In this document: positions 1 through 64,000 of the stretch, one piece after another
How the letters are laid out: every line of letters begins with the position of its first letter
How positions within the stretch are numbered: position 1 is the stretch's first letter
Assembly: GCA_949841245.1 (NCBI GenBank)
Contig: CATKYT010000001.1
Location: 10,906 to 74,905, forward strand
Length of the DNA stretch: 64,000 nt
Direction of reading: 5' to 3'
DNA from: an uncultured Eubacteriales bacterium
GTDB taxonomy: Bacteria > Bacillota > Clostridia > Christensenellales > UBA1242
The notes under the pieces: model-generated
The model's input: only the letters and a program-made list of their open reading frames with translations
What the model was told of the DNA's origin: nothing
Database searches by the model: none
Position numbers and translations under genes: made by a program

Positions 1-2
1 AC

Positions 3-3000
3 TCTAATAATACAGTTATAAAAATTAAGAAAATAGATTTAGGCGCAAGAAATTATGTTATAACCATGGAAAATGGTTTCGGATATAAAGCAAGATTTTA
101 TTTCCGACTTGTCGCTTCAAACAATCCTACAATTAGTGCATCTGATTCAACAACAGTGTTTACAGAAGGAAACAAGATTGTGTTTGGAGGATTATTCCAC
201 AAAGTCAGAGAAGAAGGCATGACTTCATATCAGTTCTTATATGAAGAAGGCAAAACTTCCATAACTGTTCCACAAAACATTATTACTGGCTACACCTTGC
301 AAACAACAACCGTTTCTCATGGAACATTAACCAGAACAGTTTCATCTGGTTTTTCAGGAAACTCAATTGGTTTGACTGGCAAATATTATGACAGCAATAA
401 CACGGAAGTAGAAATAAACGATGCAAGCAGTTTTGCAGGTTGTGAATTCTATTTAAGTCTTAAAGTTGGCAGACAAGAAACGGAAGCCAACAGCCCAACA
501 ATGTTTAGTGTTTCCTATGGTGGCACTGTGCTTAAAACTGGCGAACATGTAATTGGTGTGGAAGAAAAAGCGACGATTGGAGATGAAAACACTGATGTCG
601 TATTCTTGAAAGATGTTGATGCATATGCATATTCAAACCTTTTGAAAGGCATTGACGAAAACTCTTGCAGAAAGTCCAAAGTAAATGGTTATCAAGTTGT
701 TGGCATCGAATTTTTGATTGATGGCAAAAATAACGGTAATCCGGTGGCAGCAGTAAATGTTGAAAACGGAAAAAATGGAGTTCAATTAGTTACGGGTTCA
801 AAATACAGTTTTGTTGAAACTAATTTACTTGCTGTGAAAGGTTATGACTTTAACAAAGATGCTGCTGCAACAGGTGGAATTTCAGTTGATGGAAACTATA
901 TGATTATTCCTAAGATTGACGGAATTTACTATGGCACAAAAAATTATGTCGATGTCACTATGAATGTAACCATTAAATTGGGAACTGAAACAGCCGTAAT
1001 TTCCAGAGATGTCAAAGTTCAAAGACAAGATGACAACGATTTGTTTGCAAATGCAAATTTAAGTTCAGGTTATTATGAAGTGAACAATGGTGATTACATT
1101 GTGGCAAAAACAGGCTTAAACCTTATCAATGACACATTGGAAGTTGTGCTTGAAAAAGATGAAAGTGTTAAATTTAAAATTTCAGTTGACGGTGTAATTT
1201 CAGATGTTTTGGAATTAACCAATTCTCATGATTACACAATTACAGAATATGTTGGAATCACAAGAAATCTTAAAGGTTTGTCTTCAAACTTGATGACTTC
1301 TTCAAGAATAACTATTGAAGAAACAGATTGTGTTGGAAGACCAAGATATTATTACAATGGAGCAGAAATATTTAAAAACCACAATGCAAACGACAACAAA
1401 GGCACATTTACAATTCAAAATTACACAGACAACTCTATTCAACTTAACATCAACAGCAAACAAGAACTTATGGGTTCCAACTTTAAGACGACAACTTTAT
1501 ATTTCTTAAATTCTGTTACAGAAGAAATAGATGGAAATGTAAAAACTTATGTTTACCAAAAAGAAGCAAACTTCCGAGTATATCGACTTTATAACATGGC
1601 AGGAACAACTGAAACTACAACGATAATTAAAGACTATATCAAGGTTACTTCTGGAACACAAACATCATATGCAATTCCATTTGAAAGTTGGGCAAGTTTT
1701 GTTCGTTTGATTCCATGTTATAGTGTTAACGGAAACATCCTTCCAATATTGTTGTCAACGAAATCTCCTTATGCTTTTGCATTTGAAACAACAAAAGGTG
1801 CTTCCGTAGACAAAGCCACAGGTTTAATTGTGACGGATGCCAATATTCAAATAGCCGCATATCGCTTCTCTGTAAAACTTTATTTAAAAGTTTCTGGAAA
1901 CAATGGGCAATTTGAAGATGACCAAAATTTAATTCAACTTGGTGAATTTGAATTTATGCTTGATGAAACCGCAACATTTAACAATGCTGTTGTCAACATT
2001 GATGAAAATGGTGGAGTTATTCAAGTTAACAATGTGGCAAACCCTGCCATTATGGTTGCAAACTATGGCACTCCTGCACAAGTTTATACATGCGCAAACA
2101 GCGCAATAAGTGTTTCATTGTTGAATCATTCAACAGAAAATGTGGCTGATGGAATTTACACAATCCCAGTAAACACATCTGTTGATGCATCAATTGCAAG
2201 TGAAAACACAACAGGTTTCAATAAGTCATACAGAATCGTGGCAATCGATGGCAAATATATTTCAAATCCAAATCATGTGTTTACAAAAAGTGGAAAATAC
2301 ACAGTGACAATTGCTGTGAATTTAAGAAAAGCAAACGAAAACAAGTATACAACAGAATATGTAAACAAAACAGTTTGGGTTTATGACAGACAGTCAGAAG
2401 ATGACATTTACCAAATTACAGTGGATTCCACAAGTGGAAGCAGTTCTTATGATTTGAACAACATTTTAAGTGGAGGCACATGGTATGAACTGAATCAATC
2501 TGGAAAAATTGCAGAATTAACTTCATCAAATGTGTTTTTGGAACCTTCTTCCAATAAACTTAAAGACTATATATTTGTTAAAGATGGAGTTGCAAAACAC
2601 ATTACAGTTTCCTTCTTTGCATATAATGAAGTCGTGGATAAAAAAGTAATGATTACAAACAACACAAGTGCGTTCGACCTTAATCTTATTTCAGATTTAA
2701 AAGACAGACAAATTTATAAAGTTATTGATGATTTACACATGAAATTAACTGGAATGGAAACAAGTTTCAACAAAATTGGAGAATACATCATTACTGGAAA
2801 AAATGCCAACAACGATGAAGAAATTGTCTATAAATACAGAGTAGATTTTGTTAAAGTTCAAGACAACACTACACTTTTAAACATGACAGTAAGTTCCACA
2901 GAAAATTTTGAAACAGAACTTAACAATCTTGTTCAAGAAAATTTGGATTCAAAAAACATCGTATGTGACGAGTTTGAAATTTTTGAAGTAACCAACAAAA

Positions 3001-3413
3001 TCTTTTTGGAAAACCCTAAGTTTGTCATTCCAGAAACACACAAAGAAAACACTTTAAGTGTGGACTATTTGGTGCAATACAAACAAGGAGGAACAATTGC
3101 AGGCAATTTCAAAATCAGAATTTCTTTCACTATTTACAGTCTTGCTGTAAATCTTGAATACGAAATGTCAAGCGTAGGACTTGTTTATTTGACATCTTTG
3201 GATGAAATGTTGCTTGATGAAATAAACAGATTGCAAGGCGAAAGTTTGCCATCGTCAGAAGTGAAATATTATGACGAAAAAGGCAATTTAAGGGAAACAA
3301 ACATAAGAATCATCACTTTCCCAACTACAGCAAAATACTATGTTGAAATTGGCGGAAAATATTTCTTCCTTACAGTGACTTTCACTACACCTGCCACGGA
3401 TGATGGTGTTTAA
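3..3413 (+). CDS. C-terminal part of a large secreted/surface protein; the 5' end lies upstream of the window
   Basis: The frame of listed ORF 66..3413 stays open back to nt 3 (tct aat aat aca gtt ... acc ATG, no stop). There is no SD or signal peptide at Met-66. Composition is Thr/Asn/Val-rich and beta-type, like the other giant proteins here. Confidence 0.6.
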   Translation, partial: SNNTVIKIKKIDLGARNYVITMENGFGYKARFYFRLVASNNPTISASDSTTVFTEGNKIVFGGLFHKVREEGMTSYQFLYEEGKTSITVPQNIITGYTLQTTTVSHGTLTRTVSSGFSGNSIGLTGKYYDSNNTEVEINDASSFAGCEFYLSLKVGRQETEANSPTMFSVSYGGTVLKTGEHVIGVEEKATIGDENTDVVFLKDVDAYAYSNLLKGIDENSCRKSKVNGYQVVGIEFLIDGKNNGNPVAAVNVENGKNGVQLVTGSKYSFVETNLLAVKGYDFNKDAAATGGISVDGNYMIIPKIDGIYYGTKNYVDVTMNVTIKLGTETAVISRDVKVQRQDDNDLFANANLSSGYYEVNNGDYIVAKTGLNLINDTLEVVLEKDESVKFKISVDGVISDVLELTNSHDYTITEYVGITRNLKGLSSNLMTSSRITIEETDCVGRPRYYYNGAEIFKNHNANDNKGTFTIQNYTDNSIQLNINSKQELMGSNFKTTTLYFLNSVTEEIDGNVKTYVYQKEANFRVYRLYNMAGTTETTTIIKDYIKVTSGTQTSYAIPFESWASFVRLIPCYSVNGNILPILLSTKSPYAFAFETTKGASVDKATGLIVTDANIQIAAYRFSVKLYLKVSGNNGQFEDDQNLIQLGEFEFMLDETATFNNAVVNIDENGGVIQVNNVANPAIMVANYGTPAQVYTCANSAISVSLLNHSTENVADGIYTIPVNTSVDASIASENTTGFNKSYRIVAIDGKYISNPNHVFTKSGKYTVTIAVNLRKANENKYTTEYVNKTVWVYDRQSEDDIYQITVDSTSGSSSYDLNNILSGGTWYELNQSGKIAELTSSNVFLEPSSNKLKDYIFVKDGVAKHITVSFFAYNEVVDKKVMITNNTSAFDLNLISDLKDRQIYKVIDDLHMKLTGMETSFNKIGEYIITGKNANNDEEIVYKYRVDFVKVQDNTTLLNMTVSSTENFETELNNLVQENLDSKNIVCDEFEIFEVTNKIFLENPKFVIPETHKENTLSVDYLVQYKQGGTIAGNFKIRISFTIYSLAVNLEYEMSSVGLVYLTSLDEMLLDEINRLQGESLPSSEVKYYDEKGNLRETNIRIITFPTTAKYYVEIGGKYFFLTVTFTTPATDDGV

Positions 3414-3424
3414 GGGGTGATTAC

Positions 3425-4870
3425 ATGTTAGGTTTTTGGCTTTTTATTGCTTACATTTCTTTAAATTTTTTGCTGTTCATTTCCATGGTGTTTTTGGAAA
3501 GAAAAAAACTGTCAGCTGTCATCAGTTGGACGACAATCTTGACAATTTTGCCATATTTTGGTTTTGTGCTTTATTTAATTTTTGGAAGTGGACTTTCCAT
3601 TCGTGTCAGACGAATGATTTCCCGACACAAACTTTATGAATCAGGATATGATGAAGCAATTAATGATTATTTAATTTCTGACAATCAAATCTGGAAAGAC
3701 TTTAAAAACGATGCAAGTTTGGTTGCTTGTGCATACAAATATGGCAGTGTTCTTTGCCCTAATAACAAAGTTAAAATTTTCTTGTGGGGAAAAGACAAAA
3801 TTGATGCCTTAATTGCCGATCTTGAAAACGCCAAACACAGCATCAATATGGAATATTACATTTTTGAAGATGATGAAGTTGGAAAGCGTGTAATGGATGT
3901 GCTTGTCAAAAAGGCAAAGGAAGGCGTTAAAGTGCGTTTCATTTATGATTCCATTGGCAGTTTGCATGCTCCAAGACGCTTCTTCCGTCGTTTGAAAAAA
4001 GCAGGCGGAGAAGTGGCTGAATTCTTCCCACCATTCGCACACATTCGTTTAATCAATTTAAAACTCAATTACAGAAACCATAAAAAAATTGTCGTGATTG
4101 ATGGAAAGATTGGTTACACAGGCGGAATTAACATTCGTGATGACCACATGGGGAAAAAGAAAAGACTTTCTCCATGGCGTGACACTCATGTTCGCATTGA
4201 AGGTCTGGGAGTTTATCCACTTCAAAACTGCTTTTTAAACGATTGGAGATATATTAAAAAAGAAAAATATGCTCCACTTTATTACATTGAAAAGGGTTAT
4301 TTCCCAATTCCAGAACTTACTGGAAACATTGCTATGCAAGTTGTTACTTCGGGTCCAGACAGCCCTATTCAAGGCATAAAAGAAACTTTCATTAAGATGA
4401 TTACAAATGCAAAGAATGAAGTTTTCATTCAAACACCATATTTCATTCCTGATGAATCTTTTGCAACGGCACTGCGGATCGCGTTGGCAAGTGGTGTCAA
4501 GGTTAAAATCATGGTTCCAAGAAAACCTGACCATCGAACAGTTTATTGGGTGACACTTTCTTATTTAAAAGAATTTGTGGACCTTGGTGTGGAAGTTTAT
4601 TTATATAACGGTTTCTTGCACAGCAAAACCATTATTGTGGATGACAACAAACTTTCCATTGGAACATGCAATCTTGATAATCGTTCGTTTGGGCTTAACT
4701 TTGAAGACACTGTTTTGTTTTTTTCAAAGGATTTAAACAATGAATATAAGGGTTATTTCAAAGAAGACGAAAAGCATTGCCTTTATGCCGATAAAGCTTA
4801 TTTTAAAAGAAAACGCCCGCTTACAAGATTTTTACAGGCAATATTCCGATTGTTTTCAGAAATATTTTAA
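3425..4870 (+). CDS. cls: cardiolipin synthase (phospholipase D family)
   Basis: Two N-terminal TM helices and two HKD motifs (NHKKIVVIDGKIGYTGGINI and LHSKTIIVDDNKLSIGTCNLDNRS). SD AAGGGGTGA lies upstream of the ATG. Confidence 0.9.
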   Translation: MLGFWLFIAYISLNFLLFISMVFLERKKLSAVISWTTILTILPYFGFVLYLIFGSGLSIRVRRMISRHKLYESGYDEAINDYLISDNQIWKDFKNDASLVACAYKYGSVLCPNNKVKIFLWGKDKIDALIADLENAKHSINMEYYIFEDDEVGKRVMDVLVKKAKEGVKVRFIYDSIGSLHAPRRFFRRLKKAGGEVAEFFPPFAHIRLINLKLNYRNHKKIVVIDGKIGYTGGINIRDDHMGKKKRLSPWRDTHVRIEGLGVYPLQNCFLNDWRYIKKEKYAPLYYIEKGYFPIPELTGNIAMQVVTSGPDSPIQGIKETFIKMITNAKNEVFIQTPYFIPDESFATALRIALASGVKVKIMVPRKPDHRTVYWVTLSYLKEFVDLGVEVYLYNGFLHSKTIIVDDNKLSIGTCNLDNRSFGLNFEDTVLFFSKDLNNEYKGYFKEDEKHCLYADKAYFKRKRPLTRFLQAIFRLFSEIF

Positions 4871-4872
4871 AC

Positions 4873-4907
4873 AAAAAAAAGACTTTACAAAATGTAAAGT
4901 CTTTTTT
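4873..4907. terminator. bidirectional rho-independent terminator between convergent cls and 4922..5437
   Basis: A-run, then stem agactttaca / tgtaaagtct with loop aaa, then T-run. Confidence 0.6.
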
Positions 4908-4921
4908 AAAGTCAAACTGAC

Positions 4922-5437
4922 TTATTTGATAATTCCTTTTTTGTCAAGGATAATTAAAGTAACGCTTGCTGCAAGAAGAACTCCGCCTATAACCATAAAA
5001 GCAATTGACAAATCTCTTAAAACAAAAGATGTGTTGCACTTCATAATCATTTTTTCACTTGTAGTTGGATTAAGTCCGCTAATTTCAAATGAATTAATTT
5101 TTCCTACTTCATTATATAAGCTATCTTCTGTTTGAGCAATAAGAAGTTTGCCGTCTTCTATTTTATAGAAAACAATCATTGGATCCATGCTTAAATCTTC
5201 TGAAACTTCTCCATTTATTTTTGTTTCTGATTTTATTTCAAGTTCTTTAGCGTTTTTGAAAGTATAATATGCTACGCTTTCAGCAGATTGCCCGCCAAAT
5301 TCCATTTTTGCACTATAATGATATGTAGTGCCGTGTGGAACTAAGCAAACCACCATCAGAACCACCATAAATGCCACAAACAAAATGCTTGAAATAATTG
5401 CAAGTGGTGTTTTTGAGAATTTTAATAAACCTTTCAT
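4922..5437 (-). CDS. small membrane-anchored surface protein (N- and C-terminal TM helices), unknown function
   Basis: 171-aa ORF with hydrophobic helices at both ends and SD AGGAGG 6 nt upstream of the ATG. It is driven by the poly-C-spacer promoter at 5471..5499. Confidence 0.6.
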   Translation of the reverse strand: MKGLLKFSKTPLAIISSILFVAFMVVLMVVCLVPHGTTYHYSAKMEFGGQSAESVAYYTFKNAKELEIKSETKINGEVSEDLSMDPMIVFYKIEDGKLLIAQTEDSLYNEVGKINSFEISGLNPTTSEKMIMKCNTSFVLRDLSIAFMVIGGVLLAASVTLIILDKKGIIK

Positions 5438-5470
5438 TTCAACCTCCTTTTTATTATTTTCTCATAATTA

Positions 5471-5499
5471 ATTATAAACGGGGGGGGGGAATTTGTCAA
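5471..5499 (-). promoter_or_regulatory. sigma-70-type promoter TTGACA-17-TATAAT whose spacer is AATT-C10-GTT
   Basis: The minus strand reads TTGACAaattccccccccccgttTATAAT. The -35 is at 5499..5494, the -10 at 5476..5471, and the spacer is exactly 17 nt, 10 of them the homopolymer. Confidence 0.6.
5480..5489. repeat. G10/C10 homopolymeric tract (candidate slipped-strand phase-variation site)
   Basis: Counted directly: g at 5480 plus ggggggggg at 5481..5489, in an otherwise AT-rich intergenic region. Confidence 0.9.
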
Positions 5500-5526
5500 T
5501 TAAATTTAACACAAACACAATAGTAT

Positions 5527-5555
5527 TTGGAAAACCTTTGTTTTTTGGTTATAAT
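5527..5555 (+). promoter_or_regulatory. putative promoter TTGGAA-17-TATAAT for 5574..6122
   Basis: TTGGAA at 5527..5532, a 17-nt spacer, TATAAT at 5550..5555, followed by SD AAGGAG and TTG at 5574. Confidence 0.4.
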
Positions 5556-5573
5556 TTAATAAAGGAGAATAAG

Positions 5574-6122
5574 TTGGACGCAAGTGATTTTACAAGCAGA
5601 GATGTTGCTTACAAAGGTTTTGTTGCTTACAGAAAAGCAGTTTTAGACCACGAAGAAGACGGAAGATTTATGGACGCTTTCACAGAACTTTGTGCCATTG
5701 CTCTTTCTGGCGATTGTGTTGCACAAGATTGTGTAGCATATTTTTTCAACCGTGGTGTTCCAAATTTGTTAAGTCCAAATTACAACTATTACATGTCTTG
5801 GCTTATTTTGGCTGGGGCAAACGGAAACATCTTCGCCATGGAAAAATTGGAATTTTTCTTGGGAAAAGTTGTTGAAGCCATTATTGATGATGAAGAAATT
5901 TTATATTATGCATTAAAAAACAGAAACATATCCAAAAACAACGCCATACATGTCATCACAAATCTGCTTTGTGAAGGTGTTGTGGATGAATTGAAACTTA
6001 ACCCAAAAAATCTTATTGAAATAAAGAAAGAGAAAATTGAATACTCTCCACAAAAAGAAAGAGTTTTCACAACCGCGCTTGACAATTGCATTAAACGTGT
6101 TTTGGAATATTTAGTGTCTTAG
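5574..6122 (+). CDS. hypothetical protein (start moved to TTG 5574)
   Basis: The listed ORF 5493..6122 starts inside the divergent promoter. The in-frame TTG at 5574 has SD AAGGAG 6 nt upstream and its own promoter. No recognisable motif. Confidence 0.5.
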   Translation: MDASDFTSRDVAYKGFVAYRKAVLDHEEDGRFMDAFTELCAIALSGDCVAQDCVAYFFNRGVPNLLSPNYNYYMSWLILAGANGNIFAMEKLEFFLGKVVEAIIDDEEILYYALKNRNISKNNAIHVITNLLCEGVVDELKLNPKNLIEIKKEKIEYSPQKERVFTTALDNCIKRVLEYLVS

Positions 6123-6631
6123 TCAACAACCATAAAGCCTTCTGTGGCAAAACTTTCAGCAAAAACAGAAGAAACTGATGTGATGATTTGGTTGCACATT
6201 TCAAGTTCTCCACTTTTAATTGACAACATCATCGTCTTTAAAATAAGCAAGTTTTCCAAAGAAACAAGACTTAAAAATGCCATATTATCATCTGCCACAC
6301 ATTTCATTTTGTGTGGTTTTTTATAATCAAACTTTTCACAAAGCAGTTCTTGTGCTTGACTTAGACGCTCTTTTAAAAGCCCTGAATCCAAATTGCTGTC
6401 AAGTTTTTTAAGACAAGCCTGCATTTTAGATATTATGACAAGAACTTCTCCGATAAGCAATCTAAATTCTTCATCTTCCAAGCGAATAAAAACAAAACCT
6501 TTGTTTTTCAGTGATTTTGAATATGCTTTTGCAATTGTTTCAAAATCTTCTGGCATCATTTCGTCATTATACTCATATTTCATATTTGTTTTTATGTTTG
6601 CTTTTTTTATTTTGACAACAAAAAAGCACAA
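6119..6631 (-). CDS. hypothetical protein downstream of the coupling-protein gene (start uncertain)
   Basis: 170-aa ORF on the same strand as 6692..8668. No motif recognised and no clear SD. Confidence 0.4.
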   Translation of the reverse strand: MCFFVVKIKKANIKTNMKYEYNDEMMPEDFETIAKAYSKSLKNKGFVFIRLEDEEFRLLIGEVLVIISKMQACLKKLDSNLDSGLLKERLSQAQELLCEKFDYKKPHKMKCVADDNMAFLSLVSLENLLILKTMMLSIKSGELEMCNQIITSVSSVFAESFATEGFMVVD

Positions 6632-6691
6632 ATATTTGTGCTTTTCTTTTTTATTTAAATTTAAGTTTTAAAAACTTGCCAAAATTTTATT

Positions 6692-8668
6692 TTATTCAAA
6701 TGGATTTCTTGGTTTCAAAACTTTGCTGTTTCTCATCTTGATGTCATAATGAACTTTTGCTGTGTCAAGACTTTTCATGATTCCAACTGACTTTTGTGCG
6801 TCTTTTGTATAGAAGAACGGTGTTTGATAATAAGGTGTAAGTTTTAAACGCATTGGGTTATATCTGAAAAGTTTAACAATGACTGTTCCAACTTCCAACT
6901 GACCAAGTTCGTAAGGGGAAATAAGGGCGCGAGTTGTTCTTTGTGTGTTGGTTGTCGTATTGCGTTCAGAAATGTTTTTATCATTTTTAGAAACCGATGT
7001 TTCTTCGTGAAGCAACTGAACCTCTCCACACATTTTAGAGAAACTGTCACGAGTTGGTTGGTCGTCTGTTCCGATGAAGATTTGAGCGTTGCAGTTTCCA
7101 ATGATTGTTTTGGCTGCTTCTTGACCATATTTAGTTTCCAACTGAGTGTAGGACTGAACTGCCAATTCGTAAAGAATGTTTCTGCCACGGGAAACGGTGA
7201 TCATGCTGTCAAATTTTGGAATAGGTGGCAAGTTACCAAATTCTTCCAAAATAAAGTAAACATGGTTTGGAAGTTTTTGTCCAGCGCATGAGTTTGCCTT
7301 GTCAACCAAACGTTTATAAAGTTGTGACAAGCAAAGAATTGCCAAGTTGTGTCTTTCTTCTCTGTCATCAGGAATAATCAAATAAAACGCGGTTGGTTTG
7401 CTTGTGAAATCGTCAAAACTTATGTCACTTTGAGAAGTAAGGTAAGATATTCCAATGTCGTTCATGAAAGAGATTTTTCCGTTCAAAACACCCAAATAAG
7501 ATTTTGTTGTGTTTGGAGAGTTGTTGATTACGGCACTTGTCAAGTTTGGAACATTGGATGTTGCATCATCTCTGCCTTGAAGCAAATATCTTCTGATTGT
7601 GTCAAAAGGTGCTTCGGCATCTGGATCTCTGTAAGTGGCAATTTTGTAAAGATTATAGAAATTGAATTTTTCTTTTGTCATGCCAAGTTCAGGATTCATG
7701 CTGTCTTCCAGCATAGCAAGGGCAACGCCATAAAGGAAATCTTGTGCACCTTCTTCCCATGTTGGGTCTTGTGCTTTAGATTTTGGAGCAATTGTGTTGA
7801 CAATTTCTTTAAGTTCGTTTTGTGCAAGGTCGCAATAAACTTGTTCGGCACTTGCAACGGCAACTCTTAAACTGTCTTCATCTGGATAAGCCACTCCTTC
7901 AAAACCAAACCAAAATTCGCCATATTTTTCATTTGGAATTTCTTCATAGCCAGCGTTTTTTGGTTTTATATTGCCAGGGAATTTTTTAATGTTGTGTCTG
8001 CAATTTTTCCCTTTGTGATATGTTTCATATGCGTGTTCCATTGGATTCCATCTTGTGGAAGAAAACGGATCTCTAAGGTCAAGTGTGATGACTCTGTAGC
8101 CTTCGTCTTCCAAAATTTTGCTGGTCTTTGTGTAAAGTTCGCCTTTAGGGTCGGAAATTACCATGCAAGGTTTTTCTCCAGAGTGAGCGTAAATTCTGAT
8201 TGAAGGAATTAAACATAAAGTTGATTTACCAGATGCCGTCGTTCCGATGATAAGACAATGATATTCATCTTTCATGGCAATTTGATATTTTCCGCCTTCA
8301 ATTGTGTTTCTAAACACAATTCCTGTTTTCTTTAAAGATGGCAAAGCAGACCATGTTGTTGCAATTAATTTTTGTTGATCTTTAATTTCTTCTGGCTTAA
8401 GCCATTTTGCATCATAGTTCAAATCCATGACATCGCCACTAGATGTTTTTCCTTGGGATTTAGTTAAATCTTTGCTTGGCTTTGTCATAAACAAATAAAA
8501 CAGCCAAAGCGCAAATCCGGCTGCAAGACCTATGCCACCATATTGTAAAAGATTAGAAGTGTTAAAACCACTGTCTAACGCATAAGAGATTCCAGCGCCA
8601 GCAGCAGCACCGAAAATTAAAAATAAAGCAAAAATTGTTATTTTACCTTTTTTTACTTTTTTAGACAT
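6692..8668 (-). CDS. type IV secretion coupling protein, VirD4/TraG/TraD family
   Basis: N-terminal TM helices, Walker A GTTASGKST, Walker B-like VYFILEEFGNLP and a family-typical C-terminal region (VSRGRNILYELAVQSYTQLETKYG). SD AAGGAG is present. Confidence 0.85.
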   Translation of the reverse strand: MSKKVKKGKITIFALFLIFGAAAGAGISYALDSGFNTSNLLQYGGIGLAAGFALWLFYLFMTKPSKDLTKSQGKTSSGDVMDLNYDAKWLKPEEIKDQQKLIATTWSALPSLKKTGIVFRNTIEGGKYQIAMKDEYHCLIIGTTASGKSTLCLIPSIRIYAHSGEKPCMVISDPKGELYTKTSKILEDEGYRVITLDLRDPFSSTRWNPMEHAYETYHKGKNCRHNIKKFPGNIKPKNAGYEEIPNEKYGEFWFGFEGVAYPDEDSLRVAVASAEQVYCDLAQNELKEIVNTIAPKSKAQDPTWEEGAQDFLYGVALAMLEDSMNPELGMTKEKFNFYNLYKIATYRDPDAEAPFDTIRRYLLQGRDDATSNVPNLTSAVINNSPNTTKSYLGVLNGKISFMNDIGISYLTSQSDISFDDFTSKPTAFYLIIPDDREERHNLAILCLSQLYKRLVDKANSCAGQKLPNHVYFILEEFGNLPPIPKFDSMITVSRGRNILYELAVQSYTQLETKYGQEAAKTIIGNCNAQIFIGTDDQPTRDSFSKMCGEVQLLHEETSVSKNDKNISERNTTTNTQRTTRALISPYELGQLEVGTVIVKLFRYNPMRLKLTPYYQTPFFYTKDAQKSVGIMKSLDTAKVHYDIKMRNSKVLKPRNPFE

Positions 8669-8754
8669 AATAAACTCCTTATAGATTTATTTTAAACATA
8701 AAAACAAAAAAAAGCAAGTAAAGACAAAGATTTTTTCAGTTTTAAGGCAATAAA

Positions 8755-8783
8755 TTGACATTACATTCAAAAGACATTATAAT
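8755..8783 (+). promoter_or_regulatory. consensus promoter TTGACA-17-TATAAT for tRNA-Arg
   Basis: TTGACA at 8755..8760, a 17-nt spacer, TATAAT at 8778..8783. The tRNA starts 12 nt downstream. Confidence 0.6.
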
Positions 8784-8794
8784 AAGAAAGAAAT

Positions 8795-8869
8795 GCTCTC
8801 ATAGTGTAATGGATAGCACACGAGTCTTCGGAACTCGGCGTATGGGTTCGAATCCTATTGAGAGCGCCA
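8795..8869 (+). tRNA. tRNA-Arg (anticodon UCG), CCA encoded
   Basis: Acceptor stem gctctca/tgagagc. Anticodon stem cgagt/actcg with loop cTTCGga. T-arm atggg-ttcgaat-cctat. Discriminator g followed by cca. Confidence 0.9.
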
Positions 8870-8910
8870 AATTTTATTGAATTAACTTTTTAAAGGAGTG
8901 GTAAATTTAA

Positions 8911-9344
8911 ATGCAAGACGGTGTTATGATTATGTCCATCTTGACTTATTATGCCAAACAAATATTTGATGGAACTAAAAATTTTGAGTTTAGAAAAAGA
9001 CCGCTGAAAACTTCTGATTTAAATCGTGAATTTTTGTTTATTCTGCAAAGGATGACAAGTCGATTATAGGTTCTTTTAAGGTGAAAGAAATTTTGCATGG
9101 AAATACCACTGAAATTTTGAAGTTAACGGGTTATGATAAGAGAAATGACACATATGAAATAGTTGAATATTTTGGACAAGCAAACAAAAACTGCTATGCT
9201 TTAAGACTTTATGATGTTAAAAAGTTTAAAAATCCTGTTACATTGAATCAGTTAAGAAGTGTCAATCCAAAAGTGCAACTGCCACAATATTATTGTTATA
9301 TAAAAACAAACAACCCTTTATATTCACTTATCTGTAAAAATTAA
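8911..9344 (+). pseudogene. ASCH-domain protein gene interrupted by a 1-nt frameshift in a T-run near 9031..9040
   Basis: ATG 8911 with SD AAAGGAG gives MQDG..IFDGTKNFEFRKRPLKTSDLNREF and then a stop at 9066..9068. The other frame is open from 9030 and reads ..YSAKDDKSIIGSFKVKEILHGNT.. into listed ORF 9081..9344. Joined, the two parts resemble one ~140-aa ASCH protein. Confidence 0.6.
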
Positions 9345-9354
9345 GGAGAAAATA

Positions 9355-9951
9355 ATGAGAATAGGAATAGATATTGACGGAGTTTTAACTGATGTATACC
9401 GATTTATTTTAGATTATTTAAGTAAATTCTGTGTTGAAAATAACATTGATTATTGCGTCGGAGAAAGTTTTTATGACGAGTCAAAAACTTTTGGAATTGA
9501 CAAAATTGATGCCGACAAGTTTTGGGATGAATATATAGAATTTTATTCAAAACATGTAAAAGCCAGACCATTTGCGTCTGAAATTATAAAAAAACTTAGA
9601 AGTCTTGGTCATGAGATTTTTATTGTTACAGCAAGATGGCTGACAAACAGGGATGATAAAATTGGCAATAAAATGCGAAAGACTGTAAAGAAATGGCTTG
9701 CTGATAATAAAATCTTATATGAAAAATTGGTATTTTGCAAAGCACAAGATGAAAGAAAAGTTATGGAGATTCTTGACAACAAAATAGACATTATGATTGA
9801 AGACAGCCCCAAAAACATAGATGAGTTATCAAAGTTTGTCAAAGTAATTTGCTTTGATAATGATTATAACAAAAAATGCGGGGGGGGGAATATAACTAGA
9901 TGTTGCAGTTGGTATGACATATATAAAGCAATTGAAAATAAAAAGTTGTAA
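9355..9951 (+). CDS. HAD-superfamily hydrolase, 5'(3')-deoxyribonucleotidase-like
   Basis: N-terminal DxDGV motif (IGIDIDGVLTD) and SD AAGGAG. Contains the in-frame G9 tract at 9880..9888. Confidence 0.65.
   Translation: MRIGIDIDGVLTDVYRFILDYLSKFCVENNIDYCVGESFYDESKTFGIDKIDADKFWDEYIEFYSKHVKARPFASEIIKKLRSLGHEIFIVTARWLTNRDDKIGNKMRKTVKKWLADNKILYEKLVFCKAQDERKVMEILDNKIDIMIEDSPKNIDELSKFVKVICFDNDYNKKCGGGNITRCCSWYDIYKAIENKKL
9880..9888. repeat. G9 homopolymeric tract inside a coding region (encodes GGG)
   Basis: Counted directly (tgcg ggggggggaa). It lies 21 codons before the stop of 9355..9951. Confidence 0.9.
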
Positions 9952-10142
9952 AGAAAAGAAATAAGTTTTAAAGAGTTTTTTAAAAGTTGAAATGTATAAA
10001 GATTGTGGCTTATATGAAGAAATTTTCAAATTGCTTTCTGTCTGCAATAACTAAGTTGGTGAGTTGGTTTTCAAAAAACTTTCAAATTTGTGGTAAACAA
10101 CTTTAAAAAGTTTTTTCTTAGTGAAATAATAAAGTGAGAAAG

Positions 10143-10173
10143 AAAAAAAAGATTGCAAAGTGCAATCTTTTTT
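10143..10173. terminator. bidirectional terminator
   Basis: A-run, then stem agattgca / tgcaatct with loop aag, then T-run. Confidence 0.55.
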
Positions 10174-11086
10174 AATTGTTGTCATTTAAAAGTTCCAAGA
10201 CTGGGTTATAGTAGTGATAACAGAAGTGCAGATCAGTGTAATTGTAATAATTATCAATTTCTTCAAATTTTTGAAAACATTTTTCAATTCCATCTTTAAA
10301 GAAAGTGATTTCTTCCGTTATTCCGCCATGATTTTCAGTTGGCTTTTGAAGTTCGGCAATTGTTTCGATATGCTTTTTATATTTTTTGGCAAACTCAATT
10401 TCTTTTGACATGTTTTCAATCATGTTTGCTTTTTCATAGTTCATTAGTTGAACATAATCACAACCATCTTTGATAAGTTCTTCCAAACAACTTTCATTCA
10501 GTTTGTCGTAAAAAGTTGGAATGCAAGCAACAAGTTTTTGATTTTGTTCTTTGGAATAGTTATAACAATTTTTCATGACATTTACATAGTTTTGAAGCAT
10601 TGAAATTCTTTCTTCGTCTGTTGTTAAGTTTTTGTATTCTTCCGTGGTGTGAAATTCCCAATCAACAGCAACACCAGCGATTTTATAGTTTGAGTTTTTG
10701 TTAAATTCGGTCACTTTGTCAACCATCGCTTGAATTTCAATTTGATTTTGATTGAAGTCAGCATGCTTTTGGTCGTAAATAACATACATGTTCAAGTTGT
10801 TTTGTTTGGCATGTGCAAAAGTGAGTTTAAATTGATTAGACCCAAAATCCAAAGGTTTATCTGGACTTTCAGACCCAACATAAATGGTTTTAATTTGCAG
10901 TGCAGTGACAACATCGTCAAAGTCATCAAAGTTGACATCTTCCACGCCCCAAAAGAAAAGAGAAAATCTTCTTTCAGGTGGAGTAAAGTTCGGTGCCGGT
11001 GAGTTTACAAGAGAAATGACGACAACTGCAATGCCGATTCCGAATACAATTATCATTCCTAATATACTCATTTTTCTGTTGTACAT
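10172..11086 (-). CDS. membrane-anchored protein, possible glycoside-hydrolase-like (TIM-barrel) fold
   Basis: N-terminal TM helix. The GVAVDWEFH segment is reminiscent of the GH18 DxxDxDxE-type acid motif. Function not established. Confidence 0.35.
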   Translation of the reverse strand: MYNRKMSILGMIIVFGIGIAVVVISLVNSPAPNFTPPERRFSLFFWGVEDVNFDDFDDVVTALQIKTIYVGSESPDKPLDFGSNQFKLTFAHAKQNNLNMYVIYDQKHADFNQNQIEIQAMVDKVTEFNKNSNYKIAGVAVDWEFHTTEEYKNLTTDEERISMLQNYVNVMKNCYNYSKEQNQKLVACIPTFYDKLNESCLEELIKDGCDYVQLMNYEKANMIENMSKEIEFAKKYKKHIETIAELQKPTENHGGITEEITFFKDGIEKCFQKFEEIDNYYNYTDLHFCYHYYNPVLELLNDNN

Positions 11087-11212
11087 AAGTTTCTCCTTTT
11101 AATGAATTTCAGTGTTCGTTGCAACTTTTAAACATTCAGAAATTTTTAGTTTATAAATGTTTCGCAATTTTCAAACTATTTTAACATAATTTTATTGTTA
11201 ACAATTTTTAAT

Positions 11213-11677
11213 TTAAATTAACTCTTTTTGCCAATCAGAAATGTTAAATCTTGGATTAGCTGGACTTGTTGAAGAAAGATACACAATAGGAATAGTTGTA
11301 TTAAAATTTTCCATCAAAAGGTTGTAAGCAGTTTTTCCATTACAAATGATCTTTTCCACTTTGGTGTGGGGTGGCAGAAGAAAAGACATGTCTGCAATTT
11401 TCATTTGTGATTTTTCTAAATCCAAATCTGCTGAACCTTTAAGGTCACTTTCAAGCACGACATCATAAAGAGCGATGTTGTGTTTTAAAAGAAAACTCTT
11501 TTTGTTTTCAACATCTTCAGAAATATTTTCGTTGTAAATTTGAGAAAGCATTTTCCAAAAACGATTTTGTTTATGCCCATAATAAAAACCATTTTCGCGA
11601 CTTTTAACACTTGGAAAACTTCCAAGAATTAAAATGCGAGAATTTTTGTCATAAACTGGTTCAAATCCTTTAAACAT
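11213..11677 (-). CDS. DNA-deoxyinosine (hypoxanthine) glycosylase, UDG superfamily
   Basis: RILILGSFPSVKSRENGFYYGHKQNRFWKML and LSSTSPANP are hallmark segments of this family. Confidence 0.75.
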   Translation of the reverse strand: MFKGFEPVYDKNSRILILGSFPSVKSRENGFYYGHKQNRFWKMLSQIYNENISEDVENKKSFLLKHNIALYDVVLESDLKGSADLDLEKSQMKIADMSFLLPPHTKVEKIICNGKTAYNLLMENFNTTIPIVYLSSTSPANPRFNISDWQKELI

Positions 11678-11809
11678 AAAAACCTTCCGTAAATATATTC
11701 TAACATTAATTTAAAACTAAACAAAGTAATTGACAAGAAAATTTGTTGTTATTATAATGTTTAAAAATGGGGCAATAATAGGAAGAAGAACAAAATCTAA
11801 GGACGGAAT

Positions 11810-12154
11810 ATGAGTTATTTTAATGAAGTTTATGAAGTTGTGAAACAAATCCCGAAAGGCAAAGTGGCAACATACGGACAAATTGCCAAAATTCTTGGAA
11901 ATCCAAGACGGTCGCAAATTGTTGGTTATGCTTTACATGACAATCCAGATCCATCCACAATTCCATGTCACAGGGTGGTAAATCGTTTTGGCATGGTTTG
12001 CACAGGCTTTGCATTTGGTGGAGAAAAAGAGCAAAGAAAACTTTTGGAAGCGGAAGGAGTTGTATTTGAAAAGGATGGCACAATAGACTTAAAAAAACAT
12101 CAATGGAATCCCGAAGAAACTGGACTTACAGACATTGGCATTGATTTTGATTAA
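11810..12154 (+). CDS. MGMT-family protein (methylated-DNA-protein-cysteine methyltransferase DNA-binding domain only)
   Basis: VATYGQIAKILGNPRRSQIVGYAL and IPCHRVVN (PCHR active-site motif). Confidence 0.8.
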   Translation: MSYFNEVYEVVKQIPKGKVATYGQIAKILGNPRRSQIVGYALHDNPDPSTIPCHRVVNRFGMVCTGFAFGGEKEQRKLLEAEGVVFEKDGTIDLKKHQWNPEETGLTDIGIDFD

Positions 12155-12201
12155 AAAACAGGACAACAACTATAAATTTTGAAACCAACCAAAACTAAAA
12201 C

Positions 12202-12237
12202 AAAAAAATTACCACGACAAATGTCGTGGTTTAATTT
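12202..12237. terminator. rho-independent terminator
   Basis: Stem accacgac / gtcgtggt with loop aaat, flanked by A- and T-rich runs. Confidence 0.5.
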
Positions 12238-12238
12238 A

Positions 12239-13159
12239 TTATTTTTCAAAATTCTCGTAAACATTTTGCGTAGGGTTTTGTTTAATTATTTTTAATTTCT
12301 TAGATGCTTTCTTTCGAGTTTTTGAATCTTCTATTCTATGTGTTTTAATAATTCTTTTTATTATTTTTTCATCAATAGTAGAGTCTAACTCTAAATCTTT
12401 TTTATTTGTTTTTTGATAATATGGATTTTTAACTCCATCTCGAGATATCTCTCTGCCGTACTTATCTCTAACAATCTTAAATTTTCTGTCAAGAGCCGCA
12501 GGGTCTGTTTTCATAAGTTTTATATCTTCTTCAACTTCTTTTTGCATTGCTTCAAAGTCAATTGATTTTTTTAATTTAGCAATTTCTTCTTGAAGTTTCT
12601 CTCTATATATAACAGTTCCCATATAGTTTGAGTGTTCAATACAAGATTCAATTATAGGAAGTGTTGTAACAAGCGACCATTTTTCTTTTTCAAAATTAGA
12701 TGCAAGAATATCTTGAATCTCTTTATCTTGCATGCATTCTTCTTTTGTAAAAACATGATTAATCTTTGGCTTTTCAAACTCGTCAAAATATGTTTTTTCG
12801 TAAATAAGACTTGTTGATGTATCAACAACCCAAGTTTTACCATCACCAAACTCCTCTGTTTCTATGTAAGCATGTTCGGATTCTTCTTCACTATATCTAA
12901 TGCGTAAACTTTCAATATTTGCATGAACTATTTTGCAATCATCAAAAGCCAATTGCATTAACTTTGCTCTATCATAACAATGACCATTATTCATTTCGAT
13001 TATAAACAATAAAATAGATACCGGTAAACCACCAAAACTATACGGACGAAGATAGTCAAAAAGAACATCTGGAAAAACAAAAATTTTTCTTTCTTTAAAA
13101 CCTTTCATCAACCAGTTGGAGTGTTTTTGTTCTAACTCATCAATTTTAATTTCTTCCAC
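12239..13159 (-). CDS. hypothetical protein (N-terminal domain with ordered Cys..His..Asp candidates; Lys-rich C-terminal tail)
   Basis: 306-aa ORF. The NNGHCYDRAKL ... EHAYIE ... WVVDTS ordering resembles papain/transglutaminase-like folds. This is weak. Confidence 0.4.
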   Translation of the reverse strand: MEEIKIDELEQKHSNWLMKGFKERKIFVFPDVLFDYLRPYSFGGLPVSILLFIIEMNNGHCYDRAKLMQLAFDDCKIVHANIESLRIRYSEEESEHAYIETEEFGDGKTWVVDTSTSLIYEKTYFDEFEKPKINHVFTKEECMQDKEIQDILASNFEKEKWSLVTTLPIIESCIEHSNYMGTVIYREKLQEEIAKLKKSIDFEAMQKEVEEDIKLMKTDPAALDRKFKIVRDKYGREISRDGVKNPYYQKTNKKDLELDSTIDEKIIKRIIKTHRIEDSKTRKKASKKLKIIKQNPTQNVYENFEK

Positions 13160-13265
13160 TTATCCACCTCGACAAGATAGTTATAACATAAATTCTTTTT
13201 TATTGCAATACATTTAAATAAAGTTAATGTAAGTAAAAATTAGTCAAAAGAAATATTATCCAGTT

Positions 13266-13322
13266 GTTTTGTCTATGTTTTTCTTTAAATGATCAGCTAG
13301 TTTCAAAATTGAGTAACTAAAG
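13266..13322 (-). repeat. intergenic repeat family, copy C (3' of metK)
   Basis: The minus strand reads CTTTAGTTACTCAATTTTGAAACTAGCTGATCATTTAAAGAAAAACATAGACAAAAC. This is about four-fifths identical by eye to copy A. Confidence 0.6.
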
Positions 13323-13330
13323 TAATGTAT

Positions 13331-14419
13331 TTATTTATTAATTTTCTTTACTTGTTCCCAAGGGAAAGCAGGATTTCCGAAGTGACCATAACATGCTGTT
13401 TGTTTAAAGATTGGTCGAAAAAGTTGCAATTCTTTGATTATATTGTCAGGTGAGAAATCAAAATTTTTGTTTACTATTTCATATATTTTTTCCAAACTGA
13501 TTTTTTCTGTGCCAAAAGTTTCAATGCAAAGAGAGATAGGTTTTTCCATGCCAATGCCATAAGAAACTTCAATTTCACATTTGTCACAAAGTTTGTTGTA
13601 AACCAAATTTTTGGCAACATAGCGCGCATAATATGCACCAGAGCGGTCAACCTTTGTGGCATTTTTACTGGAAAAACATCCACCACCAACTTTGGCGATT
13701 CCACCATAGGTGTCTACAACAATTTTTCTTCCCACACAGCCACTGTCACCAAAACTGCCCCAAATTGTAAATTTTCCACTTGGATTAATGATGAATTTAG
13801 TTTCCTTTTTAACAAATTTTCTATATTCTTCCAAAACGACATCCACAACATTGGTTTGAATTTTGCTTTGCAAATTTTCGCAACCTTTTTTATGACTTGC
13901 GCTGATTAAAATTGTGTCTATGTAAAGGGGTTTATTGTCATCATAACAGAAAGAAACTTGACATTTGGCGTCAGCAAAAAATTCGTCTGTGGTTTGACGA
14001 TATTCTTCAAAGCGTTTCATAAGTTTATGTGCCATTGTAATTGTGAGTGGCATAAATTCTTTTGTTTCATTTGTGGCATAACCATAAACCATTCCTTGAT
14101 CATTGGCACAAAGTTTTTGCTTTACAACAGCTTGATTAATGTCTGGGCTTTGTTTGGAAATTTCTGTGACAATTTTAAATTTCTTTTTATATCCGATTTG
14201 TGTCAAAATTTCATTGGCAATTTTTTTCCAGTCAATTTTTGCCGTTGTGGTTGCTTCACCATAAACAAAAAGTTTGTTGTTTTTAATGGCACATTCGACA
14301 GCCATTTGTGCGTTGGCATCTTGTCTTAATGCTTCATCTAAAAAAGCGTCAGCAATTACATCACATGTTTTGTCTGGATGTCCAATGTTTACGCTTTCGC
14401 TTGTTAAAATTTTTTTCAT
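13331..14419 (-). CDS. metK: S-adenosylmethionine synthetase
   Basis: KILTSESVNIGHPDKTCDVIADAFLD and GGGCFSSKNATKVDRSGAYYARYVAKN. Start set at ATG 14419 with SD AAGGAGAAAAC. The listed 5' extension to 14494 overlaps the riboswitch terminator. Confidence 0.95.
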   Translation of the reverse strand: MKKILTSESVNIGHPDKTCDVIADAFLDEALRQDANAQMAVECAIKNNKLFVYGEATTTAKIDWKKIANEILTQIGYKKKFKIVTEISKQSPDINQAVVKQKLCANDQGMVYGYATNETKEFMPLTITMAHKLMKRFEEYRQTTDEFFADAKCQVSFCYDDNKPLYIDTILISASHKKGCENLQSKIQTNVVDVVLEEYRKFVKKETKFIINPSGKFTIWGSFGDSGCVGRKIVVDTYGGIAKVGGGCFSSKNATKVDRSGAYYARYVAKNLVYNKLCDKCEIEVSYGIGMEKPISLCIETFGTEKISLEKIYEIVNKNFDFSPDNIIKELQLFRPIFKQTACYGHFGNPAFPWEQVKKINK

Positions 14420-14443
14420 AGTTTTCTCCTTGGTCATAAGAGT

Positions 14444-14586
14444 AAAAAAAGACTGCCACATATGCGACAGTTGAAACAGTTTCCATCGCATCAAGCATTA
14501 GCACCTTGTCATTTTCAATTATCTTATTATAATGATAGGTTGCTGTGTGGTCAACGGGCTTGTCCCTTACACACTCTTTATGGTTA
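14444..14586 (-). promoter_or_regulatory. SAM-I (S-box) riboswitch with terminator expression platform
   Basis: The leader reads AGAGTGTGTAAGGGACAAGCCCGTTGACCACACAGCAACC ... AAGGTGCTAATGC, matching the S-box core. It is followed by terminator ACTGTCGC-ATAT-GTGGCAGT plus CTTTTTTT at 14471..14444. Confidence 0.8.
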
Positions 14587-14591
14587 CAAAC

Positions 14592-14620
14592 ATTATAACA
14601 TTGACAAAATTCTATGTCAA
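14592..14620 (-). promoter_or_regulatory. consensus promoter TTGACA-17-TATAAT for the metK leader
   Basis: The minus strand reads TTGACAtagaattttgtcaatgtTATAAT. Confidence 0.65.
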
Positions 14621-14719
14621 CCAAATTACCTTTGAAAAATATCTTTTAACATACTTTAAATTGTTTGATTTTTATTTTATTTTGTTTTATTATTACATTG
14701 AAATTAAAGGAGAAAATTT

Positions 14720-15349
14720 ATGAAAAGAGTTAAAAAGTTTTTTGGCGATTTTAAAAAATTCATTTCCAGAGGAAATGTAATTGACATGGCTGTCGGTGTT
14801 ATTATTGGCGGTGCTTTTAGTGCAATTGTTACAGCACTTGCAAATAAAATCATTATGCCACTTATCAATTTGTTACTGTCTTTGGCTGGTGGTGATGGCT
14901 TGGAATCAGCAAGAACAATTCTTGGAGAACCTGTTTACAACACACCAGGGCTTGCAGAAAGTGGCATAAATTGGGCGTCAACAATTTACATTGATTGGGG
15001 TGCTTTCATTACAGCCATCATTGATTTTATTTTAATTGCATTTGTGTTGTTTTTAATTTTGAAAATAATGATGAACGCACAAGGAGTTTTGACAAAAGCA
15101 AGCAAAGAACGCCCAACAAAAGAAGAACGCAAAGTTTTAAAAGAACAAGGCGTAAATATGAAAGACAGAAAAGCGGTTATTGCAGCAACAGCAGAACTCA
15201 GAGAAAAGAATAAACCAGCACCAGTTGAACCATCACCAACTCAAGAACAACTTTTGGCAGGAATTTTGGAAGAACTTAAAAAACAAAACGAAGCAAAAGA
15301 AGATGTGATTGTAGAACCAGTAAAGAAAACTAGAAAGACAACAAAATAA
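14720..15349 (+). CDS. mscL: large-conductance mechanosensitive channel with a long charged C-terminal extension
   Basis: FKKFISRGNVIDMAVGVIIGGAFSAIVTALANKIIMPLI is the MscL TM1 signature. SD AAAGGAG is present. At 209 aa it is longer than my recollection of typical MscL (~130-150 aa). Confidence 0.9.
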   Translation: MKRVKKFFGDFKKFISRGNVIDMAVGVIIGGAFSAIVTALANKIIMPLINLLLSLAGGDGLESARTILGEPVYNTPGLAESGINWASTIYIDWGAFITAIIDFILIAFVLFLILKIMMNAQGVLTKASKERPTKEERKVLKEQGVNMKDRKAVIAATAELREKNKPAPVEPSPTQEQLLAGILEELKKQNEAKEDVIVEPVKKTRKTTK

Positions 15350-15353
15350 AATC

Positions 15354-15421
15354 AAAAAACAAGGCTTAGTCACTAACTTTTGAAACTAGCGGAATAATTA
15401 AAGGAAAAACACAGACAAATC
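15354..15421 (+). repeat. intergenic repeat family, copy A (3' of mscL)
   Basis: AAAAAACAAGGCTTAGTCACTAACTTTTGAAACTAGCGGAATAATTAAAGGAAAAACACAGACAAATC. Confidence 0.6.
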
Positions 15422-15593
15422 TGCCTATGTTTTCTTTTTGCTCCTAACCCTCTCTTGACTGCTAAAAAAGCGAATATCTCTGCCGTTGTCACAGGTTGTT
15501 GTCAAAATAGATAGATTACAAATAACTAGACATTCACTTTAACCTTGACAACAAAGAATATTCACTTACACTAGAAAATAGAGAGAAGAAAAC

Positions 15594-15730
15594 AAAAAAG
15601 CAAAAGAGCGGTGTGCGTTATGCTCTGCCAGCAACTGCTCTTTTGCTAGCAATATTGAGTTTGGGCGTGTGCTTGTATGCTGGAGCGAAGCGACAGCACT
15701 TGTATCAAGACAAGCACACGTCTAAATGCC
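15594..15730 (-). ncRNA. candidate structured small RNA or leader element (GC-rich double hairpin); family unknown
   Basis: There is a 10-bp stem gcaaaagagc/gctcttttgc (15600..15646) and an 11-bp stem cgtgtgcttgt/acaagcacacg (15666..15720). On the minus strand the first hairpin is followed by T6, which is terminator-like. No ORF of 60 aa or more occurs in 15350..15836. Confidence 0.25.
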
Positions 15731-15836
15731 AAAGTATTGATTTTTTATAAATTTTTTTGTAATTTTTGATACAAATTTAAGAAGATTATATTATAATTTT
15801 TATTAGATATATAATAATTTAACTTTGGAGTAATGT

Positions 15837-16427
15837 ATGAAAGAAGTAAATAAAATCTTTAATTTAATTTCTGGTATAGGTGCTATTATTTTAGGGTGTT
15901 GGTTTATTGTCTTACCCTGTATTGAGTGGCAAGGTTTTGGAATAGAACTTACTTTCATTAGCAATTTTTTTAGTGGAATATTTTATTTCGTTAGTGGAGT
16001 TGTGGTATTACTAAAAATTAAGATACCACATTTACTGTTTCTTATGCCGTCAACTCTTTTAATTATAGTAATGCTTGGCTCGATAGTTTTTCAACAAGGG
16101 TTCGTCGGAAATATGCTCTTTCTACATTTATTAAATCCTTTATTTTCTATGTTATATACACTATTTTTAACAATGCAAGAGTGTAAATTGCGACTTGTTC
16201 CGATTACCATTATTCCTATTGCCATTTATTATTTATTTTCTCAAATTCACGGCGTTATTACCCAAGATTTTATACATTCATTTCTTGATCCCATTCAAAT
16301 GGGTGCAGGCATAATGGCAGCCATTGTAATCGGCGGCGCATTAGTCAGTATCGCTATCGCTTATGGGTTTTATTTTCTCAATAAAGTCATAGTAAAATTT
16401 GTTTATAAAAATTTTGATAAAAATTAA
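15837..16427 (+). CDS. polytopic membrane protein, unknown function
   Basis: 196-aa ORF with about six hydrophobic helices. SD GGAG is present. Confidence 0.6.
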   Translation: MKEVNKIFNLISGIGAIILGCWFIVLPCIEWQGFGIELTFISNFFSGIFYFVSGVVVLLKIKIPHLLFLMPSTLLIIVMLGSIVFQQGFVGNMLFLHLLNPLFSMLYTLFLTMQECKLRLVPITIIPIAIYYLFSQIHGVITQDFIHSFLDPIQMGAGIMAAIVIGGALVSIAIAYGFYFLNKVIVKFVYKNFDKN

Positions 16428-16478
16428 ATTTCAATTTATCATGAAAAATTTGATATATTTTATTGTTAGCATTTCAAC

Positions 16479-16510
16479 AAAAAATGAACTATAAATTTAG
16501 TTCATTGTTT
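16479..16510. terminator. bidirectional terminator
   Basis: A-run, then stem atgaacta / tagttcat with loop taaatt, then T-rich run. Confidence 0.55.
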
Positions 16511-16511
16511 T

Positions 16512-16551
16512 GCTAGTTTCAAAGTTTATAGACCTTAGTGCCTTGTTTTTT
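16512..16551 (-). repeat. intergenic repeat family, copy B (3' of 16695..17120), inverted relative to copy A
   Basis: The minus strand reads AAAAAACAAGGCACTAAGGTCTATAAACTTTGAAACTAGC. It shares the AAAAAACAAGGC and TTTGAAACTAGC blocks with copy A. Confidence 0.55.
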
Positions 16552-16694
16552 ATGAAATTGTTTTTATAATACTTATGTCTTAAATTTAATGATAATTAAT
16601 AAGTTAATTTCTAAATTTTCAGTAAACTAGTTTTACTTATATAAAATGAAAAAGCAAACAATAATATTGTCTTAAAAAACGATGAACTTTAATG

Positions 16695-17120
16695 TTATTC
16701 ATTACTGTTTAAATTAAAATTGTTTTTATTTTCTTTTGCCATTATTTCGTTAATGTTAATCCACAAATCAATGGCTTCTTTTATTTCTTTATCTGTCGCA
16801 CCATATTTTTTCATTTTTATAGTAATTGAATCTTTTGACTTAAGTTCAAATTCAGTTTTTATGTTATAATTTGATTTGTAATCAAAAACATCTTTATGTT
16901 GGATATTGTAAAAATCCATGTAACTTTTCATTACCTTTGGATTTTCTTTTCCAAGTTTTGTTAAGTTGAATATATAATATTCTTTTAGTTTTGAAATGCA
17001 AGACCATTCACCATTTTCCAAAAAATAGGGACGATTTTTAGATTTAGAAAATTCCATAATTTCTTTAAGTTCCAAAAAATAGCGTGGTTCCAATTTATCA
17101 TAAGTTGGATGCTTTGACAT
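16695..17120 (-). CDS. hypothetical protein
   Basis: 141-aa ORF with no motif recognised. Confidence 0.45.
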   Translation of the reverse strand: MSKHPTYDKLEPRYFLELKEIMEFSKSKNRPYFLENGEWSCISKLKEYYIFNLTKLGKENPKVMKSYMDFYNIQHKDVFDYKSNYNIKTEFELKSKDSITIKMKKYGATDKEIKEAIDLWININEIMAKENKNNFNLNSNE

Positions 17121-17219
17121 AATTTTTCCTTGACTATATAAATTATTATATCATTTTTAAGCAAATATTGCAATAAAAAAACAACCCAAATTCTTATCCA
17201 GAATTTAAGTTGTTTTATG

Positions 17220-17295
17220 TGGTGGAGATAATCGGATTCGAACCGATGACCCCCTGCTTGCAAGGCAGGTGCTCTACCAACTGAGCCATACCCCC
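17220..17295 (-). tRNA. tRNA-Cys (anticodon GCA), CCA encoded
   Basis: The minus strand reads gggggta-tg-gctc-agttggta-gagc-a-cctgc-cttGCAa-gcagg-gggtc-atcgg-ttcgaat-ccgat-tatctcc-a-cca, 76 nt. The discriminator is A rather than the usual U. Confidence 0.85.
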
Positions 17296-17366
17296 ATATG
17301 CCCTAAAATATTATCACATTTTAAGGCGATTGTCAATCAAATTATAAAAATTTTTAAATTTTAATT

Positions 17367-17756
17367 TTAGTGTGTGTGAAATTCTGTAAGACGAACATTG
17401 TTTATCTTTCTTTGTTCTTCCACATAGTTTGAAAACATTTCTCTTACTCTGAAAGGATTTTTAATGTTTTTCAAAACAAAGATTGGGGCTCTTTCATCGT
17501 TGGTTGACAAAATGACAGTTCCTGTGTTAAGCAATTTTCCAAACAAAGATTGACGCAAAGAAATGTCACAAACTCTGTAAAGATTGACTTCTTCCAAAGC
17601 AGAATAAGTGAAACCAATGTCGGAAAAAACTTTAAACCAAGAACCTGGTTTATTAACAAGGCGATAACGAGTGAAAGAGAGTGGCATTCCTAAAACTCTT
17701 TTTCTGTCGTGCCATACAAGTTCGGCACCTTTTCCATGTAATCTTTCAACATTCAT
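17367..17756 (-). CDS. bacterial PH-domain (bPH_2/YdbT-like) protein
   Basis: YRLVNK...LYRVCDISLRQSLFGKLLNTGTVILST...LKNIKNP matches the bPH_2 pattern. Confidence 0.55.
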   Translation of the reverse strand: MNVERLHGKGAELVWHDRKRVLGMPLSFTRYRLVNKPGSWFKVFSDIGFTYSALEEVNLYRVCDISLRQSLFGKLLNTGTVILSTNDERAPIFVLKNIKNPFRVREMFSNYVEEQRKINNVRLTEFHTH

Positions 17757-17841
17757 ACAAATTTCTCCTGTTTTTTCTTTATTTTACACTATAATAATAA
17801 AAAAGTAAACAGTTTTTGCAAAATATTTGTTTAATAACAAC

Positions 17842-17870
17842 AAAAAAAGGCCTGCAAACGCAGGTCTTTT
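17842..17870 (-). terminator. rho-independent terminator of the Cys-rich peptide gene
   Basis: The minus strand reads gacctgc-gttt-gcaggcc followed by T7. Confidence 0.65.
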
Positions 17871-17882
17871 CCCAAAACTTGA

Positions 17883-18092
17883 TTAGTTTTTGCAACCGCA
17901 ACCACAGTTAGAGAGCAAAATCAAGAACAACAATGTTTGACAATCGATGCAGATTTCGCCACCTTTCATGTTTCCGCAGCCACAACCACAGTTTTGTAAG
18001 AGCAAAAGTAAGAAGATAAGAGAGCAGCAGTCCATACCGCAGTTGCAATCTCTGCCTACTTCGCCACAATTTGAGCCTCCAAAAAAGTTCAT
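17883..18092 (-). CDS. Cys/Gly-rich mini-protein with two tandem repeats of a hydrophobic stretch followed by NCGCGC
   Basis: MNFFGGSNCGEVGRDCNCGMDCCSLIFLLLLLQNCGCGCGN / MKGGEICIDCQTLLFLILLSNCGCGCKN. It has SD AGGAGG 7 nt upstream and its own terminator. Confidence 0.6.
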   Translation of the reverse strand: MNFFGGSNCGEVGRDCNCGMDCCSLIFLLLLLQNCGCGCGNMKGGEICIDCQTLLFLILLSNCGCGCKN

Positions 18093-18211
18093 TTGTGCCT
18101 CCTAAAAGTTTCTTATGTACGACTTTTGTGTGCTTAAAGTTCTTGCACATTAACAATGTATTTAAAAACCAAAAAAAATGTGCATAAAAAATTTTTTTGT
18201 TAATATAAATA

Positions 18212-18240
18212 TTGCCAATCGGCAATGAAAATGTTATAAT
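18212..18240 (+). promoter_or_regulatory. promoter TTGCCA-17-TATAAT for 18264..18623
   Basis: TTGCCA at 18212..18217, a 17-nt spacer, TATAAT at 18235..18240. Confidence 0.55.
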
Positions 18241-18263
18241 TAGGCATAAGGAGAAACACAAGA

Positions 18264-18623
18264 ATGGATATGACAGAAGAAGAAAGATATTTAAAATACA
18301 TCAACGAACAAGCCAAAATTCTTGAAATGGAAGAAGAACGAGCTCGACAAGCTCAACAAAGAGAAGCAAGAGAAAGGCTGGAAAGGCAACAAGGTAAAGG
18401 ACCTGATAACACGATTTTGGCGATGGCTGAGCAAATTCAAAAAGAACAAAAAAAGAAAGAAAGTGAAAGACAAGCATCAGAAAATCATAATGAAACAATG
18501 TCAGCAATTAATGGCATAAAAGAAACATTGTCTTCTCAAATTGCCAACAATAATTTGGACGCTTCAAGTCAAAATCAAGCACCTGTAAACCAAGGACCTG
18601 AAAGAACTATAGTTAAAAGATAA
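18264..18623 (+). CDS. hypothetical highly charged coiled-coil protein
   Basis: 119-aa ORF, E/R/Q/K-rich, with SD AAGGAG. Confidence 0.5.
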   Translation: MDMTEEERYLKYINEQAKILEMEEERARQAQQREARERLERQQGKGPDNTILAMAEQIQKEQKKKESERQASENHNETMSAINGIKETLSSQIANNNLDASSQNQAPVNQGPERTIVKR

Positions 18624-18687
18624 AAAGGAACATTAGTTTCTTTTTTTTCATAAAATATTTGACAAATTTTCAATGAGGTAAAATATA

Positions 18688-19377
18688 ATGAAAAAACTTA
18701 TGACAATAATGGCATGTTTTGCTATGATTTTAGTGGGTGGTTTGACACTTGCTGGATGCGGTGGTCCAACAGAAACCGAAATCAGTGCAACAGAGGCACA
18801 AACTTTCATTAATTCACAAGATTTTGAAAGTAAGTTTGCTGGTGGATATTTATATAAAATGGCAGGTGGAATTCTTTCTACACAAGTAAAGTTCAACAAT
18901 GGCAACATTGCGGAATTTAAATATGAATCAAACCAAAGCGCTGAAAACTTCAAGTTATACATTAAAGATGGCAAAGCATACCTTGACACAGAAGATACAA
19001 AAGTTTGGGCAAACGTTCAAGATATTGAAGACACTGAATATGGTCCTTATTTTAAATCCATTATGGATTCAGTAGATGTAACCCATGTTACAAACTTGGT
19101 TAAACAACAAGCAGTTGTATATTACACCAAATTCATCAAAAAAGTTGATGGAAACAAAACTGAACTTGTTTGCAGTGGTGAACATGAAGGAGTTACCGCT
19201 CAAATCAGTTTAACCTTTGTTGACGGAAAATTGGAAAAAGTTGTTGGTTCTCAAAAGGGTCAAGAAGTTTTGACACTTGAAACACTCAACACAATTGTTT
19301 TTCCAGACTTAGTTGGATATGAAGAATATCAAGAACCAAGCATTGAAGTTGACCCAGAACAAACAGTGGTTGCTTAA
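18688..19377 (+). CDS. lipoprotein, unknown function
   Basis: Signal peptide with lipobox LTLAGC. Confidence 0.7.
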   Translation: MKKLMTIMACFAMILVGGLTLAGCGGPTETEISATEAQTFINSQDFESKFAGGYLYKMAGGILSTQVKFNNGNIAEFKYESNQSAENFKLYIKDGKAYLDTEDTKVWANVQDIEDTEYGPYFKSIMDSVDVTHVTNLVKQQAVVYYTKFIKKVDGNKTELVCSGEHEGVTAQISLTFVDGKLEKVVGSQKGQEVLTLETLNTIVFPDLVGYEEYQEPSIEVDPEQTVVA

Positions 19378-19384
19378 TAGTTAA

Positions 19385-19417
19385 CAAAAAAAAGAAGTCA
19401 GATCGACTTCTTTTTTT
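19385..19417. terminator. bidirectional terminator
   Basis: A-run, then stem gaagtc / gacttc with loop agatc, then T7. Confidence 0.6.
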
Positions 19418-19592
19418 ATAAACTTCTTACATTATCTTCCAAAACGCTTTCATAAGTTTTAACAGTTGTGGAAGTTGTGAATCCTGATGATAACTCCTTT
19501 TCTGATTCGCAGGTTTCATCAACTAATTCAAAGTTTTCACCTTCATAAGCATTAGTTTGCATTTTGTCGATGTAATTTCTTAAAAATTTCAT
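19416..19592 (-). CDS. small acidic hypothetical protein (58 aa, below the ORF-track cutoff)
   Basis: ATG at 19592 with SD AAGGAG 6 nt upstream. Reads MKFLRNYIDKMQTNAYEGENFELVDETCESEKELSSGFTTSTTVKTYESVLEDNVRSL and stops with TAA at 19418..19416. Confidence 0.4.
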   Translation of the reverse strand: MKFLRNYIDKMQTNAYEGENFELVDETCESEKELSSGFTTSTTVKTYESVLEDNVRSL

Positions 19593-19643
19593 TTATTTCT
19601 CCTTAATCTAGTTTATGTTTTTTTGCTTGTTAAATTTAAAAAA

Positions 19644-20438
19644 TCATCTTCCTTTATAAGTCTTTTTAAATTTCTGTTGTCTTTCCCAGATTGACATAAT
19701 CCATTTATGTGGCAAGATTTTGACCAGTGCAGTTTGGGCTTTAGATTTAAAACCATAAAGCACAACTTCTTTGCGTTTTAATGCTGCTTTCATTCCGCGC
19801 TTAACCACTTTATCAGCATTATACATTGCAACATATTTTTTTATGACGGTTTCTTTTGTTTTTACATCTGTTGCTCTGTCAAAAAATGGAGTTTTTGTCC
19901 AATAAGGGCAAAGACAAGTCACGCTGATTTTACGAGATTTCAGTTCTCGGTTTAATGCACGAGAATAAGACAACACATATGCTTTTGTTGCACCATACAC
20001 GGCAATATATGGAATTGGTTGAAATGCGGCAATTGAACCGAATTCGACTATTCTTCCACCTTCTTTCATAAAAGGAAGCGAAAGAAGTGTAAGATGTGTC
20101 AATGCTTTACAGTTAAGGTCAATCATGCCAATTTGTGCTTCTGTTGAAATGTCATCATAACGACCAAACTTTCCGTAACCACTGGCATTTATAAGCCACT
20201 GGACGCAAACATCTTTTTCCTTTTTAAGTTCTTCTTCAAGTGTTTTAAAACTTTCATCTTTGGTTAAATCCAACGAGTAAAACTTAAAAGTTGTTTTAAG
20301 GTCACTTTGCATTTTTTCAACTGCATCAGTTTTAAGTGCAATTCCCCAAATTTCATCTAAGCCAAGTTTGTCAATTTCATAACAAAACTTTTGTCCCATG
20401 CCAGATGAAGCACCAGTTATTATTGCAATGTTTTTCAT
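19644..20438 (-). CDS. short-chain dehydrogenase/reductase (SDR) family oxidoreductase
   Basis: TGASSGMG cofactor motif and YGATKAY catalytic YxxxK. Confidence 0.85.
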   Translation of the reverse strand: MKNIAIITGASSGMGQKFCYEIDKLGLDEIWGIALKTDAVEKMQSDLKTTFKFYSLDLTKDESFKTLEEELKKEKDVCVQWLINASGYGKFGRYDDISTEAQIGMIDLNCKALTHLTLLSLPFMKEGGRIVEFGSIAAFQPIPYIAVYGATKAYVLSYSRALNRELKSRKISVTCLCPYWTKTPFFDRATDVKTKETVIKKYVAMYNADKVVKRGMKAALKRKEVVLYGFKSKAQTALVKILPHKWIMSIWERQQKFKKTYKGR

Positions 20439-20529
20439 TTTATATCTCCCAAGCTAAACTATTTTATCAGATTTCATACAGTTTTGCAAAGAAAAATGGT
20501 TTAAAACATTTTTTAATTTCTTTTTACGC

Positions 20530-20559
20530 TTGCCTTTTTATTTTTCTTTTTGTTATAAT
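20530..20559 (+). promoter_or_regulatory. putative operon promoter TTGCCT-18-TGtTATAAT (extended -10)
   Basis: TTGCCT at 20530..20535, TG at 20551..20552, TATAAT at 20554..20559. SD AGGAG precedes ATG 20591. Confidence 0.4.
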
Positions 20560-20590
20560 TAACTTGTAAGATTATATCATAGGAGAAACT

Positions 20591-21436
20591 ATGGAAAAAA
20601 CTATTACTTTTTCTGGAAGTAATGAAAAATTGTTTTCAAGATGTCTTTTGGAAAGTTTGGATGTTCGACAGACAATAATTGTTCCAGAAACACACAACGC
20701 CATTTTGGTTAAAGATGGGCAAATGTTGCAAACTTTGTCTTCTGGGAAATACAGATTGGATTCATTTGTTGACCAAAAAGAAGATGCTGGTTCAACTTTG
20801 GAAGTTCTGTTTATGTCAAAAACCGCAAAACTTAAACTTTTGTGGGGAACAGCACAAAGATTTACACTTTATGATTTTGTTTTGGATGAAGATTACCATG
20901 TCGGCATGAGCGGTGATTTTGAAGTTCAAATTGGCGACCCAAGAAAATGCTATCTTTATCTTGTCGGAGTGGCAGATGACTTGACAGCAGACGGATTGCA
21001 AGAAAGGTTGCAATCAAATGTTGTTTCCGTTTTGGAAGATGTCGTTATGCAATTTGCCGAAGCAAACAAAGTTTGTTTCAATCAACTTTCGCTTACCAAG
21101 AAAAAGGTTTCTGCCAAGGTTTTGACACAATTAAACCAAAAACTTATGAATGAATACGGAATTGCGGTTTTTTCTTTCAACATTGCAAACATTATAATAG
21201 AAGAAAATGATCACAAACGACTTTCGGCGCGTTTTAAAGAATTGAAAAACCCTAAAAGTCAAGAAAAGCCGGAAAATGGTTTCTTTTGCAAAGGATGTGG
21301 TCAAGCATTGGAAGAAGATGCCAAGTTCTGCCCATATTGTGGTAAGAAAGTTGGTGGAAACAAGTTGTGTCCAAATTGTCAAGCCGAAAATCCTGTTGGT
21401 GCAAAATTTTGCTCATCTTGCGGAAATAAATTATAG
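20591..21436 (+). CDS. SPFH-fold protein of the YdjI type fused to C-terminal double zinc ribbon
   Basis: NAILVKDGQMLQTLSSGKYRL, VLFMSKTAKLKLLWGT, FEVQIGDPRKCYLYLVG and EYGIAVFSFNIANIIIEE parallel my recollection of B. subtilis YdjI. The C-terminus has CKGCG..CPYCG and CPNCQ..CSSCG. Confidence 0.65.
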   Translation: MEKTITFSGSNEKLFSRCLLESLDVRQTIIVPETHNAILVKDGQMLQTLSSGKYRLDSFVDQKEDAGSTLEVLFMSKTAKLKLLWGTAQRFTLYDFVLDEDYHVGMSGDFEVQIGDPRKCYLYLVGVADDLTADGLQERLQSNVVSVLEDVVMQFAEANKVCFNQLSLTKKKVSAKVLTQLNQKLMNEYGIAVFSFNIANIIIEENDHKRLSARFKELKNPKSQEKPENGFFCKGCGQALEEDAKFCPYCGKKVGGNKLCPNCQAENPVGAKFCSSCGNKL

Positions 21437-21447
21437 GAGGAAAAATT

Positions 21448-21867
21448 ATGTTGGCATTTTTAATAGTTATTTTAATTTTAATTTTGGGTGTTTCTGCCTT
21501 TTACATCTGGAAAGAATATTTTTATAAGGGCGACAGAAAGAAAGGTGAAAAACTTGACATAGGTGGTCGTGGTGTAATGAAAAACAAAAAAGCCATTGAA
21601 AGCATGGTGGCAAATGTGGAAAGTATTATTGTTTATGCAAACGGAAACGACACTCTTTGTAATCGTTTGGTGGAAGTTAAGGACAACATCAGATTTTTTA
21701 ACCCAACAACAAATCAAAAGGCTTTGGCAGTTGACGCCAAACTTTCAGCCAAACTTGATGACCTTAAAATTGCAGTAGCAAAAGACAACACACAGGAAAC
21801 ATGTTTCAGATTGTTGGAAGAAGTTGAAGCATATATTGTTCAACGCAAAAAGGAAGAACAGGCTTAA
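21448..21867 (+). CDS. single-pass membrane protein with cytoplasmic helical domain
   Basis: N-terminal TM helix (LAFLIVILILILGVSAFYIW) and strong SD AGGAGG. The stop overlaps the next start (TAATG). Confidence 0.55.
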   Translation: MLAFLIVILILILGVSAFYIWKEYFYKGDRKKGEKLDIGGRGVMKNKKAIESMVANVESIIVYANGNDTLCNRLVEVKDNIRFFNPTTNQKALAVDAKLSAKLDDLKIAVAKDNTQETCFRLLEEVEAYIVQRKKEEQA

Positions 21868-22220
21868 TGAAAAGAACCTATCAAGTTTCAGCCGATGTGG
21901 CAGAGAAAGAAAAAGCGTTAAAGGAACTTAATCTTGGATATTTGAATTTGGAAGACAGGATGTTTGAACAAGCAAAACTCAGTTTTGAAATTGTGTTGCA
22001 ATTTGACCCTAAGTGTGCGGATGCCTATTGGGGTTTGATGCTTACAAAATTTCAATTATCAAACGAAAATGATTTGACAGACAACGCCATTCTTTATAAA
22101 ACGGCAATATATTTGCCAGAATATGAAAACGCAATGAATTATGCTGACAAAAACCAGAAAAAACGATTTGAAGATATGCTGGAAAACATACATAAAATCA
22201 ATGCTGGCGACAATTTTTAA
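21867..22220 (+). CDS. small TPR-like helical-repeat protein
   Basis: FEQAKLSFEIVLQFDPKCADAYWGLMLTKFQL is TPR-like. The same motif type recurs in 24646..28437. Confidence 0.5.
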   Translation: MKRTYQVSADVAEKEKALKELNLGYLNLEDRMFEQAKLSFEIVLQFDPKCADAYWGLMLTKFQLSNENDLTDNAILYKTAIYLPEYENAMNYADKNQKKRFEDMLENIHKINAGDNF

Positions 22221-22232
22221 AAAGGAGCGACT

Positions 22233-22862
22233 ATGTGGTTACCATTTAAGAGAAATAAATTTAAAAAACTAAACAGAGAAGACCTTGTTAATTCCATCTG
22301 CGAATTAGAAAGACAGGAAAGAACAGTGGAAGCGGAAGTTTTTCAAAAGTTGAAAGAAATTGACGCTTTAAAAGAAAAAGGTAAGAAAGAAAAGAATAAA
22401 GAACTTCAACTTTTCTACGCAAAAAAAATTAGTCATTTAAACGAAGAAAAACAAACTTGCATGGAAAGGGGAATGTATTTGCTTTACAACATTCGTCTTA
22501 TGAATAAACTTAAAGATGCTTATGACAGCAACACTTTCTTCAAAACACAAACAAAAGTTCCACTCAGCGAACTTTTGAAAGACCAAACAGGATTGGCGAA
22601 GTTTTTAAATAAGGCTTTACAAACCAGAATTAAGTCAGAAGATGTTTTGACAAGTGCAGATGACTTGTTTGCCGAAGTGCAAGCGGCTTATGATGTCAGC
22701 GAGCCTATTTATGGAGTTGGAAAGCAAGAAGAAGAACTTTTAAGCATGTTTGAACAAGAAGACCAACTCAGTGATGAGCGTGAGTTATATCAAGCACAAG
22801 AAGATTATGAAGAACCTGCAAAGGAAACTATAAAAAAGAAAAAAGCGAAATTGGAGGAGTAA
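22233..22862 (+). CDS. ESCRT-III/Snf7-superfamily-like protein (Snf7/Vps20-like paralogue)
   Basis: Basic N-terminal helical hairpin (..KGKKEKNKELQLFYAKKISHLNEEKQTCMERGMYLLYNI..) and an acidic C-terminal third. The layout parallels Snf7/CHMP6 as I recall them. SD AAGGAG is present. Confidence 0.5.
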   Translation: MWLPFKRNKFKKLNREDLVNSICELERQERTVEAEVFQKLKEIDALKEKGKKEKNKELQLFYAKKISHLNEEKQTCMERGMYLLYNIRLMNKLKDAYDSNTFFKTQTKVPLSELLKDQTGLAKFLNKALQTRIKSEDVLTSADDLFAEVQAAYDVSEPIYGVGKQEEELLSMFEQEDQLSDERELYQAQEDYEEPAKETIKKKKAKLEE

Positions 22863-22865
22863 AAA

Positions 22866-23462
22866 ATGGGACTTTTTAAATCTAAGGAAGAAAAGGCAAT
22901 TGAAAAAAAGATGTTGATTAAAAGAACAATCAACTCAATGAACAAACAAATCAACAAACTTGAAGCACAAAAACAAGTGTTTGTTGATGCGGCAAAAAAG
23001 GCAAAGCAAAAAGATTTGGATGCTCAGTATAATTTGGCACTTTCTGGTTATAAGATGACTGTTCAACAACAAAAACGCGCACAAGAAATGCTTTTAAATT
23101 TTGAAATTACAGCACAAATGAAAGATGTAACTATGATGACTGCTGAATTTTTGCATGGTATGAGTGACATCAGCAAAGAGATGACCAAATTTGCAGATGC
23201 CAAAGAATTTGCCAAAATTCAAAATCAATTCGAGCAAGCAATGGCTGCTGTTGAAACTCAGGCTGACCAAATGGATAATTTCATGGAAATGAGCCAAGAA
23301 ACTTTCTATAATCAAGGAAAGGCAAGAGATGGCAAAGAGATGTCTGATGAAGAATTTGAAAAGTTTATTGAAGAACAAGCAAGCCAAGATGAAATGTCAT
23401 CTGAATCAATTGATAAAGAAATGGAAGAACTTAGAAAGAAAATTGAATCTGACATGAACTAA
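22866..23462 (+). CDS. ESCRT-III-like protein (Vps24/CHMP3-Vps2 class)
   Basis: Compare MGLFKSKEEK...VDAAKKAKQKD with recalled CHMP3 MGLFGKTQEK...VKDAAKKGQKD. Also SKEMTKFADAKEFAKIQNQFEQAMAAVETQADQMDNFME. The N-terminal half is basic and the C-terminal half acidic, ending in an amphipathic helix IDKEMEELRKKIESDMN. Confidence 0.7.
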   Translation: MGLFKSKEEKAIEKKMLIKRTINSMNKQINKLEAQKQVFVDAAKKAKQKDLDAQYNLALSGYKMTVQQQKRAQEMLLNFEITAQMKDVTMMTAEFLHGMSDISKEMTKFADAKEFAKIQNQFEQAMAAVETQADQMDNFMEMSQETFYNQGKARDGKEMSDEEFEKFIEEQASQDEMSSESIDKEMEELRKKIESDMN

Positions 23463-23480
23463 ATAAAAGGATTTTTGCCA

Positions 23481-24635
23481 ATGAATGATAAAAATACAAG
23501 CATAAGTGTTTTGTCTGACAAATTTGACCTTTACATGAAAAAAGGCAAACAGGCAAAAGAACAAGGAAACATCGCACTTGCCAAAAGAAATTTTTTGCTG
23601 GCAAGCGAAGTTATGATGCAAATGGCTAAGCAAAGTCAAGGAAAACTTAAAGAAGTGCGAATGGACAGAGCGCGCCGATTGGTGGAACTTACTGACAATT
23701 TAAACAAGAAACCTATTAAAGTGGAAAAAAGCGAAAAACCAAAAGGCGAAAACAATAACTCAGAAGAAGATGAAGATGTAAAAAAATGGCAAACCGCAGA
23801 AGTGCCAAAAATCAGTTTCAGTGATGTTGCTGGGCTTGACGATGTTAAGAAAGCCATTACAATTCGAATGATTAATCCGATTAAATATCCTGACAAATAC
23901 AAAATGTATGGCAAGAAAACAGGCGGTGGAGTGCTTTTATATGGCCCGCCTGGAACTGGTAAAACCATGATAGCAAAAGCCATTGCCAATGAAGTTGGTG
24001 CAAAGTTTTACGCCATAAAAGGTTCTGATATAGTCAGCAAATGGGTTGGCGACAGCGAAAAGAACATCAATTCACTTTTCCAAGAAGCCAACAAACAAGA
24101 CAGAGCAATCATCTTTATTGATGAAATGGACAGTTTGATTGGCAAGCGTGGTGTTGACACACACAACGACAAGCGTGTCAACGAATTTTTGCAACAAATT
24201 GATGGTGTTTCTGGAAGAAATCAAAATTTACTTCTTCTTGGTGCAACCAACAGACCATGGGATATTGACAGTGCAGCAATGCGTTCTGGAAGATTTTCTC
24301 AAAAAATCTATCTTCCATTGCCAGATGCACCAGCCAGAAAATTTATGATTGAAAAGGCACTTAAAGGTGTGCCAGTTGACAAAGATTTTGATGTCAACAG
24401 AGTTGTGGAACAAACTGAACTTTACAGTGGTGCGGACATAGAAGAATTGTGTGACCGTGCAAAGGACGAACCACTTTTGAAGTCAATCGCCACAGACAGT
24501 GTCGTTTTGGTGACTAATTCCGACTTTGACAAAGTGTTGGAAGTTTTGCCACCAAGCGTGACTATGAAAGAATTGAAAGAATTTGAAGACTATAATAATG
24601 AAGTTTCAAGTTACATAAAGAAACCTAAAAAATAA
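23481..24635 (+). CDS. MIT-domain AAA+ ATPase, Vps4/CdvC-like
   Basis: N-terminal three-helix segment (KKGKQAKEQGNIALAKRNFLLASEVMMQMAK..RARRLVELTDNL). Walker A GPPGTGKT, pore loop SDIVSKWVGDSEK, Walker B IIFIDEMDSL, and ATNRPWDIDSAAMRSGRF. Start set at ATG 23481, 9 nt after AAAGGA. Confidence 0.8.
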   Translation: MNDKNTSISVLSDKFDLYMKKGKQAKEQGNIALAKRNFLLASEVMMQMAKQSQGKLKEVRMDRARRLVELTDNLNKKPIKVEKSEKPKGENNNSEEDEDVKKWQTAEVPKISFSDVAGLDDVKKAITIRMINPIKYPDKYKMYGKKTGGGVLLYGPPGTGKTMIAKAIANEVGAKFYAIKGSDIVSKWVGDSEKNINSLFQEANKQDRAIIFIDEMDSLIGKRGVDTHNDKRVNEFLQQIDGVSGRNQNLLLLGATNRPWDIDSAAMRSGRFSQKIYLPLPDAPARKFMIEKALKGVPVDKDFDVNRVVEQTELYSGADIEELCDRAKDEPLLKSIATDSVVLVTNSDFDKVLEVLPPSVTMKELKEFEDYNNEVSSYIKKPKK

Positions 24636-24645
24636 CGGAGAATTT

Positions 24646-27600
24646 GTGAAAGAGCGTGTTTGTAAAAATTGTGGGGGCAGACAATATAAAGTTGTTGGGC
24701 AAAACATGGTTAAATGTATGTTTTGTGGGACTCTCTATGTGGACGAACAGGCTTCAAAGGAAGAAGAAGTTTTAATTGTTGGTGCAAACGAAAAACTTCG
24801 AGACCTTAAATTTAAAGAAGCAGTTGATGAATTTAACAAAATTCTTTTGCTGTTTCCTTTTTCTTTTGCTGGTTTCTATGGCAGAGCGCTTGCCACAAAC
24901 AAAATTGTGCTTTATTCCAACAACAAAAACATGTCAAAAAGGCCACGCTTTTTTGGTGAAGACATTTCTTCACTTTCAAAAAACAGTGACTTTAAGCGTG
25001 CAGTGGAACTGGCTCCTGCTGAAACAGCAAAAACTTATAATGCTCTTGCAAAGCGGGTGGACAAAATTAGAACTGCTTACAGAGAGATTAAGGAAAAAGT
25101 TGATGTCATTTTAAGTGCTGTTGACAACAATAGATTGCAGAATGTTCTTTCTGATGTAGTCGATAAACTTAACGAACATAAATTTAAAAGTTATGTTATG
25201 CCTGACAACAATGAATTAGAAGAAGTTACATTCAATGCACTTCAAAGAGCAAAAGTTTTGCTTTTGTTTGTGACGGACAGCAATATAAACAGCACATTTA
25301 GAAGTGTTTATGAAAGATATTTATATTTCATTTCACAAAGAAAGAAAACAAAAACAAGTTTAATTTTAATTGCCGACCAATCAAATTTGGATATGTCAAG
25401 GTTGCCGATTGAACTTCAATCTTGCAAAAACATTTTGGATTTGAATTCAGACACATTGCTTTTTGACATTCAAGTTATGGTTGGCGAAGAAATGCGAAAA
25501 TCAGCATCAGAAATTGCCAAAATTGACACAATAAAAGTTGATAAAGTTCAACCTAAAAAGAAAAAATACATAGCCACTGAAACAATTAATCCGCTTGAAC
25601 TTGGGCATTACCATGTGGATAATGTAGAAATCACAGAAGAAGGCAAAATTAAATGGATTTATTTGTCATTGAAAAATGGTGACTTTGCCACAGCAGAAGA
25701 AGTTTTGGTGACTGAGTTGGAAAATGATGCCAACAATGCCGAACTTTTACTTGCCCAACTTATGATTTCAAGACAAGTCAAAACAAAAGAAGAATTTTTT
25801 GATAATATTTCCAATTTCAAAAACACAGAAGAAATTGACAGAATTTTGCAATTTGCATCCAAAGGTTTTGCCGAAGAATTTGTGGACAGCATGGAAAATC
25901 TTGTTATTAAATTGCATGATGTAAGTTATTACAACACTTTTCTTTTATACCTTGCAAAATACAACAGCCCAAACCGTCAAAACTTTATTGACAGTGCCAA
26001 AGTTTTGGCTGTGGAAACCATGAATGAAGAACTGATTGAAAAGGTTTTAAGGTGTTTCAAAAAGTCTGATGTTGATGGGATTGTGCAGTTTTATTTTGAT
26101 TTGGCCCAGAAAAGCGACAACAAAAAATATTATGAAAAAATTTTGGAAATTGACGAAGGTCATGCAGAAAGCAACTATGCGGCTTTGTTTGAACACTTTA
26201 AAACGGTTAAAGAATTGCTTACCTACCAAAACCGAAACGAATTGGAAGCGGTGTTTAAATTTTTAAATGGCTCACAACGCGATGAGTTTATTTCCAGACT
26301 TATCAATATGATTATGGAAGTGGCATTTATTGACCTTGAAAAATGTCAAACACAAATTGATTTCTATTTGTCATATGTTTCAGATAATAAACGATTGGTT
26401 GCCATTTTAAAATCAATTGTGCAGAGATTTTTGCATTTAGAATTTTTCACACAAGCGGAGAAATATATTTCCATTGCCATCAACAAAGATAAGAAGAATG
26501 CAGAGTTGTTTTGGTTTTTAATTTTGGCTAAGGCACATTGCCGTAAAGAACAAGAACTTATTACTTCAAATGTAAAAATAACTCAACTGCCAGAATGGTC
26601 AACATTGTTGACACTTGCCAATGAACAGCAATCTGAAAAATATGCTGGAATTGTCAGCAAAATGAATTTGTTTAAAGGTTCCAAAAAAGAATTTAAAGAA
26701 GATGCTTTGGACAAAGCCCAATACATTTCAAAGACAAATGAATTTTTGGACAGGAATTACAAAATTCTGTTGGAAATGGAAAAACAAGAAGGCACTTCTG
26801 TGTTGCGTGGTGTGAATTATTATCGCTTGCAACTTCAACCTTTTGAAGAATATGTCAAGTTGCTGGAAAACATAAATAAATATGATGAATTCATCGATGT
26901 TGTTTTAAGAATAGAAGACAGACTTAAAAATTTGGACTTAACTTTTGAAGCATCTATAAATGTCACAAATTTGTTGGATAAAGAAAAATATTTAAATAAA
27001 GCGCTTGGCGAATATGATGATGTAAGGGAAGAAAAACACAGAAAAAAAATTAAAGATATAAGAAAAGATGTCTTTTTAAAACATTTTTTACTTAGTTTCT
27101 TGGTTTATTTTCCTGCACTTTTTACCACTGTGCTTTTAATTACGACTTTGTCTGCCCCAAAAGAAGTTTACATGAATTTCAGTTACAACTTCTTGGTTTG
27201 CACGCTTATTTATTCTGTTGCGGTGGCAATTATAAGTTTGATTTATTTCATTGTAAAAAAACATAAATCATCATTTAAACTGAAAGTCATGAATTTAAGT
27301 CTAATGGGTATTGGACTTGCGAATGTAATTTTGTTGCTTCTTGGTTTTTATGCTTTTCCTGTAAAAATGCAAATCAATAACTTGGAAGAATTCAACACTT
27401 TGATTCACAATGCCAGCCATGCTTCATTTGTTTTGCAACAAGATTTAGACATGTCTAATGTTTTATGGGACAGTGTAAATTTTACAGGCACATTAGATGG
27501 AAATGGCAAAACATTAAAAAATGTCAAATTCTTAAAAAACAGCAATGGTCTTTTTGCAACAAACTCTGGAACTATTAAAAATTTGAATGTCATTTTGTCC

Positions 27601-28437
27601 CATGAATTATATAATAATCCCAACCTTTTTGGCACAATTGCAGGCACAAATGTCGGCACAATCGAAAGATGTTCAGTTTCCGGCAAAATTAATTTTGAGT
27701 GCAACATTAATGCAGTGATTGGTGGCATTGTTGGAAATTTAAAAGGTGGAAAGATTTACAACTGTAAATCAAATCTTACTGTTGGAATTTCAGTAAATTC
27801 CGGTGATGTTATTTTCGGCGGAGTGGCAGGAAAAATTGTTGAAGGGAAAAAGACTTCAGAAATTAAAAAGACTTCTGTTGAAACTTTAACATTAAATTTG
27901 ACAGCAAACAATGCAAAAGTTTTAAATGCAGGTGGACTGGTTGGTTATGTTGAAAGTTTTGCTGAGAAAAAATTTGCCGTGGATTCAAACAATGTTGTCA
28001 TCGAAGCACACGCAAATGGTAATGCAGAAACATTATCGTTTGGTGGACTGGTTGGCTATGGTGAACTTGGTGCGTCCAACAACTATACTGTTGGAGAGAT
28101 TAATGTCAGTCAACTTGGTGGTGAAAGGTGTGTTGGTGGGCTTTATGGAAAATTGATTGTGGATTCTGACAAAATCAACAAAACAAAAATTATCTCATCA
28201 TATTCAACTGTTGACATAAATTCAGATGATGATTATTCCGAAGTCGGAAGTCTGGTCGGCAGACTTGGCGGAGAAATGGAAAACTGTTTTTCAAGTTCTT
28301 CATTGAATGTGTTTGGAAACAGAGTTGGATTTGGTTCTGCCAAAAACTGTGATAACAAAAAGTTGTTTTATGAAAACAAATATAAATTTGACGAAAACAT
28401 TTGGGATTTAACTGGTAATTTTCCAATTTTAAAATAA
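24646..28437 (+). CDS. multidomain membrane protein: cytoplasmic zinc ribbon plus helical (TPR-like) repeats, three TM helices, extracellular GLUG-type domain
   Basis: GTG start 5 nt after GGAG. Zinc ribbon CKNCGG..CMFCG. Three hydrophobic helices encoded at about nt 27080..27365. C-terminal FTGTLDGNGKTLKNV, GGIVGNL, GGLVGYV, FGGLVGYG, VGGLYGKL and VGSLVGRL repeats. Confidence 0.65.
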   Translation: MKERVCKNCGGRQYKVVGQNMVKCMFCGTLYVDEQASKEEEVLIVGANEKLRDLKFKEAVDEFNKILLLFPFSFAGFYGRALATNKIVLYSNNKNMSKRPRFFGEDISSLSKNSDFKRAVELAPAETAKTYNALAKRVDKIRTAYREIKEKVDVILSAVDNNRLQNVLSDVVDKLNEHKFKSYVMPDNNELEEVTFNALQRAKVLLLFVTDSNINSTFRSVYERYLYFISQRKKTKTSLILIADQSNLDMSRLPIELQSCKNILDLNSDTLLFDIQVMVGEEMRKSASEIAKIDTIKVDKVQPKKKKYIATETINPLELGHYHVDNVEITEEGKIKWIYLSLKNGDFATAEEVLVTELENDANNAELLLAQLMISRQVKTKEEFFDNISNFKNTEEIDRILQFASKGFAEEFVDSMENLVIKLHDVSYYNTFLLYLAKYNSPNRQNFIDSAKVLAVETMNEELIEKVLRCFKKSDVDGIVQFYFDLAQKSDNKKYYEKILEIDEGHAESNYAALFEHFKTVKELLTYQNRNELEAVFKFLNGSQRDEFISRLINMIMEVAFIDLEKCQTQIDFYLSYVSDNKRLVAILKSIVQRFLHLEFFTQAEKYISIAINKDKKNAELFWFLILAKAHCRKEQELITSNVKITQLPEWSTLLTLANEQQSEKYAGIVSKMNLFKGSKKEFKEDALDKAQYISKTNEFLDRNYKILLEMEKQEGTSVLRGVNYYRLQLQPFEEYVKLLENINKYDEFIDVVLRIEDRLKNLDLTFEASINVTNLLDKEKYLNKALGEYDDVREEKHRKKIKDIRKDVFLKHFLLSFLVYFPALFTTVLLITTLSAPKEVYMNFSYNFLVCTLIYSVAVAIISLIYFIVKKHKSSFKLKVMNLSLMGIGLANVILLLLGFYAFPVKMQINNLEEFNTLIHNASHASFVLQQDLDMSNVLWDSVNFTGTLDGNGKTLKNVKFLKNSNGLFATNSGTIKNLNVILSHELYNNPNLFGTIAGTNVGTIERCSVSGKINFECNINAVIGGIVGNLKGGKIYNCKSNLTVGISVNSGDVIFGGVAGKIVEGKKTSEIKKTSVETLTLNLTANNAKVLNAGGLVGYVESFAEKKFAVDSNNVVIEAHANGNAETLSFGGLVGYGELGASNNYTVGEINVSQLGGERCVGGLYGKLIVDSDKINKTKIISSYSTVDINSDDDYSEVGSLVGRLGGEMENCFSSSSLNVFGNRVGFGSAKNCDNKKLFYENKYKFDENIWDLTGNFPILK

Positions 28438-28597
28438 AGTTTTTACAAAAAAAATAAAATGAAAAAGGTTCTTTCAAGAACTTTTTTTCATATATAAATA
28501 AGATTGCAAAATTTTTGATCCAACAAATGAAATTAGTTGACTTATCAACTTTTTGTGTGATAAAATCAGTTTACTTTATGAATTAAGCGAGGTGACA

Positions 28598-30337
28598 ATG
28601 TTTAAATTACTTAAAAATTTTAAATGGCAAGATTATTGCTTTTTGCTTGTTGTTATTGGTCTTGTCGTTTTGCAAGTTTGGCTGGATTTAAGAATGCCAG
28701 AATATTTGGGAAGCATCATTGGCGAACTTCAAAAATCTCAGTTTGGATTGGAAGTTGACATCAACACCATTTTAATCAATGGTGGTTACATGTTGGCTTG
28801 TGCTGTTGGAAGTTTGGTGTCAATGATTATAAACGGTTTTTTGATTTCCAATATTTCTTCTCGATTTGCTTTCAACATCAGACAAAAAGTTTATGACAAA
28901 GTTCAGGGTTTCTCTTTGGCTGAAATAAGCAAGTTTTCCACTGCAAGTTTAATTACAAGAACGACCAACGACATTACACAAGTTCAAATGGTCATTGTAA
29001 TGGGCATGCAAGCATTGTTTAAAGCCCCAATCTTGGCAGTTTGGTCTATTTTAAAAATTTTAAACATATCCACTGCTTGGTCTGCTGCGGTAGGTGTGGC
29101 AGTGTTGACACTTATTGTTATGATTGCAATCATCGTTATTTTAGCAATGCCAATGTTTAAAAAAATTCAAACTTTAACAGATGACATCAACCGTGTCACA
29201 AGAGAACACTTGACAGGAATCCGAGTTATTCGTGCTTCCAATGCGGAAGAATATCAAGAAGAAAAATTTGCTAAGTATAACAACAATTTGACAAAAGCAT
29301 ATTTGTTTACTGGAAGGGTTATGAGTGTTTTAGGGCCAGGAATGACAATTATTATGTCAGGGCTGAGCCTTGCAATTTATTGGATTGGTGCTTACATTGT
29401 CAAGACACCAACAGATTTTGCCAACATGATGACTTTCACAACCTATGCAATGAATGTGCTTATGGCATTTATGCTTTTAATTATGATTTTCATTCTTATG
29501 CCAAGAGCGATTGTTTCGGCAAAAAGAATAAACGAAGTTTTGGACACACAAAACATGATCGTTTCAGGACAGTATGTAGATGAAAATTTAAACAGCACAG
29601 CATCAGTTGTTTTTAAAAATGTTTCTTTCAAATATCCAGATGCAGAAGAATATGTTTTGGAAAACATCTCTTTTGAAGCACATGATGGCGAAACTGTGGC
29701 TTTTATTGGTTCAACAGGAAGCGGAAAAAGCACATTAATCAATTTAATTCCAAGGCTCTATGATTGCACAGAAGGCGAGATTTTGATTGATGGTGTAAAT
29801 GTAAAAGATTATGACCTTGAAAATTTAAACAAAAAAATTGGATATGTTCCACAACGCGGTGTTTTGTTCAGTGGAACAGTAAAGTCCAACATCGACTTTG
29901 GCGATAACAATGCCGATGATGAAACAATTAAAAAAGCAATCAGTGTGGCTCAGGCAACCAACTTTGTTTCCCGCATGAGTGACGGAATTGACAGCAAAAT
30001 TTCTCAGGGTGGAACAAATGTTTCTGGTGGTCAAAAACAAAGACTTTCAATTGCTCGTGCTATTGCAAGAAAACCAGAAATTTTCATATTTGACGACAGT
30101 TTCTCTGCACTTGACTATAAAACAGACAGAAAACTTAGAACAGCACTTACTAAACACACAAACAAAGCAACTAAGTTTATTGTCGCTCAAAGAATTGGCA
30201 CAATTAAAGATGCTGACAAGATTATTGTTTTAGACAATGGAAAAGTCGTGGGGATTGGCAAGCATGATGAACTTTTGAAAAAATGTTCTGTTTACAAAGA
30301 AATTGCCTTGTCGCAACTCTCTAAGGAGGAATTGTAA
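28598..30337 (+). CDS. ABC exporter, fused permease/ATPase subunit 1 of a heterodimer
   Basis: Six-TM domain, then GSTGSGKST, VSGGQKQRLSIARA and IFIFDDSFSALD. Start set at ATG 28598 after SD GAGGTGA. Confidence 0.9.
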   Translation: MFKLLKNFKWQDYCFLLVVIGLVVLQVWLDLRMPEYLGSIIGELQKSQFGLEVDINTILINGGYMLACAVGSLVSMIINGFLISNISSRFAFNIRQKVYDKVQGFSLAEISKFSTASLITRTTNDITQVQMVIVMGMQALFKAPILAVWSILKILNISTAWSAAVGVAVLTLIVMIAIIVILAMPMFKKIQTLTDDINRVTREHLTGIRVIRASNAEEYQEEKFAKYNNNLTKAYLFTGRVMSVLGPGMTIIMSGLSLAIYWIGAYIVKTPTDFANMMTFTTYAMNVLMAFMLLIMIFILMPRAIVSAKRINEVLDTQNMIVSGQYVDENLNSTASVVFKNVSFKYPDAEEYVLENISFEAHDGETVAFIGSTGSGKSTLINLIPRLYDCTEGEILIDGVNVKDYDLENLNKKIGYVPQRGVLFSGTVKSNIDFGDNNADDETIKKAISVAQATNFVSRMSDGIDSKISQGGTNVSGGQKQRLSIARAIARKPEIFIFDDSFSALDYKTDRKLRTALTKHTNKATKFIVAQRIGTIKDADKIIVLDNGKVVGIGKHDELLKKCSVYKEIALSQLSKEEL

Positions 30338-30338
30338 G

Positions 30339-32111
30339 ATGGCAAGAAAATTTTCAGTTAAACAAAAAGAAACAAAAGGGACTTTCAAATCTTCCATGGG
30401 AAAACTTTTTAGATATTGTCGCTTTCAAATGTGGCCACTGATTTTGTCAATGATTTTTGGTGTCATTGGTGTGGCTTGTCAAATTGTTGGACCAAATTTA
30501 ATTGGTGATGTAACAGATTACATTCAAGAAGGCTTGATGGGTGCTGATGTCATTAAACAAATTTCTGACCTTTGCTTCATCTTGGTTGCAATTTACATTT
30601 CAATGGCAGTTTTGCAATATTTGCAACATTACATCATGAACAATGTGACACAAAATGTAACAAGAAGATTCAGAACAGACATTTCCAAAAAAATCAATCG
30701 TCTGCCATTAAACTATTTTGACACTCATCTTCATGGAGATGTGTTAAGTCGTGTTACAAACGATGTTGACACACTTGGTCAAAGCATGAATGAAAGCATT
30801 GCAAATTTACTTTCAAATGTAATTTTGTTTATTGGTGTGCTTATAATGATGTTTGTTACACAATGGATAATGGCATTGACTGTAATTGCAACAACAATAA
30901 TTGGATTTGCTTTTGCCAGCATATTCTTACTTCGTGCACAAAAATATTTTGACCAAAATCAAAAGAACTTGGCTGACATCAATGCTCATGTTGAAGAAGT
31001 TTATTCAGGCCACAATGTTGTTCAACTTTTCAACGGAAAAGAAACTCAATCACAAGAGTTCGCAAAAATCAACAGAAAGTTGTTTTTCAGTGGTTGGAAA
31101 TCACAATTCATTTCAGGTGTAATGATGCCAGTTATGAGTTTTGCAGGAAACTTAGGTTATGTTGCTGTTTGCGTGGTTGGCGCTGTGCTTATTGCAAAAC
31201 AAGGGCTTGGTTATGGCGTAATTGCTTCATTTATGATTTATGTCAGATTATTCTCTAATCCACTTGCTCAGATTGCACAAAGTTTAACAAGGCTTCAATC
31301 TACTTCTGCCGCAGCAAATCGTGTGTTTGAGTTTTTGGAAAGCAACGAGCTTGAAAATCCCGTTTTAAAAGTGGAAGATGTTAAAGGTAATGTTCAATTT
31401 GACCATGTCAAGTTTGGGTATAATGAAGACAAGATTATTATTAAAGATTTTTCAGCCAAAATAAAGGCTGGGCAAAAAGTGGCAATTGTTGGACCAACTG
31501 GTGCAGGAAAAACCACACTTGTCAATTTGTTAATGCGTTTCTATGAAATCAATTCTGGTGACATAAGGATTGACGGAATTCCAACCAGACATTTAACTCG
31601 CGAAAATGTGCATGCGTTGTTTGGAATGGTTTTGCAAGACACATGGCTTTTTGAAGGAACAATCAAAGAAAACTTGCGTTACAACAACGAAAATGTAACT
31701 GACGAACAAATTTACAATGCATGTAAACAGGTGGGTGTTGACCACTTTATTCAAACATTGTCTAAGGGTTATGACACAGTGATTGATGATGCCATCAATT
31801 TGTCTGCTGGTCAAAAACAACTTCTTACCATTGCCAGAACAATGATTCAAGACAGACCGATGCTTATTTTGGATGAAGCGACAAGTTCGGTTGACACCAG
31901 AACAGAAATTCTTTTGCAAAAAGCAATGGATAAGGCAATGGAAGGACGCACATCTTTCATCATTGCACACAGACTTTCCACAATCAAAAATGCTGACATG
32001 ATTTTGGTGCTTAAAGATGGCGACATCATTGAAAATGGAACACATAACCAACTTTTGAAAAAGGGCGGTTTCTATGCCGAACTTTACAACAGTCAGTTTG
32101 AAGAAAAATAA
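30339..32111 (+). CDS. ABC exporter, fused permease/ATPase subunit 2 of a heterodimer
   Basis: GPTGAGKTT, LSAGQKQLLTIART and MLILDEATSSVD. Start is ATG 30339, right after the upstream stop, with SD AAGGAGG. Confidence 0.9.
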   Translation: MARKFSVKQKETKGTFKSSMGKLFRYCRFQMWPLILSMIFGVIGVACQIVGPNLIGDVTDYIQEGLMGADVIKQISDLCFILVAIYISMAVLQYLQHYIMNNVTQNVTRRFRTDISKKINRLPLNYFDTHLHGDVLSRVTNDVDTLGQSMNESIANLLSNVILFIGVLIMMFVTQWIMALTVIATTIIGFAFASIFLLRAQKYFDQNQKNLADINAHVEEVYSGHNVVQLFNGKETQSQEFAKINRKLFFSGWKSQFISGVMMPVMSFAGNLGYVAVCVVGAVLIAKQGLGYGVIASFMIYVRLFSNPLAQIAQSLTRLQSTSAAANRVFEFLESNELENPVLKVEDVKGNVQFDHVKFGYNEDKIIIKDFSAKIKAGQKVAIVGPTGAGKTTLVNLLMRFYEINSGDIRIDGIPTRHLTRENVHALFGMVLQDTWLFEGTIKENLRYNNENVTDEQIYNACKQVGVDHFIQTLSKGYDTVIDDAINLSAGQKQLLTIARTMIQDRPMLILDEATSSVDTRTEILLQKAMDKAMEGRTSFIIAHRLSTIKNADMILVLKDGDIIENGTHNQLLKKGGFYAELYNSQFEEK

Positions 32112-32158
32112 TTGAATATAAAGTAGAGAAATTCCCATAATAGTTTTTGGAGGTTATT

Positions 32159-32629
32159 ATGAAATTTCTTTACTTTCTTTTAGGAGTGCCTTATATGATT
32201 TTATCTTTTTTTAACACAGTGGATGTTTTGCCACATGTAATTTCAACAAGTTTGCTTGTCGATGGGCATGTGATTGAGATGACACAAGATGAAGAAAAAC
32301 TTTTGCAAGAACAAGTGAACATGTTGTTTAAAGATTCAAGAACTATGCCGGCGTTTGGCGTTGTTTTTAATGACATGTATAAAGAAGAAATCAAAAGTGG
32401 AACTTATATTTCATTAAGATTTCCACAACTTATGAAAGTCAACGAACTTCCTTTTGATGAGTTGGTTTTTAAAGTGGAAGCGGATTGGACAGGTGTCAAC
32501 CTTTATCGTGGGTTGAATGGTGAGTTTAATGGTCGTTGCATATATCTTGATTTCGACAAAAACATGAGTGAACTGGATAATTTCATTCACAATCTTGACA
32601 GTGTCAAACAAATTGAAAGCCTTGCATAA
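32159..32629 (+). CDS. hypothetical protein with N-terminal hydrophobic segment
   Basis: ATG 32159 lies 5 nt after GGAGG. No motif recognised. Confidence 0.5.
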   Translation: MKFLYFLLGVPYMILSFFNTVDVLPHVISTSLLVDGHVIEMTQDEEKLLQEQVNMLFKDSRTMPAFGVVFNDMYKEEIKSGTYISLRFPQLMKVNELPFDELVFKVEADWTGVNLYRGLNGEFNGRCIYLDFDKNMSELDNFIHNLDSVKQIESLA

Positions 32630-32640
32630 AAATAGGTTTT

Positions 32641-32674
32641 AAAGATTTCAAAAATTTTTGAAATCTTTTTTTTG
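32641..32674 (+). terminator. rho-independent terminator
   Basis: Near-perfect palindrome aaagatttcaaaaa/tttttgaaatcttt followed by a T-run. Confidence 0.6.
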
Positions 32675-32691
32675 TTTAGACTTTATATAAT

Positions 32692-32720
32692 TTGACATTG
32701 CTTTGATTATATATTAAAAT
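32692..32720 (+). promoter_or_regulatory. pfl promoter TTGACA-17-TAAAAT
   Basis: TTGACA at 32692..32697, a 17-nt spacer, TAAAAT at 32715..32720. Confidence 0.55.
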
Positions 32721-32733
32721 AAAAGGGCAAAAT

Positions 32734-32756
32734 TTGTTTGAAAAAAATTCAAACAA
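32734..32756 (+). promoter_or_regulatory. palindromic operator candidate TTGTTTGAA-N5-TTCAAACAA (Rex-like)
   Basis: Perfect 9-bp inverted repeat between the pfl promoter and the SD. It resembles the TTGT..N..ACAA Rex boxes I recall for Firmicutes. Confidence 0.3.
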
Positions 32757-32776
32757 CTACACAAAAAGGAGAAATT

Positions 32777-35014
32777 ATGGAAAAGCAAAAATTTGAACAA
32801 TGGAAAGGTTTTAAAGGAGATAAATGGAAAGAGTCTATTGATGTGTCTGACTTTATTCTTTCCAACTTTAAAGAATATCGTGGAGATGATAAATTCTTGT
32901 GCGGTGCAACTGAAAAAACAAAAAAGGTTTGGGCAAAATGCAACACACTTCTTAAAAAAGAAAGCAAATTGGGTTTGTTGGATGTCGAACTTACAACAAT
33001 TTCAGGCATCAACACTTTTGCACCAGGCTACATTGACAAGAAAAATGAAGTTGTTGTTGGGCTTCAAACAGATCAACCATTAAAAAGAATTGTCAACCTT
33101 TATGGTGGACTTAGAACAGCAGAAAAGGCACTTGCAGCTTATGGCAGAGAACTTGACCCAGAAATCAGACGCCATTTTGTTGAATATAGAAAGACACATA
33201 ATGATGGTGTTTTTGATGTTTACACACCAGAAATCAGAAAAGCTAGAAGTGCTGGACTTTTGACAGGTCTTCCAGATGCTTATGGCAGAGGCAGAATTAT
33301 TGGAGATTATCGCCGTGTTGCTTTGTATGGTATTGATGTCTTGATTGAAGAAAAGAAATATGACAAAGAAACAATCCAAGTTCGTGATGAAGAAAGCATC
33401 AGACTTCGTGAAGAAGTTTCAGAACAAATCAGAGCGTTGGGACAAATCAAAGAAATGGCTGCTTCTTATGGGTTTGATATTTCAAAACCTGCACAAAACA
33501 GCCGTGAAGCAGTTCAATGGTTATATTTCGGTTATTTGGCATCAGTTAAAGAAAATAACGGTGCTGCAATGAGTTTGGGAAGAACTGCAACTTTCCTTGA
33601 CATTTATTTTGAAAGAGATTTCAAAAATGGCACATTAACAGAAGAAGAAGCACAAGAACTTGTTGACCAATTTGTCATCAAACTTCGTCTTGTTCGTCAT
33701 TTAAGAACACCTGACTATGATGAAATCTTTGCTGGCGACCCAACATGGGTTACAGAAAGCATTGGTGGAATGGTTGATGATAAGAAAAGTTTGGTTACAA
33801 AAAACTCTTTCAGATATTTGCAAACACTTATCAATCTTGATGCTTCACCAGAACCAAACTTAACTGTTTTGTATTCTGAAAAACTTCCATTAAACTTCCG
33901 CAAATTCTGTGCTAAGATCTCCATCTTGACAGACTCTATTCAATATGAAGGCGATGATGTTATGCGCCCATTATATGGAAATGACTATGCCATTGCTTGT
34001 TGCGTTTCTGCCATGAAAGTTGGCAAGCAGATGCAATTTTTCGGTGCAAGATGTAACTTGGCTAAATCTTTGCTTTATTCACTCAATGGTGGTGTAGATG
34101 AAAACTCAGGTGTTCAAGTTGTTGACGGAATCAGCAAAAACACAGAAGAAGTGCTTTCTTTTGACAAAGTTTGGAAAAACTATCAAAAAACACTTGAAAA
34201 AGTGGCAAAAACTTATGTTGAAGCCATGAATATCATTCACTATATGCATGATAAATATGCTTACGAAAAAGGTCAAATGGCTTTACTTGACACAAATGTT
34301 GAAAGACTTATGGCTTTTGGTGCAGCAGGATTTTCTGTTGTTGCAGATTCACTTTCTGCAATTAAATATGCCAAAGTTAAACCTGTAAGAGATGAAAGAG
34401 GAATCATTGTTGACTTTGAAGTTGAAGGTGATTTCCCTAAATTTGGAAATGATGATGACAGAGTTGACCAAATTGGTGTTGATGTTGTTCAGTTCTTCTT
34501 TGGATGTTTGAAAAAACAAAAGACTTACAGAAATGCCATTCACACTTTGTCACTTTTGACAATTACTTCAAATGTAATGTATGGAAAGAAAACAGGTTCA
34601 ACACCTGACGGAAGAAAAGCCGGCGTTGCTTTTGCTCCTGGGGCAAACCCAATGCACGAAAGAGATTGTTCAGGTGCTTTGGCTTCCCTTAACTCTGTGG
34701 CAAAAATTCCTTATGGATGTTGCTGTCAAGACGGAATTTCAAACACATTCTCAATTGTTCCTGATGCTTTGGGACACAGCGAAGGTTCAAGAGTAAGCAA
34801 CCTTGTTGATATTTTGGATGGTTATTTTGTTCAAGATGCACAACATCTTAATGTAAATGTTTTAAACAGAGAACTTTTGATTGATGCTATGAACCACCCT
34901 TGGAAATATCCAAACTTGACAATCAGAGTTTCTGGTTATGCTGTAAACTTTAATCGTTTGTCTAAGGCTCATCAGAAAGAAGTTATTGCAAGAACTTTCC
35001 ATTGTAAAAAATAA
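32777..35014 (+). CDS. pflB: formate C-acetyltransferase (pyruvate formate-lyase)
   Basis: Active-site IACCVSAM and glycyl-radical motif RVSGYAVNF. Start set at ATG 32777 after SD AAGGAG. Confidence 0.95.
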
Positions 35015-35171
35015 TCTTTTGTCAAAAAACGAAACACAATTGCTTTCTTTTGGGAAACAAAACCAAACGAAACACAATGTTAATTTGTTTAATTTAAAGA
35101 TAAGTTTGATTAAAGAAATTGAGCATTTTTGCTCTTTTTCTTTATAAATTGAAAATAAAAGTAGAGAAAAT

Positions 35172-35876
35172 ATGATTCAAGGAAATATAGACAGTTTTGA
35201 AACAATGGGATTGGTGGATGGACCAGGAGTGCGTTTTGTTGTGTTTTTACAGGGCTGCCCTATTAGATGTGCTTATTGTCACAACCCAGAAATGTGGAAT
35301 GCCAATCTTTCAAAAATCAAAATGACGCCAGCAGAGTTGGTTGCCAAAGTTTTAAGGTTTAAAACTTATTATAAAAATGATGGCGGAATAACAGTGTCTG
35401 GCGGAGAGCCACTTATGCAAGCAGAGTTTGTTAAGGAAGTTTTTAAACTTTGTAAACAAAATAACATCCACACTTGTCTTGACACATCTGGACAGGGTGA
35501 TAATTATGAAGAACTTTTGGATTTCTGTGATCTTGTGATTTTGGATGTTAAAGAGCTTGACAAAGATAAATATTTAAATTTGGTAGGAAAGGACATCACT
35601 AAATTTACTAAGTTTCTAAATGTTTGTCAAAAGAAAAACAAAAAGATGTGGCTTAGACAAGTCATTGTTCCAAATTTTAATGACTCAGAAGAAAGCATAT
35701 TAAAACTTAAAATGTTTGCTAAAAAGTTGAAAAATATTGAAAAAATCGAACTTTTACCTTATCACACTATGGCGAAAGAAAAATATAAAAAACTTGGCAT
35801 AAAATATCGTTTAGAAAACACTCCTGAAATGGACAAACAAAGGTGTCAGCAATTGGAGAAATTACTTAAAGATTAA
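35172..35876 (+). CDS. pflA: pyruvate formate-lyase activating enzyme (radical SAM)
   Basis: GPGVRFVVFLQGCPIRCAYCHNPE (CxxxCxxC). It lies immediately downstream of pflB. Confidence 0.9.
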   Translation: MIQGNIDSFETMGLVDGPGVRFVVFLQGCPIRCAYCHNPEMWNANLSKIKMTPAELVAKVLRFKTYYKNDGGITVSGGEPLMQAEFVKEVFKLCKQNNIHTCLDTSGQGDNYEELLDFCDLVILDVKELDKDKYLNLVGKDITKFTKFLNVCQKKNKKMWLRQVIVPNFNDSEESILKLKMFAKKLKNIEKIELLPYHTMAKEKYKKLGIKYRLENTPEMDKQRCQQLEKLLKD

Positions 35877-35923
35877 AGGCATTTTTATGTCTTTTTTCTT
35901 TTTTTATTGGCAAAAATTTGTTT

Positions 35924-36589
35924 ATGGACATCATTTTGCTTGCCATCAGTGTGTTTTATCTTGTTAAAGGTTATGTTAAAGGACTTGTTTCCATGCTTTT
36001 TTCATTATTTGGCGTGGTGTTTGTCATTCTTTTAGCATGGAAACTAAGTGATTTCTGTCAGCCTTATTTTCAAAATTGGTTTAATTTTACAAATGGGCTT
36101 TCAAATGTTTTAGACCAGTTTTTGCCTGGTAAGTTTGCCAATATTTTTGAGTTGGAACAAGCGGTTACTCAAAGTCATTTTGGCATCATCTTTGCACCCA
36201 TCTTTACTAAATTGTTTTTAAACATAACCTTTGAAGGCAATCTTACCGCTGGTCAAATTTTGGCAAGACCATTAAACAGTCTTTGTTTAAAACTCATGGC
36301 TTTTGTGGTTTTGTTTGTTACATTTGTCATTTTGTTGAAACTGTTGCGTTTTTTGTTTAACAGAATTGTCAAGTTTTGTGGACTTGGAGTGTGCAACAGA
36401 ATTTTTGGAAGTCTTGTTGGTTTGTGTAAAGGCATCGTCATATTTGGTGTGTGTTATTTTGTCATGCTTACACTTTCAAATTTCTTTTTAAATGAAACAC
36501 TCCTTACTTTCGTAAAGAGTGGTCAGGTTTCAAATTTTGTTTATGAAAACATTGTAGACTTTTTGTTTTCCATTTTTTATAACATTTGA
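35924..36589 (+). CDS. cvpA: CvpA-family membrane protein
   Basis: DIILLAISVFYLVKGYVKGLVSMLFSLFGVVFVILLAW is a typical CvpA N-terminus. Four TM helices. Confidence 0.65.
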   Translation: MDIILLAISVFYLVKGYVKGLVSMLFSLFGVVFVILLAWKLSDFCQPYFQNWFNFTNGLSNVLDQFLPGKFANIFELEQAVTQSHFGIIFAPIFTKLFLNITFEGNLTAGQILARPLNSLCLKLMAFVVLFVTFVILLKLLRFLFNRIVKFCGLGVCNRIFGSLVGLCKGIVIFGVCYFVMLTLSNFFLNETLLTFVKSGQVSNFVYENIVDFLFSIFYNI

Positions 36590-36813
36590 TTTTCAATTTC
36601 GTTAATGTATTTCTGAAAAGTTTTATTTTCCTTGGTTTCAGTTAAAAGTTCTTCCAATTTCTTGTTTTCTTCCCTGTATTGTTCGATTTTGTTTTTATAA
36701 TCAACAAGCAAAATAATTTGCACAATAATGCCTATCGTCAATATACCGATAAGCACAATCATAAAGATTTGCAAAAAATTAACTTTCTTTGTGTTTTCTT
36801 TTTCTTCTGACAT
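36577..36813 (-). CDS. septum-formation initiator-like protein (DivIC/FtsB type)
   Basis: Single TM helix followed by a coiled coil (KNKIEQYREENKKLEELL). It sits after yabP-yabQ, as in Bacillus. Confidence 0.5.
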   Translation of the reverse strand: MSEEKENTKKVNFLQIFMIVLIGILTIGIIVQIILLVDYKNKIEQYREENKKLEELLTETKENKTFQKYINEIENQML

Positions 36814-37138
36814 TGCATTTTTCCTTTATTTTATTGTAGCATTTTGTTAAAGGTAATGCAACATATTTGTTCATTAAAAATCTTTGCAAACAAATTGAAA
36901 GGGCGAAAACGGCAACAGTCCAAAGACGGAATTGTCCATAATTAAATTTTAAATTCAAGTAATAAAAAGCAAAAAAGGTTAAAATAGCAGTAAAAAATGT
37001 CAAAATTTCCTTAATAATTTGCTGTTTTTTTATTTTGTTTGCCAAAATGTTTTTAATGTCAAATAAAAAACCTGTGGCAAGTCCACCCAATAACAGCCAC
37101 AAAAATATGATTGGTTGAGATAATGTTTCGTAAAGCAT
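36779..37138 (-). CDS. yabQ: spore cortex biosynthesis protein YabQ
   Basis: Small polytopic membrane protein translationally coupled to yabP (1-nt overlap), in the conserved gene order. Confidence 0.6.
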   Translation of the reverse strand: MLYETLSQPIIFLWLLLGGLATGFLFDIKNILANKIKKQQIIKEILTFFTAILTFFAFYYLNLKFNYGQFRLWTVAVFALSICLQRFLMNKYVALPLTKCYNKIKEKCNVRRKRKHKES

Positions 37139-37386
37139 TATTTAAACAACCTTTTCACAAGTCCCACTTTTTCGGCTTTGCGAGAATATTTAATGGCATT
37201 TATGTCGCCATTAAAGGAAACTTGTTTGTTTTCAAGGTCAAGTTTTGTTATTTCAATGTTTGTGCCACTTATGATGACATTGCAATCTCCAACTTCCACT
37301 ACGGCTTGTGTGCCTGTGGAAGAAAGCATTTTTGTTGCACCTGTGATGTCAAGTTTTTTACGGTTTTCGATGGTTATTTGTTCCAT
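37138..37386 (-). CDS. yabP: sporulation protein YabP
   Basis: ITIENRKKLDITGATKMLSS..VIISGTNIEITKLDLENKQVSFNGDINAIKY..LVKRLFK parallels my recollection of B. subtilis YabP. Confidence 0.8.
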   Translation of the reverse strand: MEQITIENRKKLDITGATKMLSSTGTQAVVEVGDCNVIISGTNIEITKLDLENKQVSFNGDINAIKYSRKAEKVGLVKRLFK

Positions 37387-37456
37387 GTGTTCTCCTTTTT
37401 GATTGCATAGATTAAAATCATTTTAAAATTGTTTAAAGTTTGTGTATAATATATCT

Positions 37457-38272
37457 ATGATTAAGAAAGAGATAATATTAGAAAAAAGGCAAAAAACTGT
37501 CAACTTATTGCAAGATTATGGTTTTTCTTTTGCAGATGTAAATAAAATGTTGAGAAATAAAGATGTAAAAGTCAACGGCAAAGCAACAAAAGAAAATGTA
37601 ATGCTTGAAGTTGGTGACGAAGTTGTTTTCTTTTATTCGCCAGAAATGCTGGATAAAAAAGTGGATATTATCTTTGAAAATGATGATGTTTACATAGTTT
37701 ATAAGTCTGCTGGAATTGAATCAGACGGAGAAAAAGGTTTGGAAAAAGTTTTAAAAGGTGCCATTGCTGTGCATAGGTTAGACAGAAACACCGAAGGTCT
37801 TATGGTTTTTGCCAAGAATCAAACAGCAGAAAAAAAGTTGCTTAAGGCCTTTAAAGAAAAAACAGTTCGAAAGTTTTATCTTGCAGAAACTATTGGTATG
37901 TTGGAAGCAAAGAATAAAACATTCAAAGCATATCTTGTTAAGGACAGTGAAAATTCAAGTGTAAAAGTGTATCAAAACAAAATTAAAGATGCTGTTGAAA
38001 TTTCAATGATTGTCAACACAATAAAAGCCGGCAAAGAAAGTAGTTTGGTGGAAATTGAACTGTTGACAGGTCGCACGCATCAAATAAGGGCACATTTGGC
38101 ATTTCTTGGACACGCAATTATTGGGGACGGAAAATATGGCAAAAACCAAGACAACAAGAAGTTTAAACAAACTCGTCAAAAGTTGGCTTGCATTAAACTT
38201 AAATTTAATAAAGTTGGAATTGTAGGGTTGGATGGAAAAGAATTTGTGAAAAATCCGAAATGGAAAGTGTGA
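37457..38272 (+). CDS. RluA-family 23S rRNA/tRNA pseudouridine synthase with S4-like N-terminus
   Basis: HRLDRNTEGLMVFAKN and GRTHQIRAHLAFLGHAIIGDGKYG. ATG 37457 lies only 5 nt after a TATAAT, so the mRNA may be leaderless. Confidence 0.85.
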   Translation: MIKKEIILEKRQKTVNLLQDYGFSFADVNKMLRNKDVKVNGKATKENVMLEVGDEVVFFYSPEMLDKKVDIIFENDDVYIVYKSAGIESDGEKGLEKVLKGAIAVHRLDRNTEGLMVFAKNQTAEKKLLKAFKEKTVRKFYLAETIGMLEAKNKTFKAYLVKDSENSSVKVYQNKIKDAVEISMIVNTIKAGKESSLVEIELLTGRTHQIRAHLAFLGHAIIGDGKYGKNQDNKKFKQTRQKLACIKLKFNKVGIVGLDGKEFVKNPKWKV

Positions 38273-38305
38273 CAAAAGTTTTGTATATTGCATAACTAAA
38301 TCAAT

Positions 38306-38776
38306 ATGAAAAGCGAATTTTATCAAGTTAATTCTTATTATCAAGGATTGTTACAAAATTATTATGGAGGTGCAAATGGGTGCTTTGTGGCATTTATGCA
38401 CTTCTTTTATCAATATAACCAAAGTGTGGTTTTCCAGCCAGAACTTAGCGAATGCTTTGAAAAACTTTGGCAGTTGGAATTGGAAAATTGCACAATTTTA
38501 AGTGAAATTATTTTAAAAATGGACGGAGACAACAAATATTTTTCCAGTTCCAAGAAATTTCTTTCGGGCTATAATGTTGATTACATTAAAAATTTTTCTA
38601 AGATATTTTTGGCGGATATTGAATTTTTGGAAGTTAATGTCATTGAAATAAAAAATCTTATAAACAAGATTGACAACATAAAAATTAAAGAAAATTTGAA
38701 AAAAATATTAAAAAATAAGCAATTTTCTTTAAATTTTTTAAAAGAAAAATATTTTAAACTTAATTTAATTGGATAA
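38306..38776 (+). CDS. hypothetical helical protein
   Basis: 156-aa ORF with no secure motif. Confidence 0.4.
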   Translation: MKSEFYQVNSYYQGLLQNYYGGANGCFVAFMHFFYQYNQSVVFQPELSECFEKLWQLELENCTILSEIILKMDGDNKYFSSSKKFLSGYNVDYIKNFSKIFLADIEFLEVNVIEIKNLINKIDNIKIKENLKKILKNKQFSLNFLKEKYFKLNLIG

Positions 38777-38980
38777 TTTTAATTAATATTTTTCACATTT
38801 TTAAATTATTTTCCTAAATTATTTTTTCGCCCTGTTTTAGGGAAGTTTAACGCTTTATATATAATTTTATATATAAAATAAAAATTCTTTCAATTTGTTT
38901 GATAAATTGGTTTTAAAAGTGTTAAAATATTTTTAGATTGGACAAGTAATTTTTGCTAAGGAAAAATAAGGGGAATTCTT

Positions 38981-41900
38981 ATGAAAAAGTTTAGCATTGT
39001 TTTCATGTCAATTTGTGTGACCTTTCTGGCAACACTTTTCTGTGCTTGTTCTTTTAAAAAGCCGGAAGCACAATTTTCTAAAACTGAACACATAGTTTCA
39101 ATTGGTGACCAAATTGATTTGGATGAATATTTGCAATTAACGGGTGTGAGTAAAACTGACCTCACATATCGTTTTTCTGATTCTTCCTTATTTGAAGTAG
39201 ATGGACATAAAATTAAAGCCAAGGCTTCAGGAAAGTCTAAGGTTTATGCTTTTTATGAAGAAAGCAATCTTGCATCAATGCAAGTGGTTGTAAGAAAACA
39301 ATTTGACGCGCCAAATTCAATTCGTTTTGAAGATGGGAATTTAGTTTGGAATACTGTTACTGGTTGGTATGAAGGTGAAGCATTACACACTGTCGCAAGT
39401 TCTTACACAGTTGAGTGGGAATATAACAGTGCCAATAATGAAAAAGAAATTGGCATTGAAATAGTTGAAACAAACAAATTGGATATGACAGATTTTAAAT
39501 CTGGTGTTTACAATTTCAAAGTTAAGGCAAACACTCATCAATATTTTGACGCAAGTGAGTTTGCGGTGGCTGACCCTGTTTATTATGGCTTTATGCAAAA
39601 AATTAAAGAAGAAGATTTTGATTGGAACTTTGACACAGGTGTTTTGACTTGGCAACAAATGGAAGATGCAAAGTTTACTGTCAGACTTAATGGTGCTTTG
39701 CTTAACGATTTGGCAGGAGCAGATTCCAATGGATACATAACAACAAATGCTGTGGACCTTACAAGATATTTAAGTGATGCAAACAGCGGAGATTATGACA
39801 TTACAGTTACGGCATATGACATCAATGGTGTTAAATACGAAATGGCAAGTGAAAATTTTGTTGTTACAAAACTTGCAACTCCTGTTGTTTCAAACGATTT
39901 CACAATGTCAAACGGTGGACAACTTTTAATAAAGACAAATCAAAGTGTCGAGAGTTTTAAAGTTATTGCCGAAAACAGCATCGTTGGAAAACTTGAATTT
40001 ATCTTAGAAAATGCTGGACAAGACTTAATGACATCATTAGACTTTTTGAAAAGTGGTGTTTATGACATCAGCGTTGTTGCTGAAAATCATGATGAAACAA
40101 GGCATTACTTTAAAAGTAGACCTGCCATTTTTGGGAAAGTTTACAAACTGCCGGCAGTTACTTTGACTGGTAAAGGTGCAAACACTGAGAATGGAACAGC
40201 CTTTAATGTTGAGGTTGAAAACACAGCGATTGTCGAAACATCTTTAAAAGTAAGTTCTAAAGATGACACTCAAATTTTTAATAATTTCACAAATGGTTTT
40301 TCTTGGACGGCAAATGCCAGTGGACAATATAAACTTAGTGGCGTTTTGCAATCAAAGAGTGCAACTTCCAGCATTGATGGAAACATGGTTTATATCATAA
40401 ACTCAAATGCCAGTGAAGAACTTGTTTTGACAAAATTAGGTGCAGTTGGCGTTGTTATGCACAAATATGAAAATGGTAATTCTGTTTTGACATTCAGCGA
40501 AGTGGACTATGCCGACCAAAACTGTTATCAAATTTTACATTTCAATGGCGTTGATTATGAAAAAGTTGAAGAAAACAAAATTTCTTCAATTACAGTTTCC
40601 AATAAAGTAGTAACTGTTGTTTTAAGTGGCAGAGTAGAAACTTTGTTTGAAGCAATTGACTGTGAATTTGAATTTAAAATTGTGGCAAACACTTTGGACA
40701 GTTCTACATCAATAAGTTCCACTGCAAACAAAACACTGACACTTCTTGGACAACCAACAGCACCAGAAACAGGAAATCCACAAAATGGAGTCTTTGTTTG
40801 GAACGCTGTGGAAAATGCAGATAAATACAATGTGGAAATTTATTATACAAACAACAAAGATATTTTTGAAAGCAAAGATTTAAGTTTGTTTGAAAAGACA
40901 ATCACAATTACTTCTGAAACACAACTTCGTTTTAACAAAGTTGGATATTACATAGTTCGTGTGTATGCGGTTGCCGACACTGCAAGTGAAAACCTTTATA
41001 TTTCATCTGCTGTTGCGTTGGAAAGAACTTTTCACATTTCTGAAAAAGTGTCAATTGGCAATGTGCAATTGAGAAACAATGGAAGCAATATATTTTTAAG
41101 AATTTTTAACAACGACAGCAATGTTAAAACTTATACAATCAGTGTTACAGGTCAAGCGGACGAAACTTTGGTGGCAAGTGGAGAAAGTTATGATGATTAT
41201 ACATTAAACAAATCTTTCTTTGCACAAGATACAGAAATTACAGTCACAGTGACTGCGAATGCCAGTGACACGACTTTAAGACCTTCTGACAGTTACAGTT
41301 TAAGTGTGGAAAAACTTAGAAATGTAACTCCTGACGATGTTTTGGTGGAAGATGACCATGGTTATTTAATCAGTTTGGTGCCTTATAAAAATGGTTTAAC
41401 TTCAAAAATCACTTATGACGCAAGCAATAAAACCAGTGCTAAAAATCAAAAAGCTACACTTGATGTTTCAAATGTTGGTGCAGATGAATTTAATTTAACT
41501 TTTGAATTTGTCGGCAGTGATTTAATCAATGGAATATATGATGTCAAAGATAACAAAGTGTTCCTTAATTGTGATGAAGGTTCTAAGACAATTGCATTTT
41601 CCAGAATTGCAAAGCCAGAACAACTTATCTATGAAAATGGAAAATTCAATTTCGTTGCAAATGGAATACCTGCAAACAGTTACAGCTATGTTTTGGAAGC
41701 GACTTATAAAAATGCCAACAATTCCAACTTTTTAATTGCAATAAAATTTGATGGAACAGTTACAGCCACAATTGGTGGAAGCAATGAAAAAATTGTTCTT
41801 GGGCAAAATCAAGACTTTATTGATTTGGCTGCAAATACAATTGATTTCAATGCTATTGAAACAGCAATTAATTCCAACGCAAAATTGGAAGCATGTTACA

Positions 41901-44900
41901 GACAAATGGAAAATCCAAAATTTTCGTTGTTTGTCAGTTACAAACAATATGACACAATTTCAGAAAAATATCTGTTTTCATCAAGAAATTCTGTGGAAAC
42001 ACAATTGGAAAAATTGCCAGAAGCAGATTTAAAATTCCGTTTCATCGATGAAGAAAACAAATTCAAATTTTCTTGGCAAGTTCTTGAAACTTCAAGTTTA
42101 GAAATTTCAAATGTAAATTATAAATTGTTTGTCAATGCTGGAAACACAAGTTTTGAAGAAATTTCTGGCTTTGCTGTCAATTATGAAACAACAGATGACA
42201 AAAAATTTGCTTACATAACATTGAATGCACAAGACTTTGAAGCAGGCGTTTTCTATAATTTCTATTTATCAGCAACTCAACCACATTTTCTTGGAACAAG
42301 TGTTTCCAACAATTTGATTGTTTACAGACTTAATTCTGTAAACGCTTTGACATTAAATGAAAACAAACTTGATGCAAATGTAACAGATGCGGGATATGCA
42401 CAAAAAGTAATTGTCACTGTTGGGGGCAATGCACAAGAATTCACAGTTGAAGCAAATGGCAATTTTGCCATCCCTGTTGCAGGAGAAGGTGAATATGCTG
42501 TTAAAGTTGTGGCGAAAGAAAGCAGTTTCAATGAAGTTACAAAGACAGAAACTTTTTATATTGACAGTTTGCAAAGCAAATGGACACTTAAATCTCTTGA
42601 TGCTGTTGCAAGCGAAAATGTTCCACAACTTAGATTTTCAAATGAAATCGTAAGTTGGGATAAGTTTGCTGGAAACTTTGGAGAAAACTTGCATTATGTT
42701 TTAATATTTAAAGACCAAAATTCTGTTACGGCAGAAACAACAACGCACAAAGTTGAAGGAAACACTGTCAGTGTTGAATTAGACGAAAAGTCACAAATTT
42801 ATAAAGATTTGTCAAAACTCAGTGCGGGAGAAATAGAAATTCAAGTAAGTGCTTATCTTTCAAGTTACAGCACAAGCAAAAATGGCGTCATTTATTTTGC
42901 CGATTCTCAAACTCTTTTAAATGGAAAACAAGAATTTAACCACTTTGTATATCAAAAGATTACAAACAAAAAATTGGCTACTCCAAACATAACCAACATA
43001 ACATTTGATAAAGGCACAGATGACAGTAAAGTGGAAAATCCTGATGTGATTGTGACTTTTGAAGGAGATTATGATTTCCAAAATGGAACAGGCAATGACA
43101 GTTTCAAAATTTTTGTTTCATCAACAGCAACAACAGAAAGAACGCAGTTGAATATGACAATTTCAGAAAAAACAACAGGAGTTTTTGAATTTGTTTTAAA
43201 TGCAACAGACTATGCTTTCGTTCAACCAGACGAAACACTTATTTTGGAAATTTTGGCTGTTTCAAGTGTAAATATGCCATCAACTTTTGGAAGTAAAGAT
43301 GTTTACATGGCAAAACAAGTTCGAAGTGTCGAATTTGAAACAGAACTTGAAAATGGAAAGGAATTTGCCAAACAAAATGTAATTGTTACTTTAATGGACA
43401 ACTCAGCCAATTATGTTTTAGGTGGAATTGTTTTAAAAGTTACTGACAAAACAACAAACAAAGTTTATTACATAAATTTTGATGCAACAATTGTGGCAAA
43501 CACCATCTCTTGTGATTTAACAGATTTCGTTAAAACGAATTTAAAGAGTGGTGCAAACATAAGCGTGGAAGCATTTATAAACAGTTATTCTGAAAGTGGA
43601 AACTACATCTTGGCTTGCAAGAACAAAGTTACAACAGACATCACTGAAAACATAGTCGTTTTAGGTGGTGTGGCAACAACAGACAGTTACGATGAAACCA
43701 CAACATATAATGACATTCACTATCGCGCTGATGCGGGTGGTTTTCAAATTCTTCCTGCAACAGGAAAAACACTTTCAGATGACTTGATTTTTGTCGTGTC
43801 TTACAAAGTGGGAGAATATTCTTTTGAAACAAAAGAAATCACAAAAGATGACAATTTCTATTTTGAATTTCCTGCCGTATGGACCGATGAAGGTGAATAT
43901 GCTTTAAGTATATACGCTAAGCAAAGCCAATCTGAATTGGAAGGTGTGACAAATGTTTATGTTAATTCATGGACAAACACTTTGACTTTCCAAATCAACA
44001 GAGCAGAAAAAATAAGTCAAGTGCAAATTTCAAGAGATGAAACTAATCCAAGTGAACTTAACATTGAATGGAACAGTGTGGCAAATGTCAGCGAATATAT
44101 TTTCAGAGTTTACAACAATGTAAATGGAAAACTTATATTCTCGACAACCACAACATCCAATGTGAACACACTTTCTCAGTTGTTCTGGGCAAACTATAAT
44201 GATTTTGAAAATGTAAATCTTACAATTGGAACGACTGACATTGACGCTAGGTTTGAAGTTATTTCAGTTGGAAAAGATGGCACAAGCAATTCTCAGGCTT
44301 ACACCTTCTTTGCATATTTAAGACCAAATAATTTAAGTTATCAAAGTTTGGAAGTTTTGCAAGATTATGGAACGGTGACTTTGGCAACATTGCCTAACTA
44401 TTCTTATCTTTACAGATTTGTTTCTGGAAATGCAGTTGTTCAAGATTGGAAAAAGGTTACTGCACAAACCACTGAAACCACCCTTGACACATCCGAACTT
44501 GAAATTGAAAGTGGCAATGCTTTTAATGTCGAAATAATTATTTTGGGCAGTGCCGACAATAATGACACAACAATTACCGAAAATGCCACAAATTTTGTTT
44601 TTGATTCTTATGTTTGGACTTCGGCACTTTCTTCAATCAGACTTGGTAAATCAAGTTCAATTTTGAATGTAAGATATGACCAAACTGATGCGACAAGCAT
44701 CATCTTAGAAATGAGCCAAGCTACATTTGCCAACCTTTCAAAAGTATTGGTGGGCGTGGAAGAAAATGCTGTGTTTACTCAAAAAGTTGTAAGTTTAAAA
44801 ATTGATCAACTTTCGGAATGTGGAAATGCTGATGGAGATGCTTCAAATCCAATTGACACAACAAGAAGAAGTTATGCTTATCCACTTTCAGATATGTTGG

Positions 44901-47900
44901 CAGTTTTGAAAGAACTTGGAGTAAATTATGCATCTGGCAATATCACAGTTTATTTCTGGACTTTGGAAAATGAAGTTGGTGGGCTTACATATGTTGTTTC
45001 TGATGCGTTTGGTTTTGACATTGCTTTGTCAGACGACATTGGATTTGTAAAAGTTGACAAACTTGGAAATAATGCGGTGCCAGAAGATAACGCCAACACA
45101 TTTGTGTTGTTTGAAAAAAATGACAATCTGTTGACATCTCAAACTCTTGGAATCAATGTAAAGATTGATTATGTTGAAACAACTTACATTTATGACGAAC
45201 GCGGAAATGTCATAGATGTTCAATATGCTGATGCAACCGCATATAGATTTATTGATGTCACTAAACTTAAAGCAGAATATCCTTATTATGATAATCAAGA
45301 TTATTATGTGATTGATTTAGTTAAGATGTTTGAAGAAGAAGGACTAAACAGCATTACTGGAAACATTTCTCTTGAATTTTTAAGAGTTAGATTCAACTTA
45401 ACTCAACAGATGTTTATTGTTACTGATTGGCTTTCTGGTTTTGAATTCGTAAGGCTTGCTCCTATTACTTATGCAACACTTTCTGGTGGAAACATCGAAT
45501 GGAGTGCAGGTGATGCAGTTAATGCCGAAGGATATTACATCTATTTCTTTGCCGTAGATGCAGACGGAAATAAATCTGACAGTTACAGCCGTTTTGAAGT
45601 GGGAAATCAAACAGCATTTGACGCTTCCAAATTTGGCGGACAAAACTGCTTCATTGAAATTCAAGCAATAAGTTCAAATCCATTTGTTTTGGCTTCCAGC
45701 AAATATTCCGTTTCGGAAGACCCAATAATCAAAAATCAACTTTCAGGCAAATTGAAACTTGCAGGTGGAAGTTTTACAATAGATTATGACAACAAAAATG
45801 GCGATGCTTCAAACAATATTTATAAATTCATTACAGAAAACAGAGATTCTTCACTTACTTTTGAAGAAAGAGCAAAAATTTTAATTGAAACAACTTGGAC
45901 ATATCCTTTTACATTTAAACTTGCTTCACTTTTAAACGGACAAGTTACTTTGAGAATGACTTTCATTTCAAATGAAACAAATAAGACTCAGTCTGTCGAT
46001 GTAAATGCAAAAGACCTTTTGACAAATCTTGCAGAGTTTGCAGATAATAATGATGCTTATGACATTATTGCCACTTTGGAAGAATGGGCACAAGGCTCTA
46101 CAACAGAAAGTTATAAACGCACTCTTGAAGATTTTATGGGTTTCATAGAAAAAGGAAGCCATGGAGTTGCGAATGAAAACATCATTTTTGACTCTTACTT
46201 TGAAAAAATTCAAGCGGGAGAATATTCGATTGTTTATTGTTTACTTGGCGGTTCAGCATCTTTAAATTCAACTTGGATGACTTTTGAAAATCAAAATATG
46301 GAAGGCAACAATTCTGTTTATGTCAATGGCGAAACCACTGTGACAGCAAAACGCGAAAAAATTGATTCTGTGACAAACAGTTATAAAGTTGTTGTCAAGA
46401 AAGAAAAAATTTATGATTTTGTTGATGGTGCTTACACTGCTGTTGATGCCAGTCAATATGTGCTTCAACTTGCCACAAAAGCAGAAAGCGATAATGGCAA
46501 AAGTTATGCCTTTTCAATTGACAATTTCAGCGGAGATTTCAGACTTCATTATCTGTCAGCAAACAGTGACACTTCAACTTTTGACACCAGCAAATCCATT
46601 TCTGTTTATCAATCAGATAAAGATGGCAACAAGGTTACACTTGGCGAATATTTAATGTTCTATATCAACCAAAATAATGGCGATTCCATTTTAGGTGTCT
46701 TTGGGGACATGGTTCCAAGAACAATTTATGGAATGCAAATCTATGCAGTTGGAAATGACAATTCCTTGTCATCAAAATCAGAGTATTTTAAACTTACACT
46801 TTTAAGTTTTGGTGATGATTTTGCCATTACAGACGGAGTATTAAGTTGGACAACTCAACTTAACAGAAACATCACAGTGATGTATCGCACTTTGCGTGGT
46901 TCGGAAATGACAGAAGAAATTGTTACAGAAAATTCTTATGCAACTTACAGCCTTGATGGTAAGGGTGAAGGAACTTACAGTTACATCAAATTTGTCGTAG
47001 CAGGTGGAGATGTAGTTGACAACAACATCATGGTTGACAGTGACATATTTGAAATTGACAATGTATATAAACTTGCTTCTCCAAAGCTTACCAACTATCT
47101 TGGTTATTTAAGCATTGATGAAACGCAAAATGGCAACAGAACAAGATATAATTCAAGTTACAGTGATGGAAGTTTCTTCCAATACATGATTTACAACAAC
47201 AATAATGACGATGTTTACATCAAACGAGTTGACACAACACTTGGAAACAGTGTCGAAGGAAATGGTGCATTCCTTTATGTTCCTGGTCGTGATGGCGAAG
47301 AAGATTACAGATATAAAAGCACCGAAGTTAACGCTGAAAATTTCCAAGTTATCTCTGTTGGGTCTACTGTTGAAAATGTTAGTTTTGCTCGTGACCAATC
47401 TGACATTGATGAAAATGGTTACAACAAAAAATATTACATCAACAGACTTGACACATCATCTTGGACCAATGCACAAGGTAATCCACTTTCTGCAATTGCC
47501 CTGCAAAGTTCTGCTGCATCACTTTCAGCCAGAATGCTTGACAGTGTGCAAAACTTGAAAGTTACAAATGGTCGAGTTGTTTGGTCTGGCGTTGAAGGCA
47601 GAACAGAAGATGATGGAATTTTGACAGTGGAAAGTCAAGCGGAAATTATTTATAAGGTTTCAATCGAACAATATTCAATTTCGAAAACTGATGACAACAC
47701 CAGCACAGAATACACCGAACAAATTGTTGAGCCTGTTTACACAAGAAATGCCGAACTTGATTTTGCTGACATTGAAGATAAGTTGGAAATTTTAGATTCT
47801 GACAAACAAATTTTCATCAAAATTTCCGTTCAAGCATTGGCACTTTTTGCACAAGCAAACAAACCAAACACAAATTATGTAGAACTTATTTCGGGTGGTT

Positions 47901-50371
47901 ATGCTTATGGTAATGTCGTTTATGCTTCAGCCGAAACAGAAACTTTTGTTCTTTTAAGTGAAATTAATGATTCATCATCTATGTCACAAATTTTGCGTTT
48001 GAAAACTGTAACTTCCTTGGAAGTTTCAGATGGAAAATTGCAATGGATTTATAAGGCAAACAATTTGCCAAATGGTGCAAGTTTGACTGTTGACAGTTTT
48101 GACTTATATTACAAATTTATTGTGGAAGATGAAGATGGAAATGAAATTACTGGAACATTTGAAAAACCAATTTTGCAATCAGATGGAACATTCTTGATTA
48201 AGTTCAACGAAGAAAAAGGACAAATGAAAATTGGCAATCAAAAGATTAAAGTTTATGCCACAACAGGTGCAAACCTTGACAGTTCAGTTATTAAGTCAAG
48301 GGGAGTGGAAATCACAGTAAACAAACTTGACACAATTTCAAGCAACGACTTTTCAATTCAATATGTTGGAAGTGGTGTTGACATGCTTGACTTGTCTGAC
48401 TATTTCAAAACAAATCAAAACCATGAAGTTGTCGTAACATTCTATAACATGTATGGAAATCTTATAAACACAACGGGAAATCCATTTACTTTAACATACA
48501 ACAGAAGCATAATTTATTTGATAAGCAGTCCAGAACAGGCTTATGACAACGAATATAATGTTGTAATTGATTCCATTTCTGGTGGATGCAATTTGACATT
48601 TAAAGTTAAATATAATGCAACTAATGTGCTTTATTCTGATGTAAGTGACTTTATTCCTTTGCAACGCGTTGAATGGCAACAAAATGATTCCATTTCTTGG
48701 GATTCCACAAAGGGGGAATTCTCATGGAATTATACAGGTTATCTTTCACTTAATCAAGGTGTAGATGCAGAAATCTTAGGTTTTGCAGTTTCAAGAGAAA
48801 CCACTTTATATGACGATGCAAATCTTACAACTCCAAGTGAACTTGAAAACAATAAATTGGCAAGCGGAACTGTTCTTGACATTTTGGAAAAAGGAAACGG
48901 GTATATCAAGATTTCATATCTTGGCGGAGAATATTTTGTCAGCGACATGTTTATTGACCGTGTTCCAGTTGACACATTCTCTCTTTCTGCAAACACACTT
49001 TTAAAAGTTGTGGAAACTGATGGAGATTATTCAATAATCAAAGTTAAAGATGCTGACAGTGATGAAGACAGAGAAGAATTATACAGAGTTCTTTCAAGTG
49101 CCATTTCAAAACCTGTTTACATAATTGAAGCAGACTATCGTGCAAGTGGCAAAAAATATTACACCACAGAAGGAACAATCTTTAAGCCAACAGTCGTTGG
49201 ATATGTTACATTAAACATTCGTGTCAAACTTGGACCAGCAAACATTCAGTCAGAAATTTTGCAATATAACAATGGAGATTTTGTTTTGTTCAACTTGTTT
49301 GCTGGCGGGGATGGAACTCAGGCGACTCCTTACAGAATTGCTAACGCAGACCAATTCAGAAACATTCAATATCGCATGAAATTGGAAGATTATCTTAAAG
49401 CGGGCGAAGATGACAACAGTGTAAATTATTTTGACATTTTGGCAGACATAGATTTGACAAATAAACCTTTTAATGGCGTCTTGTTTAAAGGAACATTTGA
49501 AGGTGTTGTCAATGGAAATGGACACAAAATTACTTACAAAGTTACAGCAACTGACGAATTGACTTACAGCGTCTATGTTGACACTGGATTTGTAAAAAGT
49601 CCAATCAGTGATGTAAATTCCACAACTTTCTTATATGGTGCTTCCTTGTTTGAAAGAACATCAACCAATTCATCTATTTCCAATTTGCGTATTGACGCTG
49701 ATTATTCTGATGAAAACACAGTTTTAATTTCAGTGCATTCACTTATGGCAGGGCTTGCAATTTCAAACTATGGAATGATCAGTAATATTGAACTTGTCGG
49801 TTTCAACACCAATTTCAGTGGTTACAATCCAACCAGTCGACCAATGATGGTTTACAGCGGAATTGTTTCACAAAACATTGGCGAACAAGCAACAGTTTCC
49901 AACTGCTTTGTGTCAACCGACATGATTATTGCAGACAATGGTTCTTCTCAGGTTATTTTTGCCAGTGGAATTGCATTTATCAATCAAACCAATGCAAAAA
50001 TTTTGAATTGTATGACAGGATACAGCGGTTACACTGTAAACTTTGACCCTGCAAATGCCATTCCAACAACAAATAAACTTCAAGTTTTGTCAACTGCAAG
50101 TCAAAACATTATTCAACTTGCAGGGGTATGTATAACCAACGCAAATGCCATAGTGTCTGGTTGTCATAATAATCTTGAAATTGATGTTGAAGGCATAAGC
50201 ACGGCTTTAAACTGCACTGTTTACATTGCAGGACTTGTCGACTATCAAGGTGGAACTATGACAGCAAATGTCAATAATGGAACACTTAACATTCCAAACG
50301 GTTTTGGTTCTTGTAACTACGCTTTAAATGACAGTGATTTTGGAACAAGAGTGGAAACGACTTTGATTTAA
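38981..50371 (+). CDS. giant (3796 aa) cell-surface protein: signal peptide (possible lipoprotein), Ig-like/Fn3-like repeat array, C-terminal GLUG-type domain
   Basis: Signal MKKFSIVFMSICVTFLATLFCAC. Big_2-like segment (VSIGDQIDL..FEVDGHKIKAKASGKSKVYA). Recurrent Fn3-like signatures (VFVWNAVENADKYNVEIYY, IEWNSVANVSEYIFRVY, IEWSAGDAVNAEGYYIYFF). The C-terminus from about nt 49290 has GDGTQATPYRIANADQFRNI...FKGTFEGVVNGNGHKITY. Confidence 0.8.
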   Translation: MKKFSIVFMSICVTFLATLFCACSFKKPEAQFSKTEHIVSIGDQIDLDEYLQLTGVSKTDLTYRFSDSSLFEVDGHKIKAKASGKSKVYAFYEESNLASMQVVVRKQFDAPNSIRFEDGNLVWNTVTGWYEGEALHTVASSYTVEWEYNSANNEKEIGIEIVETNKLDMTDFKSGVYNFKVKANTHQYFDASEFAVADPVYYGFMQKIKEEDFDWNFDTGVLTWQQMEDAKFTVRLNGALLNDLAGADSNGYITTNAVDLTRYLSDANSGDYDITVTAYDINGVKYEMASENFVVTKLATPVVSNDFTMSNGGQLLIKTNQSVESFKVIAENSIVGKLEFILENAGQDLMTSLDFLKSGVYDISVVAENHDETRHYFKSRPAIFGKVYKLPAVTLTGKGANTENGTAFNVEVENTAIVETSLKVSSKDDTQIFNNFTNGFSWTANASGQYKLSGVLQSKSATSSIDGNMVYIINSNASEELVLTKLGAVGVVMHKYENGNSVLTFSEVDYADQNCYQILHFNGVDYEKVEENKISSITVSNKVVTVVLSGRVETLFEAIDCEFEFKIVANTLDSSTSISSTANKTLTLLGQPTAPETGNPQNGVFVWNAVENADKYNVEIYYTNNKDIFESKDLSLFEKTITITSETQLRFNKVGYYIVRVYAVADTASENLYISSAVALERTFHISEKVSIGNVQLRNNGSNIFLRIFNNDSNVKTYTISVTGQADETLVASGESYDDYTLNKSFFAQDTEITVTVTANASDTTLRPSDSYSLSVEKLRNVTPDDVLVEDDHGYLISLVPYKNGLTSKITYDASNKTSAKNQKATLDVSNVGADEFNLTFEFVGSDLINGIYDVKDNKVFLNCDEGSKTIAFSRIAKPEQLIYENGKFNFVANGIPANSYSYVLEATYKNANNSNFLIAIKFDGTVTATIGGSNEKIVLGQNQDFIDLAANTIDFNAIETAINSNAKLEACYRQMENPKFSLFVSYKQYDTISEKYLFSSRNSVETQLEKLPEADLKFRFIDEENKFKFSWQVLETSSLEISNVNYKLFVNAGNTSFEEISGFAVNYETTDDKKFAYITLNAQDFEAGVFYNFYLSATQPHFLGTSVSNNLIVYRLNSVNALTLNENKLDANVTDAGYAQKVIVTVGGNAQEFTVEANGNFAIPVAGEGEYAVKVVAKESSFNEVTKTETFYIDSLQSKWTLKSLDAVASENVPQLRFSNEIVSWDKFAGNFGENLHYVLIFKDQNSVTAETTTHKVEGNTVSVELDEKSQIYKDLSKLSAGEIEIQVSAYLSSYSTSKNGVIYFADSQTLLNGKQEFNHFVYQKITNKKLATPNITNITFDKGTDDSKVENPDVIVTFEGDYDFQNGTGNDSFKIFVSSTATTERTQLNMTISEKTTGVFEFVLNATDYAFVQPDETLILEILAVSSVNMPSTFGSKDVYMAKQVRSVEFETELENGKEFAKQNVIVTLMDNSANYVLGGIVLKVTDKTTNKVYYINFDATIVANTISCDLTDFVKTNLKSGANISVEAFINSYSESGNYILACKNKVTTDITENIVVLGGVATTDSYDETTTYNDIHYRADAGGFQILPATGKTLSDDLIFVVSYKVGEYSFETKEITKDDNFYFEFPAVWTDEGEYALSIYAKQSQSELEGVTNVYVNSWTNTLTFQINRAEKISQVQISRDETNPSELNIEWNSVANVSEYIFRVYNNVNGKLIFSTTTTSNVNTLSQLFWANYNDFENVNLTIGTTDIDARFEVISVGKDGTSNSQAYTFFAYLRPNNLSYQSLEVLQDYGTVTLATLPNYSYLYRFVSGNAVVQDWKKVTAQTTETTLDTSELEIESGNAFNVEIIILGSADNNDTTITENATNFVFDSYVWTSALSSIRLGKSSSILNVRYDQTDATSIILEMSQATFANLSKVLVGVEENAVFTQKVVSLKIDQLSECGNADGDASNPIDTTRRSYAYPLSDMLAVLKELGVNYASGNITVYFWTLENEVGGLTYVVSDAFGFDIALSDDIGFVKVDKLGNNAVPEDNANTFVLFEKNDNLLTSQTLGINVKIDYVETTYIYDERGNVIDVQYADATAYRFIDVTKLKAEYPYYDNQDYYVIDLVKMFEEEGLNSITGNISLEFLRVRFNLTQQMFIVTDWLSGFEFVRLAPITYATLSGGNIEWSAGDAVNAEGYYIYFFAVDADGNKSDSYSRFEVGNQTAFDASKFGGQNCFIEIQAISSNPFVLASSKYSVSEDPIIKNQLSGKLKLAGGSFTIDYDNKNGDASNNIYKFITENRDSSLTFEERAKILIETTWTYPFTFKLASLLNGQVTLRMTFISNETNKTQSVDVNAKDLLTNLAEFADNNDAYDIIATLEEWAQGSTTESYKRTLEDFMGFIEKGSHGVANENIIFDSYFEKIQAGEYSIVYCLLGGSASLNSTWMTFENQNMEGNNSVYVNGETTVTAKREKIDSVTNSYKVVVKKEKIYDFVDGAYTAVDASQYVLQLATKAESDNGKSYAFSIDNFSGDFRLHYLSANSDTSTFDTSKSISVYQSDKDGNKVTLGEYLMFYINQNNGDSILGVFGDMVPRTIYGMQIYAVGNDNSLSSKSEYFKLTLLSFGDDFAITDGVLSWTTQLNRNITVMYRTLRGSEMTEEIVTENSYATYSLDGKGEGTYSYIKFVVAGGDVVDNNIMVDSDIFEIDNVYKLASPKLTNYLGYLSIDETQNGNRTRYNSSYSDGSFFQYMIYNNNNDDVYIKRVDTTLGNSVEGNGAFLYVPGRDGEEDYRYKSTEVNAENFQVISVGSTVENVSFARDQSDIDENGYNKKYYINRLDTSSWTNAQGNPLSAIALQSSAASLSARMLDSVQNLKVTNGRVVWSGVEGRTEDDGILTVESQAEIIYKVSIEQYSISKTDDNTSTEYTEQIVEPVYTRNAELDFADIEDKLEILDSDKQIFIKISVQALALFAQANKPNTNYVELISGGYAYGNVVYASAETETFVLLSEINDSSSMSQILRLKTVTSLEVSDGKLQWIYKANNLPNGASLTVDSFDLYYKFIVEDEDGNEITGTFEKPILQSDGTFLIKFNEEKGQMKIGNQKIKVYATTGANLDSSVIKSRGVEITVNKLDTISSNDFSIQYVGSGVDMLDLSDYFKTNQNHEVVVTFYNMYGNLINTTGNPFTLTYNRSIIYLISSPEQAYDNEYNVVIDSISGGCNLTFKVKYNATNVLYSDVSDFIPLQRVEWQQNDSISWDSTKGEFSWNYTGYLSLNQGVDAEILGFAVSRETTLYDDANLTTPSELENNKLASGTVLDILEKGNGYIKISYLGGEYFVSDMFIDRVPVDTFSLSANTLLKVVETDGDYSIIKVKDADSDEDREELYRVLSSAISKPVYIIEADYRASGKKYYTTEGTIFKPTVVGYVTLNIRVKLGPANIQSEILQYNNGDFVLFNLFAGGDGTQATPYRIANADQFRNIQYRMKLEDYLKAGEDDNSVNYFDILADIDLTNKPFNGVLFKGTFEGVVNGNGHKITYKVTATDELTYSVYVDTGFVKSPISDVNSTTFLYGASLFERTSTNSSISNLRIDADYSDENTVLISVHSLMAGLAISNYGMISNIELVGFNTNFSGYNPTSRPMMVYSGIVSQNIGEQATVSNCFVSTDMIIADNGSSQVIFASGIAFINQTNAKILNCMTGYSGYTVNFDPANAIPTTNKLQVLSTASQNIIQLAGVCITNANAIVSGCHNNLEIDVEGISTALNCTVYIAGLVDYQGGTMTANVNNGTLNIPNGFGSCNYALNDSDFGTRVETTLI

Positions 50372-50415
50372 CCAAATCAAGAATATAAAGACTTTGAAAA
50401 GAGTATAAATAGATT

Positions 50416-51264
50416 GTGAAAAAATCTGTTTGTGCTCTTTTTTTATTAATTGTTATGTTTTGCTTTGTTGGTTGTTCATCAAATGTTTCTCCAACAGAGA
50501 TTTATCAAACAAATGCTTTTAGAATTTTAAAATCCACCGATTCATCAGGTCAAATCGGGCTTAGTTACATTTTTCCTTTAAATTCTGCCGTTATGAAAGA
50601 AAAAGGTTTCAGTGAAGATGAATTGATGATTTATCGTTTTTATTTATCGTCATATGTCAATGCCTTGGCAAAGGTCAATCGCGACAAAAATGTTGATGGC
50701 GTGGAAGTTGGTTATTGCAAATTTTATTCTGATGTTGACGGAATTGGTTTTTCCATTGTTTTTAAAAATTTGGAAAGCCAAAAACAGTTTTTTGGTGCAA
50801 GCGATGACGATAGTTCCGAAGAAAGTGAAAACAACACACAGACCAGTGGATTTTTCATGAAGAAAATTACACTTAAAACAAGTTTTCCAATTTCAGAAAA
50901 GTCTGCTGAAAGTTTAAAGGATGTTTGCCTGCTTGCTGTTAATTCCACATGTGAAAGCATTAAAATTTCTGATGAAAGAAAGAAACTTATGCAACAACCT
51001 TTTGAGAATTCAACTTATATTTATGATTTTGCATCAACTTCAAACACATTGAAAAGTCGACAGATGTATGAAGCAAATGGTGTTAAACACAACATATTTT
51101 TCAAAACAATGGAAGAACTTAAAACTGACAGTTCAATTGAATTTTTTGTTACTGGCCCAAACCACGCAGTTTGGTATGCTTCTGCCTTAGTTTTAGTGGG
51201 TGCTTCTATGGCAATTGGCTTTACAATTTTAAAATTTACAAAGAAAAACAAGAAAAACAAATAA
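50416..51264 (+). CDS. lipoprotein with C-terminal TM anchor, unknown function
   Basis: GTG start, lipobox CFVGC, and a C-terminal hydrophobic helix followed by a KKNKKNK tail. Confidence 0.55.
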   Translation: MKKSVCALFLLIVMFCFVGCSSNVSPTEIYQTNAFRILKSTDSSGQIGLSYIFPLNSAVMKEKGFSEDELMIYRFYLSSYVNALAKVNRDKNVDGVEVGYCKFYSDVDGIGFSIVFKNLESQKQFFGASDDDSSEESENNTQTSGFFMKKITLKTSFPISEKSAESLKDVCLLAVNSTCESIKISDERKKLMQQPFENSTYIYDFASTSNTLKSRQMYEANGVKHNIFFKTMEELKTDSSIEFFVTGPNHAVWYASALVLVGASMAIGFTILKFTKKNKKNK

Positions 51265-51350
51265 AAAAATGAAGAAATTTTTGTTTAAATATTGTGTTTT
51301 TACTTAAAAAATGTTATACTAATATGGTTATTTAAAAAGGAAAACACAAT

Positions 51351-53183
51351 ATGGAAAACAAGATGATAAGAAATGTGGCAATTATTGCCCATGTTGACCA
51401 CGGCAAAACTTCATTGGTCAATGAAATGTTGAAACAAGGAAATGTATTCAGAAATAATCAAGTTGTTGAAGACAGAGTTATGGACAGCAACGACTTGGAA
51501 AGAGAAAGAGGCATTACAATTTTGTCTAAAAATGCTTCTTGCGTTTATGGCGACATTAAAATCAATGTCGTGGACACCCCTGGACACGCTGACTTTGGTG
51601 GAGAAGTGGAAAGAGTTCTTAAAATGGTTGATGGCGTGCTGTTGGTTGTTGATGCTTACGAAGGACCAATGCCACAAACTCGTTTTGTTTTGGAAAAGGC
51701 GTTGTCTTTAAAACTTAAAGTTGTTGTGGTTGTAAACAAAATTGACAGACCTGATGCCAGAGTTAAGGAAGTTATTGATGAAGTTTTGGAACTTTTCTTA
51801 GAACTTGACGCTGATGAAGACCAACTTAATTCTCCATTTGTTTTTGCTTCTGCAAGACAAGGAATCTCTTCAACAGATGCCGATGTTATGGGCACAGACT
51901 TGAAACCACTTTTTGAAACAATTGTAAATCACATTCCTGCACCACAAGGTGAAGTGGATGAACCTATGAAAATGTTGATTTCTTCTGCTGAACACAATGA
52001 ATATGTCGGCAAACTTGCTGTTGGAAAAATTGAACGCGGAAAGATTAAAGTTGGACAAAATGTTATAGTTTGTAATTTTCACGATGAAAGTAAAAAAGTA
52101 AGATCCAAGATTGTCAGTTTGTTTGTCTATGACGGACTTAAACGCGTGCCAGTTGAAAGTGCTGAAAGCGGAGAAATTGTCTGCGTTGCTGGGCTTGAAG
52201 ATGTGACAATCGGCGACACCATTTGTGATGAAACAAAAGTTGAACCAATTGAATTTGTCAAAATTGCTGAACCTAGTGTGGAAATGACTTTCATGGTTAA
52301 CGACAGTCCTTTTGCTGGAAAAGAAGGAAAATTTGTCACTTCCAGACATCTTCGTGACAGACTTTATAAAGAAGCAGTGAAAGACCTTTCTTTGCGTGTT
52401 GAAGATGGTGACACTGCGGAAAAATTTAAAGTTCGTGGCAGAGGAGAAATGCACCTTTCAATTTTGATTGAAAACATGCGCCGTGATGGTTATGAATTTC
52501 AAGTAAGCCAACCAAAAGTTTTGATTAAAGTCATTGACGGAGTTAAGTGTGAACCTATCGACAGACTTTTCTTGGATGTTCCAGAAGATTGCGTGGGAAA
52601 TGTTATGAACAAGATGGGCGTGCGTAAAGGTGACTTGCAAAACATGGCTCCACATGGCAGTCGTATGAGAATGGAATTTTTAATTCCATCTCGTGGACTT
52701 TTTGGCTTTAAATCAGATTTCTTGACTGACACAAGGGGAGAAGGAATTGTCAATTCGATTTTCTTTGAATATCAACCATATAAAGGCGAAATTAATCGCC
52801 GTGAATTTGGTGCTTTGATTGCTCATGAAACTGGGAAAGCAATTGTCTATGGGCTTTATAATGCACAGGAACGCGGAGAACTTTTCATTGGTGCTGGTGT
52901 GGATGTTTACAACGGAATGGTTGTTGGCACAAACCCAAAAGGTGGGGATATTGTTGTCAATGTTTGCAAAACAAAACACCTTTCAAACTGCCGTGCATCA
53001 GGTTCAGATGATGCTTTAAGACTGACACCACCAAGAGTTATGAGTTTGGAAGACTGCATTGAATTTTTGGGTGATGACGAATATATGGAAGTTACGCCAA
53101 AATCAATTCGCATAAGAAAAATCATTCTTGACCATAACATGCGTATGCGCGAACGCGGGAAAATGCTTCGCGGAGAAATTTAA
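51351..53183 (+). CDS. typA: translational GTPase TypA/BipA
   Basis: IRNVAIIAHVDHGKTSLV, DTPGHADFGGEVER, NKIDR, and full-length EF-G-like architecture. Confidence 0.95.
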   Translation: MENKMIRNVAIIAHVDHGKTSLVNEMLKQGNVFRNNQVVEDRVMDSNDLERERGITILSKNASCVYGDIKINVVDTPGHADFGGEVERVLKMVDGVLLVVDAYEGPMPQTRFVLEKALSLKLKVVVVVNKIDRPDARVKEVIDEVLELFLELDADEDQLNSPFVFASARQGISSTDADVMGTDLKPLFETIVNHIPAPQGEVDEPMKMLISSAEHNEYVGKLAVGKIERGKIKVGQNVIVCNFHDESKKVRSKIVSLFVYDGLKRVPVESAESGEIVCVAGLEDVTIGDTICDETKVEPIEFVKIAEPSVEMTFMVNDSPFAGKEGKFVTSRHLRDRLYKEAVKDLSLRVEDGDTAEKFKVRGRGEMHLSILIENMRRDGYEFQVSQPKVLIKVIDGVKCEPIDRLFLDVPEDCVGNVMNKMGVRKGDLQNMAPHGSRMRMEFLIPSRGLFGFKSDFLTDTRGEGIVNSIFFEYQPYKGEINRREFGALIAHETGKAIVYGLYNAQERGELFIGAGVDVYNGMVVGTNPKGGDIVVNVCKTKHLSNCRASGSDDALRLTPPRVMSLEDCIEFLGDDEYMEVTPKSIRIRKIILDHNMRMRERGKMLRGEI

Positions 53184-53188
53184 TAAAA

Positions 53189-53222
53189 CAAAAAGATAAG
53201 TTTATGCTTATCTTTTTGTTTT
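53189..53222 (+). terminator. rho-independent terminator of typA
   Basis: Stem aaaagataag / cttatctttt with loop tttatg, followed by a T-rich run. Confidence 0.6.
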
Positions 53223-53302
53223 ATTAAATAGTTTTTATTTTAAAAGTTATTTTTTACATTCAGATTGACAAAACTTAATTTTATTGGTATACTTAAACTA
53301 AG

Positions 53303-53554
53303 ATGAAAAGCACAGAAAAGCAAGAACTTAAACGCAAATTGAAAAGATTGGGGCTGTTTTTATTGATTGTCATTGTTCCTGTTTTTTTCGTTTGCGTTGG
53401 TTTACAATACGCTGATGTGCCACAGTGGCTTAATATTTTGGTTTTAGTTATTGTTATGTTTATATTCTTCTTTATTTTTTGTGCAGTTTGTGCTAAACTG
53501 GACAAAAAGAAGCAAGATCGTTTGAGTAAGAAAAAAGACCCTTTCTCAGACTGA
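53303..53554 (+). CDS. small two-TM membrane protein
   Basis: 83-aa ORF with two hydrophobic helices, just upstream of dnaB. Confidence 0.45.
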   Translation: MKSTEKQELKRKLKRLGLFLLIVIVPVFFVCVGLQYADVPQWLNILVLVIVMFIFFFIFCAVCAKLDKKKQDRLSKKKDPFSD

Positions 53555-53566
53555 ATGGAGGTTTAA

Positions 53567-54916
53567 ATGCCAGATTACAAAATTTTGCCAAATAGTTTGG
53601 AAGCAGAACAAGCATTGCTTGGTTGTGTTTTGTTGGATAATGATGCTCAAATGGAGATTATTTCCAAATTGCAACCAAACGATTTCTATGCAGAATCACA
53701 CAAGCAAGTCTTTGACAGCATGGTGAAAATCTATAACAAAGGTGTTCCTGTTGATTTTGTAACACTGACAAATCAGTTGGAAGTGGACAAGAAGTTGGAA
53801 GTAATTGGTGGAATTGATTACATAACTTTCTTAACCAATGTTGTTCCTTCTGCGGCAAACTTCCAACATTATTTAAACATCGTTAAAAACGATTCCACAA
53901 GAAGAAGACTGATTGCTGAATCACAAGAAATTATAAGAACTGCTTTTGACAATGCTGATGGTGGCGAAGCAATGCAGTTTGCAGAAAAGAAAATTTTTGA
54001 TCTTTCACAGAAAGAAAGTTCTAATGAACTTGAACTCGTTGGCAAACCAGGCGGGGTTTTGACAAATGTTTTAAAACAAATTTCCGAACTTGCTGAAAAC
54101 AAAGGTAAGATGCGGGGTATTCCAACTGGTTATAAAGATTTTGATGCCATAACAAATGGTCTTCAAAACAGCGACTTGATTTTGCTTGCTGCGCGTCCTG
54201 GGGTTGGTAAAACTTCTTTTGCCATGAACATGGCAATAAACACTGCTGTAAATGAAGGAAAGAAAATTGCCATCTTTTCCTTGGAAATGTCCAAAGAACA
54301 ACTTATGCAAAGGGCTTTGTCTTCTCTTGCAAAAGTCAACTTGTCACATGTTTTGAAAGGAAGCATGGACAGTGAAGAATGGAAAAGAATTTGGACTGCC
54401 GAAAAGAAATTGGCACAGAGTTCAATTTTTGTAGATGATTCTTCGCTTGTTACACCTTTCAACATCATTTCTAAATGTCGCAAACTTAAAATGACAGAAG
54501 GACTTGACTTGATTGTGATTGACTATTTGCAGTTGATGACAATGGGACGCACTTCCAGAGAATCAAGAACACAAGAAGTAAGTGACTTGACCAGAACTCT
54601 TAAAATTGCAGCAAAAGAATTAAATGTGCCAATTGTGCTTCTTTCACAACTTTCTCGTGCGGTGGAAACTCGTGAAGATCACAGACCAGTGCTTTCTGAC
54701 CTTAGAGAATCTGGGTCAATCGAACAAGATGCTGACATTGTTTTGTTTTTATATAATCCAGAAAAATATGGTGACACATCAACAGAAGACGAACCTGGAA
54801 CAGTTTATCTTCTGATTTCAAAACACAGAAGTGGAAGCACAGGGGAAGTTAAGTTGAAATGGGTTGGAGAATACACAACTTTCTTAAATCCAAATGACAA
54901 AGTTGTTGTCGAATAA
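53567..54916 (+). CDS. dnaB: replicative DNA helicase
   Basis: PNSLEAEQALLGCVLLDN, Walker A ARPGVGKTSFAMN, LIVIDYLQLM and LSQLSRAVE. SD GGAGG is present. Confidence 0.95.
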   Translation: MPDYKILPNSLEAEQALLGCVLLDNDAQMEIISKLQPNDFYAESHKQVFDSMVKIYNKGVPVDFVTLTNQLEVDKKLEVIGGIDYITFLTNVVPSAANFQHYLNIVKNDSTRRRLIAESQEIIRTAFDNADGGEAMQFAEKKIFDLSQKESSNELELVGKPGGVLTNVLKQISELAENKGKMRGIPTGYKDFDAITNGLQNSDLILLAARPGVGKTSFAMNMAINTAVNEGKKIAIFSLEMSKEQLMQRALSSLAKVNLSHVLKGSMDSEEWKRIWTAEKKLAQSSIFVDDSSLVTPFNIISKCRKLKMTEGLDLIVIDYLQLMTMGRTSRESRTQEVSDLTRTLKIAAKELNVPIVLLSQLSRAVETREDHRPVLSDLRESGSIEQDADIVLFLYNPEKYGDTSTEDEPGTVYLLISKHRSGSTGEVKLKWVGEYTTFLNPNDKVVVE

Positions 54917-54932
54917 AAAGGGGGATAAAAAA

Positions 54933-56075
54933 ATGAGAAGAAAATGGGTCTTAGCAATTATCTTAGCATTGGTTGTAATTGCTGTTGTCTTGGCAGTTGT
55001 GTTCATCTTTGTTTTGAAAGATAAAGACACCAAAAAGTTGGCAGTGCAATTAAATAAATCAACTACAACTGGCTATTTGGCTGCGTCAAGTGAAGAATAT
55101 AAAGAAATCACAAAATATCTTGATGAAATTTCAATGACTGGAAATACTGGAAATTTAACAGCAAGTCAAATTGCACTTATTAAAAATTATTCAGTGGTAT
55201 ATAAAACAAGTTTAGATGTAAGTGACTTTATAAACAGACAAATGGCATTTACAAAATGGACAAATGTTTATTCTGAAAATGGTGAAAAAGTTGTAAATAA
55301 TTTGAATAATGCTCAAAGAACAGCAGAAAAACTTAAAAAAGACATCATTTCTGACAGAAACATTGCCAATGGAAATGCTGTTACTCTTGCAAATTTGTGG
55401 AATGACAGAGCAAATGATTTTGAAGTTTTAATTGATTACACAACAGACGCTGTTTCAAAACTTGCTGACATTTACACCTCTTGTGTGACATCAAAATCAT
55501 ACAATAACGACCTTACAGAAGTTTTGTTTAATTTCTATAAAGAACAATTAAACAAAACAAAAGAAGAAATGAAAGCAAACAGGGAATCAAAAGGTGACTC
55601 TGTTGCAGAATCTCAAAAACTTGAAAAATATGTTGAAAATTATTTGAAATATTCAAAAGTTAAAACAATAATAACAAGTTATAACAATCAATATGGAATT
55701 TTTAAATCTGGCGAATTGAAAATTATCATTGAAAACTTAAAAGCACAAGGAAACAAATCTTATTATTATAATAAAGTTTTGGATGGCAGTTTGTTTACTG
55801 CTCCAAATGAAAGTTTTACAGCTTCTTTCGACTTAGGTTATGAAGGTGCTGGAAGCATTTCTAATGTTTCATTTAAAAACTATGAAAAAGTCACTTTAAA
55901 TAATCCTGTTCGTGAAGGGTTTAAGTTTACTGGTTGGAAAGTTACTTCTCAATCAGTTGGAACTTGGGTTAAAGACACGGTTTACAATGCAATAGATGGT
56001 GAAAGTTCAATGGTTTTAAATGCTGGCAATGTTGGTAATGTTACTTTAACCGCTTTGTGGCAAGTTGCGGTTTAA
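54933..56075 (+). CDS. membrane-anchored surface protein with C-terminal Listeria-Bacteroides (InlB B-repeat-like) domain
   Basis: ATG 54933 after SD AAAGGGGGA. TM anchor WVLAIILALVVIAVVLAVVFIF. C-terminus VTLNNPVREGFKFTGWKV...VTLTALWQ. Confidence 0.6.
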   Translation: MRRKWVLAIILALVVIAVVLAVVFIFVLKDKDTKKLAVQLNKSTTTGYLAASSEEYKEITKYLDEISMTGNTGNLTASQIALIKNYSVVYKTSLDVSDFINRQMAFTKWTNVYSENGEKVVNNLNNAQRTAEKLKKDIISDRNIANGNAVTLANLWNDRANDFEVLIDYTTDAVSKLADIYTSCVTSKSYNNDLTEVLFNFYKEQLNKTKEEMKANRESKGDSVAESQKLEKYVENYLKYSKVKTIITSYNNQYGIFKSGELKIIIENLKAQGNKSYYYNKVLDGSLFTAPNESFTASFDLGYEGAGSISNVSFKNYEKVTLNNPVREGFKFTGWKVTSQSVGTWVKDTVYNAIDGESSMVLNAGNVGNVTLTALWQVAV

Positions 56076-56099
56076 GCCTAAGTTAAGGGAGGAAAGATT

Positions 56100-57278
56100 A
56101 TGAAAAAATTTAAAGGTGCTTTGTTAAGTTTGGTGCTTTGCATGTGCTTCATTGTTCCAGTGTTTATTTTCTCTGGTTGTGGAGTAGATGCCGAAACTGT
56201 AAACAATTCTTTAAAAGAACTTTCAAAAGTTATAACTTCAAATTCAACTGTTTTTGTGGAAGGTTATGTTGACCCAGAAGTTAAACTTATCTCAAATGAA
56301 AACGAAGAACAAGAGCAAAATTTCCAAATTGTTGAAAATTCAGGAATACTTACTAAGTTTAAAATTGTTTTGGGAAACAACTTAGACAAAGCAGTTAAGG
56401 ACGAAATAGAACATAAAATTTCTTATGGCTATGAAGAACTTGACAGAAAATATAATGTTATTTTTGCTTTTGCAAATGAATTTATTGAAACTTACAAAGT
56501 TTATCTTCCAAAAAAAGATGATAAATTGACTGATGAAACTAAAAATTGTCTTAACATTTTAAACGAAGAAATTAAAGTTTACATTGAAACAGTTGAAGAA
56601 TTTTTAAAGCAAAGAAAGACAACTGATAACTATTACAACACAACCGATTTTGAAATTACAACTGGACTGAGAGCATTGGAAAGAAGTTATGGTGCAATGA
56701 TTGAAAAAGCAGTGAGCGTTTCTGGTGCTTTGGCAGATGTTTTGGAAGCAAACAACATCATAAATTATTTAAAAGAATTTAACGCTACAAGTGACAGAAC
56801 AATGATTGTAGAAGGTTTTGTAAGAGCAAAACTCCTTCCAGTTTACAGCACATTTATGCTTAGTGAAATCAAAAACAAAATTTGGTGGGAGTCAACAATT
56901 GATGAAGATGGTTCAACAAAAGCAAAAATTACAACTTTGATTTCAAAACTTGAAGAATCATTCAATTCATTTAAAAATTATGTTAAAAAATCGACAATCA
57001 CAGAAGATAAAACTGACAAAGATGTTTTTGAAGCAGTGGAATTAAAACCATTGGTGGAAAATTTGGTCAATGTGTTTGTCGTGGATGCAGAACAATATGA
57101 AACTGCATTGAAAGAACTTAATATTCAAAAACTTTCCGTTGAATATAAAAATGATTTGGCAAAATATGTCAAAGAAAGCAACGCGTTTGCACAAACATAT
57201 CTTGATAAAATTGAAGACTTTCTTTATTTAATTTTGGGTCAATTCCAAAATGATTTCTATGGACAAGTTTTGGTTTAA
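56100..57278 (+). CDS. lipoprotein, helical, unknown function
   Basis: Lipobox IFSGC and SD GGGAGG. Confidence 0.65.
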   Translation: MKKFKGALLSLVLCMCFIVPVFIFSGCGVDAETVNNSLKELSKVITSNSTVFVEGYVDPEVKLISNENEEQEQNFQIVENSGILTKFKIVLGNNLDKAVKDEIEHKISYGYEELDRKYNVIFAFANEFIETYKVYLPKKDDKLTDETKNCLNILNEEIKVYIETVEEFLKQRKTTDNYYNTTDFEITTGLRALERSYGAMIEKAVSVSGALADVLEANNIINYLKEFNATSDRTMIVEGFVRAKLLPVYSTFMLSEIKNKIWWESTIDEDGSTKAKITTLISKLEESFNSFKNYVKKSTITEDKTDKDVFEAVELKPLVENLVNVFVVDAEQYETALKELNIQKLSVEYKNDLAKYVKESNAFAQTYLDKIEDFLYLILGQFQNDFYGQVLV

Positions 57279-57284
57279 TATTTT

Positions 57285-58928
57285 TTGAAGGTGGTTATGG
57301 ATTTTTTAAAGTTGGCTGATTTATTGTTTCCTGACAATAAACTTACAGTTTCTGAAATTGAAAAAACATATAAAAAAAGAGAATTAAAAACGGGTGCAGA
57401 AGTCACCCGTTTTGCACCAAGTCCAACGGGTTATATGCATTTGGGCGGTTTTTTTCAGGCATTAATTGATTGCAACATTGCAAGACACAGCGATGGTGTG
57501 TTTTATTTGCGTATTGAAGACACCGACCAAAAGCGGGAAATTGCAGGTGCAAGTGCCATAATTTTGGGTATATTGCACGATTATGACCTTATGCCAAATG
57601 AATATCAACTTAAAGGCGGAGTCACTGTTGGTGAATATGGTCCTTATTATCAAACCGAAAGAGTGGAAATTTATAAAGCTTATGCAAAGAAACTTGTAAG
57701 CGAAGGAAAAGCCTTTCCATGTTTTTGTCGCAAAACAGAAGGTCTTTCTGATGTCTTGGAAAACAGAGAGAAAAAATTTGCTGTTGGCATTGTTGAAGAA
57801 AAAGATCCTTGCAGAAATTTGACAATTGAACAGATTGAACAGAATTTAAAGGAAGGCAAAAAGTTTGCCATTAGATTAAAATCAGAAAATGATGGAACTC
57901 ACAAAATTAAGTTGCATGATTATTTAAGGGGAGAAATTGAAATTCAAGAAAACAGCAAAGACGCAATCTTGCTTAAAGACAATTTAATTCCAACCTATCA
58001 TTTTGCACATGCCATTGATGACACTCTTATGGGAACAACAACAGTAATTCGTGGAGAAGAATGGATTGCTTCATTTCCACTGCATAAAGAAATTTTTGAT
58101 GCTCTTGGATTTGTTCAACCAAAATACATTCATTCGCCATTGTTGTATAAGTTTGATGAACAAGGAAATAAAATCAAACTTTCTAAGCGTAAACATCCAG
58201 AGGCAGATATGCGCTATTTTGACAAAGAAGGTTATGTAAAGCAATCTGTTGTGGAATATTTATTCAACATTATAAATTCGAATTTCGAAGTCTGGCGAAA
58301 GAATAATCCTTTGGCGGACTTGTCAGAATTTCCTTTTGATGGCTTCAACATTACGGCAAATACTCCAATTTTTGACATTGTTAAACTCAATGATGTTTCA
58401 AAAGAGATTATTTCAAAATACACAGCAGATGAATGTTATCGCGGACTTTTAAATTGGGCAAAAGAATATTCTTTGGAAAATGTTGATTATTTAATTAAAA
58501 ACAAAGAATATGTCACAAAGGTTTTAAACATAGATCGTGAAAAACCTAAACCAAGAAAAGATATTTATAAGTGGAGCATGTTTTTTGACTTGTTTGATTA
58601 CATGTTTGGCGCACCAAAATCTTTTGAAATTGAAGAAAACGAGCAAAAAGATTTTGAAGAAGTAATCAAAAGTTATAAAGATTTTCTTGACCTTTCTTCC
58701 AAAGAAGTTTGGTTTGAAAAAGTTAAAGCAATGGCAGACGAACTTGGATATGCAACAGACAATAAAGATTTCAAGGCTAATCCTGAAAAATATAAAGGAA
58801 ATGTTGCAAAATTATGTGAATTTATAAGAATTGCAATCACTGGAAGGAAAAATTCTCCGGATTTATATGAAATTATGAGCCTTTTAGGAGAGAAAAAAGT
58901 GATTGAAAGACTTTCACAATTTGCTTAA
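57285..58928 (+). CDS. gltX: glutamate--tRNA ligase (start either TTG 57285 or ATG 57297)
   Basis: RFAPSPTGYMHLGG (HIGH), LRIEDTDQKRE and KLSKRK (KMSKS). Confidence 0.9.
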   Translation: MKVVMDFLKLADLLFPDNKLTVSEIEKTYKKRELKTGAEVTRFAPSPTGYMHLGGFFQALIDCNIARHSDGVFYLRIEDTDQKREIAGASAIILGILHDYDLMPNEYQLKGGVTVGEYGPYYQTERVEIYKAYAKKLVSEGKAFPCFCRKTEGLSDVLENREKKFAVGIVEEKDPCRNLTIEQIEQNLKEGKKFAIRLKSENDGTHKIKLHDYLRGEIEIQENSKDAILLKDNLIPTYHFAHAIDDTLMGTTTVIRGEEWIASFPLHKEIFDALGFVQPKYIHSPLLYKFDEQGNKIKLSKRKHPEADMRYFDKEGYVKQSVVEYLFNIINSNFEVWRKNNPLADLSEFPFDGFNITANTPIFDIVKLNDVSKEIISKYTADECYRGLLNWAKEYSLENVDYLIKNKEYVTKVLNIDREKPKPRKDIYKWSMFFDLFDYMFGAPKSFEIEENEQKDFEEVIKSYKDFLDLSSKEVWFEKVKAMADELGYATDNKDFKANPEKYKGNVAKLCEFIRIAITGRKNSPDLYEIMSLLGEKKVIERLSQFA

Positions 58929-58976
58929 ATTTTTGTCTGTCGTTTAAATATTGAAATTTATTGAGTGGAGAAAATT

Positions 58977-60035
58977 ATGAAAAAGATTATATTAACAGGC
59001 GACAGACCTACTGGAAACTTGCATATTGGTCATTATGTTGGTTCGGTTGCAAACAGATTGAAAATGCAAGAGAAAAACGATTATGAAAAATTTTACATTA
59101 TGATTGCTGACACTCAGGCGCTTACAGACAATGCCGACAATGTTGATAAAGTTAAAAACAGTGTCATTCAAGTGGCACTTGATTATTTGGCTTGCGGAAT
59201 TGACCCTAAACGCGTCAACATTTTTATTCAATCACAAGTTCCAGAACTTGCTGAAATGACGATGTATTTCATGAACTTGGTGACTTATGCAAGGCTTGTT
59301 CGAAATCCTACTGTGAAAGAAGAAATAAAACAAAAAGAATTTGGAAGTTCTATTCCCGTTGGGTTTATGTGCTATCCAATAAGCCAAGCAAGTGATATTG
59401 TTGCTTTTGGCACAACTTGTTTGCCTGTTGGTGAAGACCAACTTCCAATGGTGGAACAAACTCGTGAAATTGTAAGAAGTTTCAACAATGCTTATGGCGA
59501 AGTGTTGACCCTTCCGGATGCTGTTCTTCCAGACAACAAAGCATGTCGTCGTCTTGTTGGAACTGATGGTAATGCAAAAATGGGGAAATCACTTGGAAAT
59601 TGCATTTATTTGAAAGACGAGCCAGAAGTGATTAAACAGAAAGTCATGAGCGCATACACTGACCCTGAACACATCAAAGTAAGTGACCCTGGTAAAGTGG
59701 AAGGAAATGTTGTTTTTGCTTATCTCGATGCTTTTGCCACTGATGAAAGTTTCTCTAAATTTCTTCCAGAATATAAAAATTTGGAAGAACTTAAAGCACA
59801 TTACAGAAAAGGCGGACTTGGAGATGTAAAGATTAAACTTTTCTTAAACAATGTGTTGCAAGAACTTTTACAGCCAATCAGAGAGAAGCGTAAACAATTG
59901 GAAAAAAACATAGATGAAATCTATGAAATGCTTTTTGAAAATGGCAGAAAAGCCAGAGAAGTTGCATCAGAAACTTTAAGAAAAATGAAAGATGCAATGG
60001 GCTTAAATTATGAAAAATTTTTAAAATCTAAATAA
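58977..60035 (+). CDS. trpS: tryptophan--tRNA ligase
   Basis: TGDRPTGNLHIGHYVG (HIGH-type) and KMGKSLGN (KMSKS). Start is ATG 58977, 6 nt after GGAG. Confidence 0.9.
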   Translation: MKKIILTGDRPTGNLHIGHYVGSVANRLKMQEKNDYEKFYIMIADTQALTDNADNVDKVKNSVIQVALDYLACGIDPKRVNIFIQSQVPELAEMTMYFMNLVTYARLVRNPTVKEEIKQKEFGSSIPVGFMCYPISQASDIVAFGTTCLPVGEDQLPMVEQTREIVRSFNNAYGEVLTLPDAVLPDNKACRRLVGTDGNAKMGKSLGNCIYLKDEPEVIKQKVMSAYTDPEHIKVSDPGKVEGNVVFAYLDAFATDESFSKFLPEYKNLEELKAHYRKGGLGDVKIKLFLNNVLQELLQPIREKRKQLEKNIDEIYEMLFENGRKAREVASETLRKMKDAMGLNYEKFLKSK

Positions 60036-60048
60036 AAAACTTAAAAAA

Positions 60049-60079
60049 CGCAAAAAAACAATCTTTTTTGTGTTTTTTT
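60049..60079 (+). terminator. rho-independent terminator of trpS
   Basis: Stem cgcaaaaaa / ttttttgtg followed by T7. Confidence 0.45.
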
Positions 60080-60180
60080 ATTAAAATTAATTAAGATTTA
60101 CATTATTAAAATTTATTTTTTTATGCTGAAATTCTTTTATTTATATATATTATAATAATATATATATTTTTTAAATTTAC

Positions 60181-60210
60181 TTGCTTAAAAGTTTACATTT
60201 TTAGTATAAT
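60181..60210 (+). promoter_or_regulatory. putative promoter TTGCTT-18-TATAAT
   Basis: TTGCTT at 60181..60186 and TATAAT at 60205..60210, upstream of the 60264 ORF. Confidence 0.4.
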
Positions 60211-60263
60211 ATTATTAGATTAAAATAAAGACAGGATAATCGCTTTGCAAAGGGAGTAAGGTA

Positions 60264-63200
60264 TTGAAAAACAAATTGCTTTATGGACTTTTTGTCTTTA
60301 TATTTGCAGTGTGTGGAATGCTTGGATTTGTCAATTTCCAAGCATCTTCTGTCTATGCTTCCAGTCCATCAGCAGATGTTTGGGATGGCAAATATGCAAC
60401 AAGCGTGACTTACGAAGATTTTTACAAAGATGAAGTTTTGAAAACAGTTTACATACGCAGTTCAGTTGGGTTTTCTTATTTTGCAAACAGTGTGACAAAT
60501 GAAAATGTTTCGTTTAAAAATTATGATGTCTATTTGGAAACAGACATTGATTTAAATTCGAAAATTTGGACCCCAATTGGAAACGACACAAACGCTTTTG
60601 AAGGGAATTTCCATGGTCAAGGGCATTACATATACAATTTAAAAATTGACAATTCGTCCGACAGTGCAATTAAGAATGTCGGACTGTTTGCGTCTTTAAA
60701 AGGTGATGTTGCAACCATTTCAAATTTGCATATAAGCAAAATAAATTTTAATGTAAGCGGTGCTGATTATGTTGGCGCTTTGGTGGCAAAAATGTCAGGT
60801 GGGGCTTCCAGCGGAATTGAAAATTGTTCTGTTGATGGTCAAATTATTACCACCACTTGCAACAAAGTTGGCGGACTTATTGGTGGCGGAACATTAAGAT
60901 ATTTAAGAAATGTAAAAAGTGAAGTTAAAATAACTTTGGATTCAATGGCAAATTATTTTGGAAGCACTTTCTTAAATTCTTGCGTAGGTGGAATAATTGG
61001 CGAATTGGAAAATTCTTCTTTTCAAACTGAAATCAGTTTGACTTCCAGCCATGGCAACATAAGAACCAAAAACTCTTATGGGAAAGTTGGTGGACTTGTT
61101 GGTTTAATTTCAAACAATGCTGAAATTAAAAATTGCTATAATGCAACCAATGTAACTGGCATAAATAATGACAATTATTTAGGTGGACTTGTTGGTTTAA
61201 ACAACGCTTCACTTACTTTGGCTTCATCTTATAATTCTGGATTTGTGCAAAATGCTCGAACTGCTTCTGACAACCTTTCAGAATTTTATGTTGGTGGGCT
61301 TGTGGCATTTTCTGCTGGCACTCTTACAATTTCAAATTGTTTTAATGCAACATTGGTTAAAGCAACCTATGAAAATGGAACTTTGACAGAAGCGAATGCA
61401 AATTCAAACAATCTTTATTACGGCTTGGCAAATGCTTCCAATGTTTGGTATGATTCTGACAACAAAATGCCAAATGACAGTAAAGCCATTTACAATTTGA
61501 AAGAACTTGCAAAAACAAGTGGATTCTTTGCCAATGAAAATTATTGGTCGGCGGATGCATGGGATTTTAACGATGTTTGGAAAATTTCAAATGGTGTAAA
61601 TGGAAGTTATCCTTATTTGGTTGCAAACACTTTTGTTAACAATGACAACTCAGCCAATTTGCAAGGAGAAGGAACAAAAGAAAATCCTTATTTAATTAAG
61701 ACAGTTGCTGACTTGCAATATTTGAATTCAACATTGGGAAGTTCACAAAGTTTTTATTATTCATTGACAAATGATTTGGATTTGTCAGGAAATAAAATTT
61801 GGATTCCAATAGGTTATTCAACACCTTTCAGCGGTGTTTTTGATGGTAATGGTCACACAATTTATGGCTTAAATTCTTCTTTAAATGCTCAGTTTGGAGC
61901 AACAGGGCTTTTTGGTTATACACAAGATGCGGTTATTAAAAATTTAACCATTGCTGATTTCATTTATGTTGACTCAACAAACAATCCAGAACGAGTTGGC
62001 AATTTGATTGGCCGTGTTTCTGGGACAACATATGTTATAAACTGCAAAGACAAATCAAACACAGATAAAAACACTGTGGGAGAAGTTTTGGACAATTCTT
62101 TGAAAGTTTTTGCTGGAAAAAACAATTTAAATGCAAATGATGAAATTGAAACAACTACTGTTAAAGGAATTGATAACTTTTTTGGATATGATTTAACAAT
62201 CTATGGACAAGGCGGAACATTTTTCAATTCGTCTTCTGTTTCTTATAAAGGTGACTATCATGTCTTGGTTGACACAAATAAAATGCTTGTTAATATAAGT
62301 GATTTAGATGACACCTTTGGACAAGGCGGGAACGGATCATTCTTGCCTGTTAAAACAATTGACAGAGATGAAAACTCTGATTATGTCATTTATGCTGGAC
62401 ATGAACTTAAACAATATTATTACAAAGACGAAAATTCACAAAGTGGCGTTGAAACTGTTGATGTTCTAAATATGGATATTGATGGAAAAGTTGTTTCTGG
62501 AATTTATGCGGATTTTAAAACTGAACAGAAAACAGTTACAATTGATTACAACAGTTATGAAATTGCAAATTTCAGTGCAACACAACAATACAGCAAAGAT
62601 TTTAAAGTGGATTTTGACACTTACCTTTACAACAATAAAGAAGTTTTTGACACCACAGATGCAGGGCTGTCAAATAGATTGAAACTTTTGGATTTGGAAT
62701 TTTATTTGGATGCAGACTTCCAAGAGTTGGTTTATTCTGTTCGTGAAATAAGCGAAGGAGTTTTTGAAAGAAAACTTGACGACAAAGGAAATAATGACCG
62801 ACTTGTTAATTCTGACATGACGATTTATGCCAAATGGGTTGCAAAGAGTTGTGTAACTGCAGAATCAACAAAAACGGTGGCAGTTCGTTTCAACAAAGTT
62901 GACAACGAAACTTATGACAATTTCAACATTGTCGATGCTGTTAAAAGAATTGCTTTGTTTGAAAGTGGTTCTTCAACTGCAATCAAAGCATTTGAATCCA
63001 CACAAATTAAAGAATACAGTGAAATTGATGGTGTAGTTACATTTCTTTTAGAAGTTAAAACCAATCGTTCTGATTTGTTTGACAACTTTAAAGAAGTTCA
63101 AGTGGAATTGTTTGAAGGTTTCAGTGTTTCAGGTGACACAGTTGTTTCTTACACATCTCCTGACGACAGATTTGGAAATCTTAAATTTAATAATAAAAAT

Positions 63201-64000
63201 TTGACAGTTACAATGTTTAACTTGCTTGCTGATGCAGTGATTGACATTACATTGCAAGTAAGCGAAATAAGCAATTTATTAAACATTGACACTGACTTAT
63301 ACATGGCTTTGGCTCCTGAAATGCAAGTTTCCAAAGATGGAGTATGGATTTATACAAATGGCGTCTATCAAAAGGCAGAAAATGTTTTAGGGCTTGGTGA
63401 AAACGCTTATGAAGGACTTTATTTTGGTTATGATTTTGTTAAAAAGACATTCCTAACTTCCAAAGATGGGGAAAATTGGGCAGATAAGGTTGACGCACCA
63501 AATTCTGTGTTTAATTTGTCAAATGGAAATTATTGCATTTATGTGAGATATGGAATTGGGTCTTCTGCAAAATATTTTTGTTATGAATACAACTATACTT
63601 CAAATAACTGGACTTGCTCACTTTTTGAATGTCAATCTGATCGCACAAGACTTGGAATGTTGGTTCGCTTAAATAATTTGTCAGGAACAAATGTCACTGG
63701 AAGCAATTTGCCAACATGCAATTACATTAAAGATATTTCAACGATTTCCAGACTTTCAAGTTCAGAATTTATCATTCTTGTTTCCACAGAAGATGAAACA
63801 AAAGTCATTGTTGATTTTACAAATTTTCAAGATGTTGCTTCTGACACAATCAACACTAAATTTATTGTAGTGTCAGAAACCAACAACCAACCTAACAAAC
63901 TTATGACTGTGTTTAAACAAAACACTTCTTTCAAAGAAATTTTAAACTTTAAAACACTTTATACAGAAGCATACTTTTCTTTTGGTTTTGCCACTTACAA
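60264..64000 (+). CDS. N-terminal part of another giant secreted surface protein with two GLUG-type modules; the 3' end lies beyond the window
   Basis: Not in the ORF track because no stop occurs inside the window. I read the frame from TTG 60264 (7 nt after GGGAG) to nt 64000 without a stop. Signal peptide LKNKLLYGLFVFIFAVCGMLGFVNFQASSVYA. Motifs FEGNFHGQGHYIYNL, VGGLIGG, VGGLVGL, GGLVGL, then GEGTKENPYLIKTVADLQYL...FSGVFDGNGHTIYGL. Confidence 0.75.
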   Translation, partial: MKNKLLYGLFVFIFAVCGMLGFVNFQASSVYASSPSADVWDGKYATSVTYEDFYKDEVLKTVYIRSSVGFSYFANSVTNENVSFKNYDVYLETDIDLNSKIWTPIGNDTNAFEGNFHGQGHYIYNLKIDNSSDSAIKNVGLFASLKGDVATISNLHISKINFNVSGADYVGALVAKMSGGASSGIENCSVDGQIITTTCNKVGGLIGGGTLRYLRNVKSEVKITLDSMANYFGSTFLNSCVGGIIGELENSSFQTEISLTSSHGNIRTKNSYGKVGGLVGLISNNAEIKNCYNATNVTGINNDNYLGGLVGLNNASLTLASSYNSGFVQNARTASDNLSEFYVGGLVAFSAGTLTISNCFNATLVKATYENGTLTEANANSNNLYYGLANASNVWYDSDNKMPNDSKAIYNLKELAKTSGFFANENYWSADAWDFNDVWKISNGVNGSYPYLVANTFVNNDNSANLQGEGTKENPYLIKTVADLQYLNSTLGSSQSFYYSLTNDLDLSGNKIWIPIGYSTPFSGVFDGNGHTIYGLNSSLNAQFGATGLFGYTQDAVIKNLTIADFIYVDSTNNPERVGNLIGRVSGTTYVINCKDKSNTDKNTVGEVLDNSLKVFAGKNNLNANDEIETTTVKGIDNFFGYDLTIYGQGGTFFNSSSVSYKGDYHVLVDTNKMLVNISDLDDTFGQGGNGSFLPVKTIDRDENSDYVIYAGHELKQYYYKDENSQSGVETVDVLNMDIDGKVVSGIYADFKTEQKTVTIDYNSYEIANFSATQQYSKDFKVDFDTYLYNNKEVFDTTDAGLSNRLKLLDLEFYLDADFQELVYSVREISEGVFERKLDDKGNNDRLVNSDMTIYAKWVAKSCVTAESTKTVAVRFNKVDNETYDNFNIVDAVKRIALFESGSSTAIKAFESTQIKEYSEIDGVVTFLLEVKTNRSDLFDNFKEVQVELFEGFSVSGDTVVSYTSPDDRFGNLKFNNKNLTVTMFNLLADAVIDITLQVSEISNLLNIDTDLYMALAPEMQVSKDGVWIYTNGVYQKAENVLGLGENAYEGLYFGYDFVKKTFLTSKDGENWADKVDAPNSVFNLSNGNYCIYVRYGIGSSAKYFCYEYNYTSNNWTCSLFECQSDRTRLGMLVRLNNLSGTNVTGSNLPTCNYIKDISTISRLSSSEFIILVSTEDETKVIVDFTNFQDVASDTINTKFIVVSETNNQPNKLMTVFKQNTSFKEILNFKTLYTEAYFSFGFATY

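Follow-up and report, generated by a model that had tools for sequence, protein, structure and literature searches.

A putative bacterial Snf7/CHMP-type protein encoded next to an AAA ATPase with an MIT-like N-domain in a conserved Christensenellales operon

According to current reviews, the pairing of ESCRT-III with a Vps4-style ATPase is confined to archaea and eukaryotes. A 2025 review (PMC7619361) states that a Vps4-like ATPase "appears absent in bacteria", and in Liu et al. 2021 Snf7-type proteins are archaeal and eukaryotic, bacteria having PspA/Vipp1. A phrase search of the literature on bacterial Vps4, Snf7 or CdvB returned no matching paper. The question raised by the locus analysed here is whether an uncultured Eubacteriales bacterium of the Christensenellales encodes such a pair. 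A conserved bacterial operon in which a Snf7-type protein goes with an MIT-like AAA ATPase, and which occurs in more than one phylum, would alter this picture, and the time at which ATP-driven remodelling by ESCRT-III arose would again be in question.

The window, i.e. the whole stretch of DNA that was analysed, is 64,000 nt long (contig CATKYT010000001.1, positions 10,906 to 74,905), and in it an initial annotation, made from the sequence without database searches, had described a 198-aa protein as CHMP3/Vps24-like. We consider it fairly probable that this ORF is a bacterial member of the Snf7/CHMP family (ESCRT-III proper) in a conserved operon, and that this operon is a bacterial counterpart of the archaeal/eukaryotic ESCRT-III-Vps4 module. 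This reading is based on homology, predicted fold, conserved motifs and gene linkage; polymerisation, membrane binding, binding of the tail to the MIT domain and the cellular process are the parts of it that we infer.

Sequence and predicted fold of the 198-aa protein

The ORF (22866..23462, + strand) is complete from ATG to stop in the translation of the window and is preceded, 9-13 nt upstream, by a GGAGG ribosome binding site. Its translation reproduced the 198 aa initially reported, with MGLFKSKEEK, VDAAKKAKQKD, the middle segment quoted at that time and the C-terminal end IDKEMEELRKKIESDMN. The charge asymmetry described for the protein was also found to be real, residues 1-110 having a net charge of +7 (pI 9.6) and residues 111-198 of -15 (pI 4.15). 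For the whole family, represented by an alignment and profile of 94 diverse relatives, the median charges of the N-terminal and C-terminal halves were +9 and -12, i.e. the basic core and acidic tail of ESCRT-III. Since the protein has 508 homologues in a set of 5.8 billion proteins (357 clusters at 50% identity) and its close orthologues have a mean column identity of 87%, it is not a chance ORF.

As a single sequence the protein gave nothing but noise in Pfam, NCBIfam and PDB, and BLASTP against human CHMP3 (a sequence entered by hand) was not significant, with E = 10. A profile built from 38 orthologues close to the target (79-92% identity) had no match in PDB either; diversity was needed for a PDB match. 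With the 94-member profile, the top PDB match was CHMP2A (E 2.1e-6), colinear over 143 residues (8-150 to 5-143), followed by CHMP1B, CHMP3, Vps24, CdvB and CHMP1A; PspA/Vipp1 chains were absent from this search. The other natural proteins retrieved (prefoldin, a TBPIP-family protein, ClpC and an insecticidal protein) were weak, with E > 0.05. Designed helical repeats were listed as well; helical proteins draw spurious matches. In Pfam, Snf7 (PF03357) was matched by 16 of the 94 members (best 1.4e-9) and no other family by more than one, PspA_IM30 (PF04012) being matched by none at E <= 0.01. The member P0267 scored 27.3 bits against Snf7, which is the gathering score, and distant members carry precomputed PF03357 assignments. 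Pairwise identity to eukaryotic A-type ESCRT-III is ~12-18%, undetectable without a profile.

The resemblance to CHMP3, initially presented as direct, is thus real but weaker than claimed, as it becomes significant only at the profile level. The search against Snf7/CHMP profiles that had been proposed as a check gave a significant result, for both CHMP2A and Pfam Snf7. The specific CHMP3/Vps24 identity did not hold, the nearest solved relative being CHMP2A, of the Vps2 type (E 2e-6), against E 0.07-8 for the CHMP3 chains and 2.2 for Vps24. Judged by its sequence, the family matches the Vps2/24/46-like class in general, and the ESCRT-III-like interpretation of the protein is supported.

The non-significant BLASTP against CHMP3 and the tendency of helical proteins to attract spurious matches would be expected if the likeness were that of any charged helical coiled-coil, or if the contig were an archaeal or eukaryotic contaminant in a bacterial bin. 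This explanation is very improbable and close to refuted: the CHMP2A match is colinear over 143 residues, the natural proteins that come next are ESCRT-III save for the weak ones with E > 0.05, and many members match Snf7 independently. Moreover, the operon is conserved in the genomes of dozens of bacterial MAG species and the window holds bacterial housekeeping genes (DnaB, BipA, SAM synthetase and PFL).

AlphaFold, run on the 94 sequences, produced a model with pLDDT 82.1 (86-97 for residues 1-70) and helices at residues 7-48, 52-107, 113-152 and 161-197, that is an alpha1/alpha2 hairpin, then alpha4 and the alpha5/6 region, in the helix order of ESCRT-III. The hairpin for which a structure prediction had been recommended is therefore present in the model. 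Foldseek returned ESCRT-III superfamily proteins as 13 of the 15 top PDB matches, with Vipp1 first and CHMP2A/3, CHMP1B, CdvB and Asgard ESCRT-III also included, at E-values of 0.3-3 that are not significant, so that the makeup of the list is qualitative support only. With a shallow alignment the model had pLDDT 65, and the Foldseek matches to it were not informative.

Four elements of the protein can be placed on the + strand. The alpha1-alpha2/3 helical hairpin (residues 7-48 and 52-107; 22884..23186), defined by AlphaFold and by the CHMP2A alignment, is basic, has the tip motif AAKKAKQKDLDAQYNLALSGYK and contains A46, nearly invariant in the family. An alpha5-like motif, DEEFEKFI (residues 161-168; 23346..23369), corresponds to the family consensus D-E-E-I-D-K-L-I, with column counts, of 94, of D 74, E 69, I 64, L 54 and I 64; we take it to resemble the ESCRT-III alpha5 motif, e.g. 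EMEIDRIL of CHMP3. In the C-terminal region there is an amphipathic MIM1-like helix, SESIDKEMEELRKKI (residues 179-193; 23400..23444), for which the family as a whole has the consensus D179 x x I182 x x (K/R)185 L186 x x L189 (K/R/E)190 K K L. As DxxIxx(K/R)LxxL(K/R/E), this consensus fits MIM1, (D/E)xxLxxRLxxL(K/R); the target's own helix keeps I182, M186, L189 and R190, while S179 and E185 depart from the consensus. At the other end, the motif MGLFKSKEEK (residues 1-10; 22866..22895) is supported by family column counts (M 83, L 42, F 62, K 69, K 55 plus R 16 and K 72 plus R 15, of 94) and is a candidate membrane-binding alpha0, by analogy with the known helix of ESCRT-III (PMC7619361).

The adjacent ATPase and the rest of the operon

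The gene that follows (23475..24635, +) encodes a 386-aa ATPase, recognised from Pfam AAA and AAA_lid_3, an N-domain profile and motifs. It consists of a helical MIT-like N-domain (~residues 9-75), a charged linker, a single classical AAA domain and a C-terminal helix, with Walker A at residue 157, the pore loop SKWVG (KWVG) and an SRH of the form RxGRF. In Pfam it scored 146 bits with AAA, besides a match to AAA_lid_3, and 19.4 bits with Vps4_C, below the cut-off of 21.3. NCBIfam CdvC aligned with its full length (12-375 to 6-366 of 370) at 211.8 bits (cut-off 650); the score with CDC48 D2 was as high, 213.9 bits, and both are far under their cut-offs. By Pfam and the CdvC alignment, it is a protein with one AAA domain of the classical clade and a C-terminal helix, similar in length to CdvC.

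The N-domain alone had no match in Pfam or PDB, and a first profile of it gave one weak MIT match (E 0.25). With a profile of 16 sequences, to which divergent orthologues had been added, the best match was the MIT domain of S. acidocaldarius CdvC (2w2u, E 5.1e-4), followed by MIT 2mpk (E 1.5e-3) and the MIT of S. solfataricus Vps4 (2v6y, E 0.23); the match became significant only because of these divergent orthologues. Pfam MIT was the top match of two divergent orthologues of the ATPase (E 1e-3 and 3e-3), though under the gathering score, and hhalign against Vps4 MIT sequences entered by hand gave a probability of 51% and a score of 26, compared with 15-17 for reversed controls. The case for an MIT-type N-domain, as read from these comparisons, is moderate, not strong. 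The 60 listed matches to the C-terminal 98 residues did not include Vps4, and p97/Cdc48 D2, AFG2, fidgetin-like 1 and katanin were found instead; likewise RxGRF is Cdc48-like, as opposed to the RRF/SRF of Vps4. On sequence grounds the ATPase is not demonstrably a Vps4 orthologue, and a specific affiliation with Vps4/CdvC was not obtained. In two related loci (L081 and L087) the same N-domain is fused to a different AAA class, always with a family member adjoining, which points to the N-domain as a recognition module.

The operon has the order SPFH/zinc-ribbon protein, 139-aa protein, 117-aa protein, 209-aa helical protein, target, ATPase and 1263-aa membrane protein; the genes are closely spaced (-1 to 12 nt between them) and are all on the + strand. 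Neither ESCRT-I nor ESCRT-II genes were found in it with Pfam and NCBIfam. A candidate sigma-70-type promoter, TTGCCT-18-TATAAT with a TG extension (20530..20559, +), was located by a consensus scan only, 31 nt upstream of the first gene. This gene (20591..21436) encodes a 281-aa SPFH protein with two C-terminal zinc ribbons, scoring in Pfam 50.4 bits with Band_7_1 (cut-off 24), 53 with Zn_Ribbon_1 and 41.9 with DZR, a YdjI-like composition; it is a candidate YdjI-like membrane platform or recruiter. The 139-aa protein (21448..21867) has, from a hydropathy scan, one N-terminal TM helix (residues 2-20) and a helical cytoplasmic part, and is conserved in Caccovivens-type loci. Its stop is overlapped by 1 nt by the start of the gene for the 117-aa protein (21867..22220), TPR-like and helical when read directly; neither protein had a family match in Pfam. 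The 1263-aa membrane protein (24646..28437), described from Pfam GLUG, a TM scan and its sequence, has an N-terminal zinc ribbon and ~800 aa of helical repeats resembling TPRs. It also has three TM helices, within residues 809-904, and a GLUG motif in its extracytoplasmic region; a motif "...DP..A.AYWGL..." is common to its N-terminal region and to the 117-aa protein. In Caccovivens-type loci the 1263-aa protein is conserved 3' of the ATPase, with identities of 32-85%.

Immediately upstream of the target, the 209-aa protein (22233..22862) is all-helical and begins with MWLPFKRNKF. It matched neither Snf7 nor PDB ESCRT-III, whether alone, as a profile or as single divergent homologues, its HMMER scores against the target family were no better than those of shuffled sequences, and a database search retrieved close orthologues only. 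A signal was obtained by profile-profile comparison only, colinear with the target family over 151-164 columns, its probability rising from 16% to 68% and its E-value going from 1.6e-3 to 4.9e-5 as the alignment was broadened, with scores of 27-37 against 12-16 for reversed controls. A gene of about this size is always directly upstream of the target/ATPase module, and in one locus (L086) the position is occupied by a clear paralogue of the target. The 209-aa protein is possibly a second, very divergent ESCRT-III-like subunit.

With the SPFH gene at the head of the operon, the protein could also act like PspA/Vipp1, as a stress-induced membrane-stabilising coat recruited by a YdjI-like SPFH protein, the ATPase being a regulator or acting on other substrates, with no docking of the tail. 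The Band_7_1/zinc-ribbon protein resembles YdjI, the SPFH protein by which PspA is directed to the B. subtilis membrane (cited in PMC10936438), Vipp1 is the top Foldseek match, and the ATPase is not clearly a Vps4. We regard this reading as unlikely, given that no member matches PspA_IM30 against 16 that match Snf7, and that the PDB sequence matches are CHMP, Vps24 and CdvB. The conserved MIM1-like terminal helix and the MIT-like N-domain argue for direct coupling, as does the fixed position of this N-domain beside family members even on different ATPase classes.

If the protein is a Snf7/CHMP member working with its ATPase, as we favour, it would bind the inner face of the cytoplasmic membrane via the basic alpha1-alpha2 hairpin and the conserved MGLFKSK N-terminus, and would polymerise there, possibly with the upstream 209-aa protein, while the SPFH/zinc-ribbon protein and the 1263-aa membrane protein may position it. 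Its acidic tail would expose the MIM1-like terminal helix, which would recruit the MIT-like N-domain of the adjacent ATPase; the latter, using ATP, would extract subunits, so that the polymer would be remodelled or disassembled. For the proposed contact of tail and ATPase the support is indirect, from the fit of the family's terminal helix to MIM1 and from archaeal CdvC/Vps4 MIT domains as best match of the N-domain. The cellular role would likely be membrane repair/remodelling or a late membrane-scission step.

Distribution across bacteria

Related loci were searched with a 22-sequence alignment and 80 loci were examined. Among these, the operon is syntenic in dozens of genomes of Christensenellales-like species, and in most of the 80 the SPFH gene precedes the target. 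The core module, i.e. a ~200-aa helical protein, a Snf7-like family member and an ATPase that has this N-domain, is still found where identity is down to 27-40%, and it recurs in Planctomycetota and Sumerlaeota, where the loci have a second ATPase type (SKYFGES, SRF and a C-terminal W). Recent horizontal acquisition of the operon was rejected, as its GC content equals that of its surroundings, and a phage or mobile-element origin was rejected on account of the fixed syntenic context.

The operon could also be taken as a conflict, defence or signalling system, in which the Snf7-like protein, instead of being a housekeeping polymer for membrane remodelling, would serve AAA ATPases as a coiled-coil sensor or adaptor, and TIR or NERD, for example, would be the effectors. 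In favour of this reading, fusions join some family members to a RuvB-like AAA with a NERD nuclease and others to FtsK/SpoIIIE ATPases. In one locus (L085) the neighbours of the module are a PP2C, a Ser/Thr kinase and a Zn-ribbon/TIR_2/FHA protein; two others (L089 and L090) likewise encode kinases and FHA domains, and the ATPase has generic matches to IetA models. We judge such a function to be quite unlikely for the operon in the window: the PADLOC anti-phage models gave no system match, matching the ATPase only and generically (IetA, 133 bits; TRIP13) and none of the other six operon proteins, NCBIfam IteA scored 114 with the ATPase against a cut-off of 510, and neither TIR nor nuclease genes were found in the operon with Pfam and NCBIfam. 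The chromosomal synteny fixed across dozens of species and the GC content equal to the surroundings are unlike a variable defence island, and kinase and FHA genes accompany archaeal ESCRT loci too (PMC10936438). Band_7 proteins with zinc ribbons also occur in the L085 and L090 systems.

More tentatively, the system might be a genuine and ancient bacterial ESCRT-III/Vps4 machinery, inherited across Bacillota, Planctomycetota and Sumerlaeota, in which one or two subunits of Snf7 type would work with one or two MIT-AAA ATPases, on an SPFH platform and under kinase/FHA regulators; we hold this to be possible though doubtful. Were it true, the coupling of ESCRT-III with an MIT-AAA disassemblase would not be an archaeal invention, and would either predate the split of bacteria and archaea or have been exchanged early between the domains; the Christensenellales could use the machinery for membrane scission, e.g. 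in division, vesicle release or repair. What abundant gut Clostridia use an ESCRT-III/Vps4-like system for is a question that the operon raises. As the soluble proteins are few and these gut bacteria have cultivable relatives (Christensenella, with a homologue in locus L067), a minimal ESCRT-III/Vps4 mechanism would be directly testable here.

Comparison with known systems

The target family shares with eukaryotic A-type ESCRT-III (Vps2/CHMP2A, Vps24/CHMP3 and Did2/CHMP1B; PF03357) the size range, the MxLF(G/K)K-type N-terminus, the basic alpha1-alpha2 hairpin with a KKxAKxG... tip, the acidic C-terminal half, the alpha5-like D-E-E-I-D-x-L-I and the terminal amphipathic MIM1-like helix. It differs in its bacterial host, and the target's own MIM1-like helix is without the conserved acidic and Arg positions.

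As in the archaeal Cdv and euryarchaeal ESCRT loci ("Main", "Halo_FHA" and "Meth_adaptin"; Makarova et al. 2024, PMC10936438), the ESCRT-III gene or genes are directly upstream of the ATPase, and the accessory proteins are of the same kinds, i.e. SPFH with coiled coil and zinc ribbons, Ser/Thr kinases, phosphatases and FHA. The ATPase itself, like archaeal CdvC/Vps4, has an MIT-like and a single AAA domain in ~370 aa, without the beta-domain. Unlike in archaea, CdvA, wH/ESCRT-II-like and adaptin-appendage proteins were not detected here, and CdvB has a MIM2-type motif and a winged helix where the target family has a MIM1-like helix.

With PspA/Vipp1 (IM30), the protein has in common the ESCRT-III superfamily fold, the bacterial host and an SPFH Band_7_1 protein with zinc ribbons in the same operon. 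It differs in having no PspA_IM30 matches and in the Snf7-like dimensions of its hairpin (alpha1 of ~42 residues), as well as in the conserved MIM1-like tail and the adjacent MIT-like AAA ATPase, which according to reviews (PMC7619361) are absent from PspA systems.

The closest bacterial ATPases in kind are the "VPS4-like MIT+AAA" ones of Ravi et al. 2024 (PMC11237479), which also combine an MIT-like domain with a classical AAA domain and are encoded beside a large TPR and TM protein (6TM in their case, the 1263-aa protein here); the second ATPase type of the Planctomycetota and Sumerlaeota loci probably corresponds to them. In those operons, for which Firmicutes are not listed, snf7 is reported as "displaced", whereas here the Snf7-family gene is present, conserved and directly beside the ATPase.

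Sequence, family and predicted fold of the Snf7-like protein

The 198-aa ORF at 22866-23462 (+) is complete, has a GGAGG ribosome-binding site upstream and yields on translation every segment quoted in the initial annotation, which had called the product CHMP3/Vps24-like and its resemblance to CHMP3 unexpectedly direct. Nothing so direct was recovered: as a single sequence the protein had no match in Pfam, NCBIfam or PDB, BLASTP against human CHMP3 found nothing, and 38 close orthologues combined into a profile likewise gave no match in PDB. Hence, that impression rests on short motifs.

Family membership, predicted fold and conserved terminal motifs were all computed here. Using all-against-all HMMER we obtained 357 relatives among 1.84 billion cluster representatives, and 94 diverse full-length ones were aligned (A2, mean column identity 24%). 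The best natural match of the A2 profile in PDB was human CHMP2A (E 2.1e-6, residues 8-150 colinear with 5-143), followed by CHMP1B, CHMP3, Vps24, Sulfolobus CdvB and CHMP1A; PspA/Vipp1 was absent from the PDB matches of this profile. When the A2 members were scanned singly, 16 of the 94 matched Pfam Snf7 (best 1.4e-9), none matched PspA_IM30 and every other family was matched by at most one member; distant family members found later have precomputed PF03357 annotations. On this evidence we place the protein in the Snf7/CHMP family, broadly defined, and closest within it to the Vps2/24/46-like class. The comparison with Snf7-family profiles that the initial annotation had proposed thus bears out the family but not a specific CHMP3 orthologue, the best match being CHMP2A.

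The AlphaFold model obtained from A2 had a mean pLDDT of 82 (>90 over most of residues 11-70), with helices at 7-48, 52-107, 113-152 and 161-197. The predicted helix order is that of ESCRT-III, namely a long hairpin, then alpha4, then alpha5/6, so that the alpha1-alpha2 hairpin and alpha5 for which a check had been suggested appear in the model. Foldseek comparison of the model with PDB gave non-significant E-values (0.3-3), as is common when extended helical proteins adopt several conformations; 13 of the 15 top matches belonged to the ESCRT-III superfamily (Vipp1, CHMP2A/CHMP3, CHMP1B, CdvB, Loki CHMP4-7 and Asgard ESCRT-IIIB).

The proposed basic core and acidic tail were evident (residues 1-110 net +7, pI 9.6; residues 111-198 net -15, pI 4.15), and this asymmetry is common to the 94 relatives (medians +9 and -12). 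The N-terminal M-G-L-F-K-S-K-x-x-K is kept across the family (F in 62/94, K in 69/94), more distant members beginning with MGLFGKRK or MDLFGIKKRK; it resembles the membrane-binding element of ESCRT-III proteins, and by analogy with the literature (PMC7619361) it may bind membranes. A conserved D-E-E-I-D-K-L-I occupies the alpha5 position (residues 161-168). The family consensus of the terminal helix, D179-x-x-I182-x-x-(K/R)185-L186-x-x-L189-(K/R/E)190-K-K-L, fits MIM1, (D/E)xxLxxRLxxL(K/R), and certain members match it exactly save for I in place of L, such as the relative P0202 (DEDIERRLQEIR). The protein itself retains the three hydrophobic positions and R190, and has S179 in place of the acidic residue and E185 in place of Arg; its earlier description as MIM1-like but imperfect was therefore accurate.

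Some family members (P0177, P0185, P0193, P0198, P0253, P0267, P0178, P0179, P0182 and P0186) form the N-terminal domain of a far longer protein, in which the fusion partner is either a RuvB-like AAA+ ATPase with winged helix (sometimes with a NERD nuclease) or an FtsK/SpoIIIE-type ATPase. At locus L081 (8001-9668) such a fusion adjoins an AAA ATPase carrying the MIT-like N-domain.

The neighbouring ATPase and the 209-aa protein

The gene of the 386-aa ATPase (23475-24635) is translationally packed behind the Snf7-like gene. Its product has a single classical AAA domain (Pfam AAA 146 bits, AAA_lid_3), with pore loop SKWVG and SRH ATNRPWDIDSAAMRSGRF. The NCBIfam CdvC model spans the full-length protein (12-375 to 6-366 of 370), and length and architecture are therefore CdvC-like, without the beta-domain. 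The protein scores 211.8 with CdvC, far short of the 650 cut-off and level with its score against CDC48 (213.9, D2 part). Vps4_C was matched weakly (19.4 bits vs a cut-off of 21.3), and the last 98 residues matched p97 D2, AFG2, fidgetin-like 1 and katanin, Vps4 not being found among the 60 matches listed. These sequence comparisons do not demonstrate orthology with Vps4.

For the 75-residue N-domain, a single-sequence search gave no match and a first profile gave only one weak match, to the MIT domain 2mpk (E 0.25). With an alignment extended with divergent orthologues recovered from other loci (A7), the best PDB matches were 2w2u (E 5.1e-4), 2mpk (1.5e-3) and 2v6y (0.23), which we take to be the MIT of S. 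acidocaldarius CdvC, an MIT domain and the MIT of S. solfataricus Vps4, respectively. Two divergent orthologues had Pfam MIT as top match (E 1e-3 and 3e-3, below gathering score), and hhalign against four Vps4/CdvC MIT sequences gave a probability of 51% and a score of 26 (reversed controls 15-17). That the N-domain is MIT-like is thus moderately supported.

The 209-aa protein encoded just upstream (22233-22862) is helical throughout; its N-terminus (MWLPFKRNKF) is basic and its tail acidic. No Snf7 or PDB ESCRT-III match was found for it, and its HMMER scores against the Snf7-like family were no better than those of shuffled sequences. Profile-profile comparison with that family was colinear over 164 columns (E 1.6e-3, probability 16%) and, after adding the equivalent proteins of other phyla, over 151 columns (E 4.9e-5, probability 68%), with reversed controls of 12-16 vs 27-37. 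On balance we lean slightly towards a second, very divergent ESCRT-III-like subunit.

The operon and its conservation across loci

The window is part of a bacterial chromosome: it carries housekeeping genes (DnaB, BipA, SAM synthetase, pyruvate formate-lyase), its GC is ~0.31-0.35 throughout, operon included, and it corresponds at 99% identity to a locus of an 'uncultured Eubacteriales' gut MAG (L001, CATLAM010000005.1). Close relatives are labelled Clostridia, Candidatus Caccovivens (placed in Bacillota/Clostridia), Christensenella and Coproplasma. The Snf7-like gene lies among densely packed same-strand genes (20591-28437, gaps -1 to 12 nt). Directly 3' of them, two MsbA-like ABC exporter half-transporter genes (28553-32111 (+), overlapping by 35 nt) are syntenic with the operon in most Caccovivens-type loci; they are preceded by 115 nt of intergenic sequence and by a promoter-like site (28537-28566), which suggests a separate transcription unit. 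Elsewhere in the window, a giant 3796-aa ORF (38981-50371 (+)) and a 1115-aa ORF (66-3413 (+)) had no Pfam match at E <= 1e-5, the latter being followed by a two-domain PLD-type (cardiolipin-synthase-like) protein (3425-4870). A TraG/VirD4-type type IV secretion coupling protein (6692-8668 (-)) adjoins tRNA-Arg(TCG) (8795-8869 (+)), an arrangement that may represent the border of an integrated conjugative element or what remains of one.

We recovered 80 GTDB species-representative loci, at 57-99% identity to the Snf7-like protein. The Caccovivens-like group keeps the order SPFH, 139-aa TM, 117-aa TPR-like, 209-aa helical, Snf7-like, ATPase and 1263-aa membrane protein; Christensenella- and Coproplasma-like genomes retain the core of SPFH, 209-aa protein, Snf7-like protein and ATPase, in some cases interrupted by insertions ahead of the ATPase. 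Several species have an additional 0.5-4 kb between the Snf7-like and ATPase genes (L004, L005 and L007, with the ATPase at 7548 instead of ~6610; L023 and L027, ~7120; also L056, L059, L064, L066, L068, L070, L072, L074 and L077-L079).

The linkage is conserved across phyla. Relatives at 27-40% identity keep the module of a ~200-237-aa helical protein, a family member and an AAA ATPase with the same N-domain, and two clear paralogues from the family stand in tandem at L086. At L081 and L087 the same N-domain is carried by a different (CbbX/SpoVK-like) AAA class with a family member still adjacent, which argues that the N-domain recognises the Snf7-like protein. Searching with distant members, we found the family in Planctomycetota and Candidatus Sumerlaeota; in these and related loci two different MIT-type AAA ATPases flank the Snf7-like gene (L089 5606-10507, L090 5587-8694, L091 5693-8759, L088 2324-4887). 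The SKWVGES/RPGRF type, 38-42% identical to the ATPase of the window, is its orthologue and the only one of the two retained in the Christensenellales operon; the second type (SKYFGES, SRF, C-terminal W) is Vps4-like, and its N-domain has a more canonical MIT appearance. Ser/Thr kinases, FHA domains and Band_7 combined with double zinc ribbons are also encoded at the two-ATPase loci, and L085 has Band_7_1 upstream of the module and a Zn-ribbon/TIR/FHA protein, PP2C and a Ser/Thr kinase downstream.

In other lineages Ser/Thr kinases, PP2C, FHA and a Zn-ribbon/TPR-like/TIR_2/FHA protein lie within or beside the module (L085 9981-14163; L089 7758-9299 and 13448-14597; L090 1565-5500 and 8954-12961). 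In one recurring module, which has no Pfam match, a TPR-like helix pair of signature '...DP..(F/A).A.(F/Y)(W/Y)GL...' comes after a zinc ribbon. The module occurs in the 117-aa protein (21867-22220), several times over in the cytoplasmic portion of the 1263-aa protein (24646-~27000) and N-terminally in the L085 TIR/FHA protein (9981-10400).

Proposed mechanism and comparison with known systems

By analogy with CHMP/Vps4 and CdvB/CdvC, the Snf7-like protein would use its N-terminus and basic hairpin to bind the membrane and would polymerise there, possibly with the 209-aa protein, and the ATPase would dock on its terminal helix and extract subunits using ATP. The SPFH/zinc-ribbon protein and the large Zn-ribbon/TPR/TM protein may position it, a role suggested for SPFH by the YdjI-PspA analogy (cited in PMC10936438). 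Candidate processes are repair, scission at division or vesicle release.

Among the accessory genes of archaeal ESCRT loci, Makarova et al. (PMC10936438) described kinases, FHA and SPFH proteins bearing zinc ribbons, and the kinase, phosphatase and FHA themes of archaeal loci are echoed at L085, L089 and L090. According to a 2025 review (PMC7619361), a Vps4-like ATPase appears to be absent in bacteria. Ravi et al. (PMC11237479) described bacterial VPS4-like MIT+AAA ATPases whose genes adjoin that of a TPR+6TM protein 'displacing' snf7 and, in one candidate phylum, a divergent Snf7 that is anchored in the membrane and accompanied by a double-AAA ATPase. Liu et al. [quoted passage not shown] Given these accounts, a system of this kind was already known, and parts of its bacterial form had been glimpsed. 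No paper came up in phrase searches of the literature for Vps4, Snf7 or CdvB in bacteria, and an operon of this composition is not described in the searchable literature; what is new with respect to that literature is a conserved bacterial operon, occurring in Bacillota and other phyla, that pairs a soluble Snf7-type subunit directly with an MIT-like AAA ATPase.

Follow-up and report, generated by a model that had tools for sequence, protein, structure and literature searches.

The last of seven tightly packed genes (intergenic gaps of -1 to 12 nt) in the window, the whole stretch of 64,000 nucleotides that we analyzed, encodes a protein, g7, that we take on balance to be a membrane-anchored subunit, either scaffold or receptor, of a bacterial membrane-remodeling system of the ESCRT-III (Snf7-type)/Vps4-like kind. 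Reviews describe bacteria as being without the ESCRT-III (Snf7)/Vps4 machinery; contrary to that view, the bacterial operon described here (g1 to g7; Table 1) encodes an ESCRT-III protein of the Snf7 type together with a Vps4-like ATPase and an SPFH protein. No published description of g7 was found in the literature.

Table 1. Features of the operon and of the g7 product (positions in the window; residues are those of g7)
Feature	Position	Strand	Basis or remark
Promoter-like site, TTGCCT-18-TATAAT with TG	20530..20559	+	Consensus match only; 31 nt 5' of g1
g1, SPFH (Band_7_1) protein with C-terminal double zinc ribbon	20591..21436	+	Pfam
g2, core component of 139 aa, one N-terminal TM helix and a helical domain	21448..21867	+	
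g3, free-standing TPR-like module of 117 aa	21867..22220	+	g3 HMM: three copies inside g7
g4, highly conserved helical core component of 209 aa	22233..22862	+	
g5, Snf7-family ESCRT-III protein of 198 aa with acidic tail and C-terminal helix	22866..23462	+	
g6, single-domain classical AAA ATPase, Vps4/CdvC-like	23475..24635	+	
g7 ORF	24646..28437	+	1263 aa, GTG start
N-terminal zinc ribbon, residues 1-33	24646..24744	+	Cys motif; AF2 strands 14-32
Module A, residues 34-146	24745..25083	+	AF2: TPR-like helices with a beta hairpin; first g3-like copy
Degenerate TIR domain, residues 150-295	25093..25530	+	AF2, Foldseek, Pfam, HMM alignment
Linker, residues 296-330	25531..25635	+	Predicted disordered; pLDDT <50 in both AF2 models
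All-helical TPR solenoid, residues 331-787	25636..27006	+	AF2, Foldseek, g3 HMM
Basic juxtamembrane stretch, residues 788-810	27007..27075	+	Predicted disordered; pLDDT <50
Three TM helices, residues 811-834, 846-870, 882-903	27076..27354	+	Hydropathy, positive-inside, AF2
Extracytoplasmic GLUG beta-helix, residues 904-1263	27355..28434	+	Pfam, PDB profile match, Foldseek, AF2

The preliminary description of this DNA had linked g7 with ESCRT-III/Vps4 and SPFH proteins, and this neighboring machinery proved to be real. Judged by its profile matches, g5 is a member of the Snf7/ESCRT-III family: its profile matches CHMP2A (E-value 1.5e-5) and further Heimdall ESCRT-IIIB, CHMP1B, and CHMP3, and the Pfam Snf7 model matches 20 of 46 g5 relatives. 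The g6 ATPase has the pore loop SKWVGDSEK, and the NCBIfam CdvC model aligns with its residues 12-375 (212 bits). On its AAA core, Cdc48-type models score equal to Vps4-type ones; the Vps4_C model gives 19.4 bits on g6 and 24.0 bits, above the cutoff, on the orthologue in locus L010. Because a sequence search gave no MIT domain in g6, the Vps4 assignment has as its basis the AAA core, the C-terminal match to Vps4_C, and the alignment with the CdvC model. No assignable family or relative was found for g4, and only the window's clade has g3 as a gene of its own.

The g7 ORF, whose GTG start is preceded by GGAG 8 nt upstream, has 91 full-length homologues (35-85% identity). Genes g1 to g7 are kept in identical order in all eight orthologous loci (L001-L008), with differing flanks, and g7 adjoins the Vps4-like gene in nine of nine orthologue places. 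The core is also found in six more distant Clostridia loci, whole in four and partial in two. The four (L009, L011, L012, and L014) encode SPFH, g2, g4, Snf7-like, and AAA proteins together with a big zinc-ribbon/TIR_2 partner; L013 has the five core genes and a 788-aa zinc-ribbon protein in which no TIR was detected, and L010 has the Snf7-like and AAA genes with a TPR-TIR_2-TM partner and is without SPFH, g2, and g4. The six partners have up to about seven TM helices, with none detected at the low end, and their ectodomain is of the GLUG type, of the BspA-type LRR (as in L009), or absent; the L010-type partner consists of TPRs and about seven TM helices with no ectodomain. Given the constant gene order and the recurrence of the core in the distant loci, a functional partnership is very likely.

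Our results agree with the inside-out layout proposed earlier, in which the zinc ribbon and helical repeats are cytoplasmic and three TM helices lead to a GLUG domain on the outside; the full order is zinc ribbon, TPR-like helices, TIR-like domain, linker, TPR solenoid, three TM helices, and GLUG beta-helix. The cytoplasmic share, 810 of 1263 residues, is the better conserved part. Identity is 85% in the zinc ribbon, where it holds even to distant members and is the highest in the protein, approximately 53% in the TPR modules, 32% in the TIR domain, and 34% in the ectodomain. This pattern of sequence identity is consistent with a cytoplasmic machine that stays conserved while its outer end diversifies. 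The ribbon itself was correctly recognized in the preliminary description: CKNCGG-N14-CMFC (CxxC-N14-CxxC) occupies residues 6-27, and all four cysteines are invariant or nearly so across 42 homologues.

Helical repeats follow the ribbon as had been claimed, although they cover approximately 570 residues (34-146 and 331-787) rather than about 800 and are interrupted by the TIR-like domain and the disordered linker. The motif A(E/D)xx(W/Y)xLxL(A/T)K, said to recur, has one strict match (residue 619) and two loose ones; what recurs instead is a module of approximately 90 aa, which the g3 HMM finds at residues 44-144, 334-427 (module B), and 593-676 (module C), the latter two within the solenoid. 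Residues 52-80 have a weak CTPR match, and Foldseek matches the solenoid to SPINDLY, OGT, CTPR, Naa15, and Ski3. Neither the TPR nor the TIR models of Pfam match g7 itself at E<=1, but the TPR models match many of its orthologues, and TIR_2 weakly matches 6 of 28 TIR segments of the family. The linker carries a PxELGHYxVEN motif (residues 316-326), in which L319, G320, Y322, V324, and N326 are all invariant or close to it.

The suggestion that residues 162-285 or so have a beta-alpha-beta pattern reminiscent of TIR or flavodoxin-like modules, originally made with low confidence, is borne out by the AF2 model, in which residues 154-295 form five strands alternating with helices (pLDDT approximately 90) and which Foldseek matches to TIR structures. 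Bona fide TIR_2 domains of sister proteins, which are Pfam-significant and sit at the same position as the g7 insert, align with the family HMM at E-values of 1e-10 to 1e-14; the best PDB match of the sister TIR profile is the TIR of TLR15/TLR2. These alignments and the structural model identify the g7 insert as a true TIR domain, though a degenerate one. The conserved catalytic glutamate that the preliminary description had proposed looking for is absent: its position is V221 in g7 (nt 25306-25308) and is hydrophobic in 42 of 42 family members, whereas the sisters have SxWxxNEW, found together with a Pfam-significant TIR_2 in five of the six distant partners. Since the catalytic glutamate is missing, an NADase role is unlikely for g7.

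At the membrane, the three hydrophobic helices lie at nt 27076-27354 (27080-27365 in the preliminary description), and AF2 places three long helices at the predicted positions. The counts of K/R in their flanks (9, 1, 5, and 1, the first nine within residues 791-812) indicate the N-in/C-out topology that had been predicted. Residues P823, P838, K839, Y842, F845, and N893 are conserved in this region. As described previously, the C-terminal 350 or so residues contain FTGTLDGNGKTLKNV (at residue 946) and six GG(L/I)VG-type turns (GGIVG at 1026, GGVAG at 1058, GGLVG at 1096, GGLVG at 1133, GGLYG at 1164, and GSLVG at 1201). The Pfam GLUG model scores 23.4 bits on g7, above its cutoff of 20.5 bits; the family profile matches a GLUG-type domain (PDB 3n6z) across the whole ectodomain (E-value 4e-11); and the AF2 model is a beta-helix (pLDDT >90) that Foldseek matches to the IgA1 protease 6xja_P over 357 columns. 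The same module had been said to cap two giant surface proteins. We found it in the ORF at 60264 only, and there at the N-terminus; our searches did not detect it reliably in the ORF at 38981. The functional connection drawn from this is weak: the 60264 ORF does have the module, but no other GLUG proteins are encoded within 10 kb of g7 orthologues in eight other loci.

If g7 is a scaffold or receptor subunit, its zinc ribbon, TPR modules, and ELGHYxVEN linker motif would be conserved cytoplasmic docking surfaces, on which the Snf7-like subunit, the 209-aa g4 protein, and the ATPase, the SPFH zinc ribbons, or both may dock on the cytoplasmic side of the membrane. Such docking would set the site of the ESCRT-III polymer, as CdvA, ESCRT-II/Vps20, and Bro1/ALIX do elsewhere, and the dead TIR domain could be a self-association platform. 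Because the ectodomain directly follows TM3, it is probably held beside the membrane, inside the wall; fast-evolving and exchangeable, it may connect the assembly with a ligand in the wall or on the surface, or signal a change there. The coupling of an outside event to ESCRT recruitment that the preliminary description suggested is likewise putative. The Vps4-like ATPase would next turn the polymer over, and the membrane would be bent, repaired, or cut; repair, vesicle release, division, and engulfment are candidate processes.

What speaks against a scaffold are the sister systems with an intact TIR motif, some of which have a BrxL-like ATPase gene (L010, L012, and L014) or a trypsin-like protease gene (L010 and L012) inserted in the operon; such features would be more in keeping with a conflict system than with housekeeping remodeling. 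It is possible, if rather unlikely, that the g7 family is a Toll-like-receptor-style sensor that surveys the envelope for phage attachment or envelope attack, built from a variable ectodomain (GLUG or LRR), TM helices, and a cytoplasmic TIR. The sisters would signal through a TIR NADase, and ESCRT-III/Vps4/SPFH would be the effector that sheds or seals the attacked patch of membrane or kills the cell; the window's clade would have lost the enzyme, leaving oligomerization-driven recruitment alone. The exchangeable, fast-evolving ectodomain and a serine recombinase adjoining L012 agree with such a sensor. On the other hand, the flanks of the operon are housekeeping genes (ABC transporter, PFL, dcw cluster, nrdR), syntenic over deep divergence, unlike a typical defense island; g4, g5, and g6 are at 70-86% identity where g7 is at 32-45%; the system is intact in a clade where the TIR is catalytically dead in every member; and PADLOC models match none of g1-g5 and g7, with generic AAA matches only.

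It seems improbable that g7 acts in abscission, marking the site of late membrane fission (septum closure or engulfment) by contact of GLUG with septal wall material. The L014 operon lies directly 3' of ftsQ-ftsA-ftsZ, but this dcw linkage occurs in 1 of the 14 fetched loci (15 places including the window). A gene of the Pfam YabP family (PF07873) is found near the L002 operon, YabP being a sporulation protein. Archaeal Cdv systems, which divide with ESCRT-III/Vps4, provide a precedent (PMC7619361); here, however, FtsZ and FtsA are present, so a classical divisome exists, and nothing links GLUG domains with septal peptidoglycan. Least probable is that g7 is simply a GLUG-bearing adhesin of the surface, or a wall protein, with an unrelated cytoplasmic TPR role and an incidental place in the operon. 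Surface proteins with GLUG modules do exist, the product of the ORF at 60264 among them, and NCBI labels the relatives only "hypothetical" or "tetratricopeptide repeat protein"; yet g7 invariably adjoins the Vps4-like gene, zinc ribbon-TIR homologues remain as partners even where the ectodomain is an LRR or missing, and most of the protein is cytoplasmic and better conserved.

As a membrane-bound subunit that would site a Snf7-type polymer working with Vps4, g7 resembles CdvA, ESCRT-II/Vps20, Bro1/ALIX, and CHMP7 in its proposed role. Bro1 is likewise a TPR-like solenoid, one to which the tail of an ESCRT-III protein binds. The top 50 Foldseek matches of g7 include neither CdvA nor Bro1, by sequence or by fold. 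Unlike all of these proteins, g7 is an integral membrane protein with outside and TIR domains.

In bacteria, Vps4-like AAA+ genes adjoining a gene for a TPR+6TM protein (e.g., ACB74714.1) have been noted computationally (PMC11237479). Here, too, a Vps4-like ATPase gene adjoins a TPR-TM gene, read as acting near the membrane, and the L010-type partner looks nearest to the TPR+6TM protein as described. In that pair, snf7 is reported to be displaced, and the description makes no mention of TIR, zinc ribbon, or GLUG domains, whereas here a Snf7-family gene, SPFH, and two further conserved genes are present and g7 has all three domains. The YdjF(PspA)-YdjG-YdjH-YdjI operon of B. subtilis likewise combines SPFH with an ESCRT-III-superfamily polymer, and SPFH YdjI is required for PspA localization (PMC11237479, PMC10936438). 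YdjI and g1 are both SPFH proteins (Pfam Band_7_1) with a C-terminal zinc ribbon, and YdjG and g7 are both zinc-ribbon membrane proteins with an outside domain (PMC11237479, PMC10936438). However, the polymer is Snf7-type rather than PspA-type, a Vps4-like ATPase is present, there is no YdjH/TPM protein, and g7 is far larger than the Ydj proteins, adding TPR, TIR, and GLUG domains.

With Toll-like receptors, g7 and its L009 sister share an outside, putatively ligand-binding repeat domain (GLUG and LRR, respectively), a membrane passage, and a cytoplasmic TIR; by analogy, this is a likeness of layout, not shown as descent. Compared with these receptors, g7 has the reverse domain order, three TM helices, an added TPR solenoid and zinc ribbon, and a TIR without catalytic glutamate, and no adaptor TIR proteins were seen in the operon. 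The GLUG beta-helix ectodomain is shared with 3n6z ("putative IgA1 protease") and the N-terminal domain of the S. pneumoniae IgA1 protease (6xja); in g7, unlike in these proteins, the module has no attached protease domain, and three TM helices tether it to the large cytoplasmic portion of the protein.

The gene for g7, a protein of 1263 aa, is the last of seven operon genes (g1 to g7; intergenic gaps of -1 to 12 nt), and a promoter-like site lies 31 nt 5' of the first of them. Its reading frame, which a preliminary description made from the sequence alone had located correctly, opens with GTG; GGAG stands 8 nt 5' of this start, and the upstream gene ends 10 nt before it. A protein search recovered 91 full-length homologues of 1203-1317 aa (35-85% identity), plus a few shorter entries, and all of those with a source name are labelled as Clostridia MAGs. 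It is no chance ORF. Mean column identity in the family alignment (n=42) is 53%. We used this family alignment to build AF2 models of g7 in two segments, residues 1-310 (pLDDT 87, pTM 0.79) and residues 300-1263 (pLDDT 85).

Coordinates of features in the window, in g7 and in related loci
Feature	Sequence	Nucleotides	Residues	Basis or remark
g1	window			SPFH (Band_7_1) and double zinc ribbon
g2	window			139 aa, one TM helix
g3	window	21867-22220		117 aa
g4	window	22233-22862		209-aa helical protein
g5	window			198 aa, Snf7-family ESCRT-III; C-terminal helix IDKEMEELRKKIE
g7 ORF	window	24646-28437 (+)
Zinc ribbon, CKNCGG-N14-CMFC	g7		6-27	Cys conserved in alignment
Zinc ribbon strands	g7		14-32	AF2
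TPR-like helices	g7		34-84	AF2
Beta hairpin	g7		87-102	AF2
Helices after hairpin	g7		114-146	AF2
Alpha/beta domain	g7		154-295	AF2
Linker	g7		296-330	pLDDT <50 in both AF2 models
Conserved linker motif, PxELGHYxVEN	g7	25591-25623	316-326	G320 invariant
All-helical solenoid	g7		331-787	AF2, pLDDT 73-94
Disordered basic stretch	g7		between solenoid and three long helices	AF2
Three hydrophobic helices	g7	27076-27354 (+)	811-834, 846-870, 882-903
Beta-helix	g7		after third long helix to C-terminal end	AF2, pLDDT >90
Promoter-like site	window	28537-28566
ABC exporter pair	window	28553-32111		directly 3' of operon
ABC exporter pair	L001	8759-12294		directly 3' of operon
ABC exporter, single gene	L011	2924-4681		upstream of operon
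3796-aa ORF	window	38981-50371
ORF with GLUG-type modules	window	60264-63998		runs off window
Sister protein of g7	L009	4758-8030
BrxL-like ATPase	L010	12123-14361		BrxL_N + BrxL_ATPase
BrxL-like ATPase	L012	12143-14372		BrxL_N + BrxL_ATPase
BrxL-like ATPase	L014	12063-13499		BrxL_N + BrxL_ATPase
SPFH/Snf7-like/Vps4-like/BrxL-like/TIR set	L014	2358-15698		directly after mraZ-rsmH-...-ftsQ-ftsA-ftsZ, before nrdR

The zinc ribbon and the three hydrophobic helices noticed earlier are present, as is FTGTLDGNGKTLKNV at residue 946 with six GGxxG-type turns after it. Lysine and arginine residues number nine before TM1, one in loop 1, five in loop 2 and one after TM3, so that by the positive-inside rule the N terminus is predicted to be inside and the C terminus outside, in agreement with the N-in/C-out topology first proposed. 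The ectodomain follows TM3 directly and therefore must remain beside the membrane, inside the wall. Its earlier assignment as a GLUG domain is borne out: GLUG (PF07581), the sole match of Pfam and NCBIfam to the window protein, scores 23.4 bits (cutoff 20.5) at residues 1198-1219, the g7 family profile matches PDB entry 3n6z over residues 915-1263, that is, the whole ectodomain (E 4e-11), and a Foldseek search with the C-terminal domain returns the IgA1 protease of S. pneumoniae. Thus, the ectodomain is a GLUG-motif domain within a beta-helix.

On the cytoplasmic side, Foldseek matches the solenoid to SPINDLY, OGT TPR, CTPR, Naa15, Ski3 and BBS4/8 with probabilities of 0.99-1.0, and the model predicts a TPR solenoid fold, with stacked helix pairs forming a superhelix. 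Profile searches gave a mixed answer: TPR_14, TPR_16, TPR_19 or TPR_2 is recorded in about one-quarter of the 91 orthologues, and a profile search against the PDB finds weak CTPR matches at residues 52-80 and 351-376, but no Pfam TPR model matches g7 of the window itself at E<=1. Residues 709-778 weakly match 2v6y, an MIT domain from Sulfolobus (E 0.32), but this match was dismissed as evidence. The helical repeats, once put at about 800 residues, extend over ~570, and the motif quoted as recurring in them occurs strictly once. The profile of g3 matches g7 in three places (residues 44-144, 334-427 and 593-676); the recurrence sensed in the preliminary description is therefore a TPR-like module of ~90 aa, and g3 is a free-standing copy of it. 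In a comparison with six more distant Clostridia loci (L009 to L014), a separate g3 gene is confined to the window's clade, that of the g7-type orthologues, and the small genes at its place in the distant loci are g2 homologues.

The preliminary description also raised, with low confidence, the possibility of a TIR-like insert. AF2 gives the alpha/beta domain five strands (bA 154-158, bB 182-184, bC 204-209, bD 239-243, bE 262-265) with helices between them, not the plain helical repeat that would have spoken against this idea. TIR domains are the consistent class among its Foldseek matches (SPARTA TIR-APAZ, BtpA, SARM1, BtTir, TIRAP, RRS1/RPS4, PdTIR and ThsB; E 2e-3 to 2e-2, target-normalised TM-score up to 0.61), and generic flavodoxin-like folds are present too; the predicted structure is thus a five-stranded flavodoxin-like alpha/beta fold of the TIR type. 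Direct profile searches divide: window g7 has no TIR match at E<=10 and does not reach the Pfam cutoff for TIR_2 (PF13676), whereas TIR_2 weakly matches six of 28 orthologous g7 TIR segments (best E 0.0019). The link is made through the sister proteins, the g7 equivalents of the distant loci. Those of L009, L010 and L011 carry TIR_2 at residues 152-277, 160-289 and 180-292 (38.7, 40.6 and 45.2 bits; cutoff 28), and an HMM of the g7-family TIR aligns at the same position with the TIR_2 domains of L009-L012 and L014 (E 1e-10 to 1e-14). These alignments show homology of the g7 insert to TIR_2, indirectly and at the level of sequence profiles.

Five sister proteins share a motif, SxWxxNEW, and their TIR profile matches the solved TIR structures of TLR15/2, L6, AtTIR, AbTIR and RUN1. 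The Glu of NEW aligns under the Glu of L6 LMEL, RUN1 LDEL and AbTIR NYEL, and with that of AtTIR; NAD+-cleaving TIRs use this helix aC Glu (W-x-x-x-E) for catalysis. Where the sisters have SxWxxNEW, the g7 family reads (E/D)xKN(L/V/F/I/Y)(Y/F)DRY: the window protein has V221 at the catalytic position, none of the 42 aligned members has Glu there, and the Trp of the motif is likewise lost. D/E223 was considered as the catalytic acid from its place in helix aC and was rejected, as the HMM alignment to sister TIR_2 puts it two residues past the catalytic position. Because it aligns with the sister TIR_2 domains yet has neither the catalytic Glu nor the Trp, the insert is, judged by these alignments, a genuine TIR domain that is catalytically dead; g7 belongs to the TIR fold and homology group and not to the enzymatic, NAD+-cleaving class. 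The sisters with an intact TIR and the window's clade with a dead one form a natural pair with which TIR scaffolding can be separated from catalysis.

The ESCRT-III/Vps4 and SPFH context that had been suggested for g7 is real, although for g5 this emerged only from its relatives. The window copy of g5 alone had no match in domain and profile searches, and a first homologue search returned close orthologues only, all without annotation; reaching Snf7 needed a search of 1.84 billion representatives, which yielded 319 relatives, and a profile of 46 diverse ones. This profile matches CHMP2A (7zcg_B) at positions 9-143 with E 1.5e-5, with Heimdall ESCRT-IIIB, CHMP1B and CHMP3 ranked lower, and Pfam Snf7 matches 20 of the 46 (best E 4.2e-6). 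By family, then, g5 is assigned as a Snf7-family polymer subunit on profile similarity. Some distant Snf7-like relatives (P0255, P0264, P0260 and P0265) are fused C-terminally to a RuvB-like AAA+ or FtsK-like P-loop ATPase. In Pfam, g6 is a single classical AAA domain plus lid. NCBIfam CdvC aligns with its residues 12-375 at 212 bits, far under the equivalog cutoff of 650, and Vps4_C scores 19.4 bits, under the cutoff of 21.3 (24.0 bits in the L010 orthologue). Its pore loop, SKWVGDSEK, resembles the Vps4 loop; no MIT domain was found in its N terminus by Pfam or PDB profile search. Copies of g4 share 72-82% identity within the clade, and L009 and L011-L014, five of the six distant loci, retain the gene. 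Pfam, PDB profile search and hhalign against the Snf7-like proteins assign g4 to no family; in the last of these, values of E 0.05-0.1 and a probability of about 1% were dismissed as evidence.

The same seven genes occur in the same order in all eight orthologous loci examined (L001 to L008), with differing flanks; where the identity of g7 falls to 32-45%, that of g4, g5 and g6 is still 70-86%. The six distant loci surround g5 relatives that are 48-65% identical, and their core comprises SPFH, g2, g4, the Snf7-like protein, the Vps4-like AAA and the big partner, that is, the sister protein. The first five are present in L009, L011, L012, L013 and L014; in L010, only the big partner, the Snf7-like protein and the AAA remain. 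Each of the six partners opens with the same zinc ribbon as g7, five have TIR_2 at about residues 150-290, and four (L009-L012) have detectable TPR-like repeats or g3-like modules. Detected TM helices number from zero to about seven, and the outer end is GLUG in L011, a BspA-type LRR in L009 and absent in L010, L012 and L014. The L009 partner, from a soil bacterium, has a Toll-like-receptor-like layout: N-terminal zinc ribbon, TIR_2 with an intact SxWxxNEW, TM helices and C-terminal LRR (LRR_5, 200 bits).

Several neighbours recur around these operons. The BrxL-like gene of L010, L012 and L014 is placed after the Vps4-like gene and before either the TIR partner or the end of the operon; L010 and L012 have a gene for a trypsin-like protease ahead of it. 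Genes for ABC exporters that combine membrane and ATPase domains in one chain lie beside the operon in the window, L001 and L011 and are absent downstream in L002; the promoter-like site at the window pair suggests that it is separately transcribed.

The GLUG module was also thought to cap two giant surface proteins of the window. For the ORF at 60264 this sharing is confirmed, with the modules at the other end: the g7 ectodomain profile matches it over the full module at residues 86-453 with E 3.5e-25, and a second time at residues 491-588, both N-terminal, after a signal or anchor sequence, and Pfam GLUG matches it too. These modules are, by profile, homologous to the g7 ectodomain over the whole module. 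The 3796-aa ORF at 38981 has no Pfam match at E<=0.01 and no match to the g7-ectodomain HMM, and hhalign of its C terminus with the GLUG module reaches a probability of only 34%. Its last ~300 residues are faintly GLUG-like, and its N terminus, read by eye, has a lipoprotein-like signal sequence. In L001-L008, the ectodomain HMM detected GLUG in no further protein encoded within 10 kb of the g7 orthologues. A conserved tie between g7 and giant GLUG proteins was therefore rejected, and the proposed functional connection stays a weak lead.

The preliminary description thus stands with corrections, and its interpretation is borne out in part, as to the ESCRT-III/Vps4 context and the TIR fold. The architecture of g7 and the identities of its partners, with g6 as Vps4-like, are shown, the topology of g7 is predicted, and the partnership is kept over a large evolutionary distance. 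We lean, if modestly, toward g7 as a membrane-embedded scaffold or receptor of the Snf7/Vps4-like system. The polymer subunit(s), the ATPase and/or SPFH would bind to its best-conserved cytoplasmic surfaces, namely the zinc ribbon (85% identity to distant members), the TPR modules (about 53%) and the linker motif, a candidate peptide for contact with a partner; the dead TIR, at 32% the least conserved cytoplasmic domain, would give self-association; and the ectodomain would either anchor the assembly to a ligand in the wall or at the surface or signal changes occurring there. A bolder picture, which we offer as speculation and think rather unlikely to hold in full, is that gut Clostridia (Bacillota) have a vertically inherited, eukaryote/archaea-style Snf7 and Vps4 machine sited by a Toll-like-receptor-like TM protein, with an interchangeable ectodomain, GLUG or LRR, outside and TIR, TPR and zinc ribbon in the cytoplasm. 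This protein would read envelope state from outside and lead to ATP-driven ESCRT-III shedding, sealing or cutting there, with TIR enzymatic signalling as an ancestral trigger lost in the window's clade.

The main rival is an envelope-surveillance or defence system. On the one hand, the intact TIR motif and the BrxL and protease genes of the sister loci speak for it. On the other hand, PADLOC-DB v2 has no match for g1-g5 or g7, with g6 matching only generic AAA models (IetA, TRIP13), the synteny is that of housekeeping genes, and the operon has been retained though its TIR is dead; we thus consider defence doubtful. A role in division or engulfment seems to us improbable, and that g7 is an incidental adhesin, very improbable indeed.

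According to recent reviews, bacteria appear to lack a Vps4-like ATPase (PMC7619361), and recognisable ESCRT homologues occur in archaea but, PspA/Vipp1 excepted, not in bacteria (PMC10936438). One comparative study describes the sporadic acquisition of Vps4-like AAA+ genes by bacteria, adjoining a gene for a TPR+6TM protein and with snf7 displaced, and separately the SPFH-zinc ribbon/PspA operon of B. subtilis (PMC11237479). No description of the present gene set was found in the literature searched. The present system unites both themes and has, in addition, a subunit of the Snf7 type, a TIR domain and ectodomains that can be exchanged. We regard g7 as a probable adaptor at the membrane for a system of the ESCRT-III/Vps4 type, assembled from known domains. 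No other component both crosses the membrane and extends outside, which makes g7 the natural handle on the response and site of action of a system whose Snf7-type subunit, Vps4-like ATPase, SPFH protein and large TIR-bearing TM partner co-occur across many uncultured gut and soil Clostridia.
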